From: Candidatus Limnocylindrales bacterium
GTDB taxonomy: Bacteria; Chloroflexota; Limnocylindria; Limnocylindrales; CSP1-4
Assembly (NCBI GenBank): GCA_046595595.1
Contig: JBKJOK010000194.1
Location: forward strand, 1-45,403
Direction of reading: 5' to 3'
DNA length: 45,403 bases
A program made the position numbers and the translations under genes. The first letter of the stretch is position 1. The number at the start of each line of letters is the position of its first letter. A model generated the notes under the pieces. That model saw only the letters and a program-made list of their open reading frames with translations, did no database searches and was not told where the DNA came from. Shown one piece after another: positions 1 to 45,403 of the stretch.

Positions 1-300
1 CCCGCCGGCCTCGGGGGCGGTGACGAGCTCGACCCGGTCGCCCGACAGGACGAGACGCACGCCGCGACCTGCGAGCGCGACCTCGAGATCGCCGAGCCGG
101 TCGTCGACGGTCGCCCGGTCGACACCGGCGACGGTCGCGATCTCGCGCCGGGTCAGCGGCCGCTCGGCGACGAACAGGAGGGCCTCGAGCTGAGCCTCGG
201 ACAGCTGTTCCCCGGGCGGCGGCGTGTCGACATCACGCTCGATGTCGGCGGCGGCGTTGGCCGGCGCCTCCGCGGGCTGGGCGGAGCGTTCATCGATCAC
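1..300 (-). CDS. scpB: Segregation and condensation protein B (ScpB), N-terminal part; the gene runs off the left edge
   Basis: My reverse-strand translation from GTG 300-298 reads VIDERSAQPAEAPANAAADIERDVDTPPPGEQLSEAQLEALLFVAERPLTRREIATVAGVDRATVDDRLGDLEVALAGRGVRLVLSGDRVELVTAPEAG. LEALLFVAERPLTRREIA is the ScpB winged-helix signature. GTGA overlap with the scpA stop. Absent from the ORF track because it is truncated. Confidence 0.85.
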   Translation of the reverse strand, partial: MIDERSAQPAEAPANAAADIERDVDTPPPGEQLSEAQLEALLFVAERPLTRREIATVAGVDRATVDDRLGDLEVALAGRGVRLVLSGDRVELVTAPEAGG

Positions 301-1226
301 GCGAACGACTCCAGACTCTCGTCGAGCGGCTCGTCGAGCGGCTTGTCGGCCGGCACCGCAGTCGTCGGGCCGCTGACAGCGCGCTCATCGGCCGTCGTCG
401 CCCGGGCGACGATCGGCCCCCACGGCTCGGCCTGGCTGACGACGATCTCGCGCCGCTTCATCAGCTCGAGCAGCGCGAGGAACGTGATCGCGACGACGAC
501 CCGGTCGCGCACGCCCTCGAGCAGCTCCTGGAGGACGAACGTCCCGTGGCCGCGGATCGCGGCCCGAATGATCGCCGCTCGTTCGGTCAGGGTGATCGTC
601 CGGGCGACCGTCTCCGGCGGCAGGACCGGCGGCGGGGCGATCCGGGCCAGGCGATCGAGCGCCCGGATCAGGATCGCCGGATCGAGCGGTGGCCCATCGT
701 CGGGCCGAGCCCCGGCCGTGCCTGCGGCCGCCGCGGCGGTCGGCTCGCGCCGGAACAGCCCGACCCGGACGAGCGCGGTGTCGTACAACCGCCGGCCGGC
801 GTCGCGGTGGGCGCGGTACAGGAGCAGGCGGGCGCGCAGCTCGGCCTCGGGATCCGTGCCCTCGTCCGGCAGCTCGCCCGGCGCCTCGACGACCCGCCGC
901 GGCAGGATCGCCCGGCTCTTGATCAGGATCAGCTGGCTGGCGACCGCCACGAAGGCGCTGATGTTGCCGAGCCGGTCGTCCTCGAGGCCTGCGAGCGCGT
1001 CGAGGTAGGCGTCGGCGAGGGCGCCGAGCGGGACGCTGACGACGTCGAGCTGGCGGGCCTCGATCAGGGTCAGGAGAAGGGCCAGCGGGCCGTCGAAGGA
1101 CTCGATCCGGACGTTGGTCGCGGATTCGGGCCGGCGACCGGCACCGAACACCACTGCGGGCGCGGCCGAGCGGAGATCGACCGCGCCGAGGTCGCCGGGG
1201 CTCGCCAGCGCCGTCAGGCCGTCCAT
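297..1226 (-). CDS. scpA: Segregation and condensation protein A (ScpA, kleisin)
   Basis: ORF 297..1490 trimmed to ATG 1226 (MDGLTALASPGDLG). FDGPLALLLTLIEARQLDVVSVPLGALADAYL is typical ScpA. ATGA overlap with the upstream gene's stop, and scpB follows immediately. Confidence 0.9.
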   Translation of the reverse strand: MDGLTALASPGDLGAVDLRSAAPAVVFGAGRRPESATNVRIESFDGPLALLLTLIEARQLDVVSVPLGALADAYLDALAGLEDDRLGNISAFVAVASQLILIKSRAILPRRVVEAPGELPDEGTDPEAELRARLLLYRAHRDAGRRLYDTALVRVGLFRREPTAAAAAGTAGARPDDGPPLDPAILIRALDRLARIAPPPVLPPETVARTITLTERAAIIRAAIRGHGTFVLQELLEGVRDRVVVAITFLALLELMKRREIVVSQAEPWGPIVARATTADERAVSGPTTAVPADKPLDEPLDESLESFA

Positions 1227-1717
1227 CAGCTCGCCTCGTCGGCGAGCCGGAGCTGCTCGCCGGCCACCGGGTCGATCGGGTCGTCCTGGTGACGGATCAG
1301 CGCGACCGTCCGAGCGCTGCAGCCCGCGACCGCCGCGCGATCCGCCGACGCGTCGGCGTGGATCCGCAACCGCTCGAGCGCCGCCCGCCAGCCAGGCACG
1401 ACCCCGGCCACCCGCCAGATCCGCGTCGCGTAGCGCTGGCCCAGCGAATACGCGATCCGGGGCAGCACGCCCGTGTCGCCCTTCGCGCAATCGTGAAGCA
1501 GCCCCGCCATGAGGACCTCTCCATCGGTCACGCCTCCCGCCCGAAGGTGACCCACGACATCGAGCCCGTGCCGCCGGTCGGCGACGTGCATCGCGTCGAA
1601 CAGGCCGACCTGCGCCGGCGTCAGCCAGCCCGCCAGGTCACGGCGCTCGGACTCCGCGACGCGCGCTCGCAGGTGGCCGACGACCTGGCGGGACTTGTCA
1701 GCCCACCAGGACGCCAT
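1226..1717 (-). CDS. HD-domain metal-dependent phosphohydrolase
   Basis: 163 aa with an H..HD..D pattern (MHVADRRHGLDVV, GLLHDCAKGD). Stop overlaps the scpA start. Confidence 0.75.
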   Translation of the reverse strand: MASWWADKSRQVVGHLRARVAESERRDLAGWLTPAQVGLFDAMHVADRRHGLDVVGHLRAGGVTDGEVLMAGLLHDCAKGDTGVLPRIAYSLGQRYATRIWRVAGVVPGWRAALERLRIHADASADRAAVAGCSARTVALIRHQDDPIDPVAGEQLRLADEAS

Positions 1718-2351
1718 AGATCACGTCTGCGATCGGGAGCAGGACACGGCCGATGATCGACTGGCCGCCGAGCGGCAGGATCAGCAGGATGATCAGGAAG
1801 AACCCGTACTGCGCGAGAAACGGTCGGATCGACCAGGCAGTCCGCGGCGACAGGAGGGTGAGCATGATCGTGCCGCCGTCGAGGGGCGGGATCGGGATCA
1901 GGTTGAAGAGACCGAGCACGACGCTGTAGAGGACGATGAAGTGGAGGATGTTCGCGAGCTCCCGGTTGGCGAAGAACAGGTCCGGGCTCGACAGGAGCAG
2001 GCGAAGCGGGATCGCGAACAGCGCCGCGAGGAGCAGATTCGAGAGGGGTCCGGCCGCGGCCACGATCGCCTCGCCGTAGCGGCCGCGCAGGTTGCGCGGG
2101 TTGATCGGCGTCTGGGCGAACCCGAACGGGAACCCGGTCAGCAGGATCGAGATCACGAGCATCGAGCCGCCGAACTGGTCGAAGTGGGCGATCGGGTTGA
2201 GCGTCAGCCGGCCGAACAGCTTGGCGGTCGAGTCACCGAGGCGATACGCGGCCAGGGCGTGGGCGAACTCGTGGACCGGAAAGGACAGCAGGAGGAAGAA
2301 CGCGATCATGGCGATCGCGGCGACGGGGTTTTCCTGGACGAACACGCGCAA
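1698..2351 (-). CDS. Site-2 protease family (peptidase M50) membrane metalloprotease
   Basis: 217 aa, polytopic. HEFAHALAAYRLGD (HExxH) plus a distal NLIPIPPLDGG motif. Overlaps the HD gene by 20 nt. Confidence 0.85.
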   Translation of the reverse strand: MRVFVQENPVAAIAMIAFFLLLSFPVHEFAHALAAYRLGDSTAKLFGRLTLNPIAHFDQFGGSMLVISILLTGFPFGFAQTPINPRNLRGRYGEAIVAAAGPLSNLLLAALFAIPLRLLLSSPDLFFANRELANILHFIVLYSVVLGLFNLIPIPPLDGGTIMLTLLSPRTAWSIRPFLAQYGFFLIILLILPLGGQSIIGRVLLPIADVIYGVLVG

Positions 2352-2410
2352 TCCTTCGAAGTTGGGGACGGGTCGGGCGGGCTCGGCGAGCCTGGCGCCC
2401 TGGCCGAATG

Positions 2411-3157
2411 CTACAGGCGCCGGAGCAGGTCGGACTTCTTGGCCTCGTAGTCCTCGGCGCTGATCGCGCCGCGGTCGCGCAGGTCGGCGAGGTTGGCGAG
2501 GGTCCGGGTCACGTCGTCGGCCGACATCGAGGCCGGGGTCGGCGCGGGCGGTGTCGCCGCCGGCGCGGGCGCGGGGGTCGGGATCGGGGTCATCGCCGGT
2601 GCTCCGGTCCGGATCGCCGGGCCGGGCATCGGGCGGGCGCCCGACAGCTCCAGCTCGAGCTCGTGCTTGGCCTCGAGCATCGCCCGCTTGAAGTCGTCCG
2701 CCTGGCGGAGCATCCGGAGGCGCGAGATCCCGCTCTCGGACGCGGTCAGGATGTCGAGGTCGCCGAACCCGAACATCCGCCCGAACAGCGACTGGCTCAG
2801 GACCGCGTCGTTGATCTTCTCGAGCGAGCTGTCGACGACCCGCTTGTTGACCACGCCCTCCATCTGGAGGACCCGTCGGGTCGTGACCACGAACTCCTCG
2901 TTCTGCCAGCGCAGGACCTGCCAGCCGAAGTAGAGCAGGCCACCGATGACGAGGGCGAGGACCGCGTAGCCGATGACCTGGCGCAGCCCCTGGCCGCCCG
3001 CGTCGTTGGGAACGGCACCCGCCAGGATCAGCAGGGCCAGCGCAGCGAGCCAGGCGAAGATCGCGTAGCGGGCGTCGGCAACGACGACGAACCAGTGCTG
3101 GTGCTCGCGGCGGATCGGCTGCTCGCCGGACGCAAGCAGGTTGTCGAGATAGGCCAT
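2411..3157 (-). CDS. Membrane-flanked bacterial PH (YdbS/YdbT-like) domain protein with a C-terminal SHOCT domain
   Basis: ORF 2411..3265 trimmed to ATG 3157 (MAYLDNLL), with GGAGAA 12 nt upstream. Two TM helices, then WQNEEFVVTTRRVLQMEGVVNKRVVDSSLEKINDA (bPH_2-like). A Pro/Ala linker is followed by LADLRDRGAISAEDYEAKKSDLLRRL (SHOCT). Confidence 0.75.
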   Translation of the reverse strand: MAYLDNLLASGEQPIRREHQHWFVVVADARYAIFAWLAALALLILAGAVPNDAGGQGLRQVIGYAVLALVIGGLLYFGWQVLRWQNEEFVVTTRRVLQMEGVVNKRVVDSSLEKINDAVLSQSLFGRMFGFGDLDILTASESGISRLRMLRQADDFKRAMLEAKHELELELSGARPMPGPAIRTGAPAMTPIPTPAPAPAATPPAPTPASMSADDVTRTLANLADLRDRGAISAEDYEAKKSDLLRRL

Positions 3158-3176
3158 CGGCTGATCGTTCTCCCTC

Positions 3177-4091
3177 TCAGGCCCGCGGGTGGGCGCGTGC
3201 GTAGACCTCGCGAACCCGCTCCCCGGTGACGTGGGTGTACAGCTGGGTCGTGGAGATACTCGCATGACCGAGCAACTCCTGGACGATCCGCAGGTCGGCC
3301 CCGCCCTCGAGCAGGTGAGTCGCGAACGAGTGGCGGAGCGTGTGCGGGCTGACCGCTTCGGGCAGGGCGGCGGCGCGGGCGGCGGTCTTCACGATCGCGA
3401 ACGCCTGCTGGCGCGCCAGGCGGCCGCCGCGGTCGCCCAGGAACAGCGGTCCGCCGCGCACCGGCTCGACGTGCTGAAGGGCGAGCACTGCCGGCCGGCC
3501 CTCCGCGATCCAGCGGGCGAGCCAGTCGAGGGCGATGTCGCCGACGGGCACGAGCCGCTCCTTGTCGCCCTTGCCGATCACCCGCACGAAGCCGCCGTCG
3601 CTCGAGAAGTCCTCGCGATCAAGGCCGAGCGCCTCGCTGACTCGGAGCCCGGCCGCGTAGAGCAGCTCGAGCAGGGCACGGGCGCGCAGGTCCGGAGCGG
3701 CCTCGAGCAGCGCCTCGACCTCGGCGACGGTCAGGGTCTCGGGCAGAAGTCGGGGCTGGCGGGGCAGGTCGAGGTGGGCGGCGACGTCGCGCCCGATCAG
3801 GCCGTCGCCGAAGGCGAAGCGGTAGAAGCCCCGGATACTGGCCGCCCGGCGGCGGAGCGAGGTCGGGGCAAGGCCGGGCTCGTGGGGTCGGCCGCGCCTG
3901 GCTCGGGCCGCGAGATGGGCCCGGGCGGGCTCCGGACCGTCGGCCCAGCCCGTCGAGGCGCCGGGACCCGCGGCAAAGTCGGCGAGGTCGCCGCGATACG
4001 CCCGGATCGTGGCCGGAGCGAGCCCACGCTCGACCCGGAGATAGGTCAGGTAATCCTCGATCACCCGCTCGAGCGGGGGCGCGCCGCTCAT
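3177..4091 (-). CDS. xerD: Tyrosine site-specific recombinase XerD/XerC
   Basis: ORF trimmed to ATG 4091 (MSGAPPLERVIEDYLTYLRVERGLAPATIRAYRGDL). C-terminal catalytic pattern HTLRHSFATHLLEGGADLRIVQELLGHASISTTQLYTHV. The XerD versus XerC choice rests only on the neighbourhood. Confidence 0.85.
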   Translation of the reverse strand: MSGAPPLERVIEDYLTYLRVERGLAPATIRAYRGDLADFAAGPGASTGWADGPEPARAHLAARARRGRPHEPGLAPTSLRRRAASIRGFYRFAFGDGLIGRDVAAHLDLPRQPRLLPETLTVAEVEALLEAAPDLRARALLELLYAAGLRVSEALGLDREDFSSDGGFVRVIGKGDKERLVPVGDIALDWLARWIAEGRPAVLALQHVEPVRGGPLFLGDRGGRLARQQAFAIVKTAARAAALPEAVSPHTLRHSFATHLLEGGADLRIVQELLGHASISTTQLYTHVTGERVREVYARAHPRA

Positions 4092-4110
4092 CGGCGGGCT
4101 GGCCCGGCGC

Positions 4111-5904
4111 TCAGGTCCGGGTCCCCGCCGTCGACCGCCAGGCGGTCGCCCGGTCCAGCAGCTCGCGGGCGGATGCGATCGCCGCCCCGCTGCCCTCCCC
4201 AACCGCGTCGGCGCCGGCCAGCATCTGCCCGAGCTCGGCGATCCGGCCCTCCCGGTCCAGGCGGGTGACCTCGGTCACGGTTCGACCGCCGCGTTCGCGC
4301 TTCGTGATCTGGAAGTGCGCGTCGGCGTGGGCGGCGATCTGGGGCAGGTGGGTCACGCACAGGACCTGGTGGCCGCGGGCAAGGGTCCACAGGCTGCGCC
4401 CGACCGGATCTGCGCTCCGACCGCCAATCCCGGTGTCGATCTCGTCGAACACGAGGGTCGGCGTGTCGTCGACCTCGGCGAGGACCTCCTTGATCGCCAG
4501 GGCGATCCGGCTCAGCTCCCCGCCCGACGCGATCTTCGCCAGGGATCGCGCCGGCTCGCCGGCGTTCGGGGCGATCCGGAACACGACCTGGTCCAGCCCG
4601 GTCGTGTCGAACGCGACCGCGTCGCCGTCGATCTCGACCGCGGGCTCGTCGCGTCCGGCCGGTCGCCGCCCGAGCGCGACCTCGAAGACACCCGCCGGGA
4701 ACCCGAGCTGCTCGAGCACGAGCCCGACCGCGGCAGCCAGAGCCCGGGCAGCGATCGACCGCGCCGCCGACAGGTCCGAGCCGGCGACGGCCACCCGCTC
4801 CAGCAGACGGGCATCGTCGGCCTGGCGAGCCGCCCGCTCGTCGTCCACGCCTCGCAGCCGCTCCGCCTCGGCGGCCGCCTGTTCGCCGTGGGCGAGGACG
4901 GCGGCCTCATCGTCGCCGTAGCGCCGCTCGAGGCTGAAGATCGTCGACAGGCGCTCCTCGAGGCGGGCGAGCTCGGCCGGATCGTGGTCGATCGTCTCGG
5001 CCAGGTCGCGGACCGTGCTCGCGAGGTCGTCCAGCTCTGCCTCCAGGCCGGCGAGGCGCTCGGCGACATCCTCGAACCGTGCGTCAAGGCGGGCAAGGCC
5101 GCGCGCCTCGCGGACGGCGATCGCGGCGATCTCCCGGGCGCCGGTCTCGTCGCCGACGAGCGCCTCGGCCAGGGTCGCCCCGCCGCGGGCGATCGCCTCG
5201 CCGTGCTGAGCGGCCGCGAGCCGGGCCCGGATCTCCGCTGCCTCGCCGGGCTGGAGATTTGCTGCGGCGATCTCGTTTGTCTCGTGCTCGGCGAGCTCGA
5301 GCCGGCGGGTGAGCTCACGTGGATCCAGCTCGAGGGCCGCCAGCAGAGCCCGGTTGTCGCGCCAGCGTTCCACGGCAGCCGCGATCGTGGTCCGGAGCGC
5401 CGCGTGGCCGCCGAATGCGTCGAGCAGGTCGCGCTGCCAGCGCTCGTCGAGGAGCCGCTGCTGGTCGTGCTGGCCGTGGATCTCGACGAGGCCGCCGACC
5501 ATCTCGGCAAGGCGGGCGGCAGTCACGGCCTCGTCGTCGAGGCGGGCGGTCGAACGGCCGGTCGCCGACACCTCGCGGGCCGCGATCAGGGGCTCAGGCA
5601 GGCGGTCGAACAGGGCGGTGACCCGTGCCGTCTCCGCTCCGTGCCGGACGAGGGTCGTGTCTGCCCGGGCGCCGACAGCCAGGCCGAGAGCGTCGATCAG
5701 GAGGCTCTTGCCTGCCCCGGTCTCGCCGCTGAAGACGTTCAGGCCGGGCTCGAGCTCGAGCCGGAGACGCTCGATCAGGGCCAGGTCGGTGACGGTCAGC
5801 TCGAGCAGGCGGCCCGGCAGGCCGCTCGCCGCCAGGTCCAGCCCGTCCGCGGCGCCCGCAGCGCCCGTGGCGCTTGCCGGCTCGCGCTCCTCGGTCATCG
5901 CCAT
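4111..5904 (-). CDS. recN: DNA repair protein RecN
   Basis: ORF trimmed to ATG 5904 (MAMTEE), with GGAG 9 nt upstream. LLELTVTDLALIERLRLELEPGLNVFSGETGAGKSLLIDAL (Walker A). C-terminal ASGGELSRIALAIK and LVFDEIDTGIGG (SMC signature and Walker B). Confidence 0.93.
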   Translation of the reverse strand: MAMTEEREPASATGAAGAADGLDLAASGLPGRLLELTVTDLALIERLRLELEPGLNVFSGETGAGKSLLIDALGLAVGARADTTLVRHGAETARVTALFDRLPEPLIAAREVSATGRSTARLDDEAVTAARLAEMVGGLVEIHGQHDQQRLLDERWQRDLLDAFGGHAALRTTIAAAVERWRDNRALLAALELDPRELTRRLELAEHETNEIAAANLQPGEAAEIRARLAAAQHGEAIARGGATLAEALVGDETGAREIAAIAVREARGLARLDARFEDVAERLAGLEAELDDLASTVRDLAETIDHDPAELARLEERLSTIFSLERRYGDDEAAVLAHGEQAAAEAERLRGVDDERAARQADDARLLERVAVAGSDLSAARSIAARALAAAVGLVLEQLGFPAGVFEVALGRRPAGRDEPAVEIDGDAVAFDTTGLDQVVFRIAPNAGEPARSLAKIASGGELSRIALAIKEVLAEVDDTPTLVFDEIDTGIGGRSADPVGRSLWTLARGHQVLCVTHLPQIAAHADAHFQITKRERGGRTVTEVTRLDREGRIAELGQMLAGADAVGEGSGAAIASARELLDRATAWRSTAGTRT

Positions 5905-5917
5905 CGGGCCGCTCCGC

Positions 5918-6763
5918 TCACGACGGCAGGAGCTCGACCTTGCGCCGGAACAGGTCCCAGAACGGCTGGCTGCCGGCCGGCTCGACGAGCTGGATCGGCC
6001 GGGCGAGGGCCCGGACCTCGACCACATCGCCGACCGCGATCGGAACGTCCTCGCGGCCGTCGATCGACACGATCGCTTCCGTCGCGTCCACGACCCGGGC
6101 GCGGATCACCTGCTCGGGCCCGACCACCACGGATCGCAGGGTCGAGAGGTAGGCCGCGATCGGGGTGACGATCAGGTTCCGGCTGTCGGGCGCGACGATC
6201 GGGCCGCCGGCGCTGAACGAGTAGCCGGTGGAGCCGGTCGGACTCGAGACGACCAGGCCGTCGGCGATGAACGTCGCGAGGTGGGTCGGCCCGATCGCGA
6301 CGTCGAGCCGGACGACTCGAGCGAGCGCCCCGCGGGCGACGACGATGTCGTTGAGGGCATGATGAACGGTGGCCTCGGCGTCGCGACCGCCGGGCAGGAG
6401 GCGGGCCTCGAGGGCCATCCGGGCGTCGATCGTGAAGTCCCCGGCCTTCAGCTTCGCGAGCACGGCCTCGAGCTCGCCGGCCTCGACCTTCGAGAGGAAC
6501 CCGATCTTGCCGAGGTTGACGCCGAGCAGCGGGACATCCACCTGGATCACGGCCCGGGCCGCCCGGAGCAGGGTCCCGTCGCCGCCGAGCACGACCAGGA
6601 TGTCGGTGCTGGGCAGCTCGCGGCAGAGCCCGTCGAAGTCCTGGGCCTGGGCCGCCCAGTGCTCGATCCCGTGCATCCGGCACCAGCCGGCGGCCCGCTC
6701 GCGGAGCTCGACCGCGGCATCGTTGGTCGGGTTGTAGGCGAAGCCGATCCGCTGGACCGTCAC
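5918..6763 (-). CDS. nadK: NAD kinase
   Basis: 281 aa with ILVVLGGDGTLLRAAR (GGDG motif) and the NDIVV and SSPTGSTGYSFSAGGPIV motifs. GTG start overlaps the tlyA stop (GTGA). Confidence 0.92.
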   Translation of the reverse strand: MTVQRIGFAYNPTNDAAVELRERAAGWCRMHGIEHWAAQAQDFDGLCRELPSTDILVVLGGDGTLLRAARAVIQVDVPLLGVNLGKIGFLSKVEAGELEAVLAKLKAGDFTIDARMALEARLLPGGRDAEATVHHALNDIVVARGALARVVRLDVAIGPTHLATFIADGLVVSSPTGSTGYSFSAGGPIVAPDSRNLIVTPIAAYLSTLRSVVVGPEQVIRARVVDATEAIVSIDGREDVPIAVGDVVEVRALARPIQLVEPAGSQPFWDLFRRKVELLPS

Positions 6764-7638
6764 TCGGCACTCCCCCGCCCCAGCGCGACCGGCACGGCGG
6801 CGGCGTCGGGCGCGGCGGGCGACGGCATCGCGCTCGCCTCGCCGATCCGATCGCCGAGCTCCGCGCAGCTCGGGCCGGCCTGGAGATGGACGAAGAACTC
6901 GCGATTGCCCTCGGGTCCCAGAATCGGCGAGGCGATCACCGCCCGCGTCCCGAGTCCGAGCCCGGCCGCCGTGGCAGCGATCCGCTCGAGGACCGCCCGA
7001 TGGGCCGCGGGGTCGCGCACGACGCCGTGATCGGTCGCGCCCTTGCCGACCTCGAACTGGGGCTTGACGAGGGCGACGATCGGGGCACTGGGCCGGATCC
7101 GGAGCGTGGACGCAATCGGTCCCAGGACCAGGCCGAGCGAGATGAACGAGACATCGATGACCGCCAGCTCGATCGAGTCGTCGAGGGAGCCTGGAGTCAG
7201 CGACCGCACGTTGGTCCGATCGTGAACGACGACGCGGGGATCGCGGGCGACTCGGTCAGCGAGCTGGCCCCGACCGACGTCCACCGCGTGGACGCGCACC
7301 GCGCCACGCTGGAGGAGGACATCGCTGAAGCCGCCGGTCGACGCGCCGGCATCGAGGCAGACGAGTCCGGTCGGGTCGATCCCGAACGCGTCGAGGGCCG
7401 CGGCGAGCTTGTGTCCGCCGCGACTGACGTACGGATCGGACGCCACGAGGGCGATCACCAGATCGGGAGCGACGAGGTCGCCTGCTTTCCGGTCGAGCCT
7501 GGCGGCATCGCCGACCCCCGTCCGGACCTTGCCGGCGAGGATCAGGGCCTGGGCTCGGGCGCGGCTGTCGACGAGGCCGCGCTCGACGACGAGCTGGTCG
7601 AGGCGCTGGCGAAGCTGGCGGGCGGTGGCATGACTCAC
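6760..7638 (-). CDS. tlyA: TlyA-family rRNA 2'-O-methyltransferase (haemolysin A-like)
   Basis: ORF 6760..7881 trimmed to GTG 7638 (VSHATARQLRQRLDQLVVERGLVDSRARAQALILAGKV, an S4-like domain). FtsJ-type fold with CLDAGASTGGFSDVLLQRGA. The tlyA-nadK-recN gene order is conserved. Confidence 0.85.
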   Translation of the reverse strand: MSHATARQLRQRLDQLVVERGLVDSRARAQALILAGKVRTGVGDAARLDRKAGDLVAPDLVIALVASDPYVSRGGHKLAAALDAFGIDPTGLVCLDAGASTGGFSDVLLQRGAVRVHAVDVGRGQLADRVARDPRVVVHDRTNVRSLTPGSLDDSIELAVIDVSFISLGLVLGPIASTLRIRPSAPIVALVKPQFEVGKGATDHGVVRDPAAHRAVLERIAATAAGLGLGTRAVIASPILGPEGNREFFVHLQAGPSCAELGDRIGEASAMPSPAAPDAAAVPVALGRGSAE

Positions 7639-7735
7639 CGGGCTATCGTGGCACAGCCGCCTTCGCGGCGACTCATCCGCCCGCCGACGGAGTGCCCGGA
7701 CCCATGAACCACGACTCCTTCGCAGCCGTTCAACG

Positions 7736-8122
7736 ATGAGCCCCCGACCGATCAGCCTGATCCTCGCGGCCGGGCTGATGATCCTGATCGGCGTGTCCGG
7801 AATGGCCGCCGGCGGAGGATTGCTCGGCGTCGCGCTCAATGGCGGCTCCCCAGCGGACATCCGCCAGGTCGGGCTGGCCATGGGCTCGGTGATTGCCGGC
7901 TACGGCTTCATCGTTGTCCTGGCCGGCGTCGGACTCATCCTGTTCCGGCGCTGGGCGTGGCGGATCGGCCTGTTGACGATGCTGGTCGGGCTGGTGGCCC
8001 TGGCGGGCGCGATGGCCGGCGTGGGATCGCTCGACCCGATGCTGCTGCTCGGCGTCGTGTTGTGGGGCCTTGCGCTCGTCTGCCTGCTCGTGCCGTCGAC
8101 CCGGACCGCGCTGAACGGCTGA
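7736..8122 (+). CDS. Hypothetical small integral membrane protein (about 4 TM)
   Basis: 128 aa, strongly hydrophobic, GC-rich third codon positions. No family recognised. Confidence 0.6.
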   Translation: MSPRPISLILAAGLMILIGVSGMAAGGGLLGVALNGGSPADIRQVGLAMGSVIAGYGFIVVLAGVGLILFRRWAWRIGLLTMLVGLVALAGAMAGVGSLDPMLLLGVVLWGLALVCLLVPSTRTALNG

Positions 8123-8139
8123 TCCCTGCCGAGCGGCCC

Positions 8140-10203
8140 TCAGATTGCGGCGGCGACCACCGGCTCGGCGGCCACCTCGACCGGGGCTGAGCTCGGCGTC
8201 GCACCGATGGCCGTCAGCGTCTCGCGCACCTGATCCGCCAGGCCGGCTGGATCGAGCCGCAGCAGGTGGCGCAGGTCCGCCACGGACCCGTGGTCCACGA
8301 ACGCGTCGCCGGGAATGCCCAGGATCCGGACCGGCACGTCGCGCAGGGCCGGCTCGGTGATGCGCGCCTCTTCGAGCGCCTCGAGGACGCCGGACCCGAA
8401 CCCGCCGATGACCACGCTCTCCTCGAACGTCACGACAAGGCGCTTGCCCCGTGCCTGGCCAACGATCAGGTCGCGATCCAGCGGCTTGGCGAATCGGGCG
8501 TTGACGACCCCGACCGACCAGCCGTCGACGGCGAGGAGGTCGGCCGCCTCGACGGCCCGGGCGACGATCGGCCCGAAGCCGACGAAGAGCAGATCCGCGC
8601 CCTCGCGCAGGACCTCGCCGCGTCCGACCGGGATCAGTGCCGGCTCGACGGCCGGGAGCCCGAAGCCCGGGTCACGCGGGTAGTGGAGGGCGAATGGGCG
8701 ATCCTGGCCCAGGGCGGTCACGAGCAGCGATCGGAGCTCCTGCTCGTCCTTGGGGCTGGCGATCACGAGGTTCGGGATCTGGCGCTGGGCCGACAACGTG
8801 AACATCCCCTGGTGGCTCGTCCCGTCCTCACCGACGAGCCCCGCCCGGTCGACCGCGATCAGGACCGGCTGGTCGTTCTGGCAGACGTCGTGGACCGTCT
8901 GGTCGAAGGCGCGCTGGAGGAACGTCGAGTAGAGCGCGACGACCGGCCGCATGCCGCCCATCGCGAGACCGGTCGCCAGGGCGACGGAATGCTGCTCGGC
9001 GATCCCGACGTCGATGAACCGGTCGGGGAACTCCGCCTGGAATGTCGAGAGGCCGGTCCCCGTCGGCATCCCGGCCGTGATCGCGACGATCCGCGGGTCG
9101 GTCCGGGCCTGCTCGATCAGCTGCTTGGCGAACACCGCCGTGTAGTTCGGGTTCTTGGCCGGTTTCGCGACGGCCGACGCCGGGGCGGCATCGTCGGCCA
9201 TGGACTCGGTCGGCATCGCCCGGGGCGGCTTCAGGGCCGGACCTGCGGTCGACGACTCGACCGGCGGCGGCGCGGACGGCAGGGCGATCGGCGGCAGAGC
9301 AGCCCCGTGGAAGCCGATCTGGTCGGCCTCGGCGGGCCGGAAGCCGCGGCCCTTCTGGGTCCGGACATGGACGAGGACCGGGCCCTTGAGCTCGAGCGCC
9401 TGCTGGAACGTCGACAGGAGCGCCTTCAGGTCGTGACCCGGGACCAGCCCGATGTACATGATCCCGAGGTCCTCGAACAGCCGGCCGTCCTGGGCGAAAT
9501 TCACGACCGACGCGCGCAGGCGCTGGCTGAGCTCCTTGACCGTGGGGCCGACCGCCGGGATCCGCCCGACGAATTCGTCGTACGCGTTCTTGCTCGACTG
9601 CCAGGTCCCCGACAGCTTGATCTGGCTCAGGTACTTCGACAGTCCGCCGACCGTCGGGCTGATCGACATCTCGTTGTCGTTGAGCACGATCAGGAGCTGC
9701 GTCCTGCGCTGGCCGATGTCGTTGAGGGCCTCCAGGCTCAGGCCGCTCGTGATCGCCGCGTCCCCGACGACGACCGCGATCCGCTCGCTGCTCTTGCGCA
9801 GGTCGCGGGCGGTGGCGAGGCCCTGCCCGATCGAGAGACCGGTGCCGGCGTGGCCGCCATCGAACACGTCGTGCTCGGACTCGCTTCGACGCGGGAAGCC
9901 GCCGACGCCACCGAGCGAGCGGAGCGTGTCGAACCGCGCGAACCGGCCGGTCAGGAGCTTGTGCGGATAGGCCTGGTGACCGGTGTCCCAGACGATCCGG
10001 TCGCGCGGCGACTCGAGGAGCCGATGCAGCGCGATCGTCAGCTCGACGACGCCGAGGCTGCTGCCGAGATGGCCGCCCGTCGTGGACACGGTCGCGATGA
10101 TCGTCTCGCGGATCTCGGCGGCGAGCTGCTCGAGCTGGGCCTCGGTGAGGCCGCGCAGGTCGGCTGGCCCGGTCAGGGTCGGGAGGATCGATGGGTTCGG
10201 CAC
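8140..10203 (-). CDS. dxs: 1-deoxy-D-xylulose-5-phosphate synthase
   Basis: 687 aa, GTG start. TGGHLGSSLGVVELTIALH, IVWDTGHQAYPHKLLTGR, GDAAITSGLSLEALN and DGTSHQGMFTLS motifs. Has an unusually long Pro/Ala-rich interdomain linker (about aa 301-352). Confidence 0.95.
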   Translation of the reverse strand: MPNPSILPTLTGPADLRGLTEAQLEQLAAEIRETIIATVSTTGGHLGSSLGVVELTIALHRLLESPRDRIVWDTGHQAYPHKLLTGRFARFDTLRSLGGVGGFPRRSESEHDVFDGGHAGTGLSIGQGLATARDLRKSSERIAVVVGDAAITSGLSLEALNDIGQRRTQLLIVLNDNEMSISPTVGGLSKYLSQIKLSGTWQSSKNAYDEFVGRIPAVGPTVKELSQRLRASVVNFAQDGRLFEDLGIMYIGLVPGHDLKALLSTFQQALELKGPVLVHVRTQKGRGFRPAEADQIGFHGAALPPIALPSAPPPVESSTAGPALKPPRAMPTESMADDAAPASAVAKPAKNPNYTAVFAKQLIEQARTDPRIVAITAGMPTGTGLSTFQAEFPDRFIDVGIAEQHSVALATGLAMGGMRPVVALYSTFLQRAFDQTVHDVCQNDQPVLIAVDRAGLVGEDGTSHQGMFTLSAQRQIPNLVIASPKDEQELRSLLVTALGQDRPFALHYPRDPGFGLPAVEPALIPVGRGEVLREGADLLFVGFGPIVARAVEAADLLAVDGWSVGVVNARFAKPLDRDLIVGQARGKRLVVTFEESVVIGGFGSGVLEALEEARITEPALRDVPVRILGIPGDAFVDHGSVADLRHLLRLDPAGLADQVRETLTAIGATPSSAPVEVAAEPVVAAAI

Positions 10204-10329
10204 GCGGTGTTCGGAGCTCCCTTGCGGTGAGTTGCGGTCGTGCGCGGATGGTCGCGCCTTCCGGGGATTCGTGCTGGGCGCCGCGCCGGATCGTTTCGAA
10301 TCCAGAACGTGTTCGCCAAAAGTAGCACG

Positions 10330-10358
10330 TTTATCGGCGTCCGGGAACAGCGTAGGAT
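10330..10358 (+). promoter_or_regulatory. Candidate promoter for the FAD oxidoreductase gene (TTTATC, 17 nt spacer, TAGGAT)
   Basis: AT-richer patch in the dxs/oxidoreductase divergent spacer. -10-like TAGGAT at 10353-10358, and GAGGAG RBS at 10376-10381, 8 nt before ATG 10390. Pattern match only. Confidence 0.3.
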
Positions 10359-10389
10359 GTCGGCCCAGGTCGTGCGAGGAGCCCAGTTG

Positions 10390-11811
10390 ATGACGAACGA
10401 TGCCGCCGTCGTGTCACGCGCAACGCTGCCGAGCGGCGCTCTGCTGCCCGGCGACCCGGGATACGACGAAGCCCGGATCTCGTTCAACGGGATGATCGAC
10501 CGGCGGCCGGCTGCAATCGTGCCGTGCGCCTCGACGGCCGATGTCGTGGTCGCCGTCCGGGCTGCCCGGGCCGCCGGCCTGCCGATCGCGATCCGCGGAG
10601 GCGGGCACAGCGTCGCCGGCCACGGCCTGGCCGACGGCGCCATCGTCGTCGATCTGCGCGCGATGCGAGCGGTGACCGTCGATCCGGAGCGGAGACTCGC
10701 GCGCGCTCAAGGCGGCGCCCTGTGGGAGGACGTCGATCCGGCCACGACGGCCCACGGCATGGCCACGACGGGCGGCACGTTCGGCGACACCGGCATCGGC
10801 GGGCTGACGCTGACCGGCGGGATCGGCTACCTGATGGGCACCCACGGCTTCACCTGCGACAACCTGGTCGCGGCGGAGGTTGTGACCGCGGACGGCGACG
10901 TCGTGACTGCAGGCCCGGATGGCGATCCGGAGCTGCTCTGGGCGCTCCGCGGGGGCGGCGGCAACTTCGGCGTCGTCACCGAGTTCGTCTACGCGATTCA
11001 TCCCCTGGGTCCCCTCCAGATGGGCGGAATTTCGGTCCCCCTCCGCCATGCCCGAGAGGCGCTGGCCGCTGCCGGCGCGCTCGCCCGATCCGCTCCACCC
11101 GAGGCGAACGTGTTCATCGTCGGGCCGACGGTCGACCTCGTCGACGGTGTCGCTCCCGATCCCGCGAGCGCGCCGCCGGTCGTCCGGATCGCGCTGGCGT
11201 TCCAGGGCTCGACAGAGGATGCCGAGGACTTCGTGCGACCGCTGCGCGCCCTGCCCGGGGCAGCGGGCAACATCGTGCCGGCCACCTACCAGGATCTCCA
11301 GGCGCGGACAGGGAAGCTTCCGTTCGGGCTCCGCCACTACTGGAAGGGACACTTCGTCCGGGAGCTCGATCCGCCCGCGATCGAGGCCGCGGTGACCGCG
11401 ATGGAGACCGCGCCGGCCGGCCATTCGTTCATGCTCCTCGAGGCGATCACGGGCCGGGCACGAAGCGAGTCCGCGGGGGGCTCGTCTTTCGGCCAGCGGG
11501 AGGCGCGCTGGAACGTGTCGGCCCTCGCGATCTGGGAGGACCCGGCCGACGACGACGCACATCGCGACTGGGCTCGTCGAATGGCGGACGGTCTGACCGG
11601 CTCCTCGTTGACCGGCGCCGGCTACATCAACTACTCGACCGAGGAGACACCCGATCGGGTCCGGGCGGCCTTCGGCGCCGAGCGCTGGGACCGGCTCGTG
11701 GCAGTGAAGCGGCACTACGACCCGGACAACGTCTTCCGCTTCAACCACAACATCGTCGGGACGACAGCCTCGCGGGGTTCGGCCTCGGACGTCCGAGAGT
11801 CCCACGCCTAG
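10390..11811 (+). CDS. FAD-binding oxidoreductase (PCMH-type FAD domain with BBE-like C-terminus)
   Basis: ORF 10240..11811 trimmed to ATG 10390 (MTNDAAV) behind GAGGAG. IVPCASTADVVVAVRAARAAGLPIAIRGGGHSVAGH is the FAD_binding_4 pattern. C-terminal VKRHYDPDNVFRFNHNI is BBE-like. Confidence 0.85.
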   Translation: MTNDAAVVSRATLPSGALLPGDPGYDEARISFNGMIDRRPAAIVPCASTADVVVAVRAARAAGLPIAIRGGGHSVAGHGLADGAIVVDLRAMRAVTVDPERRLARAQGGALWEDVDPATTAHGMATTGGTFGDTGIGGLTLTGGIGYLMGTHGFTCDNLVAAEVVTADGDVVTAGPDGDPELLWALRGGGGNFGVVTEFVYAIHPLGPLQMGGISVPLRHAREALAAAGALARSAPPEANVFIVGPTVDLVDGVAPDPASAPPVVRIALAFQGSTEDAEDFVRPLRALPGAAGNIVPATYQDLQARTGKLPFGLRHYWKGHFVRELDPPAIEAAVTAMETAPAGHSFMLLEAITGRARSESAGGSSFGQREARWNVSALAIWEDPADDDAHRDWARRMADGLTGSSLTGAGYINYSTEETPDRVRAAFGAERWDRLVAVKRHYDPDNVFRFNHNIVGTTASRGSASDVRESHA

Positions 11812-12104
11812 GCGTCGGCGGCCTCGTCGGGTGTGAAGTCGCGGGCCTCGAGCCCGCCACCCGGCCGGCTGATCAGCTGGCGGACGCGGAGCTCGGCCGC
11901 GCCGAGGAGCTTCTCGCAGTGACGCTGGAGTGCGACGGCGCGCTCGGTCCGGGCGATCGTCTCCTCGAGCGCGAGGCCGCCGGCCTCGAGCTCCGCGACG
12001 ACGGCCCGCAGCTCGGCGAAGGCGTCGTCGAACGAGAGGCTGGCGATCGACGGGTCGACCGGAGGCGTGGTCGTCGGGTCAGCGGTCGTCGGGTCAGCGG
12101 TCAT
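11808..12104 (-). CDS. xseB: Exodeoxyribonuclease VII small subunit
   Basis: ORF trimmed to ATG 12104 (MTADPTTADPTTTPPV). SFDDAFAELRAVVAELEAGGLALEETIARTERAVALQRHCEKLL is typical XseB. Lies downstream of xseA. Confidence 0.88.
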   Translation of the reverse strand: MTADPTTADPTTTPPVDPSIASLSFDDAFAELRAVVAELEAGGLALEETIARTERAVALQRHCEKLLGAAELRVRQLISRPGGGLEARDFTPDEAADA

Positions 12105-12225
12105 CCGGGTCCTCGTCGGCGCGGTCCAGCCAGCGGGTGATCCGGCCGGCAACGAGCATACCAATGCCCAGCCCGACGGCCAGGATCGCGATCGCGATGC
12201 CGACGTAGAGCGCGAGTCCGATCAT
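12094..12225 (-). CDS. Unannotated 43-codon ORF, predicted single-TM micro-protein between xseA and xseB
   Basis: My codon-by-codon translation gives MIGLALYVGIAIAILAVGLGIGMLVAGRITRWLDRADEDPDDR*. Its ATG overlaps the xseA stop (ATGA at 12222-12225) and its TGA lies 11 nt inside xseB. It fills an otherwise empty 117-nt gap. GC-rich third codon positions. Below the ORF-track length cut-off. Confidence 0.55.
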   Translation of the reverse strand: MIGLALYVGIAIAILAVGLGIGMLVAGRITRWLDRADEDPDDR

Positions 12226-13646
12226 CGCTCGGCGGCCGTCGCGGGCAGGTCGCCGCCGGCGAGGCGGATCGCGAGCGGCATCCCGGCCGGTGCCTCGGAC
12301 GGGTCGCGCAGGATCCGCTCGTCGGTTACCCGGCGGACGATCGCGTAGCCTCGCTCGAGGGTTGCCTGGGGATCCAGCACCGCCAGCGCCGATGCAGTCC
12401 CGTCGAGGGTGTGGCGGGCCGCCAGGAGGCGGGCGAGGACCGGGCGCGGGGCGGCGGCGGCGATTGCCTCGAGTGACGACCGGCGCCGAACAATCGCCCC
12501 GTCGGCGACCCGAACCGCCCGGTCGAGGAGGAGCCCGACGCGCTCCCGATCGGCAGCCAGCTGGGCCCGCGGATCGAGCCGGTCGAGGGCACGCCGTTCC
12601 GCTGCCAGCTCGCGACCGGCCGCGTCCAGGGTCCGGCCGACCGCTGCCGCGGTCCGCTCCCCTGCTCTGCGGAAGGCGGCCATCCAGTCGGACCGATCGG
12701 GGACGACAAGCTCGGCCGCCGCCGATGGGGTGGCAGCCCGGACGTCGGCAGCGAAGTCGGCGAGGGTCACGTCGACCTCGTGGCCGACCCCGCAGACGAC
12801 GGGCAGGGTGTGGGCCACAACCGCCCGGACGACGCGCTCATCGTTGAACGACCAGAGGTCCTCGAGCGATCCGCCGCCGCGGGCGAGGATCGTGACCTGC
12901 GGCAGGTCGGCGGCGCGGTCCTCGCGCGTCGCAGCGGCGATCCAGCGCTCGAGCCGGCCGAACGCCCGGACGATGCTCTCGGGCGCGTCGTCGCCCTGGA
13001 CCTTGCAGGCAACGAGAAGGACGCTCGTCATCGGCCAGCGCCGGGCCAGGACGGTGGCGATGTCGCGCCAGACGACGCCCGTCGGGCTGGTGATGACCGC
13101 AATCGTCGTCGGGCGCTGCGGGAGTGGGCGCTTGCGGGCCACCTCGAACAGGCCTTCGGCGGCGAGGCGCGCCTTGAGCGCCTCGAACCGGATCGCGAGG
13201 TCGCCGAAGCCCGCCGGCTGGATCGACTCGACGTAAAGCTGGACCGCGCCCTGCTGCTCGAACAGGTCGACCCGGCCGTGGACGACGATCCGCAGCCCGG
13301 CCTGGGGCTGGAATGCGGACCGGGCTCGCTCGTCACTGAACCAGACGCAGTTGAGGGTGCTGCGCGCGTCCTTGAGCGTGAAGTAGGCGTGGCCGGCGCT
13401 GCTCACCGTCACTCGACCGACCTCGCCCTCGACCCACACATCGGTCAGCCGAGGGTCAGATCGGACGGCTTCCCGGATCGCCCGGGTGACCTCGCTGACC
13501 GCCAGGATCCGGAGCCCGAACGTGCCGGGCGCGCCAGGATCCGCGAGCCCCTCCCGGGGCACGGACGGCGCCGCGACCGTGGGCGCGGCGGCCGGCGGTA
13601 CCGCGTCCCAGCCCGGAAGCAGGCCTCGATCGTCCATGCCGGTCAT
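12222..13646 (-). CDS. xseA: Exodeoxyribonuclease VII large subunit
   Basis: 474 aa. N-terminal OB-fold region (VWVEGEVGRVTVSSAGHAYFTLKD), then PTTIAVITSPTGVVWRDI and ILARGGGSLEDLWSFNDERVVRAV. Confidence 0.93.
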   Translation of the reverse strand: MTGMDDRGLLPGWDAVPPAAAPTVAAPSVPREGLADPGAPGTFGLRILAVSEVTRAIREAVRSDPRLTDVWVEGEVGRVTVSSAGHAYFTLKDARSTLNCVWFSDERARSAFQPQAGLRIVVHGRVDLFEQQGAVQLYVESIQPAGFGDLAIRFEALKARLAAEGLFEVARKRPLPQRPTTIAVITSPTGVVWRDIATVLARRWPMTSVLLVACKVQGDDAPESIVRAFGRLERWIAAATREDRAADLPQVTILARGGGSLEDLWSFNDERVVRAVVAHTLPVVCGVGHEVDVTLADFAADVRAATPSAAAELVVPDRSDWMAAFRRAGERTAAAVGRTLDAAGRELAAERRALDRLDPRAQLAADRERVGLLLDRAVRVADGAIVRRRSSLEAIAAAAPRPVLARLLAARHTLDGTASALAVLDPQATLERGYAIVRRVTDERILRDPSEAPAGMPLAIRLAGGDLPATAAER

Positions 13647-13715
13647 GGTAGCGGCGCGGCCAACGGAGATTGGGTGCCGGACACATTGGCCCGGCCAGGG
13701 GCCGGTCGACGACTG

Positions 13716-14273
13716 TCAGACCCGGGTCTGGTACTCCCCGGTCCGGGTGTCGACCCGGATCGTGTCGCCCTCCTCGATGAAGATCGGGACCGTGACCACG
13801 AGGCCGGTCTCGGTCGTGGCCGGCTTGCGGGCGCCGGTCTGCGTGTCGCCGGCGAAACCGGGCTCGGTCTCGCGCACCACGAGGTCGACGGTCACCGGCA
13901 GCTCCACACCGATCGTCTCGCCCTGGTAGCTCGTCCGGTCGAGCGTCATCCCGTCCTTCATGTAGTGGGCCGTCTCGCCGAGCATCTCGGTCGTGAGGAT
14001 GAACTGGTCGTAGGTGTCGTTGTCCATGAAGTGGTGGTCGTCGCCGTCCTTGTAGAGGAACTGGACGGGCCGTTTCTCCATCGACGCGCGCGGCCACTTC
14101 GTCCCGGCCTGGAAGCTGCGCTCCACGGTCTGGCCGCGCTTGATGTTGCGGAGAGTGATCCGGACCTGGGCCGAGCCGCGGCCCATCTTGATGTGGTGGT
14201 AGTCGAGAATCTGCCAGAGTTCGCCGTCGAGCTCGATGGCGACGCCCTTCTTCAGTTCGCCGGTGCTGATCAT
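13716..14273 (-). CDS. efp: Translation elongation factor P (Arg32 type)
   Basis: 185 aa. MISTGELKKGVAIELDGELWQILDYHHIKMGRGSAQVRITLRN aligns with the EF-P KOW domain. The loop-tip residue 32 is Arg (codon CGC at 14178-14180). AGGAG lies 13 nt upstream of the ATG. Confidence 0.95.
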   Translation of the reverse strand: MISTGELKKGVAIELDGELWQILDYHHIKMGRGSAQVRITLRNIKRGQTVERSFQAGTKWPRASMEKRPVQFLYKDGDDHHFMDNDTYDQFILTTEMLGETAHYMKDGMTLDRTSYQGETIGVELPVTVDLVVRETEPGFAGDTQTGARKPATTETGLVVTVPIFIEEGDTIRVDTRTGEYQTRV

Positions 14274-14358
14274 GTCGAGATGGGCTCCTGGGGAGGCCGG
14301 CCGGCGCCGAACGATGGCGGCGCAGCAGGACCGGCGGATGGGCTCGGTTCGGGCCGCG

Positions 14359-14364
14359 ATTGTA
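14359..14364 (-). promoter_or_regulatory. Candidate -10 box TACAAT upstream of efp
   Basis: Reverse complement of attgta at 14359-14364, about 85 nt upstream of the efp ATG. No convincing -35. Confidence 0.3.
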
Positions 14365-14439
14365 GCGGACGGTCCGGCCGGCCCGACTCAGCGACCTCGA
14401 GCCAAGCGGACCGCGCGACGAGACCGGCCGGGCGCGTTT

Positions 14440-14528
14440 GGTGCACCGACTGCATGAACGGACGTCCGGACGTCCGGCGTCGGCCCACGACGGACGTGAC
14501 CGCGCCTCCAGCCGTCATTCCGTGCACC
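14440..14528. repeat. Nested inverted-repeat cluster with an 18-bp perfect palindrome
   Basis: GGTGCAC (14440-14446) pairs with GTGCACC (14522-14528). ATGAACGG (14454-14461) pairs with CCGTCAT (14512-14518), leaving one bulged base. The central palindrome is CGGACGTCCGGACGTCCG (14459-14476). Confidence 0.6.
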
Positions 14529-14650
14529 CAACGCATCAGACGTCGTCCGAGCGCTGGCCCAGCCGTCGGTTGACCCACTCGGTGCATGATCCGCCGGCGG
14601 CGCGGGCTCAGCGGCCCGGGTCAATCGCCCGGCGATCCCGCACGCACGCG

Positions 14651-14782
14651 TCAGCGCTCCTGGGTCAACGACCGCAGGCGGACCTCGAATTCGGACGGCG
14701 AGATCTCGCCGCGGGAGTAGCGCCGCTTCAGCTCCGCGACGGCCGGGTCTTCACGGGCCGGCAGACGATAGCGCGCGGCGAC
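14651..14782 (-). other. SHOCT-domain coding segment lying in frame directly behind the TAG stop of the VOC gene, with no start codon of its own
   Basis: My codon-by-codon translation gives VAARYRLPAREDPAVAELKRRYSRGEISPSEFEVRLRSLTQER*. LKRRYSRGEISPSEFEVRLRSL fits the SHOCT pattern. There is no ATG, GTG or TTG before the domain. Confidence 0.5.
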
Positions 14783-15166
14783 CTACTTTGCGATCTCCCA
14801 GACGTGACCGGCCGGATCGCGGAACGTGGCCGTCCGGACGCCCCACGGCCGGTCGATCGGGCCGTTGAGGAGCTCGACTCCGCGTGTCCTCAGCTCCGCG
14901 CACATCGCGTCCACGTCGTCGACCTCGAGCGTCAGCTGGAAGCGGACGCCCGCCTCCGGGCGGGCGACGACGTCGGGCTCGACCAGCTCGGCCGCAGCGC
15001 TCGCGCTGAGCAGGTTGAGGAGCGTGTCGCCGAGCCTGAACACGACCGATTCGGGGTCCTCGAAGTGGACCGGCAAGTGGAAGACATCGAGGTAGAACTG
15101 GCGGGTCGCGGGCAGGTCCTCGACGAACAGGGTGAGAGCGGAGATCGGCCCGGGCCAGGAGGCCAT
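14783..15166 (-). CDS. VOC / glyoxalase-bleomycin resistance family protein
   Basis: 127 aa with a single beta-alpha-beta-beta-beta pair pattern. C-terminal GPIDRPWGVRTATFRDPAGHVWEI is typical of glyoxalase/VOC proteins. Confidence 0.8.
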   Translation of the reverse strand: MASWPGPISALTLFVEDLPATRQFYLDVFHLPVHFEDPESVVFRLGDTLLNLLSASAAAELVEPDVVARPEAGVRFQLTLEVDDVDAMCAELRTRGVELLNGPIDRPWGVRTATFRDPAGHVWEIAK

Positions 15167-15262
15167 GTCTGCACCTTGCTACGGGTCTGGACTGAGGTCA
15201 CCGATCAGACGACGGTCGGGCACGGAAGTCATCGGAGCGCCCACGCCGCCGGGACGCCGCGA

Positions 15263-16501
15263 TCAGCCCGCGAGGACGATCGGATCGCGCGGGAAGAGCG
15301 TCAGGCGCTCGACCCGGCCGGCATCGGCATCGAGCAGGACGAGATCCTCGATCCGGACCCCGGTCTCGCCTTCGAGATAGATCCCGGGCTCGACCGAGAA
15401 CACCGTCGGCGTCGGCAGGGACACATCGAGCGCCGCGGACGAGAGGGACGGCAGCTCGTGCGTCGCGAGGCCGATCCCGTGGCCGAGGCCATGCCCATAC
15501 GCCGGCCACCGCCCATCGTCGCTGATCAGACGCCTGGCAACCCCGTCCAGGTGCCGGCCGGACGGCAGGGCCAGCTCACCCTCGACCCTCGCCTCGATCT
15601 CGGCGATCACGGCCGCCTGGGCCCGAGCGACCGTCTCGTACACGCCGAGGTCCCGCTCACTCGGCCGGCCCACGAACAGGGTCCGGGTCATGTCGCTCCG
15701 GTAGCCACCGACCTGGGCGCCGAAGTCGAACAGAACCACTTCGCCAGCGCGAACTGCAGCCGACGACGGCGCGCCATGCGGCAATGCGGCATTCGGGCCG
15801 ACGAGGCACGTCGCCTCGAAGGCGACCGCCTCGGCTCCGCCGGTCCGCATCAGCCACTCGAGCCGGAGGGCCAGATCGTGCTCGGTCGCGCCCGGGACGA
15901 TCTCCGGCAGGAGGGCCGCCAGCGCGCGGTCGGCGACCGCGCAGGCCGCCGCGACCCGCTCCAACTCGGCCGGGTCCTTCGTGGCCCGGTCCGCCTCGAG
16001 CCAGCCCTCGATCGGGACCAGCTCGACGTCCGGCGCCGCCGCCTCGAGCCGGCGCCAGACGGCGTACGGCAGGAGCGCCGCCTCGATCCCGACCCGGCGC
16101 GCGCCGACCGACGCGACCAGCGCCGCCCAGTCCTTGGCCAGGTCCCGTGGCCCGTCCACGATCCGAACGTCCGGCGCCTCGCGCTTCGCCTGGATCACGT
16201 ACCGCGAGTCCGCGAGGAGGACCACCTCCGAGGCGGAGACGAGGAAGTGGCCGGACGTGCCGGCGACCTTCTCCTCGCCCTCGCCGAGGGTGAACCCGGT
16301 CAGGTAGCGCATGTGCTCGCGGCGGAGCCCGACGTACGCGTCGATCCCGGCCGACGCGAACCGTGCCCGGAGGCGGGCGAGCCGGGCGGACCGGGCCGCG
16401 GCATCGGCGTCGAGCCAGCGAGAGTGGTCCGCCGCGGTCGGCGGTCCGGCGAAGTCCGCCGGGTGGGGCAGGCCGGCGCGCGAGCCCGGCGCTGCGGTCA
16501 C
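15263..16501 (-). CDS. Xaa-Pro aminopeptidase/dipeptidase (peptidase M24B)
   Basis: ORF 15263..17086 trimmed to GTG 16501, which overlaps the mltG stop (GTGA). Creatinase-like N-domain. VLFDFGAQVGGYRSDMTRT, GHGLGHGIGLATHE and FSVEPGIY are M24 metal ligand motifs. The position upstream of efp is conserved. Confidence 0.88.
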   Translation of the reverse strand: MTAAPGSRAGLPHPADFAGPPTAADHSRWLDADAAARSARLARLRARFASAGIDAYVGLRREHMRYLTGFTLGEGEEKVAGTSGHFLVSASEVVLLADSRYVIQAKREAPDVRIVDGPRDLAKDWAALVASVGARRVGIEAALLPYAVWRRLEAAAPDVELVPIEGWLEADRATKDPAELERVAAACAVADRALAALLPEIVPGATEHDLALRLEWLMRTGGAEAVAFEATCLVGPNAALPHGAPSSAAVRAGEVVLFDFGAQVGGYRSDMTRTLFVGRPSERDLGVYETVARAQAAVIAEIEARVEGELALPSGRHLDGVARRLISDDGRWPAYGHGLGHGIGLATHELPSLSSAALDVSLPTPTVFSVEPGIYLEGETGVRIEDLVLLDADAGRVERLTLFPRDPIVLAG

Positions 16502-17901
16502 GGCTTGCCGTACTTCGCGATGTTCGCCTGGTGCTCCTTGGCGGTCTTCGCGTAGACCGTCTCGCCGGAGCCGTCCGCCTTGGCCAGGAAGTAGAGGTAC
16601 TTGTCGGTGATGTCGGGGTTCAACGCAGCATCGATCGACTTGAGCGTCGGCGTGCAGATCGGGCCCGGGGTCAGGCCCTGGCTGAGATACGTGTTGTAGC
16701 CCGCAAGCTCGGCCGGAAGCTCGGCGGGAAGCTGCTCCTTGAGCGTGGTCCAGAATGTGTAGCCGACCCACTCGGCGACGTCGATCTTCGCGAGCTGGAG
16801 CGTGTCGTTGATCCAGAAGATCGTCGGGTCCGAGCCGAGGTGGAGGTTCCCGAACAGCTTTGGGTTCAGCCGATTCTGGAAGACGCCGGCGATCAGCGGC
16901 CGGTCCACGTCGAGGACCGCCTCGCGCTCGACGAGCGAGGCCAGGGTCAGAACCTCGTAGAAGTCCAGCCCGCGCTCGGCCGGAACGTCGAGTCGCTCGC
17001 CGATCGCGGCCTTGAACCCGTCGAGCATGTCGCGGACGAGCTCCTCGGCGGTCGTGTCGGGCAGGACGCGGTATGTCGCCGGCCACAGGAACCCTTCCAG
17101 TGAGGCGCCCTCGGGCAGGACGTCGCGGATCGTCGGGTAGTCGGCAAGCAGCGCCGCGGTCGGGTGCCGGGCCAGCTCGTAGAAGTCCGCGGCGTCCAAG
17201 GCGAGCTCGCTGATGGTTTCGAGCTTGGCCGTGATCTGTTCGAGGCGCAGTCCGGTCCGCAGGGCAATCTCGACGAATTGGATCTGCTCCGGGTTGAGCA
17301 GCGCCTCGACGATCTGGTCGGGCGTCATCGACTTGCGCAGGATGAAGGAGCCCGAGGCGAGCTGCTTGGTCAGGTCCTTCTCGGTGGCGATGAACACGAA
17401 CGCCCGGCCGTCGAGCAGGAAGCCCTTCTCCTCGAGCCGGGTCGCGATCGTCCGGGCACTCTCGCCGTCGTTGACGACGAATCCGACCTGAGTCGCATCG
17501 TCCGACGCCGGCTTGGTCAAGCGTTCGCCGATGTCCTCCTTGACGAGGTCGGCCACGAACGGCATGTCGAGGGCCGCCGGGTTGTCCGAGGCCCAGCCGA
17601 CGATGGCGTCGCGGACCAGCGGCCGGAGGGCCGTGACGAGCACGGTCACGACGATCCCGCCAAGCACGAGGGCGAACAGGAGGAACTTGATGAACCCGGG
17701 GATCCCCCGGCGACGGTCGTTGTTCCAGCCGTTGCCCCCGCCGTTGTAGCCCCCTCCGTTGGAGCCTCCGCCGCTGCCTCCACGGCCGCGCCCCGACGAC
17801 TCGACCGCGTATTCCGGCTGCCAGGCGTCATCGTAGGTGCCGGGTTCCGCCGGCCGCGCCTGGTTGCGGTCGCGGGCGCGGCCGCCGGAGCGGATCGTCA
17901 T
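16498..17901 (-). CDS. mltG: Endolytic murein transglycosylase MltG (YceG-like), with a Gly/Asn-rich N-terminus and a TM anchor
   Basis: 467 aa with TM helix FIKFLLFALVLGGIVVTVLV. LEGFLWPATYRV, LTLASLVEREA and GYNTYLSQGLTPGPICTPTLKSIDAALNP are YceG motifs. ATG overlaps the ruvX stop (ATGA). Confidence 0.9.
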   Translation of the reverse strand: MTIRSGGRARDRNQARPAEPGTYDDAWQPEYAVESSGRGRGGSGGGSNGGGYNGGGNGWNNDRRRGIPGFIKFLLFALVLGGIVVTVLVTALRPLVRDAIVGWASDNPAALDMPFVADLVKEDIGERLTKPASDDATQVGFVVNDGESARTIATRLEEKGFLLDGRAFVFIATEKDLTKQLASGSFILRKSMTPDQIVEALLNPEQIQFVEIALRTGLRLEQITAKLETISELALDAADFYELARHPTAALLADYPTIRDVLPEGASLEGFLWPATYRVLPDTTAEELVRDMLDGFKAAIGERLDVPAERGLDFYEVLTLASLVEREAVLDVDRPLIAGVFQNRLNPKLFGNLHLGSDPTIFWINDTLQLAKIDVAEWVGYTFWTTLKEQLPAELPAELAGYNTYLSQGLTPGPICTPTLKSIDAALNPDITDKYLYFLAKADGSGETVYAKTAKEHQANIAKYGKP

Positions 17902-18374
17902 CGAGAGGCCTCCGTGTCTGGAGTCGGGGCGGCTGCCCGGGCGTCGAGCTCGTCCTGGAGGATGATGGCCGCCGCCTCACGATCGACGCGGGCGCGGTAC
18001 GCATCGCGCTGGGTCCGGCTCGGCGGTCCCCCCGAGCGTCCGCGCTTCATCGGACCGAGGCGCTGCTCGGCGAGATGGCTGCTGAGTCGCTCGTCACGAT
18101 AGCCGAGGGCGGCCGACAGGTGCGGCCGGACGGCGTCGACCCAGGCGCGGGTGATCGCCGCCTGGCCGCCCTCGCCGCCCGACACGTCGAGCGGCAGCCC
18201 GATGACGATCTCGGTCGCTCCCTGCTCGATGGCCAGGCGCTCGACGGCCACGGCGTCGGCCTCGATCGTGGCGGCGCGGCGGAGCGTCGTCAGGGGCATC
18301 GCGATCCCGGCGCTGTCGGCGACGGCCACGCCGATCCGGCGCTCCCCAAGGTCCAGACCGAGGATCCGGGTCAC
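17898..18374 (-). CDS. ruvX: Putative pre-16S rRNA nuclease / Holliday junction resolvase-like YqgF (RuvX)
   Basis: Only the last 158 codons of ORF 17898..19781 are used. VTRILGLDLGERRIGVAVAD and EIVIGLPLDVSGGEGGQA are RuvX motifs. GTG 18374 overlaps the stop of the upstream 663-aa gene (GTGA). Confidence 0.88.
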   Translation of the reverse strand: MTRILGLDLGERRIGVAVADSAGIAMPLTTLRRAATIEADAVAVERLAIEQGATEIVIGLPLDVSGGEGGQAAITRAWVDAVRPHLSAALGYRDERLSSHLAEQRLGPMKRGRSGGPPSRTQRDAYRARVDREAAAIILQDELDARAAAPTPDTEASR

Positions 18375-20362
18375 GGGGCGGCGGAGGCGGGGCGCGGCGA
18401 GGGGGCGGCGCTGGACCCGGACGGGCCACGCGTAGCGGACGGGCGAGCGGCGCCGCCGGACGAGGACGGCGACGCGGCGCCTGCGGCCGGGCCGTCCACG
18501 ATCGTGATCTCGAGGCGCGAATCCATCGTGGGGACGGTCGTGACCCAGTCGGGCCAGAGGGTGACGACCGCCTCGCCGTACAGGGCGAGGGCCGCCCGGG
18601 CGTCGGCGGCGGTCCGGCCCTTGATGAGGTCGCGGAGCGGCGCCGGGTCCACGATCGCGACCCCGATCGCGCGGGCCGTCGCCTCGAACGTCACCTGGCC
18701 GTCCTCGCCGACGCTTCCCGCGCCCACGACGATGTCCATCGATCCATCGACGAGCCGCTGGTCGGCGGCGACCGCCTCGCCGAGCCGCGCCTCCGCGATC
18801 GACTGGACGGGGCTCGGATCCACCGCGATGACGGTCCCGGTCGCGGTCACCCGGACGTCGAATGTCTCGATCGCCTGCCCGACGAGCGACTGCGGATTGC
18901 CATCGACCACGATCTCCCCGAGCTCCCTGGTCTGCGGGAAGAGGGTCGTGTCCTCGGGAGCGCCGGCCCCGGCCGCGATCGCGGCGTCGAAGGCGCTTTC
19001 GACATCGGCCCGGACGGCGGCGACGGCCTGGTCGACCTCGGCCTTGGTCACCTCCGGCGTCACCGTCCGCGAGCCGCCGGCGGTCGGGTCCGGGTTGTTG
19101 ACCTTCAGGAACTCCGGGTTCTCGCCCTGCGGGACCGACCGGATCGAGTTGGCGGGGACGTTGCCCGCCGTCCCGGCCTTGACGGCCTGGATCTCGACCG
19201 ATCGCGACGACGGCTCGATCCGACCGGGCGGGAAGATGAGCGTGGCCCGGGGCAGGATGACCGTGGCGACCGTCCGGAACCGGACCCCTCCCTCGGTCGA
19301 CACCTCGCTGCCCGAAACGACCGTGTTCTGGGCCGTCGGGTCGTAGTTCTGGAACGTCACCGAACCTTTCGCCGGCGACAGTTCGACGTTCGTTCCGGTC
19401 GTGTCGAATGTCTGGGCCGCCTCGACCGGGACCTCGAGGCGGATCGCCGGCACCACGCCGTTCGCGACGTCGACCGTCGTCGCTTCGGGGTCTGCGGCCA
19501 CGGAGATCGGGATCGGGCCGATCGGCTCCCGCCGCGGGGTGAGACGGATCGAGGCCGACGGCAGGAAGAGGTAGGCGCCGACCGCGACCACGATCGCGGC
19601 CAGGCCGAACAGGCCGATCGCGGCCAGGATCGGCGCCCGGGCGCGACCGCCGAGGAGCGGCGTCAACCCGGCCGCGCCGGCAGCCTCGCGATCGCCTTCG
19701 TCGTCGTCGATCTGGAGATCGTCGCCGCTCGAGCGCCCCGCGACCGGCCGGGTCGACGACGCGGTCGGGGCCGGCTGCCACGCTGCCCCGGGGGCCGGCG
19801 AAGTTGCGCCCACGCTCGCGGCCGCCGTCCCGGTCGCGATCGCGGTCGCCTCATCGGGATCGGGCGGCGGGCGCTTCGGACGCTGGGACTTACGCGGAGA
19901 CGCGGGCGTCAGAACAGGCTCGACCGTCCGGTCCGGGGGCGCGACAACCGTCTCGCTGGCCGCGAGCGTACTCGCAGCGAGCGCCGCCGTCGCCGCTGCC
20001 CGGGCCGCGGCGTCGCCCGGGGCCGCCGAGCCGGTCTCGCCCGCATCGCCGGTGCGCGTGCCCGTCCCGGACGCTGGCTTGCTGAGCGACGACTCGTACT
20101 CCCCCACCGAGCCGAAGACGGGCAGTCCCGCCGACGCCGCCAACGACCGCGAGCCGGCGTCGCCGGACACGATCGAGAGGCGCTTGTTGCTGACGAGGGC
20201 CTCGCGTGAGAGGAGCCGGAAGTTCATCCGCGAGGTGGCGATCCGCGAGCCGTACGGCACGACCACGGCGACCTTCGTGCCCGCGGCCGACCGGATGCGC
20301 GACGCCGCCGAGGTGATCTCGTCGTCGACGTCGAGATAGACGATGCCTTCAGCCATGCCCAC
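18371..20362 (-). CDS. Uncharacterised 663-aa bitopic membrane protein: cytoplasmic head, low-complexity linker, one TM helix, beta-rich ectodomain
   Basis: N-terminal IVYLDVDDEITSAASRIRSAAGTKVAVVVPYGSRI. Ala/Pro/Thr linker. TM helix APILAAIGLFGLAAIVVAVGAYLFL (about 19562-19636). The ectodomain contains GSVTFQNYDPTAQNTVVSGSEVSTEGGVRFRT and VEIQAVKAGTAGNVPANSI, which remind me of baseplate-J/gp47-like annotations (unverified). The first codon is GTG, with an ATG two codons later. Confidence 0.8.
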   Translation of the reverse strand: MGMAEGIVYLDVDDEITSAASRIRSAAGTKVAVVVPYGSRIATSRMNFRLLSREALVSNKRLSIVSGDAGSRSLAASAGLPVFGSVGEYESSLSKPASGTGTRTGDAGETGSAAPGDAAARAAATAALAASTLAASETVVAPPDRTVEPVLTPASPRKSQRPKRPPPDPDEATAIATGTAAASVGATSPAPGAAWQPAPTASSTRPVAGRSSGDDLQIDDDEGDREAAGAAGLTPLLGGRARAPILAAIGLFGLAAIVVAVGAYLFLPSASIRLTPRREPIGPIPISVAADPEATTVDVANGVVPAIRLEVPVEAAQTFDTTGTNVELSPAKGSVTFQNYDPTAQNTVVSGSEVSTEGGVRFRTVATVILPRATLIFPPGRIEPSSRSVEIQAVKAGTAGNVPANSIRSVPQGENPEFLKVNNPDPTAGGSRTVTPEVTKAEVDQAVAAVRADVESAFDAAIAAGAGAPEDTTLFPQTRELGEIVVDGNPQSLVGQAIETFDVRVTATGTVIAVDPSPVQSIAEARLGEAVAADQRLVDGSMDIVVGAGSVGEDGQVTFEATARAIGVAIVDPAPLRDLIKGRTAADARAALALYGEAVVTLWPDWVTTVPTMDSRLEITIVDGPAAGAASPSSSGGAARPSATRGPSGSSAAPSPRPASAAP

Positions 20363-20381
20363 GAAGCCTAGCGCGCAAGGG

Positions 20382-21644
20382 CTAGACCTTCATCGCGCGG
20401 AGGACCCGGCGCAGCGCGGCGTCGAGGGGATCCTCGGTCGTCTGGAGCTCGATCGCCTGGTAGGCCAGGCCGAGCGGGGTCACGTCCTGCTGGTCGACGA
20501 GGAGATCGGTGGCGTCGGTGATCGTCTCCACGATGGACGGGCCCATGACGACGACCTCGGGCGGCCGGGCGAACGAGAGCTTGCTCCAGAACCGCTCGGA
20601 GCGGAGCGCCGCCTCGATCTCGGGCAGGCGCGAGCCGCCGCCGCACAGGTAGATCCGGCCGGGCAGCAGGTCGCCGCCGCCGAGCTCCTCCATCACGAGC
20701 TCGACCCCGGCCGCCCAGACCTCGACGTCCTCGCCGACGATCGTTGCGATCTCGGCGCTCCGGTCCACCGCCAGGCCGCGGGCGTAATCGACCTTGGCCG
20801 CCTCGGCCCGTGGGAACGGCAGGTCGAGCCGATCGGCGATGCTCTTCGTGAACGCCCGGCCGCCGAGGGCGAACATCCGGGTGCCCTCGATCCCGCCCTG
20901 CCGGACGAGGGCGATGTCGGTCGTGCCGCCGCCGACGTCGACGAACAGGGCACCGGACTGGCGGATCTGTTCGGAACCGAGAACGCGGGCCACGGCATAC
21001 GGCTCGGCGACGATCTCGAGGAGCTCGAGGTCAAGCTGCGAGGCCACCGTCTGGAGCGCCCCGAGGTGGACGAGCGGGGCGAACGCGTTGAAGATCCCGA
21101 TCTTCACGTGGCGACCCTGGAACCCGACCGGGTTCGTGAGCGCATAGCCGTCGATCGACGCGCCGACGATCGCGGCGTGGACGAGCCGGACGTCGACGTT
21201 CGGCAGGCCGGTCTCCCAGGTGATCGAGCGCTCCGCCTCGCGAAGGGCCTCGCGCTGGACGCTGTCGATCAGCTTCTGGAGCTCGGCCTCGGTGATCGGG
21301 ACGTCGGGCTTCTTGCGCTCCTGGCTGCTGTGGGTCGTGAAGCCCTTGACGAGCTCGCCGGCGATCCCGATCACGACCTGGCTCGGCCGGAAGCCAGCCA
21401 TCTCCTCGGCCTCCTGGAGGGCGACCGAGCAGTTGTCGACGACGGCTGCGATGTCGGCGACCGTGCCCGACGACATGTGGCTCAGACCCTGCCGCTTGCG
21501 GCCGACCCCGCGGACCGTGCCGTGCCCGTCGTCGCCGATCTCGAAGACGAGGGCCTTCGCGAATTCGGTCCCGATGTCGAGGGCGGTGCAGGCGGCCAGC
21601 GACTCGCCGTCGTCGCGCTGCCAGAGCCGGCGCAGGAAGGCCAC
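20382..21644 (-). CDS. FtsA-like actin-fold (ASKHA) ATPase
   Basis: 420 aa, GTG start. ALDIGTEFAKALVF (phosphate-1), ALFVDVGGGTTDIALV (phosphate-2) and IYLCGGGSRLPEI (adenosine). Middle region resembles FtsA (LVHAAIVGASIDGYALTNPVGFQGRHVKI). C-terminal amphipathic LDAALRRVLRAMKV. Confidence 0.85.
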   Translation of the reverse strand: MAFLRRLWQRDDGESLAACTALDIGTEFAKALVFEIGDDGHGTVRGVGRKRQGLSHMSSGTVADIAAVVDNCSVALQEAEEMAGFRPSQVVIGIAGELVKGFTTHSSQERKKPDVPITEAELQKLIDSVQREALREAERSITWETGLPNVDVRLVHAAIVGASIDGYALTNPVGFQGRHVKIGIFNAFAPLVHLGALQTVASQLDLELLEIVAEPYAVARVLGSEQIRQSGALFVDVGGGTTDIALVRQGGIEGTRMFALGGRAFTKSIADRLDLPFPRAEAAKVDYARGLAVDRSAEIATIVGEDVEVWAAGVELVMEELGGGDLLPGRIYLCGGGSRLPEIEAALRSERFWSKLSFARPPEVVVMGPSIVETITDATDLLVDQQDVTPLGLAYQAIELQTTEDPLDAALRRVLRAMKV

Positions 21645-21720
21645 GCTCAGCTCGCCCCGGCCAGGACGATCGTGGCGAGACGTGCCGGCCCGGCCCTGGT
21701 CGGGAGCCGACGGTCGACGG

Positions 21721-24504
21721 TCACGCGGGCTTCGCGGCGTCGAGCCGGGAGCGGATCGCGTCGGCGACGGCCGTCAGCGCCGCTGGCAGCCCGTCGCGCT
21801 TCGTGCCCTTGCCCTGGGCCATCTCGGGCCGGCCTCCGCCACGACCTTCGATCGCGGGCGCGGCCTGGCGCACGAGGTCGCCGGCTGCGATCCCGAGGGC
21901 GACGAGATCGTCGCTGACGGTGACGAACAGCTGGGGCTCGTCGGCGTCGAGGGCGAGGGCGATCACGCCAGAGCCGAAGATCCCGCGGAGGTCCTTCGAG
22001 GCGCCCTTCAGCGTGTCGATCGACTCGTAGGGCCCGGCGAACGCGACGAGCTTCACGCCCGGCGCGATCTCCTCCGCCCGGGCCGCGAGATCGGCCGACG
22101 TCGGCAGCCCGCCGCCGGTCCCGGCTGCGGCCGCGGCCTTGAGCCGCCGCTTCGTCTCGCGCAGCTCGTCCTGGAGAGCCGCGATCCGATCGGCCACGAC
22201 CTCGACGGTCTGTGCGCCGGCGGCTGCGGCCGCGGCCGCGAGCGCGTCCGTGCGCGTCCGGAGGTGCGCATCCGCGCCCGCGCCGGTGAGGGCCTCGATC
22301 CGGCGCATGCCGGATCCGATCGACCGCTCGGCGGTGATCACGAAGCTGCCGATCTGGCCCGACGCCCGGCAGTGCGTCCCGCCGCACAGCTCGTGGCTGA
22401 AGCCCTCGACCCGGACCGTCCTGACCGTCTCGCCGTACTTCTCGTCGAAGAACGCGTCGGCGCCGGCGGCGATCGCCTCCGGCATCGTCATGAACGCCGG
22501 TATGACAGTTCGATCGTCACGGATCACGGCCCGGACCTGGTCCTCGATCGCCCGGGTCTCCTCGGGCGTGAGCGGCCGGTCGAACGGGAAGTCGAAGCGG
22601 AGGTAGTCGGGTGTCACGAGGGAGCCTGCCTGGCGAGCGGCCTCGCCGACGACGTTGCGCAGGGCACGGTGGAGGAGGTGGGTCCCGGTGTGGTTGCGCA
22701 TCGTATGGGCACGCCGCTCGGGATCGACGACCGCGTCCACGGTCTCACCGACCCGGAGCCGGCCGTGGAGCGTGCCGCGCTGGACGATCAGCCCGCCGAC
22801 CGGGCGCTGGGTGTCCTCGACGCTGAAGAGGGACGAGCCGCCGCCGGCCTCGCGCAGCTCGCCGCGGTCGCCGACCTGTCCGCCGCCCTCGGCGTAGAAC
22901 GGGCTGGCGTCGAGGACGATCTCGGCGGCGCCCTGACCGGTCAGCTCGTCGAACTCCATCCCGTCCCGGACGATCGCGACGATCGACGCCGGGGCCGAGG
23001 TCGTGTCGTAGCCCAGGAAGCGGGTATCGCCGCGGCGGGCCTGGATCGCCTGGTACAGAGTGGTGAACTCGGCGTGCTTCGCGAGCTCGGCCTTCTTGCC
23101 CGAGCGACTCCGCTCGCGCTGCTCGGCGAGGGCGGCGTCGAATCCTGCCCGGTCCACCCCGACGCCGGACTCGGCCGCCAGCTCGATCGTCAGGTCGATC
23201 GGGAAGCCGAACGTGTCGTGGAGCCGGAACGCGAGATCGCCCGGAACCTCGGCTGCACCGGCCGGGAGATCCTCCGGCCGTCGCCCGACGACGCGCTCGA
23301 CGCCCGGGGCAAGGCCGGTCAGGGCCGCCTCGAGCTGGGACGTGCCGGCATCGAGCGTTCGGGCGAACTGGGCCTCCTCGCGCTCGATCGCGGCGAGGAT
23401 CGCCTCCGTCCGGTCGATCAGGTACGGGTAGGCCTCGCTCATGATCTCGATCACCACGGTCCCGAGCTCGCCCATGAACGGCTCGCGCCGGCCGACGAGC
23501 CGGCCGTGGCGAACGGCCCGGCGCATGATCCGGCGGAGGACGTAGCCGCGGCCCTCATTGCCCGGCAGGACGCCGTCGGCGATCAGGAACACGACGGCCC
23601 GGGCGTGATCGGCGATGACCTGGTAGCTGAACCGCTCGGCCTCGAAGGCGGCCGGATCGTGGCCCATCAGCGCCCGCATCCGGTCGTGGATCGGGACGAA
23701 CAGGTCGGTGTCGAAGTTGCTCGGGACCTGCTGGAGCACGCTCGCCAGCCGCTCCAGGCCCAGACCGGTGTCGACGCTCGTGAACGGCAGCGGGACCCGG
23801 CCCGACGGGCGCTGGTCGAACTCCATGAAGACGAGGTTCCAGAGCTCGAGCCAGCGCGGGCAGCTCTCCGAGTGGTCGGGGATGCATTCCGGGCCCTCGG
23901 ACAGATGAGCGCCGCGATCGAAGTGGATCTCGCTGCACGGGCCGCACGGTCCGCTGTCGGCCATCCGCCAGAAGTTGCTGTCATCACCACTGTCGACGTC
24001 ACCCCAGACGGCCATCCGCTCGGGTGGCAGGCCGATCTCGTCGCGCCACACCTGGCGGGCGACCTCGTCGTCCTTGTACGTCGTCGCCGCCAAACGCTCG
24101 GGCGGGATGCCCATGTCCTTTGTCAGGAAGTCCCAGGCGTAGTGGATCGCGTCGCGCTTGAAGTAGTCGCCAAAGCTCCAGTTGCCGAGCATCTCGAAGA
24201 AGGTGTGGTGGCGGGTCGTCCGGCCGACCTCCTCGAAGTCGTTGTGCTTGCCGGCGACCCGCAGGACGCGCTGGTAGTCGACCGCTCGGTTGTAGCTCCG
24301 GGTCTCCGAGCCGGTCAGGACCTCCTTGAACTGGACCATGCCCGAGTTCGTGAACAGGAGGGTCGCGTCGCCGGCCGGGACGAGGCTGGCGCTGGGCACG
24401 GCGGTGTGGCCGCGCTCCGCGAAGAACTCGACGAAGCGGCGGCGGATCTCGGCGGCGGGCAGGGACTTGATCCGCGGATCGTGCTCGGTGACGGGGGGCG
24501 ACAC
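21721..24504 (-). CDS. alaS: Alanine--tRNA ligase
   Basis: 927 aa, GTG start. IRRRFVEFFAERGHTAVPSASLVP, FTNSGMVQFK and GDYFK (class II core). HTGTHLLHRALR with ELCGGTHC (editing domain). C-terminal DHHA1-like region. Confidence 0.97.
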   Translation of the reverse strand: MSPPVTEHDPRIKSLPAAEIRRRFVEFFAERGHTAVPSASLVPAGDATLLFTNSGMVQFKEVLTGSETRSYNRAVDYQRVLRVAGKHNDFEEVGRTTRHHTFFEMLGNWSFGDYFKRDAIHYAWDFLTKDMGIPPERLAATTYKDDEVARQVWRDEIGLPPERMAVWGDVDSGDDSNFWRMADSGPCGPCSEIHFDRGAHLSEGPECIPDHSESCPRWLELWNLVFMEFDQRPSGRVPLPFTSVDTGLGLERLASVLQQVPSNFDTDLFVPIHDRMRALMGHDPAAFEAERFSYQVIADHARAVVFLIADGVLPGNEGRGYVLRRIMRRAVRHGRLVGRREPFMGELGTVVIEIMSEAYPYLIDRTEAILAAIEREEAQFARTLDAGTSQLEAALTGLAPGVERVVGRRPEDLPAGAAEVPGDLAFRLHDTFGFPIDLTIELAAESGVGVDRAGFDAALAEQRERSRSGKKAELAKHAEFTTLYQAIQARRGDTRFLGYDTTSAPASIVAIVRDGMEFDELTGQGAAEIVLDASPFYAEGGGQVGDRGELREAGGGSSLFSVEDTQRPVGGLIVQRGTLHGRLRVGETVDAVVDPERRAHTMRNHTGTHLLHRALRNVVGEAARQAGSLVTPDYLRFDFPFDRPLTPEETRAIEDQVRAVIRDDRTVIPAFMTMPEAIAAGADAFFDEKYGETVRTVRVEGFSHELCGGTHCRASGQIGSFVITAERSIGSGMRRIEALTGAGADAHLRTRTDALAAAAAAAGAQTVEVVADRIAALQDELRETKRRLKAAAAAGTGGGLPTSADLAARAEEIAPGVKLVAFAGPYESIDTLKGASKDLRGIFGSGVIALALDADEPQLFVTVSDDLVALGIAAGDLVRQAAPAIEGRGGGRPEMAQGKGTKRDGLPAALTAVADAIRSRLDAAKPA

Positions 24505-24572
24505 GGCGGCAATGGTACCGAACGAGCGGCGTGATCGAACCGTGCTCCGAGTCCGGTCCGGCCAACCCGGCG

Positions 24573-24706
24573 CTGATCAGCCTCGCTGATCCAATCCGGG
24601 CCGATCGAGCGCGACCACGGTCCATTCCGAGCGAATCATGTCGCGCCGGGGACGCCGCCACGCACACTGATTGCCAATTCGATCAATGACATCGATCAGC
24701 GGCGGC
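24573..24706. repeat. Direct repeat copy 1 (~135 bp) in the island upstream of alaS
   Basis: Aligns without gaps to 24874..25007 at an offset of exactly 301 bp. The first 40 nt (CTGATCAGCCTCGCTGATCCAATCCGGGCCGATCGAGCGC) differ at only 2 positions. The rest matches partially (CATTCCGA, CCACGCAC.CTGA, GATCA..GATCA.CGGC). Confidence 0.8.
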
Positions 24707-24715
24707 CGCTGATCG
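24693..24715. repeat. 23-bp perfect palindrome CGATCAGCGGC-G-GCCGCTGATCG
   Basis: Read directly; the 11-nt arms are exact reverse complements around a single central G. Confidence 0.9.
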
Positions 24716-24722
24716 CCGTCGC

Positions 24723-24748
24723 GATCAATTCCGAACGTGCGAGCGTGG
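24723..24748 (+). repeat. Dispersed intergenic motif, copy B (GATCAATTCCGAACGTGCGAGCGTGG)
   Basis: Shares GATCAAT(T/C)CCGAACG(T/A)GCG with 25373..25393, and CCGAACG.GCG.GCGTGG with the arms of the 39184..39279 element. Confidence 0.65.
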
Positions 24749-24873
24749 GCCCAGGCACAGATCCAACGACTCGTGTCGTGATTCGACTCGTGCGACGCTC
24801 GTTCATGCTCAATCTGATCGTCCGGGGAATCACGGCCCCACGTGGTGCTCCGGGCCCGGGCGCGCGCCACGGC

Positions 24874-25007
24874 CTGATCAGGCTCGCTGATCAAATCCGG
24901 GCCGATCGAGCGCCGCCACCACTCATTCCGACCAATTTCCGGCACAGCGGGGGTGTGGCCACGCACGCTGACCGCCCAGATGATCAGTGGCGTTGATCAA
25001 CGGCCGG
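24874..25007. repeat. Direct repeat copy 2 (~135 bp)
   Basis: Partner of 24573..24706 at a 301-bp offset. It begins with the palindrome GCCTGATCAGGC where copy 1 has GCTGATCAGC, so a paired substitution keeps the palindrome intact. Confidence 0.8.
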
Positions 25008-25311
25008 CAAACCTGACCAGTGCAACCGCAGACAACACGCCAACCAGGACGGCGCCGATCAGGAAAAGCCGGGAGCGCTCGACGTGCGGATCGGAATCGC
25101 GATGCATCACGGCGTTCCACATGAGGCGCCGCTCGTCGGGGTTCGCCCAGAGGAGGCGCTCGCGTGTCGATCTCCATAGGCCATACCGCCGCCGATGGGT
25201 CTCGTAGAAGAACTCCTGCGCGGCGGTCAGCAGCACGAGCACTGCGATGAGCCCAATCCACTCCATGATCGGGAGTATGCGACCCTCGACCGGGATCTCG
25301 ATCAGCGGCAC
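24997..25311 (-). CDS. Hypothetical small membrane protein (2 TM); start uncertain (GTG 25311 or ATG 25266)
   Basis: MEWIGLIAVLVLLTAAQEFFYETHRRRYGLW...RLFLIGAVLVGVLSAVALVRFAGR. Two hydrophobic helices flank a basic loop. No family recognised. Its 3' end overlaps repeat copy 2. Confidence 0.45.
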   Translation of the reverse strand: MPLIEIPVEGRILPIMEWIGLIAVLVLLTAAQEFFYETHRRRYGLWRSTRERLLWANPDERRLMWNAVMHRDSDPHVERSRLFLIGAVLVGVLSAVALVRFAGR

Positions 25312-25372
25312 GGCCGGTGGCGCCGGCTTCGCCGTCTGACCGGGCGCGCCAGCGAGCTCTGATCCAGTCGAC

Positions 25373-25393
25373 GATCAATCCCGAACGAGCGTG
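25373..25393 (+). repeat. Dispersed intergenic motif, copy C (GATCAATCCCGAACGAGCGTG)
   Basis: See copy B. It is followed by GCTCGATTCGG, which can pair back onto CCGAACGAGC. Confidence 0.65.
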
Positions 25394-25460
25394 CTCGACG
25401 GCTCGATTCGGCCCGACGGCGTCGGAACCCGCCGATGGCTCGCGCTCATTTGTCGGCGAT

Positions 25461-25478
25461 TGATCCTGGACAGGATCA
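25461..25478. repeat. Hairpin TGATCCT-GGAC-AGGATCA downstream of the GH94 gene
   Basis: 7-bp perfect stem with a 4-nt loop. No U-tract follows on the minus strand, so it is not a canonical intrinsic terminator. Confidence 0.5.
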
Positions 25479-25584
25479 GCGGCCGCGGGGTCAGACGGCG
25501 GACGCACCCGGCAGGAGCTCGATCAGCGAGATCGACGGCATCGACAGGCTGAACTCGAGCCGGGCGGACCGAACCGCGACCGGA

Positions 25585-27714
25585 TCAGATGAAGATCTCG
25601 ACGACGTTCGTTTGCCTGTCGAGGGCCGCCTCGAACGCCCCGCGCGCGACGAGGAACCCTCCGCGTCGATACGGATTGTCGGTGGTCCGCCCGTCGACCA
25701 GCGGGCGGCCGTTGACGCGGACCTCGTGCGGGCCGTACCCGTCGCCGGCCACGTGGTAGAGGTAGCGGACTGCCCGGCCGTCGCGCGTGATGTCGAAGGT
25801 GAGGCCGTCGGCGTCGCGCGGAAGGACAGGGTCGATCACGACGTCGTCGAACCACGTCCGCAGACCGAGCACGTTCGAGATGAGCTGGTTGACATAGATG
25901 CCCGGCCCGCTCGAGTAGACCCGCCAGCCGCCCTTGGCCCCGACGCGACCCGACCGCAACCGGCCGAACCGGCGGCGTGCTTCGTAGCGGTCGCGGAACG
26001 CGGCGTCGGAGCTGCTGAAGAACGCATTGCTCTGGCGCGGGAGGGCCGATGGCACGTCCCGTTCGAGCCCGATCGGGCAGATCGCCAGCAGCCCTCGAAA
26101 TGCGTCCGCGGGCCGTCCCATCCGGGCCATCGCCTCGATGTAGCGGATATGGGCGTGGACATACTGGAGCCCGACCTCGCGGCCGAAGTTCGCCGCCGAC
26201 TCCGCCCGCTTGAAGATCCGCGACGGGCCTCCTCGATACTCCATTGGCCTGTCCATCAACCGCACGCCATCGGGGAACCGGAGGTGGCGCTCGATCAGGG
26301 CGGCATGGCGCCGCGCCTGCTCGACGGTGAACATCCCGCTGATCATGCCGCGCGTCATGGGCAGCAGCCGGTAATCGACGCCTGTCTGGCGATCGCGCGG
26401 GTGGAGGTAGTAGGCGACGCCGTCGGAGTTGAATTCGGCCAGTCCTGCAACCACCCCATCCGGAACGAGGTGACGTTGGAAGTCGGCGCGCATCCGATCG
26501 CACAGGTCCGTCAGGCGGGCCGCCAGTGCCGTCCGCCCGGCCCGCTCGCACACCGTCGCGTAGCGGCCGAGCGTCTGGTAGGCGAGCTCGACGGTCCACG
26601 AGCTCACCAGACGGCGGGCCATCGACGGGTCGACCGGCTGGAGGGTGTCCTCCCAGTCACCGCCGCCGAAGACGACGAGCGCCGTGCCCGGAATGCAGTC
26701 CCGTTCGATCGTGGCGATCTGGCGCTCGGTGTGGGCGAGGATCGTGTCCGTGCCGGCGCTCACGGCGCCGGTCCGGCTGTCGGTCCAGGCGACTTCCTCG
26801 TCGAGGACGGAGAGATCGTTCGTCGCCTCGATGTAGTCGCACAGCGCCTTGATCGGCCAGTGGATGATGTCGCCGTGGCTGTCGGGCGCCCGGATCTCGC
26901 GATGGCGATCGACCATGAACCATTGCGGCCAGTCGCCAGAGTCCCGGTCCTGGTTGGCGTAGACGATCCGGAGGACCTCGCGCAGGGCTCCCGTCTGGCC
27001 CGTGGCGACGAACAGCTCCGTCGGGCCCTGGCACACGTCGCGGAGCCCCCACGCCGCACCACCGGACTGCTCCAGACCGTGCGGCGTCGTCGCGTGGATC
27101 AGCGCGTCGTGGAGATACCAGCGCAGGACGTCATCGAGGCGGGTCAGGTCGTCGACCACCCGGCCCGTGCCGCCACCGAGCCGTGCGTGACGCCCGAGTC
27201 CGGACCAGAACGCGCTCGACCCACTCCCCTCGCCCTCTCGGTCGTCGGGTTTGTCGCCGGCGCCCGCGTGCCGAGCCGCCCGGCTCGCCGCCGCGCCGGC
27301 GTCCAGCAGGTCGCCGCTGTACGTGACGGCGAAGTGCTCGAGCGGCTTCGTCCGGATCACGACATACGGCCCGCCGCGCTCGACGCCGTCGGCATGGAGC
27401 AGGCCGTCGCCACCGATCGCGGCGATCCGACTCGGATCGGACGTGATGGCGAAACTCGCCTCCGGGTAGCGCCGGCCCAGGAGGCTCGTCCCGTCCGGGC
27501 GAAGCTCGATCCTGCCGTCCGCCTCGTGGATCACGATCGGACCGACCGGGTCGAACTCATGCTCGCCGAGCACGATGCTGTGGCAGACGACCAGCTCGAT
27601 CGGCCCTCCCTTCTCGACATCGATGGTCAGCCGGCAGACGGGCTCCTCGATCGACACAGCCAGCCGGATCGTCAATGCGCAGTCGGCGGTCCCGATACAG
27701 CCAGGCCGCACCAC
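25585..27714 (-). CDS. GH94-type (glycosyltransferase-36 / cellobiose-phosphorylase-like) phosphorylase, C-terminal two thirds (frame B of a frameshifted gene)
   Basis: ALVVFGGGDWEDTL is like the GH94 catalytic DW.D segment. HGLEQSGGAAWGLRDVCQG, RVYSSGPGIYVNQLI and a C-terminal beta-sandwich. The first ~7 codons of the tracked ORF overlap the end of the meaningful part of frame A. Confidence 0.75.
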   Translation of the reverse strand: MVRPGCIGTADCALTIRLAVSIEEPVCRLTIDVEKGGPIELVVCHSIVLGEHEFDPVGPIVIHEADGRIELRPDGTSLLGRRYPEASFAITSDPSRIAAIGGDGLLHADGVERGGPYVVIRTKPLEHFAVTYSGDLLDAGAAASRAARHAGAGDKPDDREGEGSGSSAFWSGLGRHARLGGGTGRVVDDLTRLDDVLRWYLHDALIHATTPHGLEQSGGAAWGLRDVCQGPTELFVATGQTGALREVLRIVYANQDRDSGDWPQWFMVDRHREIRAPDSHGDIIHWPIKALCDYIEATNDLSVLDEEVAWTDSRTGAVSAGTDTILAHTERQIATIERDCIPGTALVVFGGGDWEDTLQPVDPSMARRLVSSWTVELAYQTLGRYATVCERAGRTALAARLTDLCDRMRADFQRHLVPDGVVAGLAEFNSDGVAYYLHPRDRQTGVDYRLLPMTRGMISGMFTVEQARRHAALIERHLRFPDGVRLMDRPMEYRGGPSRIFKRAESAANFGREVGLQYVHAHIRYIEAMARMGRPADAFRGLLAICPIGLERDVPSALPRQSNAFFSSSDAAFRDRYEARRRFGRLRSGRVGAKGGWRVYSSGPGIYVNQLISNVLGLRTWFDDVVIDPVLPRDADGLTFDITRDGRAVRYLYHVAGDGYGPHEVRVNGRPLVDGRTTDNPYRRGGFLVARGAFEAALDRQTNVVEIFI

Positions 27715-29041
27715 TCGGACCCATCTCGAACGCCGACGGCACGCCGAGCAGCTCGTCGCCGCGATCGGTCCTGATGAAGATCCGGAGGCCGCTCGACTTG
27801 AGCACGTTGAGCGGGCTGCGACACACGCTGAGGAGCTTGTGGAACGACGTGTTGCCGATCGTCAGCTGCGACGCGAAGACGCCGAACATCCAGGCCGTGA
27901 CCGACAGCGTGGCGTCGCTCGGGAGCAGCTCGCGGCCTGAGCGCAGGAGGTGACCCGTCGGGCGCTCCTGGACGAGCTCCTTGGCCTTGAGCACGACGTG
28001 TTGCTGGTCGCCGTGGATGAAGGAATAGAGGGTCCCGTTGCCACGCTCGACGTGGCGCCAGTCGGAGCCGAACGCCGTTTCGAGCTCGGCGGTCGCGAGG
28101 TCCTCGCTCTGGAACAGGGCCGGTCGGTCGAACAGGCTGCTCGAGCGCGGCTCCGGCGGCGGCTCGATCGCCCATCTCGACAGGCCACGGAACGCGCTGC
28201 CGGCGGCACGCGCATGACCCAGATCCGGGCCGCCCGAGGCGGCCGGATGATCGGCCTCGAAGGCTCCGAAGAACGTGATCTCTGCCGACGCCCCGGCTGC
28301 CATGGAGACGGCCCTGGACTGGAGAGTCGGCAGGGCCAGCTCGTACTGGTAGGTCCGGTTCGGCAGCGTCCGGCGGGTGAGCGCCGACGGCGTGCCGGAC
28401 GCCTTGGACGCCAGGCCGTGGAACTGGAACCCGTCGGTCAGGTAGCCGACGGAGCCCGCGAGGCAGCCGTGCATGACCCACGGAAACGCGCCGCCCTGTG
28501 GCAGACCCTGCCGGGAGCACAGCAGCAGGCCGAGCGCGGCGCCATCGACGACCGTGTGATCGATGTACTGGCTCGTGTACAGCTCGCTCGTGCGGACGGC
28601 CGCCTCCTGGGCGATCCCGAGGTCCTGGGCGAGCACCACGTCGATGCTCACCCGACGGGCAGTTGTGTTGGCCACCGCCACGGTCCAGAACCAGGTCGCG
28701 TCCGTCTCGGCCAGGCGCAGCGTGCAGACATAGTCGAGTCCGTCGAAGGACCCCTCCCAGGTCGCTCCCTCGGCGGAGGCCCGGAACCGACCGGCGGCGG
28801 CCGGCCCGAGCAACGGCAGGCTCTCGATGCCGGCTCGCCTGCGACGTCGGAGGAACAGGTTGCCCAGGCCGCCTTCCAACGGGCTGCCGAGGACCTGGTT
28901 CACGAGGATGTCGACGTGGCGGATCGCGAAGATCGAGCCATTCTCCAGCACGTCGATCGCGAGGCCGCTCGCGTTGCGGAGCTGGGCCACGATCGGTGGC
29001 GGCGCCTGGACGAGCGTCGAGCTCGCGCGGGTCGAGCTCAA
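27557..29041 (-). CDS. N-terminal part (frame A) of the same GH94-type phosphorylase; the meaningful sequence ends near 27695
   Basis: TTG 29041 overlaps the GH39 stop (TTGA); GTG near 28990 is an alternative start. Beta-sandwich-like repeats (LRNASGLAIDVLENGSIFAIRH, WFWTVAVANTTARRVSIDVVLAQDLGI, LRIFIRTDRGDELLGVPSAFEMGPSGAAWLY). After WLY the frame gives 45 Arg-rich nonsense codons. Confidence 0.7.
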   Translation of the reverse strand: MSSTRASSTLVQAPPPIVAQLRNASGLAIDVLENGSIFAIRHVDILVNQVLGSPLEGGLGNLFLRRRRRAGIESLPLLGPAAAGRFRASAEGATWEGSFDGLDYVCTLRLAETDATWFWTVAVANTTARRVSIDVVLAQDLGIAQEAAVRTSELYTSQYIDHTVVDGAALGLLLCSRQGLPQGGAFPWVMHGCLAGSVGYLTDGFQFHGLASKASGTPSALTRRTLPNRTYQYELALPTLQSRAVSMAAGASAEITFFGAFEADHPAASGGPDLGHARAAGSAFRGLSRWAIEPPPEPRSSSLFDRPALFQSEDLATAELETAFGSDWRHVERGNGTLYSFIHGDQQHVVLKAKELVQERPTGHLLRSGRELLPSDATLSVTAWMFGVFASQLTIGNTSFHKLLSVCRSPLNVLKSSGLRIFIRTDRGDELLGVPSAFEMGPSGAAWLYRDRRLRIDDPAGCVDRGARLPADHRCREGRADRAGRLPQHRARRA

Positions 29042-30870
29042 TCGGGCACGAGCTCGATGAGCGACAGTGCCGGCATCGGCAGCTGGAACGCGAGATCGAT
29101 CCGGCCCCCTTCGGCCCGCACCGGCCGAACTGGTTCGAGCAGCTCGAGGCGATCGGCTGCCCGAAGCGTGTCCCAGCCCGCGGCGTCGGGCCAATCGGGT
29201 TGCCCGAGTTCCTGCCAGGTCCGGACGATGTTGGAATGGCTGGCGTCGACTCGCTGGTGGCGGAGCTGGTAGGTGCCTGCCGGCAGGCCGTCGATCGCGA
29301 GGCTGACCGCGCGATCGAGCGCCCGGTCGCCATCCGCCTTGGACTGGTCGAGCGTGCCGCTCCACACCGCGATCGCGATCCGGCCATCGGTGCCGCGGGA
29401 TGCCCACGCCTCGACCAGCGATCCGCCGCCATCGCCCTCGACGGAGCACTCCAGCTCGTCCTCGGCGAGGCGATCCAGGATCGCCAGCGCCCAGAAGCGG
29501 GGCTTCCGGAGGTTGCCGATCGTCAGGAGTCCGAAGCCGCCGTGGAACAGGGTTGGCGCCGCGCCCAGCTCGATGAAGTGATCCGACGCGACCCAGTATG
29601 CGAGCGCGCCGATCCGCCCGGCCGCCGAGCGCATCCCGCGTGCGACCAGTGGAGCCGCCCACGCGCTGTCGTTGATCGGCGCGCCGTGGTGCGAGCTGAC
29701 GCCCCACTCGGTCCACCACAGCGGCAGGTCCGCCCGGCCGAATCGGTCGAGGAGGGGTCGCAGGTCAAGCGGGGCCATGCCGTACGTGTGCGTCGTCACG
29801 AAGTCGATCGGGACATCGCGGTCGGCGCAGAATGCGAGGAGGTCGTCGATCCAACCGGCGGCGGCCGTCGCCGGGCCGCCCACCAGGAGTGTCGGGTCGA
29901 CCGCCTTCACCGCCCGGGCGGTCACCTCGTACAGGCGCAGGTAATCCGACTCGGCCCCCGACCAGAACAGGCTCAGGTTCGGCTCGTTCCAGACCTCGAA
30001 CGGCCAGCGCCGGACCTCATCGCGGCCGAACCGCTCGAGGAGATGGCCGACGAGGTCGCGGACCAGGGCCGCCCAGGCCTCGTCGTCGCGCGGCGGCGAG
30101 ATGATGGCGCGGTAGTCGAACACCGTCGCGTCGGGCTCCGCCGCGAGGGCCCATGGCATGAACGAGAGTTCGACGACCGGCCGGAGCCCGGTCGCCAGCA
30201 GCCGCTCGAGGACGTCGTCGACGCCGGCGAAGTCGTGGATCGGGCCGGCGCCGGCGTCCGACACGACGCCGAGCGAGTCGTCGAGGATCGCATGGGCCCG
30301 GACCGACTCGACGCCGAGCTCACGATGGGTGATCCGGAGCGCCTCCGCCAGCTCCGCGCCCACGTCGCTCCCGCCGGGACCCATGTCTCGGCCGAGGAGC
30401 GCCAGGTGCTCGGAGCCGATGATCGGGCGCCACGGCCGGGCGACCGGGCCCACGACCCGGTCGGCGGCGGCGGTGATCGAGACGGCCCCGTCCTGCTGGC
30501 CTGGCGTGCTGCGGACCGGTCGCGACAGCACGCCCTGCGCCTCGATCGTGGCCACACTCGAGACGGCATACCACGCGTCCTCGCCGCTCGGACCGGTCGT
30601 GTCCAGGTACGGCCCATGCGGGACCGCGAGCACGTCGCCGGTGTGCTGGTCGATCGGGGCGAACGGGCCCGTCTCGGCCGGCGCCCGGTGGACGAGGTAG
30701 CCGATGGCGCCATCGACCGGCGACCAGTCCACCGTGACCTGGCCACGGCCGCGGACGGCCTCGACCCGCGTCGGCGGCCGAAGCGCGATCGCCGGCGCGG
30801 GTCGGTCGCGCGGAGTCTGGGCGCCGCCAGTGGCGAACCAGGCGATGCGGGCAGATGAGCCCGAGGTCAA
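29038..30870 (-). CDS. GH39-family glycoside hydrolase (beta-xylosidase-like fold) with an N-terminal Fn3-like domain and no signal peptide
   Basis: ORF trimmed to TTG 30870, which overlaps the upstream stop (TTGA). WPFEVWNEPNLSLFW (acid/base Glu), IDFVTTHTYG and LPLWWTEWGVSS (nucleophile Glu). N-terminal VTVDWSPVDGAIGYLVHRA. Confidence 0.78.
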   Translation of the reverse strand: MTSGSSARIAWFATGGAQTPRDRPAPAIALRPPTRVEAVRGRGQVTVDWSPVDGAIGYLVHRAPAETGPFAPIDQHTGDVLAVPHGPYLDTTGPSGEDAWYAVSSVATIEAQGVLSRPVRSTPGQQDGAVSITAAADRVVGPVARPWRPIIGSEHLALLGRDMGPGGSDVGAELAEALRITHRELGVESVRAHAILDDSLGVVSDAGAGPIHDFAGVDDVLERLLATGLRPVVELSFMPWALAAEPDATVFDYRAIISPPRDDEAWAALVRDLVGHLLERFGRDEVRRWPFEVWNEPNLSLFWSGAESDYLRLYEVTARAVKAVDPTLLVGGPATAAAGWIDDLLAFCADRDVPIDFVTTHTYGMAPLDLRPLLDRFGRADLPLWWTEWGVSSHHGAPINDSAWAAPLVARGMRSAAGRIGALAYWVASDHFIELGAAPTLFHGGFGLLTIGNLRKPRFWALAILDRLAEDELECSVEGDGGGSLVEAWASRGTDGRIAIAVWSGTLDQSKADGDRALDRAVSLAIDGLPAGTYQLRHQRVDASHSNIVRTWQELGQPDWPDAAGWDTLRAADRLELLEPVRPVRAEGGRIDLAFQLPMPALSLIELVPD

Positions 30871-32393
30871 GGCCGGAGGTACGCGTTTGCGGCGCTGCGC
30901 GGTCCGGCTCCGAACGTCTCCATGGCGATGATCGGCTGCAGGACCTCCCGGACGGCCTTGGTCGCGAACGCGTCGCGGAGCATGTCGTCCGCCACGGCGT
31001 TGCCGATCGCGGCCATCACGATCCCCTGGTCGAGCGACAGGTAGAAGTTCGAGACCACGCCGCTGTCGACGTTGATCGAGTCGCGGAAGCCCCAGCGGTC
31101 GTAGCTGGCGAAGTCGGACTTGATCGCCGCGAGGTTGGCAAGGGCCGGTCCCGGCGCCCACGGGAGCGCGAGGAAGGCGGCGTGCGGCGTGACGACGCCG
31201 TTGGTGTAGGCCGACGGAGCCGGGTCAGGAACGGCCGGGCGACAGCCCTCGAAGCCGCGGTTGACGTACGTTCGGTCCGCGTTGGACGAGTAGCCCTCGG
31301 GGTTCATCCCGATCGCATCGACCCCGTACTCGCGATAGCCGCCTTCCGGGATGTTGGCCGGCGAAAAGCCCCAGTAGCCGTACTCGGCCTCGACCATCCC
31401 GTGATGGATCTGAGCAGCCACCGTCAGCGGATGGTTGACCTTCCAGCTCTCCGGGCCCCACTTCTCCTCGGGCACGAACAGCGACGGCATCAGGGCCTCG
31501 AACATGCTCCCGCCCCAGCCCGGCACGACCCGGAAGTTCTCGTACTCATACGCGCCCTCGAAGACGTTGACCCCGAGGTAGGTCCGGTTGACGCCGATCG
31601 GGCGCGTCTCCTGCCAGTCCCAGTCACAGCTGTCCGCGAAAGCCGGGAACGTCCGCCACGCGCCGAAGTACTCCTTGGCAGGGAGCTCGCCCTTGGCGAT
31701 CCCGATGTAGCTCGCGATCCGGCTCTCGCTCACGATCGTGTCGTAGCAGCACGGCGAGTCACCGGTGGCGGGGGCGACGTGAAAGGCGATCCGGTTGACC
31801 GCGGGCCGGTAGTAGAAGCCGAAGTCCATGCTCTGGTAGATCGCCCGGGCCCGGCTCGAGACCTCGGGAACGGTGTTGGACACGACCTGGAGCGCCGCCG
31901 CGAGCCAGCCGTTGTCGACCGACGACAGGATCGGCGTCATCGCCGCGCCGCTCTCCGGCCAGACGGTCAGCTTCGCGCCGGTCGTGTGGTCGTACCAGTT
32001 GTAGTACTGGCCGCTCGCCTCGTGGACCTCCATGGCCTCGAGGGTCGCGATCGTCTGATCGACGCGCGCGGCCGCCTCGGCGTGACCGATGATCCCGAGC
32101 CGCTCGGCGACGACGGTGCTCCAGAGATAGGCGCCGATGTTCGTCGTCGAGGTCTGGACACTGCGCGTCCCGTCCGAACGGAGGCTGTCGGCGGGCAGGC
32201 CCGTGTCCTCGTCGGTCATCGCCACGAAGCCGGCCCACGTGTCGCGGGCGTAGCCGAGGAGCGTCCCGCGCTGAGCCGTCGTCAGGTTGCCGTTGCCGGC
32301 GGCCGAAACTGCGGGGACGACGGTCGTCGCGACCGCCAGGAGGCTGGCGATTGCGATCAGGCTGAGCAGGCGGCGAACGGGGCGGTGGTGCAT
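30867..32393 (-). CDS. Secreted DUF3131 / glucoamylase-like (alpha/alpha)6 protein, candidate endo-beta-1,2-glucanase
   Basis: 508 aa. Sec signal MHHRPVRRLLSLIAIASLLAVATTVVPAVSA|AG. TNIGAYLWSTVVAERLGII, SGQYYNWYDHTTGAKL and ILSSVDNGWLAAAL match my memory of the DUF3131 family. GGAGG lies 8 nt upstream. Confidence 0.7.
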   Translation of the reverse strand: MHHRPVRRLLSLIAIASLLAVATTVVPAVSAAGNGNLTTAQRGTLLGYARDTWAGFVAMTDEDTGLPADSLRSDGTRSVQTSTTNIGAYLWSTVVAERLGIIGHAEAAARVDQTIATLEAMEVHEASGQYYNWYDHTTGAKLTVWPESGAAMTPILSSVDNGWLAAALQVVSNTVPEVSSRARAIYQSMDFGFYYRPAVNRIAFHVAPATGDSPCCYDTIVSESRIASYIGIAKGELPAKEYFGAWRTFPAFADSCDWDWQETRPIGVNRTYLGVNVFEGAYEYENFRVVPGWGGSMFEALMPSLFVPEEKWGPESWKVNHPLTVAAQIHHGMVEAEYGYWGFSPANIPEGGYREYGVDAIGMNPEGYSSNADRTYVNRGFEGCRPAVPDPAPSAYTNGVVTPHAAFLALPWAPGPALANLAAIKSDFASYDRWGFRDSINVDSGVVSNFYLSLDQGIVMAAIGNAVADDMLRDAFATKAVREVLQPIIAMETFGAGPRSAANAYLRP

Positions 32394-32477
32394 GGCGTTG
32401 ACCTCCGGTTTGTTCAGCGGACGTGCTGGCCGCCGTGTTCGGCTGGATCGATGTCGGGCGCGCGAGGAGCGGGCGGG

Positions 32478-32516
32478 AGCGAAGACAGCGGGCGCGAGCG
32501 AAGACAGCGGGGCGCA
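32478..32516. repeat. Tandem 19/20-bp direct repeat (GAGCGAAGACAGCGGGCGC, then GAGCGAAGACAGCGGGGCGC) in the permease-glucanase spacer
   Basis: Read directly. The two units are adjacent and differ by one extra G. Confidence 0.85.
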
Positions 32517-32543
32517 AGCGGGTTTGACCGTGGTCGGGTGGCG

Positions 32544-33422
32544 TCAGCCCTTCAGGCCGGTCGTGGCGATCCCCTCCGTGATCCAGCGCTGGAAGAGGAT
32601 GAAGATGATCAGGACGGGCAGGACGAGAACGACCGACCCGGCCATCAGCATTCCGTGATCGGCCTGGTACTGGCCGGTCGCGAAGGTGGCGAGGGCCACG
32701 GGCAGCGTGTACATCTCGGGCTCCTGGGCCATGACCAGCGGGTACAGGAAGCTGTTCCAGCTGCCGAGGAACGTCAGGATCCCGAGGGTCGCGAGGACCG
32801 GGGCGGTGATCGGCAGAACGATCCCCCAGAAGATTCGCCACTCGTTTGCGCCGTCGATCCGGGCGGCCTCGAGAAGCTCGTCGGGGATGCCGTACATGAA
32901 CTGGCGGGTGAGGAAGACCCCGAACGGACCCACGAGGAACGGCAGGATCAGGCCCGGGTACGTGTTGACGAGCCCGAGGTTCGCCATCAGGACGAAGTTC
33001 GGGATCAGGGTGATCCCGGCCGGGACCATCAGGGTCGCGAGGACGAGACCCATGACCAGCCCCTTGCCGCGCCACTTGAGCTTGGCCAGAGCGTAGCCCA
33101 GCATCGGGCAGAACAGGACGTTGCCGAGCGTGACGGCGACCGCCACGAGCGACGAGTTGAAGAAGAACCGCGGGAAGTCGAGCTGGTCGAACAGGCGCGT
33201 GAAGTTGTCGGTGGTCGGGTTCTTCGGGAGGAACGTCGGTGGGCTGACGAGGAACTCGGCCTGGGGCTTGAACGCACCGAGAAGCATCCACAGGAACGGA
33301 CCGACCATCAGCAGGATGCCGAAGGTCAGCCCTGCGTAGATCCAGATGCGGCTCGAGCCGCCCTTGGCGGGGACGTCATCGAGCGCTGGGCGCCCGGCGG
33401 ACGGAGCCTGGATGGCGGTCAT
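32544..33422 (-). CDS. Carbohydrate ABC transporter permease (MalG/CUT1 type)
   Basis: 292 aa, about 6 TM. EAA-loop-like DELLEAARIDGANEWRIFWGIVLP. Confidence 0.9.
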   Translation of the reverse strand: MTAIQAPSAGRPALDDVPAKGGSSRIWIYAGLTFGILLMVGPFLWMLLGAFKPQAEFLVSPPTFLPKNPTTDNFTRLFDQLDFPRFFFNSSLVAVAVTLGNVLFCPMLGYALAKLKWRGKGLVMGLVLATLMVPAGITLIPNFVLMANLGLVNTYPGLILPFLVGPFGVFLTRQFMYGIPDELLEAARIDGANEWRIFWGIVLPITAPVLATLGILTFLGSWNSFLYPLVMAQEPEMYTLPVALATFATGQYQADHGMLMAGSVVLVLPVLIIFILFQRWITEGIATTGLKG

Positions 33423-33435
33423 CGGCGGGCCTCCA

Positions 33436-34380
33436 TCACGCGTCTTCCCGGAGGAACCGGAACTGGAGGAAGGCGATCACCGCGACGATCACGAACAGGA
33501 CGTAGGCGATCGCGGACGCGTAGCCCTGCTTGAAGAACTCGAAGCCCTGCTGGTACATGTACATCGTGACCGACAGGGTCGCGTCGAGCGGACCGCCGTC
33601 CGTCATCACGAACGGCTCCTCGAACAGCTGGAGGTAGCCGATGGTCGTGATCACGAGCATGAACAGGATCGTCGGCCGGAGCATTGGCAGGGTCACGTAG
33701 CGGAAGGACTGCCAGCGTCCGGCCCCATCGATCGAGGCCGCTTCGTACAGGACCGCCGGGATCGCCTGGAGCCCGGCGATGAACACGACCATCGCGAATC
33801 CGAGGTTGCGCCAGACGGCCATCGCGATGATCGAGGGCATCGCCAGGGCCGGATTGGCGAGCCAGTTGGGTCCGGAGATGCCAATAGCGCCAAGGATGGA
33901 ATTGATCAAACCCACGTCGGGGTTCAGGAGGAACCGCCAGACGACGGCGATCGCCACGATGCTCGTGATGACCGGCAAGTAGTACCCGACCCGGAACACG
34001 GTCCGGAAGCGGGTGATGCCGCGACTCAGGGCGCTCGCGATCAGGAGCCCGATTCCGAGCGTGAGCGGCACGCCGATCGCGACGAAGTAGAACGTGTTGC
34101 CGAGGGCTTTCCAGAACTTGTTGTCCGACAGGAGCGCGCCGTAGTTGTCGGCGCCGACGAACGTTGCCCCGATCGGGTTCTGGAGGTCACGCAGTCCGAA
34201 GCTGGTGAAGCTCAGGACGAACGAGATCAGGATCGGGAGCGCCATGAAGACGCCGAACAGGATCACGAACGGGGCGGCGAACGCCCACCCCGTCAGATCC
34301 TGTTGCCAGCCCCGGCGGGTCGAGACCGGGCGCGTCGCCTGGTCCGCGACATTCCGCCGGGAGAGTGCTGGTGCAGTCAC
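33436..34380 (-). CDS. Carbohydrate ABC transporter permease (MalF/CUT1 type)
   Basis: 314 aa, GTG start 1 nt after the binding-protein stop. EAASIDGAGRWQSFRYVTLPMLRP is the EAA loop. Confidence 0.9.
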   Translation of the reverse strand: MTAPALSRRNVADQATRPVSTRRGWQQDLTGWAFAAPFVILFGVFMALPILISFVLSFTSFGLRDLQNPIGATFVGADNYGALLSDNKFWKALGNTFYFVAIGVPLTLGIGLLIASALSRGITRFRTVFRVGYYLPVITSIVAIAVVWRFLLNPDVGLINSILGAIGISGPNWLANPALAMPSIIAMAVWRNLGFAMVVFIAGLQAIPAVLYEAASIDGAGRWQSFRYVTLPMLRPTILFMLVITTIGYLQLFEEPFVMTDGGPLDATLSVTMYMYQQGFEFFKQGYASAIAYVLFVIVAVIAFLQFRFLREDA

Positions 34381-34381
34381 G

Positions 34382-35680
34382 TCAGCTGGTTCCGAGGGTC
34401 CCGGCGGCCTGCTGCATCTGGTCGGCGGCGGCCTGCGGATCGAGGCCGCCGGTCGTCATCTTCTCGAGGGTGTCGTTGATCGCCGACGAGACCTCGCTCC
34501 ATGACGCGCTGGCCGGCTGGGCCTTCGTGTCCTTGAGCTGCTCACCGAACATCTTCACGTTCGGGTCGGCGGCGACGGCCGGATCGTCCCACGCGGCCTT
34601 GACGGCCGGCAGGTCGGTCACGGTCGCGTACCAGAGCGCCTGGGTCTTCGGATCCGACAGGAACTTCACGAACGCCCATGCGGCGTCCTTGTTCTTCGAG
34701 GCCTTGTAGACGACGACGTTGCTGCCGCCGACGAACGAGGTCGCGGACGCCTTCTTCGGCATCTGGGCGATCGCCCACTTGTCGGTGAAGTCGGCGCCGC
34801 CGGCCTCCTTGATCAGGCTGAGATGCCAGGGGCCGGAGAAGAACATCGGGTAGTCGCCCGTGACGAAGGCCGGCGTGATGTCGAAACCCTCGGGGACGGA
34901 CTTGGGCGTCAGGCCCTCGGTGAAGAACGAGTTGTAGAAGGTCAGGGCCTCGACGGCTTGCGGGCTGTTGAGGACCGGCTTGCCGGCATCGTCTACGACG
35001 TTGCCGCCGTTCGACCACAGGAACGGGAAGTACTCCTGCCAGTTCTTCGTGCCGAGCGAGATGCCGTACTTGGCGCCGCCCTTGTCCTGCATCGCCTTGG
35101 CCATCGTCTTCAGGTCGTCCCACGTCGCGGGCGGCGCGGTGATCCCGGCCTTCGCCGCGATGTCCTTGCGGTAATAGAGGAGCCGGGTCTCGACATACCA
35201 CGGCACGCCGACGACGGCGCCGTCGACGATGTTCGTGTTCCAGGCGCTCTCGAAGTAGGCGCTCTTGTCGATGTCGGCCGGGACCGTCTCGAAGGCGCCC
35301 GTGGCGCCGAACTGGCCCATCATGTCGGTGCCCATCTGGCTCACGTCAGGAGTCGTTCCGCCCGCGATCGCGGTCTGGAGCTTGGCCACGGCCTGGCCCC
35401 AGTCGACCGGGGTGACGCTGACCTTGACGTCCGGGTTGTCCTTCATGAACGCGTCGGCAAGGGTCTTGAGCTTGGTGCCCTCGTTGCCCATCGCCCAGAC
35501 CGTCAGATCGCCAGTGACCGGGCCGCTGCTCGCGGCGGTGCCGCCACTTGCGCCGGCGGCTTGCGAGCCGGCGGCCTGGGAGCCCGGCGCGCTGGTGCCG
35601 TTGTTCGTGCCACAGGCCGCGAGGCCGATGGTCAAGACGAGTGCGGCGCATAGCTTCGCCGCGTTGGATGCGTGTCGCAT
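34382..35680 (-). CDS. Extracellular sugar-binding lipoprotein of a CUT1 ABC transporter
   Basis: 432 aa. Lipobox LTIGLAAC|GT, then a Ser/Ala/Gly linker. LTVWAMGNEGTKLKTLADAFMKDNPDVKVSVTPVDW is typical of SBP_bac_1. GGAGGA lies 7 nt upstream. Confidence 0.9.
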   Translation of the reverse strand: MRHASNAAKLCAALVLTIGLAACGTNNGTSAPGSQAAGSQAAGASGGTAASSGPVTGDLTVWAMGNEGTKLKTLADAFMKDNPDVKVSVTPVDWGQAVAKLQTAIAGGTTPDVSQMGTDMMGQFGATGAFETVPADIDKSAYFESAWNTNIVDGAVVGVPWYVETRLLYYRKDIAAKAGITAPPATWDDLKTMAKAMQDKGGAKYGISLGTKNWQEYFPFLWSNGGNVVDDAGKPVLNSPQAVEALTFYNSFFTEGLTPKSVPEGFDITPAFVTGDYPMFFSGPWHLSLIKEAGGADFTDKWAIAQMPKKASATSFVGGSNVVVYKASKNKDAAWAFVKFLSDPKTQALWYATVTDLPAVKAAWDDPAVAADPNVKMFGEQLKDTKAQPASASWSEVSSAINDTLEKMTTGGLDPQAAADQMQQAAGTLGTS

Positions 35681-35794
35681 CGGATTCCTCCACCGGCAGG
35701 AGGCCGCGAAACCGCAGCCTCGCCGATCGCCAGCGTCCGCGCCGGTGCGGGCCGGGCGTTCGGGCGATCGGAGCCGAACGGTTGCAGTCCTGTG

Positions 35795-36031
35795 TCAGAC
35801 CGGTGGCGTTCCGGTATCGCCACCCGGCTCCGGCGTCCCTGCCAGCCGGGACCGGCGCGCCAGGTGGCGCTGCCAGATCGTCGAGCCGGCGATCGCGGCC
35901 CCGACGAGGGCGCCGAGGGCCAGGCCGCGGGCGAAGGTCATCGCCCGCTCATCGCCGTCCGGGCCGGATCCACCGGCGACCGCCCGGATCAGGGCCTCGA
36001 CGGGGGCAGGAACGCGTGCATCGTCACTCAT
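35795..36031 (-). CDS. Hypothetical 78-aa protein with one hydrophobic helix
   Basis: MTFARGLALGALVGAAIAGSTIW core. Last gene of the iscS-mnmA string. Weak RBS. Confidence 0.45.
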   Translation of the reverse strand: MSDDARVPAPVEALIRAVAGGSGPDGDERAMTFARGLALGALVGAAIAGSTIWQRHLARRSRLAGTPEPGGDTGTPPV

Positions 36032-36047
36032 CGGCCGGTCATCCCGC

Positions 36048-36332
36048 TCACGAGCCGGCCTTCGCCCGGCGCGTCGGGCCGAGGATCGCGACGAGCGCGA
36101 CCAGGCCGATCCCGACCCAGGCGAGGAGCGAGGCCGTCACCAGCCGGAAGTCGCCGATCCGGACCAGGTCAAGCCCGAGCCGACCGCCGAGCTCGTCGCC
36201 GGCCCACGCCCCGAGCGCGGCGGCCCCGACGAGGAGCGGCAGCTGACCGCCGGCCGAGCCGCGGATCAGCACGAAGAGGGCGGTGTGGAAGACGCCGACG
36301 AGGATCGCGAGGACGATGGCCGGCCCGATCAT
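36048..36332 (-). CDS. Hypothetical 94-aa integral membrane protein (about 3 TM)
   Basis: ATG overlaps the mnmA stop (ATGA at 36329-36332). Hydrophobic throughout. Confidence 0.6.
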
Positions 36333-37507
36333 CCGACGCTGACGCGCTCACGGGCCGAGGACGAGGACTCGGCCGGCGCGACGCCGACCCGCCCGGTCGG
36401 TGCAACGGCCGGCTCGATCCGCCCGCCGCCGAGGACCACCCCGTCGGCGTACAGCACGGCCGCCTGACCGGGAGCCGCGGCCCAGACCGGCTCGTCCGTC
36501 TCGACGATCCAGTTCCCGCCCCGGGCCGGTTCGCTCGGCGTGGCCGGACGAACGGTGGCCTCGATCGGCCTCGCGCGATGGCGGATCCGGACCGCAGCCC
36601 GGAACGACCCATCCGGGCCGGCGGGTGGCGCGCCGGCCACGAACGACACGCCGCTCAGCGCCACGATTTGCGTCTCGAGGTCCTCGCGCCGACCGAGCTG
36701 GATGGTGTTCGAGCGTGGATCGATCCGGCTGACATAACGCGGTGCGTCGGCGGCGATCCCGATCCCCCGCCGCTGGCCGACCGTGAACCCGGCCGATCCG
36801 CCGTGCTCCCCGATCGTGGCACCGTCGGCATCGAGGATCGCGCCCGGCTGCGGGTCCCAGCCCGCCCGCTCGCGGAGGGCGTCGCGATAGTCGCCGCCGG
36901 GTACGAAGCAGATCTCCTGGCTCTCGGGCTTGTCGGCGGTCGCGAGGCCGAGCTCGCGGGCGACCGCACGGACCTCGGGCTTGGTCAGGTCCCCGAGCGG
37001 GAAGCGGGCGTGCTCGAGCTGGTCCTGGCGCAGGCCGTACAGGAAGTAGGTCTGGTCCTTATCCTCGTCGCGGGCCCGAAGCAGGCGCGCCCGTCCGTCG
37101 GGGCCGATGTCGCGCCGAGCGTAGTGGCCGGTGGCGACCGCCTCGCAGTCGTACAGGTGGCGGGCCCGGCCGAGGAGCGCCCCGAACTTCACGTACGTGT
37201 TGCAGTCGACGCATGGGCTCGGCGTCCGGCCGTCGAGGTAGGCGTCGAGGAACGGCCGGAGGACGCCGGCATCGAACTCGCGCTCCAGGTTCATCACGTA
37301 GAACGGGATCCCGAGCTGGCCCGCGACCCGTCGGGCGTCGTCGGCCGCGTCGAGCGAGCAGCAGCTCTTCTTGAACTCGGAATAGCTGTCGGCGACGTCG
37401 TGGAGGCGCATCCAGACCCCGACCACGTCGTGGCCCTGGCCGTGGAGGAGCGCCGCGGCGACCGATGAATCCACCCCGCCGGACATCGCGACGAGGATCC
37501 GGCTCAT
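36329..37507 (-). CDS. mnmA: tRNA 2-thiouridine(34) synthase MnmA
   Basis: ORF trimmed to ATG 37507, which overlaps the iscS stop (ATGA). [18 protein letters not shown] (PP-loop), [19 protein letters not shown] and DKDQTYFLY. Confidence 0.93.
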
Positions 37508-38688
37508 GCGCTGATCCCCTGCCCCAGCGGATCGGCCGCGACCGCGACCTGGCCCGTCCGCAGGGCGGCGACCACCCGCGGCACGATCGCGACCGCTTCG
37601 TCGATCTCCGCATCGGTCGTCGAGCGGCCGAGGGACAGGCGGAGCGCGCCGCGGGCCTCCTCGTCGGGATAGCCCATCGCGGTCAGGACGTGGGAGACCT
37701 CGGTCGAGCCGGTCGTGCACGCCGAGCCGACCGACGCGGCAATCCCCTCGAGGTCGAGCCCGACGGTGATCGAGGCGCCGTCGGCATCGCGGACGATCAG
37801 CGACAGGTGGCCAGGCAGGCGCTCCTTCGGGTGACCGGTCAGCTCCGTGCCGTCGACCGCGAGGACGGCCTTCTGGAGGCGCTCGCGCAGGCGCCGCAGG
37901 CGGCGAGCGGTCTCGGGTCGCTCGGCACGCGCCAGCTCGAACGCAGTGGCCATGCCGACCACGCCGGCCACGTTCTCGGTCCCGCCCCGCCGGTGACGCT
38001 CTTGCGAGCCGCCCTGCTGCTGGACGACGATGTGGGTGCCGTGCCGGAGGTAGAGGGCGCCGACGCCCTTGGGGCCCTCGAACTTGTGGGCACTCACCGC
38101 CAGCATGTCGATTCCGAGCGCCTCGACGTCGAGGTCAAGGTGGGGCGCGGCCTGGACGGCATCGACCGCGAACAGGATGCCGCGCCGCGCCCGGACCCGG
38201 CGGGCGATCTCGGCGATCGGCTGGATCGTGCCGACCTCGTTGTTGGCGAGCATGATCGCGACGAGGATCGTCCGGTCGGTCAGGGCGGCCTCGACATGGT
38301 CGGGATCCACCCGGCCGTAGCGATCGACGGGCAGCTCGACCACTTCGAAGCCGAACTTCTCGAGGTAGCGCAGGGTGTGGCCGACGGCGTGGTGCTCGAC
38401 GGCCGAGGTCACGATCCGGTGGCCGCGCGCCTTGCCGGCCCAGGCCGCGCCCTTCAGGCCCAGGTTCAGCGCCTCGGTGCCGCCCGACGTGAACACGATC
38501 TCGCGGGCCTCGGCGCCGATCTGCTTGGCGACGCGCTCGTGGGCATCATCGAGGGCCGCCCGGGCGCGCCGGCCAAAGCCGTGGCTCGAGCTCGGGTTGC
38601 CGAAGTCCTCGGTCAGGAACGGGAGCATCGCGTCGAGGACCTCGCGCCGGAGGGGCGTGGTCGCCGCGTGATCGAGGTAGATCGCCAT
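37504..38688 (-). CDS. iscS: Cysteine desulfurase (class V aminotransferase, IscS/NifS-like)
   Basis: 394 aa. [37 protein letters not shown] (PLP lysine) and GSACTTGS (active-site Cys loop). The pairing with mnmA is conserved. Confidence 0.92.
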
Positions 38689-38696
38689 CGGTCGGG

Positions 38697-38702
38697 ATTG
38701 TA
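38697..38702 (-). promoter_or_regulatory. Candidate -10 box TACAAT only 8 nt upstream of the iscS ATG, implying a leaderless or near-leaderless mRNA
   Basis: The reverse complement of 38689..38702 reads TACAATCCCGACCG and is followed directly by the ATG (38688). There is no room for an RBS. Confidence 0.35.
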
Positions 38703-38845
38703 CGCCGCGGGCCTCGCCCGGCCTCTACCCGGCCACCACCCGCCAGGCCGACTGACACCCGCCCGCAAGCCTGCGCGGTCGGCCACCCGGGTCGCGGCAA
38801 CGCGCCGCCGGGCAGGCTGGGACTCCACACGATGGAGGAGTTCCC

Positions 38846-39139
38846 ATGCAGACCCCCGAGATCGTCCCGAACCCGGAGACGATGTCCCAGCCGATGGACA
38901 CCAGCACCGATGAGCTCGACGGCCACGACGGCCACGACGGCGATTGGATCGATTCGCCGGTGGACGACCTGACCTACGACCTGCTGATGGCCCTGGCCTC
39001 GAAGCTCGAGGCGATCGACACGTACCAGGTCTATGCCGAGGACGGCGAACGCGAGCTCTGGCGCGAGCTGGCGACCGACGAGCGGCGCCATGCCGAGCGC
39101 CTGTTCAACGAGCTGAAGCAGCGCTTCGCGGCTTCCTGA
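38846..39139 (+). CDS. Hypothetical acidic 97-aa protein
   Basis: GGAGGAG lies 7 nt upstream of the ATG. DGHDGHDGD repeat. Helical C-terminal half (DDLTYDLLMALASKLEAIDTYQVYAEDGERELWRELATDERRHAERLFNELKQRF). No family recognised. Confidence 0.65.
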   Translation: MQTPEIVPNPETMSQPMDTSTDELDGHDGHDGDWIDSPVDDLTYDLLMALASKLEAIDTYQVYAEDGERELWRELATDERRHAERLFNELKQRFAAS

Positions 39140-39183
39140 CCACCGCTCGGGCGGCCTGCGTGGCGCTGTGATCCGTCCCGAGG

Positions 39184-39279
39184 ATCAGATTCGCACGAGC
39201 GAGCGTGGCCGAAGTTCCCAGACGGCGCCGGGGGGTCAACACGGGAGATTTGGCCACGCTCGTTCGGCTCGGATTGATG
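39184..39279. repeat. MITE-like element: two inverted copies of the dispersed motif around a ~41-nt core
   Basis: Left arm GATCAGATTCGCACGAGCGAGCGTGGCC (39184-39210). The reverse complement of the right arm reads CATCAATCCGAGCCGAACGAGCGTGGCC (39252-39279). The inner 10 bp GAGCGTGGCC/GGCCACGCTC pair perfectly. It lies between two convergent gene ends. Confidence 0.65.
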
Positions 39280-39307
39280 CCGAGACGACATCAGCGGGAC
39301 GCGCGGA

Positions 39308-41248
39308 TCAGCTGGCTGAGGCCTCGCGCTCGACCGAGCGCCGGAGGTCCTCGGCCTTGCCCTTCTCGCGTCGTCGGTCGTGCTCCGACAGCGCCCGCTT
39401 GCGGAGTCGGATCGAGAGCGGCGTGATCTCGACGAGCTCGTCATTGGCGATGAACTCGATCGCCGACTCGAGGGTGAGCGGGCGGGCCGGTGTCAGGCGG
39501 AGCGACTCGTCATGGGAGTGGGTCCGGATGTTGTTGAGCTGCTTGGTCTTGGTCGCGTTCACGTTCATGTCGCCGGAGCGGGCGCACTCGCCGATGACCA
39601 TGCCCTCGTAGACCTCGACCCCGGCGCCGATGAACAGCTCCCCTCGGTCCTCGAGGTTGAACAGGCCGTACGCATTTGAGGTGCCGCTCCGGTCGGCGAT
39701 CAGGACGCCGTTGGTGCGGTGGGTGACCTCGCCGGCCCACGGCCCGTAGCCCTCGCCGATCTGGTGAAGCAGCGCCGTGCCGCGGGTGTCGGTCAGGAGC
39801 TGGCCGCGATAGCCGATCAGGCCCCGGACCGGCAGGACGAACTCCATCCGGACGCGGCCGTCAGCGTCGGTCGTCATCTGCTCGAGGCGGCCCTTGCGGG
39901 CGGCGAGCGCCTCCTGGACCGGGCCGATGTAGTCGGGCGGGATGTCGATCGTGACCCGCTCGTACGGCTCCTGGACCTCGCCGCCGACGGTCCGGAGGAG
40001 GACCTCGGGGCGGGATGCGGTGATCTCGAAGCCCTCGCGCCGCATCTGCTCGAGCAGGACGGCCAGCTGGAGCTCGCCCCGGCCGCGGACCTCGTATGTG
40101 TCGCCGCTGTCGGTCGGCAGGACCTCGATCGAGACGTTGCCGAGGGTCTCCTTGTCGAGCCTGGCCTTGATCTGGCGCGACGTGACGTACTTGCCCTCGC
40201 GGCCGGACAGCGGCGAGGTGTTCACCCCGAACGTCATCGACAGGGTCGGCGCGTCAACGTCGAGCCGGGGCAGCGGCCGTGGGTCGCCCGGGTCGGTGAT
40301 CGTGTCGCCGATCGTGACCTCGGGCAGGCCGGCGACCGACACGATGTCGCCCGGGCCTGCTTCGGTGATATCGACCCGGTCGATGCCCTTGGCGGTCTGG
40401 AGCGAGGTCACCGTGCCCGAGATCGTCACGATCCGGCCGGGCTCGACGGTGCCGGCGGTGTCGTCCGCCTCTTCGCGCAGGACGGTGATCCGTTGGCCGG
40501 TCCGGATCCGGCCGTTCCAGATCCGCCCGACCGCCATCCGCCCGACGTAGTCGTTGGCCGACAGGTTCGTGACGAGGAGCTGGAGCGGGTGGCCTTCGTC
40601 GTAGGTCGGGGGCGGGGTGACCGCGACGAGGACATCGAGGAGCGGCCGGAGGTCCGTGCCCGGCTCGTCGAGGTTGCGGGTCGCCGTCCCGAGCTTGGCG
40701 TTCGTGTAGATGACCGGGAACTCGATCTGGTGGGCGTCGGCCCCGAGGTCGATGAACAGCTCGTAGATCTCGTCGAGGACCTCGGCCGGACGGGCGTCGG
40801 AGCGATCGATCTTGTTGACCGCAACGACGACGGGTAGGTGGCGGGCCATCGCCTTCTGGAGTACGTAGCGGGTCTGGGGCAGCGGACCCTCGGCGGCGTC
40901 GACGAGGAGCAGCACCGAATCGACCATCAGGAGCGAGCGCTCGACCTCGCCGCCGAAGTCGGCGTGACCGGGCGTGTCGACGATGTTCAAGCGCGTTCCG
41001 TCGTGGTCGACCGTCGTCTGCTTGGCGAGGATCGTGATCCCCTTCTCGCGCTCGAGGTCGCCGGAGTCCATGACCCGATCGACGACCGCTTCGTTCGAGC
41101 GGAACGTGCCGGTCTGGCGGAGCATCGCGTCGACGAGGGTCGTCTTGCCGTGGTCGACATGGGCGACGATCGCGACGTTGCGCAGGTCGGCTCGGGTCGA
41201 TCGAACGGCGGCGGGAGCGGGGGCGGCGGTGGTGGCGTCGAGGGGCAC
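39308..41248 (-). CDS. typA: Translational GTPase TypA/BipA
   Basis: ORF 39308..41692 trimmed to GTG 41248 (in frame, AGGAG 13 nt upstream). [32 protein letters not shown] and NKIDR (G1, G3, G4 motifs). EF-G-like domains and the BipA C-terminal domain. Confidence 0.93.
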
Positions 41249-41315
41249 GGTCGGGTGAAGCTCCTGAGGATGGGGCCGCCCATTCTCGCACGAATGACGC
41301 GCTAGACTCGCCGAC

Positions 41316-42032
41316 GTGACTGTCGCCGCCGTGATTCTTGCCGCATCGCCCGAGTCCGCCCTAGCCGACGCGGACGGATCGCCGGGCGTCCGGCGGATCG
41401 CCGACGCCGCCTGGGCGGGTGGTGCGACGCCGATCGTCGTCGTCTCATTCGATCCCGACGGAGCAGTCGCGACGGCCCTCGCCGGCGCCCCGGTGACGCT
41501 TGCCGAGCCGGCCCCGCCCGAGCATGGGCCTCGCGGCCAGATGGCTCGCGGCGCCGATGTCGCGCGAGACGAGATCGACGACACCGACGCGGTCCTGCTC
41601 TGGCCCGCCCGGATGGCCTGGGTCGGGCCCGAGACGGTCACCTCGCTGATCGAACTCCACGGCGTCGCCCCGGACGCGCTTCTCCGACCCACCTGGGACG
41701 GCGAGCCCGGCTGGCCGGTCCTCCTGCCCGTCAGCGCGCTCGAGGCCCTCCGCGCCGTGGCCGCCGACCGGATGCCGCCCGACGTCCTCCTCGACCTGAT
41801 CGCCGCCGGTGTCCCGGATCGCCTCGTGGCCCTGGGCGATCCGGGCGTTACGTTCGACGTCGGGACCGCGCGAGCCGACCTGCCTCCGTATATCGGACCG
41901 GAGGAGCCGGCTGCCGGCCACGTCCACGAGTGGGGCGCTGCCCAGGCCGATGCCAGCGACGACGGCCCGCTCGAGGGCCCGGCCCTCGCCCCGTACGGCC
42001 AGGCCGCGGGCGAAGGCTCCTCCGACGACTGA
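41316..42032 (+). CDS. MobA-like nucleotidyltransferase (NTP_transf_3 family)
   Basis: 238 aa, GTG start. AAVILAASPES, TPIVVVS and AVLLWPARMAWVGPETVTSLIE resemble molybdenum-cofactor cytidylyl/guanylyltransferase-like proteins. Acidic tail. Confidence 0.65.
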   Translation: MTVAAVILAASPESALADADGSPGVRRIADAAWAGGATPIVVVSFDPDGAVATALAGAPVTLAEPAPPEHGPRGQMARGADVARDEIDDTDAVLLWPARMAWVGPETVTSLIELHGVAPDALLRPTWDGEPGWPVLLPVSALEALRAVAADRMPPDVLLDLIAAGVPDRLVALGDPGVTFDVGTARADLPPYIGPEEPAAGHVHEWGAAQADASDDGPLEGPALAPYGQAAGEGSSDD

Positions 42033-42855
42033 TCGCGACTCCGCCGGCGGAACGGACGCCCCCGACGCGACCGGGGAGACCGCCGTCCGACGCCCGCGGC
42101 GCGCGACCCGGCTACTCCGGTTCGTCGGCCTGGGCGTCGTCGTGCTCATCGTCGTCGGTCTCGCTGGCTTCCTCGTCTATGCCCAGCCCCAGCCGACCCT
42201 GCCGGAGGCGTCGGCCGCCCTCGTCTCCGACGCGGAGGTCGCCGCCTCGACGGTCGGTCGCGACCTGGTCTTCCGTCCCGTGCAGGCCACGCCGGCCGTC
42301 GGGCTGATCCTGTACCCCGGCGGCAAGGTCCCGCCTGCGGCCTACGCTCCGGCCGCCCGTCGGGTCGCGGCGCTCAGCGGCGCCCTCGTCGTGGTCGTGG
42401 ACGTCCCGTTCCATCTCGCGGTCTTCGACATCGACGCTCCGAACCGGGTCATCGCCCGGGAGCCGTCGATCACGACGTGGGCGGTCGGCGGGCACTCGCT
42501 GGGCGGGGCGATGGCCGCCCAGTTCGTTTCGTCCCACCCCGGCGCGGTGAACGGCCTCGTCCTGTGGGCGAGCTACTCCGCGGCGGACCTCGCCAACACC
42601 GAAATCGAGGTCCTGTCGATCTACGGCTCGCTCGACGCCGGGCTGCCCACGATCCGCAGCGACGCGAACCTCGCTAAGCTCCCGGCCACCACGACGTACG
42701 TCGAGATCAGCGGCGGCAACCACGAGCAGATGGGCTGGTACACGGGCCAGCCGAACGACCCGCCCGCGACGATCTCCCGGGTCGAGCAGCAGAACCAGCT
42801 CGCGATCGCGACGGCCAGCTTCCTCGCCGCGCTCGGCGTCACGCCCGGGAGCTGA
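41950..42855 (+). CDS. Membrane-anchored alpha/beta hydrolase; start uncertain (ATG 41950, or GTG 42142)
   Basis: TM helix LLRFVGLGVVVLIVVGLAGFLVY. Nucleophile elbow WAVGGHSLGGAMAA. ISGGNHEQMGWY near the C-terminus. No canonical start lies between the upstream stop (42032) and the TM segment except GTG 42142. Confidence 0.7.
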   Translation: MPATTARSRARPSPRTARPRAKAPPTTDRDSAGGTDAPDATGETAVRRPRRATRLLRFVGLGVVVLIVVGLAGFLVYAQPQPTLPEASAALVSDAEVAASTVGRDLVFRPVQATPAVGLILYPGGKVPPAAYAPAARRVAALSGALVVVVDVPFHLAVFDIDAPNRVIAREPSITTWAVGGHSLGGAMAAQFVSSHPGAVNGLVLWASYSAADLANTEIEVLSIYGSLDAGLPTIRSDANLAKLPATTTYVEISGGNHEQMGWYTGQPNDPPATISRVEQQNQLAIATASFLAALGVTPGS

Positions 42856-42906
42856 CGGGTCCCGAGAGCGGAACCGGTCCGGCGAGGGCGCTCCACAGCG
42901 ACGCCC

Positions 42907-43037
42907 GGACCCGCTCGAACGGGATCGTCGCGACCGCGATCCCGCCGATCACGAACGACGATCCCGAGCCCGACCGTCATCATCGGCTGTGCGAGCAGGA
43001 TCGAGGTCAGGACCGCCGGCAGACGCGACAGGGACAG
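42907..43037 (-). pseudogene. Decayed duplicate of the 3' end of the DMT transporter gene
   Basis: 42907-42956 matches 44103-44152 at 49 of 50 positions. 42957-43037 matches 44197-44281 with about 8 mismatches and a 3-nt gap. About 44 nt (44153-44196) are deleted, which breaks the frame. Confidence 0.8.
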
Positions 43038-43128
43038 CCTCGGGCTCGCGTGCGTCTTCGCGCGGCAGATGAGTTCGGCGCGCTAACGAACGCAATGCCG
43101 GGCCGCCCGTTGGGAGCCAGCGGTACGT

Positions 43129-43671
43129 CTATGGCACCAAGGCCGGAAGCTGTCGATCCGGAGCGACGGCCGGTTCCTCGGGTTGCGTCGTCTTGCCGGT
43201 CGCGGGATTGGTGATCGGCCCGGTGCCCATGTAGCCGAAATCAGAGTTCGTCACAAAGCAGATCGGATTCGTCCAGATTTCGCCATATCGTTGTGGCACG
43301 TCGCCGTTGATCTGGATCACCCAAATGGGCCCAGACTCCTTCAGTAGCGGCTCGCGTCCGGTCAACGCAACATAGTGCGTCAAGTCGCTGGCCGCCGGCA
43401 GCTTGGCCATGCCTGCGACCTCGTTGATCGGAATGAAGTCGCCGATGCGGCAAATCGCGAACACGTCAGCGGCCTCAGCGCTGGGATGTGACGCGGATAC
43501 AGCGACAAGGGTGGGCGCGCCGCTGGCGGGCGTTGCGACCGGCGCCAGCGACGCAACGGGCGGATTCGTCGGCGACGTCGTCGAGTTCGGTGGCTCGGTG
43601 ACAACCGCGCCGGCGGATACGCATCCAACAAGAGCCACGGTAAGGACAGTGAGCGCGATCAGCTTCTTCAT
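43129..43671 (-). CDS. Hypothetical lipoprotein, compositionally atypical (lower GC)
   Basis: ORF 43129..44025 trimmed to ATG 43671. MKKLIALTVLTVALVGC|VSA is a lipobox. A Pro/Thr/Ser linker precedes a globular domain (ICRIGDFIPINEVAGMAKL, IWVIQINGDVPQRYGEIWTNPICFVTNSDFGYMGTG). Many A/T-ending codons, unlike the neighbouring genes. Confidence 0.7.
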   Translation of the reverse strand: MKKLIALTVLTVALVGCVSAGAVVTEPPNSTTSPTNPPVASLAPVATPASGAPTLVAVSASHPSAEAADVFAICRIGDFIPINEVAGMAKLPAASDLTHYVALTGREPLLKESGPIWVIQINGDVPQRYGEIWTNPICFVTNSDFGYMGTGPITNPATGKTTQPEEPAVAPDRQLPALVP

Positions 43672-44073
43672 GGGACTCGATCGTCGTATGCACCGAAGTA
43701 ATTGACCGACGTGCTCGACGTCAGCAGAACCACCGCGGCGAGGACGGTGATCGTCCTTCCTCAAGTTCCGACTCCTCCGGTAGTCGCGCTTGGTCATTCT
43801 GCACCGGATGTCGACGGCTACTTCAGGCAGGGCGCGAAAGGTCCATTCCGACGAGGTCCCGGTCCGGACGATCAGGCCGGGGCTCACCTCGGAGCGACGT
43901 CCGGTGCGCGCCAAGCGCGCGTTACGACGGCCGGAGGGCCGGATCGCAGGCTGATCGAGCCCTTCGATTGTCACCCTGGGCGCCTGGCGCGCAGGCCGGC
44001 GGCTGAGCGGCGCTCCGTTCGTCACAAGGCGCGCTCAGCGCGCACCGGGCCGAGGAACGGCGAACCTGGCACC

Positions 44074-45060
44074 TCAGGCGGTGGCGGCGCCGAGCGCGGA
44101 TCGGACCCGATCGAACGGGATCGTCGCGACCGCGATCCCGCCGATCACGAACACGACCCCGAGGAGCTGTGTCAGCGACGGCGCCTCGGCCAGCAGGACG
44201 ATCCCGAGACCGACGGTCATCACCGGCTGGGCGAGCAGGATCATCGAGGTCAGGACCGCCGGCAAGCGCGACAGCGACAGCGAGATCAACAGGTAGCCGA
44301 GGGACTGCGAGGTCAGGCCAAGAACCGCGAGCCAGGCGAGGCTCTCCGGAGCCGGCAGCGGGTCGAGGTCGCCGCCGACGACACCGGCCAGCGCCGCGAC
44401 CGCGGCGGTCGAGATCGTCGCGATCGCGACCGGACCGGCCGGCCGACGCAGGTCGCCGCTGCCTCGCCGGATGATCAGCAGGTAGCCGGCGTAGCACAGG
44501 GCCGTCGCGAGGCCGAGCACCACGCCCAGCCCCGGGTTCGCCCCGAACGCCCGTCCCCCGATCGCGCCGGAAATCAGGGCGACCCCGACGAGGACGACAG
44601 GCAGCGCGAGGAACGTGTTCCGGCTCGGGCGCTCGCCGAACGCGATCCACGCCACGACCCCGACAATGATCACCTGGAGGTTGCCGAGGACCGTCGCGAG
44701 GCCCGCTCCGACCGCCTCGATCGCGTGGTGCCAGAACAGCAGGTCGCCGGCGAAGAACACGCCCGCGAACAGCGCGAGCCCGACCGTTCGGGCTGGCAGG
44801 GCCCCATAGCGACGGTGCTCGAGATACGCCACCAGACCGAGCAGCGGGAGCCCGAACAGCGCCCGGTACACGGTCCCGGTCGACGGTGAGACCTCGGCCC
44901 AGCGGTAGAAGATGGCGCTGAACGCGATACACATCGCGCCGAGCAGGGCGGCCAGTCGCGGGCGGGCCGCGATCGCGGCCAGCGGTCCCGGGAGTCCCCG
45001 ATCGGCGTCGACGCGATCTGCGGCTTGCCCCGGACGGGCGGCGGCCTCGTCCACCGACAC
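44074..45060 (-). CDS. EamA/DMT-superfamily transporter
   Basis: 328 aa, GTG start immediately after the aspS stop. About ten TM helices in two EamA-like halves (LGAMCIAFSAIFYRWA, LLISLSLSRLPAVLTSMILLAQPVMTV). Confidence 0.85.
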   Translation of the reverse strand: MSVDEAAARPGQAADRVDADRGLPGPLAAIAARPRLAALLGAMCIAFSAIFYRWAEVSPSTGTVYRALFGLPLLGLVAYLEHRRYGALPARTVGLALFAGVFFAGDLLFWHHAIEAVGAGLATVLGNLQVIIVGVVAWIAFGERPSRNTFLALPVVLVGVALISGAIGGRAFGANPGLGVVLGLATALCYAGYLLIIRRGSGDLRRPAGPVAIATISTAAVAALAGVVGGDLDPLPAPESLAWLAVLGLTSQSLGYLLISLSLSRLPAVLTSMILLAQPVMTVGLGIVLLAEAPSLTQLLGVVFVIGGIAVATIPFDRVRSALGAATA

Positions 45061-45403
45061 CTACTCGGCGGGCGGCGCGGCCCGGCCCGGCAGCCCGACG
45101 AAGCGCAACCCGAGCTCGGCGTACTGCGCCTCCTCGGGCGGCGACGGCGCGTCGAGCATCAGGTCGCCGCCGGACTGGGTCTTGGGGAAGGCCATGACCT
45201 CGCGGATGTTCGTCTGGTGGGCGAGCAGGGCGGCCCAGCGGTCGATCCCGAGGGCGATCCCGCCGTGCGGCGGCGGCCCGTACTCAAACGCCTCGAGGAC
45301 CGCTCCGAACTTCTCCTTCATTCCGGCGTCGGTCTGGCCCTGGAGGGCGAAGCTCCGGGCGAGGAGCTCGCGCCGGTGGATCCGGATCGAGCCGCCACCG
45401 AGC
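45061..45403 (-). CDS. aspS: Aspartate--tRNA ligase, C-terminal end; the gene continues beyond the right edge
   Basis: My reverse-strand translation from the window edge gives LGGGSIRIHRRELLARSFALQGQTDAGMKEKFGAVLEAFEYGPPPHGGIALGIDRWAALLAHQTNIREVMAFPKTQSGGDLMLDAP. This is class IIb motif 3 and the AspRS C-terminus. Confidence 0.9.
   Translation of the reverse strand, partial: LGGGSIRIHRRELLARSFALQGQTDAGMKEKFGAVLEAFEYGPPPHGGIALGIDRWAALLAHQTNIREVMAFPKTQSGGDLMLDAPSPPEEAQYAELGLRFVGLPGRAAPPAE

Follow-up and report, generated by a model that had tools for sequence, protein, structure and literature searches.

The locus

The two genes considered here lie on the minus strand of a 45,403-nt stretch (the window) from a Candidatus Limnocylindrales bacterium, at the coordinates given for them beforehand (20382-21644 and 18371-20362), and encode an FtsA-like actin-fold ATPase and a bitopic membrane protein, its partner. 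Both open reading frames carry the motifs quoted in an initial annotation of this DNA, and the translations agree. Their GC3 values (0.95 and 0.92, respectively, in a window of 72% GC) mark them as real coding frames, and relatives of the feature occur in more than 488 species-level genomes; this is no chance pair of open reading frames. The genes concerned, all on the minus strand, are:

21721..24504, minus strand: alaS, upstream neighbour (tRNA-synt_2c, tRNA_SAD and DHHA1 domains)
20382..21644, minus strand: FtsA-like actin-fold ATPase gene, 420 aa, GTG start, TAG stop (open reading frame, translation, profile scores)
18371..20362, minus strand: bitopic membrane partner gene, 663 aa from GTG, likelier 661 aa from the ATG at 20356 (open reading frame, AlphaFold2)
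17898..18374, minus strand: ruvX (Pfam RuvX), its start overlapping the partner stop (GTGA)
16498..17901, minus strand: mltG/yceG (Pfam YceG, 217 bits), ATGA overlap with ruvX, N-terminal TM segment
15263..16501, minus strand: M24 Xaa-Pro peptidase gene (Creatinase_N and Peptidase_M24), GTGA overlap with mltG

Domain matches agree with the neighbour identities proposed initially (AlaS, RuvX, YceG/MltG and Creatinase_N plus Peptidase_M24), which are followed by genes for a glyoxalase, EF-P, XseA and XseB. The 19 nt between the FtsA-like stop and the partner GTG at 20362, as well as the three overlaps described for partner/ruvX, ruvX/mltG and mltG/M24, can be read directly in the sequence. The length of 663 aa put forward for the partner holds for the frame from GTG, but in the database gene call, as in all homologues, the protein begins at the ATG two codons downstream (MAEGIV...), which makes 661 aa the likelier length; the numbering below follows this shorter form.

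The FtsA-like ATPase

The first gene product is matched by Pfam FtsA (PF14450) with 56.2 bits (GA 31.8) and reaches 103.3 bits against the FtsA equivalog model TIGR01174, below the cutoff of 175.85, with 36 bits against TIGR01175 (pilM; cutoff 133) and 28-30 bits against MreB models (cutoffs 293-366). Of the Pfam families that the initial annotation had named, FtsA and (for the partner, see below) Baseplate_J are matched, whereas SHS2_FtsA gives no match in the ATPase at E<=1. Among PDB sequences, Vibrio/E. coli FtsA matches best (E 4e-15), and FtsA and PilM lead the Foldseek ranking, obtained with a low-confidence query model (pLDDT 49); the same poor model means that a 1C subdomain is predicted solely from alignment to FtsA. 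Judged by its sequence scores, the ATPase is an actin-fold protein of the FtsA/PilM class, FtsA-like yet not a canonical FtsA, much as first supposed. Its features are:

21564..21578, minus strand: phosphate-1 motif DIGTE (aa 23-27), invariant in alignments A3 and A4
20916..20939, minus strand: phosphate-2 motif DVGGGTTD (aa 236-243), with DxGGGTTD kept in every homologue aligned
20631..20645, minus strand: adenosine-binding motif CGGGS (aa 334-338), likewise without variation
20385..20432, minus strand: C-terminal amphipathic helix DPLDAALRRVLRAMKV (aa 405-420), presumed membrane-targeting sequence (hydrophobic moment), nearly invariant across species

The ATP motifs are intact in the window ATPase and conserved across all aligned homologues; the second position of the phosphate-2 motif is V or I (alignment A3), and the FtsA counterpart in the alignment is DIGAGTMD. 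The C-terminal helix, described initially as amphipathic, is strongly so, with a hydrophobic moment of 0.65-0.68 compared to 0.57 for the membrane-targeting helix of E. coli FtsA.

The membrane partner

The layout first read from the sequence (head, linker, TM helix, beta-rich ectodomain and tail) is borne out by the AlphaFold2 model, which has a head at 1-92, disorder at 94-240, a TM helix at 241-264, a beta-rich ectodomain at 268-620 (pLDDT 85-97) and a disordered tail:

20081..20356, minus strand: cytoplasmic alpha/beta head (aa 1-92), pLDDT >90, motifs YLDVDDEIT and GSRxATSR(I/M)NFRLL
19637..20080, minus strand: disordered Ala/Pro/Thr linker (aa 93-240), pLDDT <50, with two short conserved motifs
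19946-19966, minus strand: linker motif LAASETV, kept in the close subclade only
19868-19894, minus strand: linker motif RKSQRPKRP, kept in the close subclade only
19565..19636, minus strand: single transmembrane helix (aa 241-264), a helix in the AlphaFold2 model, preceded by an Arg-rich stretch
18497..19564, minus strand: extracytoplasmic ectodomain of Baseplate_J fold (aa 265-620; PF04865, PHROG 6, Foldseek)
19130-19375, minus strand: barrel core of the ectodomain (aa 328-409)
18374..18496, minus strand: disordered Ser/Pro/Ala C-terminal tail (aa 621-661), pLDDT <50

The head, modelled with a beta-alpha-beta-alpha-beta-alpha topology, is the most conserved region of the partner: alignment A1 gives 86% identity for the head and 62% for the ectodomain, alignment A2 55% and 38%. 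Apart from weak hints of STAS, the head has no relative in Pfam or among PDB sequences. The linker motifs LAASETV and RKSQRPKRP are present in 61/286 and 64/286 full-length homologues, respectively, and the tail keeps its composition across homologues, though not its sequence, its final residue almost always being P.

A folded head of this kind bears on the possibility that the two proteins make up a platform like PilM-PilN, serving a pilus, secretion or competence machine. The PilM structures 2ych, 3jc8 and 5eou are among the top fold matches of the ATPase, and PilM follows the same logic by binding the cytoplasmic N-terminus of the bitopic PilN. Still, the pilM model is scored far under its cutoff, the window and loci contain no pilO/P/Q, ATPase, pilin or secretin genes, and the partner begins with a folded domain instead of an INLLP-type peptide, all of which makes this reading very improbable.

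The initial guess that the ectodomain resembles Baseplate_J proved correct for the window partner (PF04865, 24.3 bits against a gathering score of 21.1), and the family is also matched by 15 of 20 diverse homologues (best E 4e-15). PHROG 6, a baseplate wedge subunit, matches aa 329-521 (E 1.9e-9), and phage baseplate J/wedge proteins form the large majority of the top Foldseek matches in PDB and BFVD (probability 1.0); phi812, phiCD508, Mu, A-1(L) and many J-like BFVD proteins are among the matches found by these three approaches. The partner thus stands as a bitopic protein, so far uncharacterised, whose ectodomain is of the Baseplate_J type. The Pfam match spans only profile positions 22-114 of 255, i.e. 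the barrel, and the same stretch has sub-threshold matches to the GlxA beta-barrel domain, so that part of the wedge similarity may reflect a shared barrel.

These matches would also suit a remnant of a prophage, contractile injection system or anti-phage defence with a baseplate gene. In none of the surroundings, though, are sheath, tube, gp25/W, spike or other tail genes found; the ectodomain has no tblastn match in 50,697 phage records, an IMG/VR scan with head-derived patterns confirmed no relative, and the PADLOC defence models gave no match to the partner and one 14-bit match to the ATPase. With, in addition, a host-like GC3, a TM helix and cytoplasmic domain that are absent from virion proteins, and a fixed place inside a housekeeping operon in 160/160 loci, a remnant of this sort is extremely improbable.

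Conservation of the pair

The placement between alaS and ruvX-mltG that had been noted in the window recurs throughout the relatives, in which the pair is strictly co-conserved and adjacent whichever gene is used for the search. The order alaS, FtsA-like gene, partner, ruvX, mltG, M24 gene is kept in 80/80 partner-centred genome loci, the FtsA-like gene lying directly upstream of the partner in every one, and among 80 metagenome loci centred on the FtsA-like gene, those with room have the partner head gene next (72/72), the ectodomain (46/46), RuvX (40/40) and, upstream, AlaS (64/64). The gap between the two genes is mostly <=25 nt, with an overlap in some loci, and all named hosts are Limnocylindria-type Chloroflexota.

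Two genes might of course work independently and have become neighbours merely through capture in the same conserved operon, in which ruvX, mltG and the M24 peptidase gene are indeed united without a known common function. Adjacency in 100% of loci whichever of the two is taken as the starting point, gaps that mostly measure 0-25 nt, the restriction of both genes to one same lineage in everything inspected, and the cytoplasmic head being the most conserved part of the partner make such independence improbable. Rather, the pair may, with about even odds, be a vertically inherited two-gene module fixed in Limnocylindria.

The ATPase is 420 aa long without indels in 41/41 complete cases, and its median identity is 85.3%, compared to 74.3% for AlaS, 67.3% for M24, 54.9% for MltG and 89.7% for EF-P; it exceeds AlaS in 60/60 loci. 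Purifying selection on the ATPase and the partner head is unusually strong. Such a profile would suit a polymer, in which many surfaces are under constraint, and strong conservation of the head is as expected if it contacts an invariant ATPase.

Extreme conservation would likewise suit an essential core protein, and the ATPase could be the sole FtsA of the organism, an orthologue that has moved, been remodelled and would anchor FtsZ at the membrane, with the partner as a lineage-specific divisome protein (FtsN- or FtsQ-like). FtsA is its best family match in sequence and fold, it has an FtsA-type C-terminal amphipathic helix, and loss or replacement of FtsA has precedent in that Actinobacteria and cyanobacteria (other Terrabacteria) are not known to have a canonical FtsA. 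Nevertheless, the equivalog cutoff is not reached and solved FtsAs are matched at E 4e-15 only; the gene adjoins ftsZ or ftsQ in 0/161 loci, ftsZ being found neither in the window nor in the first 81 loci; and evolution this slow in a protein so distant from canonical FtsA suggests a separate family of long standing more than a drifting orthologue. In other Chloroflexota ftsA stays beside ftsZ (PMC10608941), which counts against this possibility as well, and we consider it rather unlikely.

Interpretation

Limnocylindria are an abundant uncultured lineage of soil and freshwater (Ellin6529, proposed 'Eulabeiota'). Hosts of this lineage are monoderm and possess genes for peptidoglycan (bioRxiv 10.1101/2021.08.23.457424). 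The pair, described in no paper found, looks like an undescribed membrane-spanning cytoskeletal module, and the best explanation (with a probability of about 0.5) seems to be a lineage-specific module like FtsA-FtsN, PilM-PilN or MreB-RodZ that serves envelope growth or division; the sole-FtsA reading is a special case thereof, in which the process is fixed as division.

For its mode of action we infer the following. The ATPase, a divergent member of the FtsA/PilM branch, would bind ATP, be fixed to the inner face of the membrane via its C-terminal helix, and polymerise there. The conserved alpha/beta head of the partner would dock on it, as the cytoplasmic ends of FtsN, PilN and RodZ do on FtsA, PilM and MreB, and the basic linker motif may add to this docking in some clades. 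The Baseplate_J wedge fold self-assembles in phages, and the ectodomain could oligomerise into a scaffold within the wall zone of the monoderm cell, with the Ser/Pro tail extending into the wall. The module would thereby connect a filament in the cytoplasm with an extracytoplasmic assembly, and the latter would position or coordinate division or the growth of the envelope. From adjacency, the cooperation with MltG that was proposed initially is conceivable, but since the pair is coupled first to the functionally unrelated ruvX and alaS-ruvX-mltG is itself a housekeeping string, its place there may reflect no more than where it was inserted. Altogether, the observation made in the initial annotation is confirmed and its interpretation partly supported.

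Comparison with known systems

GlxA of Streptomyces lividans (a membrane-anchored copper oxidase; PF21110, PDB 4unm) is, like the partner, an N-terminally anchored extracytoplasmic protein of monoderm Terrabacteria. Its barrel receives sub-threshold matches from 10/20 partner homologues, and GlxA chains take 5 of the top 6 Foldseek PDB ranks for the ectodomain (~140 columns aligned), but every profile match falls short of the gathering score of GlxA and overlaps with the Baseplate_J barrel, and the partner lacks the galactose-oxidase propeller and the copper site. The phage wedge proteins (P2 gpJ, Mu gp47, T4 gp6), of which T6SS TssF is a cellular relative, have the barrel and domain order in common with the ectodomain. 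This likeness is confined to profile and fold, without a tblastn match to any phage; unlike them, the ectodomain is fused to a TM helix and cytoplasmic domain, and its gene is vertically inherited in a housekeeping operon without other baseplate genes.

In PilM-PilN of the type IVa pilus alignment complex (PDB 2ych, 5eou), the ATPase is likewise FtsA-like and binds a bitopic protein, encoded next to it and co-transcribed, at its cytoplasmic N-terminus. The present pair differs in its low PilM model score, the absence of pilO/P/Q and pilin genes, the 92-aa folded head and an unrelated ectodomain.

FtsA-FtsN (Vibrio maritimus FtsA-FtsN(1-29), PDB 7q6i) shares with the pair an actin-fold ATPase with a 1C-type insertion (predicted here by alignment) and a C-terminal amphipathic helix, and FtsN, like the partner, is bitopic, its N-terminal part lying in the cytoplasm and its linker being long and disordered. 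FtsN has a basic cytoplasmic motif, which RKSQRPKRP in the partner linker recalls, as a resemblance only. Unlike FtsA, the ATPase scores below the equivalog cutoff, has no SHS2_FtsA Pfam match, lies outside the dcw cluster and away from ftsZ, and is far more conserved than usual for FtsA; unlike FtsN, the partner begins with a folded alpha/beta head, and its ectodomain is a baseplate wedge where FtsN has a SPOR domain.

With regard to MreB-RodZ of the elongasome, the ATPase belongs to the FtsA/PilM class and not to that of MreB (by the model scores above), and the partner has no XRE-type HTH in its head and an unrelated ectodomain. Nonetheless, in both systems a highly conserved actin homologue that is membrane-bound (presumably so here) goes with a bitopic protein, and RodZ is built like the partner, from a small folded domain in the cytoplasm, a disordered linker, one TM helix and an ectodomain rich in beta structure; RodZ is associated with peptidoglycan elongation, as is MltG.

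Gene pair and genomic neighbourhood

Between alaS and ruvX the window encodes an FtsA-like ATPase of the actin fold and a single-pass membrane protein (the partner, i.e. a head, a linker, a TM helix, an ectodomain and a tail). Both open reading frames hold up as the initial annotation had described them, since their coordinates were confirmed and every motif quoted was found in the translations.

Genes of the pair (window coordinates)
20382-21644, reverse strand, FtsA-like ATPase, 420-aa ORF
18371-20362, reverse strand, partner, 663-aa ORF from the GTG at 20362

The G+C content of the window is 72%, and with a third-position GC of 0.95 (ATPase) and 0.92 (partner) both ORFs can be taken as true frames in this genome. 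They are 19 nt apart, counted to the GTG at 20362, while an ATG two codons later is the start of the partner in the database gene call and in all homologues (MAEGIVYLD..., 661 aa). The translational overlaps reported before are also present in the sequence: the partner stop and ruvX start share GTGA, ruvX and mltG share ATGA, and mltG and the M24 peptidase gene share GTGA. Because promoter and terminator scans gave nothing exceeding the shuffled background, the limits of the operon are defined by these overlaps only.

According to Pfam, the pair is preceded by AlaS and followed by RuvX, YceG/MltG, Creatinase_N plus Peptidase_M24, a glyoxalase, EF-P, XseA and XseB. The other genes of the window (ScpA, a Xer-type recombinase, RecN, NAD kinase, TlyA, Dxs, a glycan-utilisation cluster, MnmA, a cysteine desulfurase and BipA) make its remainder ordinary chromosome, and no ftsZ was found in it.

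Further features of the window
25585-35680, reverse strand, glycan-utilisation cluster upstream of alaS: GH94-like glycoside phosphorylase, GH39 enzyme, glycoamylase/DUF3131 protein, sugar ABC transporter (two permeases and a binding protein)
27672-29432, reverse strand, 586-aa ORF between the phosphorylase and the GH39 gene, no Pfam match
16498-17901, reverse strand, MltG with a ~140-aa N-terminal extension ahead of the YceG domain
2411-3265, reverse strand, bPH_2 (bacterial PH) protein with a C-terminal SHOCT, between an M50-type peptidase and the Xer-type recombinase

Several long ORFs overlap at 27672-29432, which makes the gene call there uncertain. The extension of MltG, the least conserved of the operon's housekeeping genes (median identity 55%), is made up of a cytoplasmic part rich in Gly, Asn and Arg and a single TM helix. 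The spacing from alaS to the FtsA-like gene, 76 nt in the window, is replaced in some relatives by a gap of 0.6-1.4 kb or an extra small gene; examples are the genome loci L001 (8259-8714, a 151-aa ORF without a Pfam match), L012 (3523-4919) and L019 (5139-5735).

Distribution and co-conservation

Relatives were confirmed by a genome scan in at least 488 species-level genomes, the best 80 of which are all Limnocylindria-type MAGs bar three mis-binned contigs. All source-named homologues of both proteins are assigned to Candidatus Limnocylindrales/Limnocylindria, Chloroflexota or CSP1-4, except for one partner homologue labelled Patescibacteria group, which is probably a mis-binned contig. When the most distant member listed served as the seed of a further homologue search, the names obtained were once more confined to Limnocylindria and CSP1-4, and cluster look-ups yielded no additional taxa. 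Among 1.84 billion cluster representatives a profile search found 6,650 clusters at E<=1e-3 (670 at E<=1e-30); the best 150 of the 6,650 were all of the same type, with the head motif in every one that includes the N-terminus. A DNA pattern of the head motif limited to AT-rich codons gave no match in metagenomes. The Limnocylindria-type operon was also seen in MAGs labelled Verrucomicrobiia, Eisenbacteria and Patescibacteria (loci L020, L066 and L077, and P0125), with an FtsA-like gene 72-93% identical to that of the window, and its presence in these assemblies probably reflects binning contamination.

The order alaS, FtsA-like gene, partner, ruvX, mltG, M24 peptidase gene and then efp was kept in 80/80 partner-centred genome loci. 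As these had been chosen through the partner, a reciprocal search was run from the other side, with a divergent FtsA-like protein (74% identical to that of the window) as query against metagenome contigs.

Neighbours of the FtsA-like gene in metagenome loci with room for them
Head-bearing gene directly downstream, 72/72
Wedge ectodomain downstream, 46/46
RuvX downstream, 40/40
AlaS upstream, 64/64

The pair is thus linked in all loci from both search directions, which bears out the adjacency and co-conservation on which the initial annotation had made its reading depend, and in most cases no more than 25 nt separate the two genes. That the ATPase and the partner are functionally independent neighbours is considered unlikely.

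The ATPase

By Pfam the ATPase matches FtsA (PF14450) at 56.2 bits (GA 31.8), with the scores of MreB, Hsp70 and EutA well under this and that of PilM_2 at 20.8 bits against a threshold of 27. The FtsA equivalog TIGR01174 reaches 103.3 bits, aligned over aa 20-290, for a cutoff of 175.85, and PRK09472 reaches 61.8 bits for a cutoff of 409. Models of EutJ, PilM and MreB score far below TIGR01174, and identity with PilM (TIGR01175: 36.1 bits, cutoff 133) or MreB (NCBIfam models: 28-30 bits, cutoffs 293-366) was rejected, the scores being far below the cutoffs. The closest solved relatives by sequence are the FtsA proteins of Vibrio and E. coli (E 4e-15), and the only PGAP label of the homologues is 'cell division FtsA domain-containing protein'. 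The phosphate-1 (DIGTE), phosphate-2 (DVGGGTTD) and adenosine (CGGGS) motifs are kept in all homologues aligned. The ATPase is therefore placed in the FtsA/PilM branch of the actin fold and, judged by these scores, lies outside canonical FtsA.

At the position of the 1C (SHS2) subdomain, which in FtsA replaces actin subdomain 1B, the alignments to TIGR01174 and to FtsA 7q6f span aa 96-178, including NPxGxxG; since SHS2_FtsA has no Pfam match at E<=1, such a subdomain would be divergent here, and the model has a pLDDT <50 in this region. For the 16 C-terminal residues the helical hydrophobic moment is 0.65-0.68, compared to 0.57 for the membrane-targeting helix of E. coli FtsA. The N-terminus (aa 2-10, window 21615-21641, reverse strand) reads AFLRRLWQR, or AFWRRIWQR in most homologues, is likewise strongly amphipathic with a hydrophobic moment of 0.70, and may be a second membrane-binding or self-docking helix beside the C-terminal one. 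The AlphaFold2 model of the ATPase is poor (mean pLDDT 49, from a shallow alignment of 88-93% identity), and the FtsA and PilM structures that rank first in a fold search with it lend weak support to the class.

Unlike canonical ftsA, which is found next to ftsZ/ftsQ at the end of the dcw cluster, the FtsA-like gene has its place between alaS and ruvX, both in the window and in another 160 loci. A tblastn search for ftsZ and canonical ftsA, run over the window and the first 81 loci with FtsZ of E. coli and a fragment of Vibrio FtsA as queries, gave the FtsA-like gene itself as its sole match. It is conceivable, though doubtful, that the ATPase is the sole, relocated FtsA of this organism, working with a lineage-specific divisome partner, which would be a special case of the explanation preferred below; a TIGR01174 score below the cutoff and the alaS-ruvX context speak against a canonical FtsA.

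Median identity to the window protein across genome loci
EF-P, 89.7%
FtsA-like ATPase, 85.3%
AlaS, 74.3%
M24 peptidase, 67.3%
RuvX, 64.2%
MltG, 54.9%
Partner, 43.5%

In 41/41 complete cases the ATPase has exactly 420 aa and no indels, and its identity exceeds that of AlaS in 60/60 loci. Conservation well above that of alanyl-tRNA synthetase places it among the most constrained proteins of this genome region, which points to an essential structural role. Given its slow evolution and its distance from canonical FtsA, an old, separate family seems to explain the ATPase better than a drifting FtsA orthologue does.

The partner

The layout put forward earlier for the partner (cytoplasmic head, linker, one TM helix, beta-rich ectodomain and tail) was matched by an AlphaFold2 model built on a 20-sequence alignment.

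Regions of the partner in the AlphaFold2 model (661-aa numbering)
aa 1-92, alpha/beta head, pLDDT >90
aa 94-240, disordered linker, pLDDT <50
aa 241-264, TM helix, helix in model
aa 268-620, beta-rich multidomain ectodomain, pLDDT 85-97
aa 624-660, Ser/Pro/Ala tail, pLDDT <50

Conservation differs strongly along the chain, with identities in the close/diverse alignment of 86%/55% for the head, 62%/38% for the ectodomain and 26%/15% for the linker. The head is the most conserved region, which fits with it contacting an almost invariant cytoplasmic protein. For the head no significant Pfam match was found (HTH included), and a PDB profile search was empty at E<=10. STAS_2 matched 2/24 heads only, at E 0.004 or weaker, which falls short of a significant profile match to STAS/SpoIIAA.

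Aa 36-49 of the head (window 20210-20251, reverse strand) form a near-invariant GSRxATSR(I/M)NFRLL loop and helix start. STAS/SpoIIAA domains carry a phosphorylatable serine; with the weak STAS_2 matches as backing, the motif corresponds in position to that serine site and may hint at regulation by phosphorylation. The otherwise unconserved linker holds two motifs, LAASETV (window 19946-19966, reverse strand) and RKSQRPKRP (19868-19894, reverse strand), found in 61/286 and 64/286 full-length homologues, i.e. in the close subclade only. The basic RKSQRPKRP loosely resembles the cytoplasmic basic motif of FtsN.

The N-terminus of the partner is, in the model, a folded domain and not an INLLP peptide of the PilN type. 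This predicted difference, the PilM scores far below the cutoff and the lack of pil genes near the pair all argue against a PilM-PilN-like platform, and even with PilM structures near the top of the fold search such a platform is judged very unlikely.

For the ectodomain, the resemblance to baseplate-J proteins that the initial annotation had suggested was substantiated. Baseplate_J (PF04865) scores 24.3 bits for a threshold of 21.1 at aa 330-411 of the 663-aa ORF, a match that covers profile positions about 20-114 of 255 only, and it is found in 15/20 diverse homologues (best E 4e-15). A match to PHROG 6 (baseplate wedge subunit) spans aa 329-521 (E 1.9e-9). Foldseek against the PDB returned baseplate proteins of cyanophage A-1(L), phi812, phiCD508 and Mu with probability 1.0, and against BFVD Baseplate J-like proteins were the large majority of top matches. 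The barrel superposes locally at 2.3-4.6 A over ~110 residues, while differing domain orientations keep the whole-chain TM-scores low. The GlxA beta-barrel domain (PF21110) gave sub-threshold matches in 10/20 homologues at the Baseplate_J barrel (partner aa 328-409, window 19130-19375, reverse strand), and five of the six best Foldseek ranks in the PDB are GlxA chains, which suggests that the two barrels are related; P0250, P0276, P0295 and P0314 are the homologues named alongside the partner for this overlap.

The ectodomain thus has a Baseplate_J domain and a wedge fold, but its genomic context is not that of baseplate genes: next to alaS, ruvX, mltG, the M24 peptidase gene and efp, the locus holds no other baseplate/tail, T6SS or contractile injection genes. 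No match to the ectodomain was found by tblastn in 50,697 phage records, no relative was confirmed in an IMG/VR scan with head-derived patterns, and PADLOC gave no match for the partner and one 14-bit match (E 0.0029) for the ATPase. On these results a phage or defence origin was rejected, a remnant of a phage, contractile injection or defence system being extremely improbable, and the relation of the partner to phages is remote.

Proposed mechanism

FtsN, PilN and RodZ dock with their cytoplasmic ends on FtsA, PilM and MreB, respectively, and wedge proteins oligomerise in phage baseplates. The data establish the genes with their domains, the strictness of their linkage, how strongly selection acts on them and a setting that is chromosomal and not phage-borne. 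The scheme that follows is inferred and is given a probability of about one half. The C-terminal helix would bring the ATPase to the membrane, where it would polymerise, and the head of the partner would dock on it in the manner of FtsN-FtsA, PilN-PilM and RodZ-MreB, with RKSQRPKRP possibly adding to the docking in the close subclade. Outside the membrane the wedge-fold ectodomain would oligomerise as in baseplates, so that the module would join a cytoplasmic filament to an extracytoplasmic scaffold for envelope growth or division. Limnocylindria are described as monoderm, with peptidoglycan genes (bioRxiv 10.1101/2021.08.23.457424). For the partnership with MltG suggested in the initial annotation, adjacency was the sole point in favour; the partner is coupled most directly to ruvX, the function of which is unrelated. 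In Firmicutes and Actinobacteria the alaS-ruvX-mltG string is known without this pair.

A more far-reaching reading, which is tentative and on balance doubtful, is that an independent bacterial cytoskeletal system, so far unrecognised, is a defining trait of this phylum-level uncultured lineage. In it, an ancient, near-invariant FtsA paralogue would polymerise on the membrane and organise, via the head, an extracellular ring or lattice of an exapted baseplate-wedge fold, as a new trans-envelope morphogenetic machine beside a canonical FtsA-FtsZ divisome or in place of part of one.

Significance and comparison with known systems

A literature search found no paper describing the pair, and public annotation stops at the domain names 'FtsA domain-containing' and 'baseplate J/gp47 family', as a result of which the ATPase may be counted in surveys as FtsA and the partner as prophage. 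Limnocylindria (Ellin6529) belong to the most abundant of the uncultured bacteria related to Chloroflexota in soils and lakes, and to our knowledge nothing is known of their cell biology. The hypothesis is open to tests that need no cultivation, such as co-folding, expression in a heterologous host and assays of lipid binding and polymerisation. If true, it would add a fourth pair of an actin homologue and a bitopic adaptor, after FtsA-FtsN, PilM-PilN and MreB-RodZ, and would clearly exemplify the reuse of a phage baseplate fold outside the cell membrane.

With phage Baseplate_J proteins the partner shares domain and fold, whereas the locus context differs. The pair differs from PilM/PilN in scores, neighbours and N-terminal peptide, and from MreB/RodZ in an ATPase below the MreB cutoffs and a head without the RodZ-type HTH. 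Canonical FtsA has the ATP motifs and the C-terminal amphipathic helix in common with the ATPase, but differs in score and gene position. The logic of FtsA-FtsN, PilM-PilN and MreB-RodZ is the same, i.e. that of an actin homologue combined with a bitopic adaptor.
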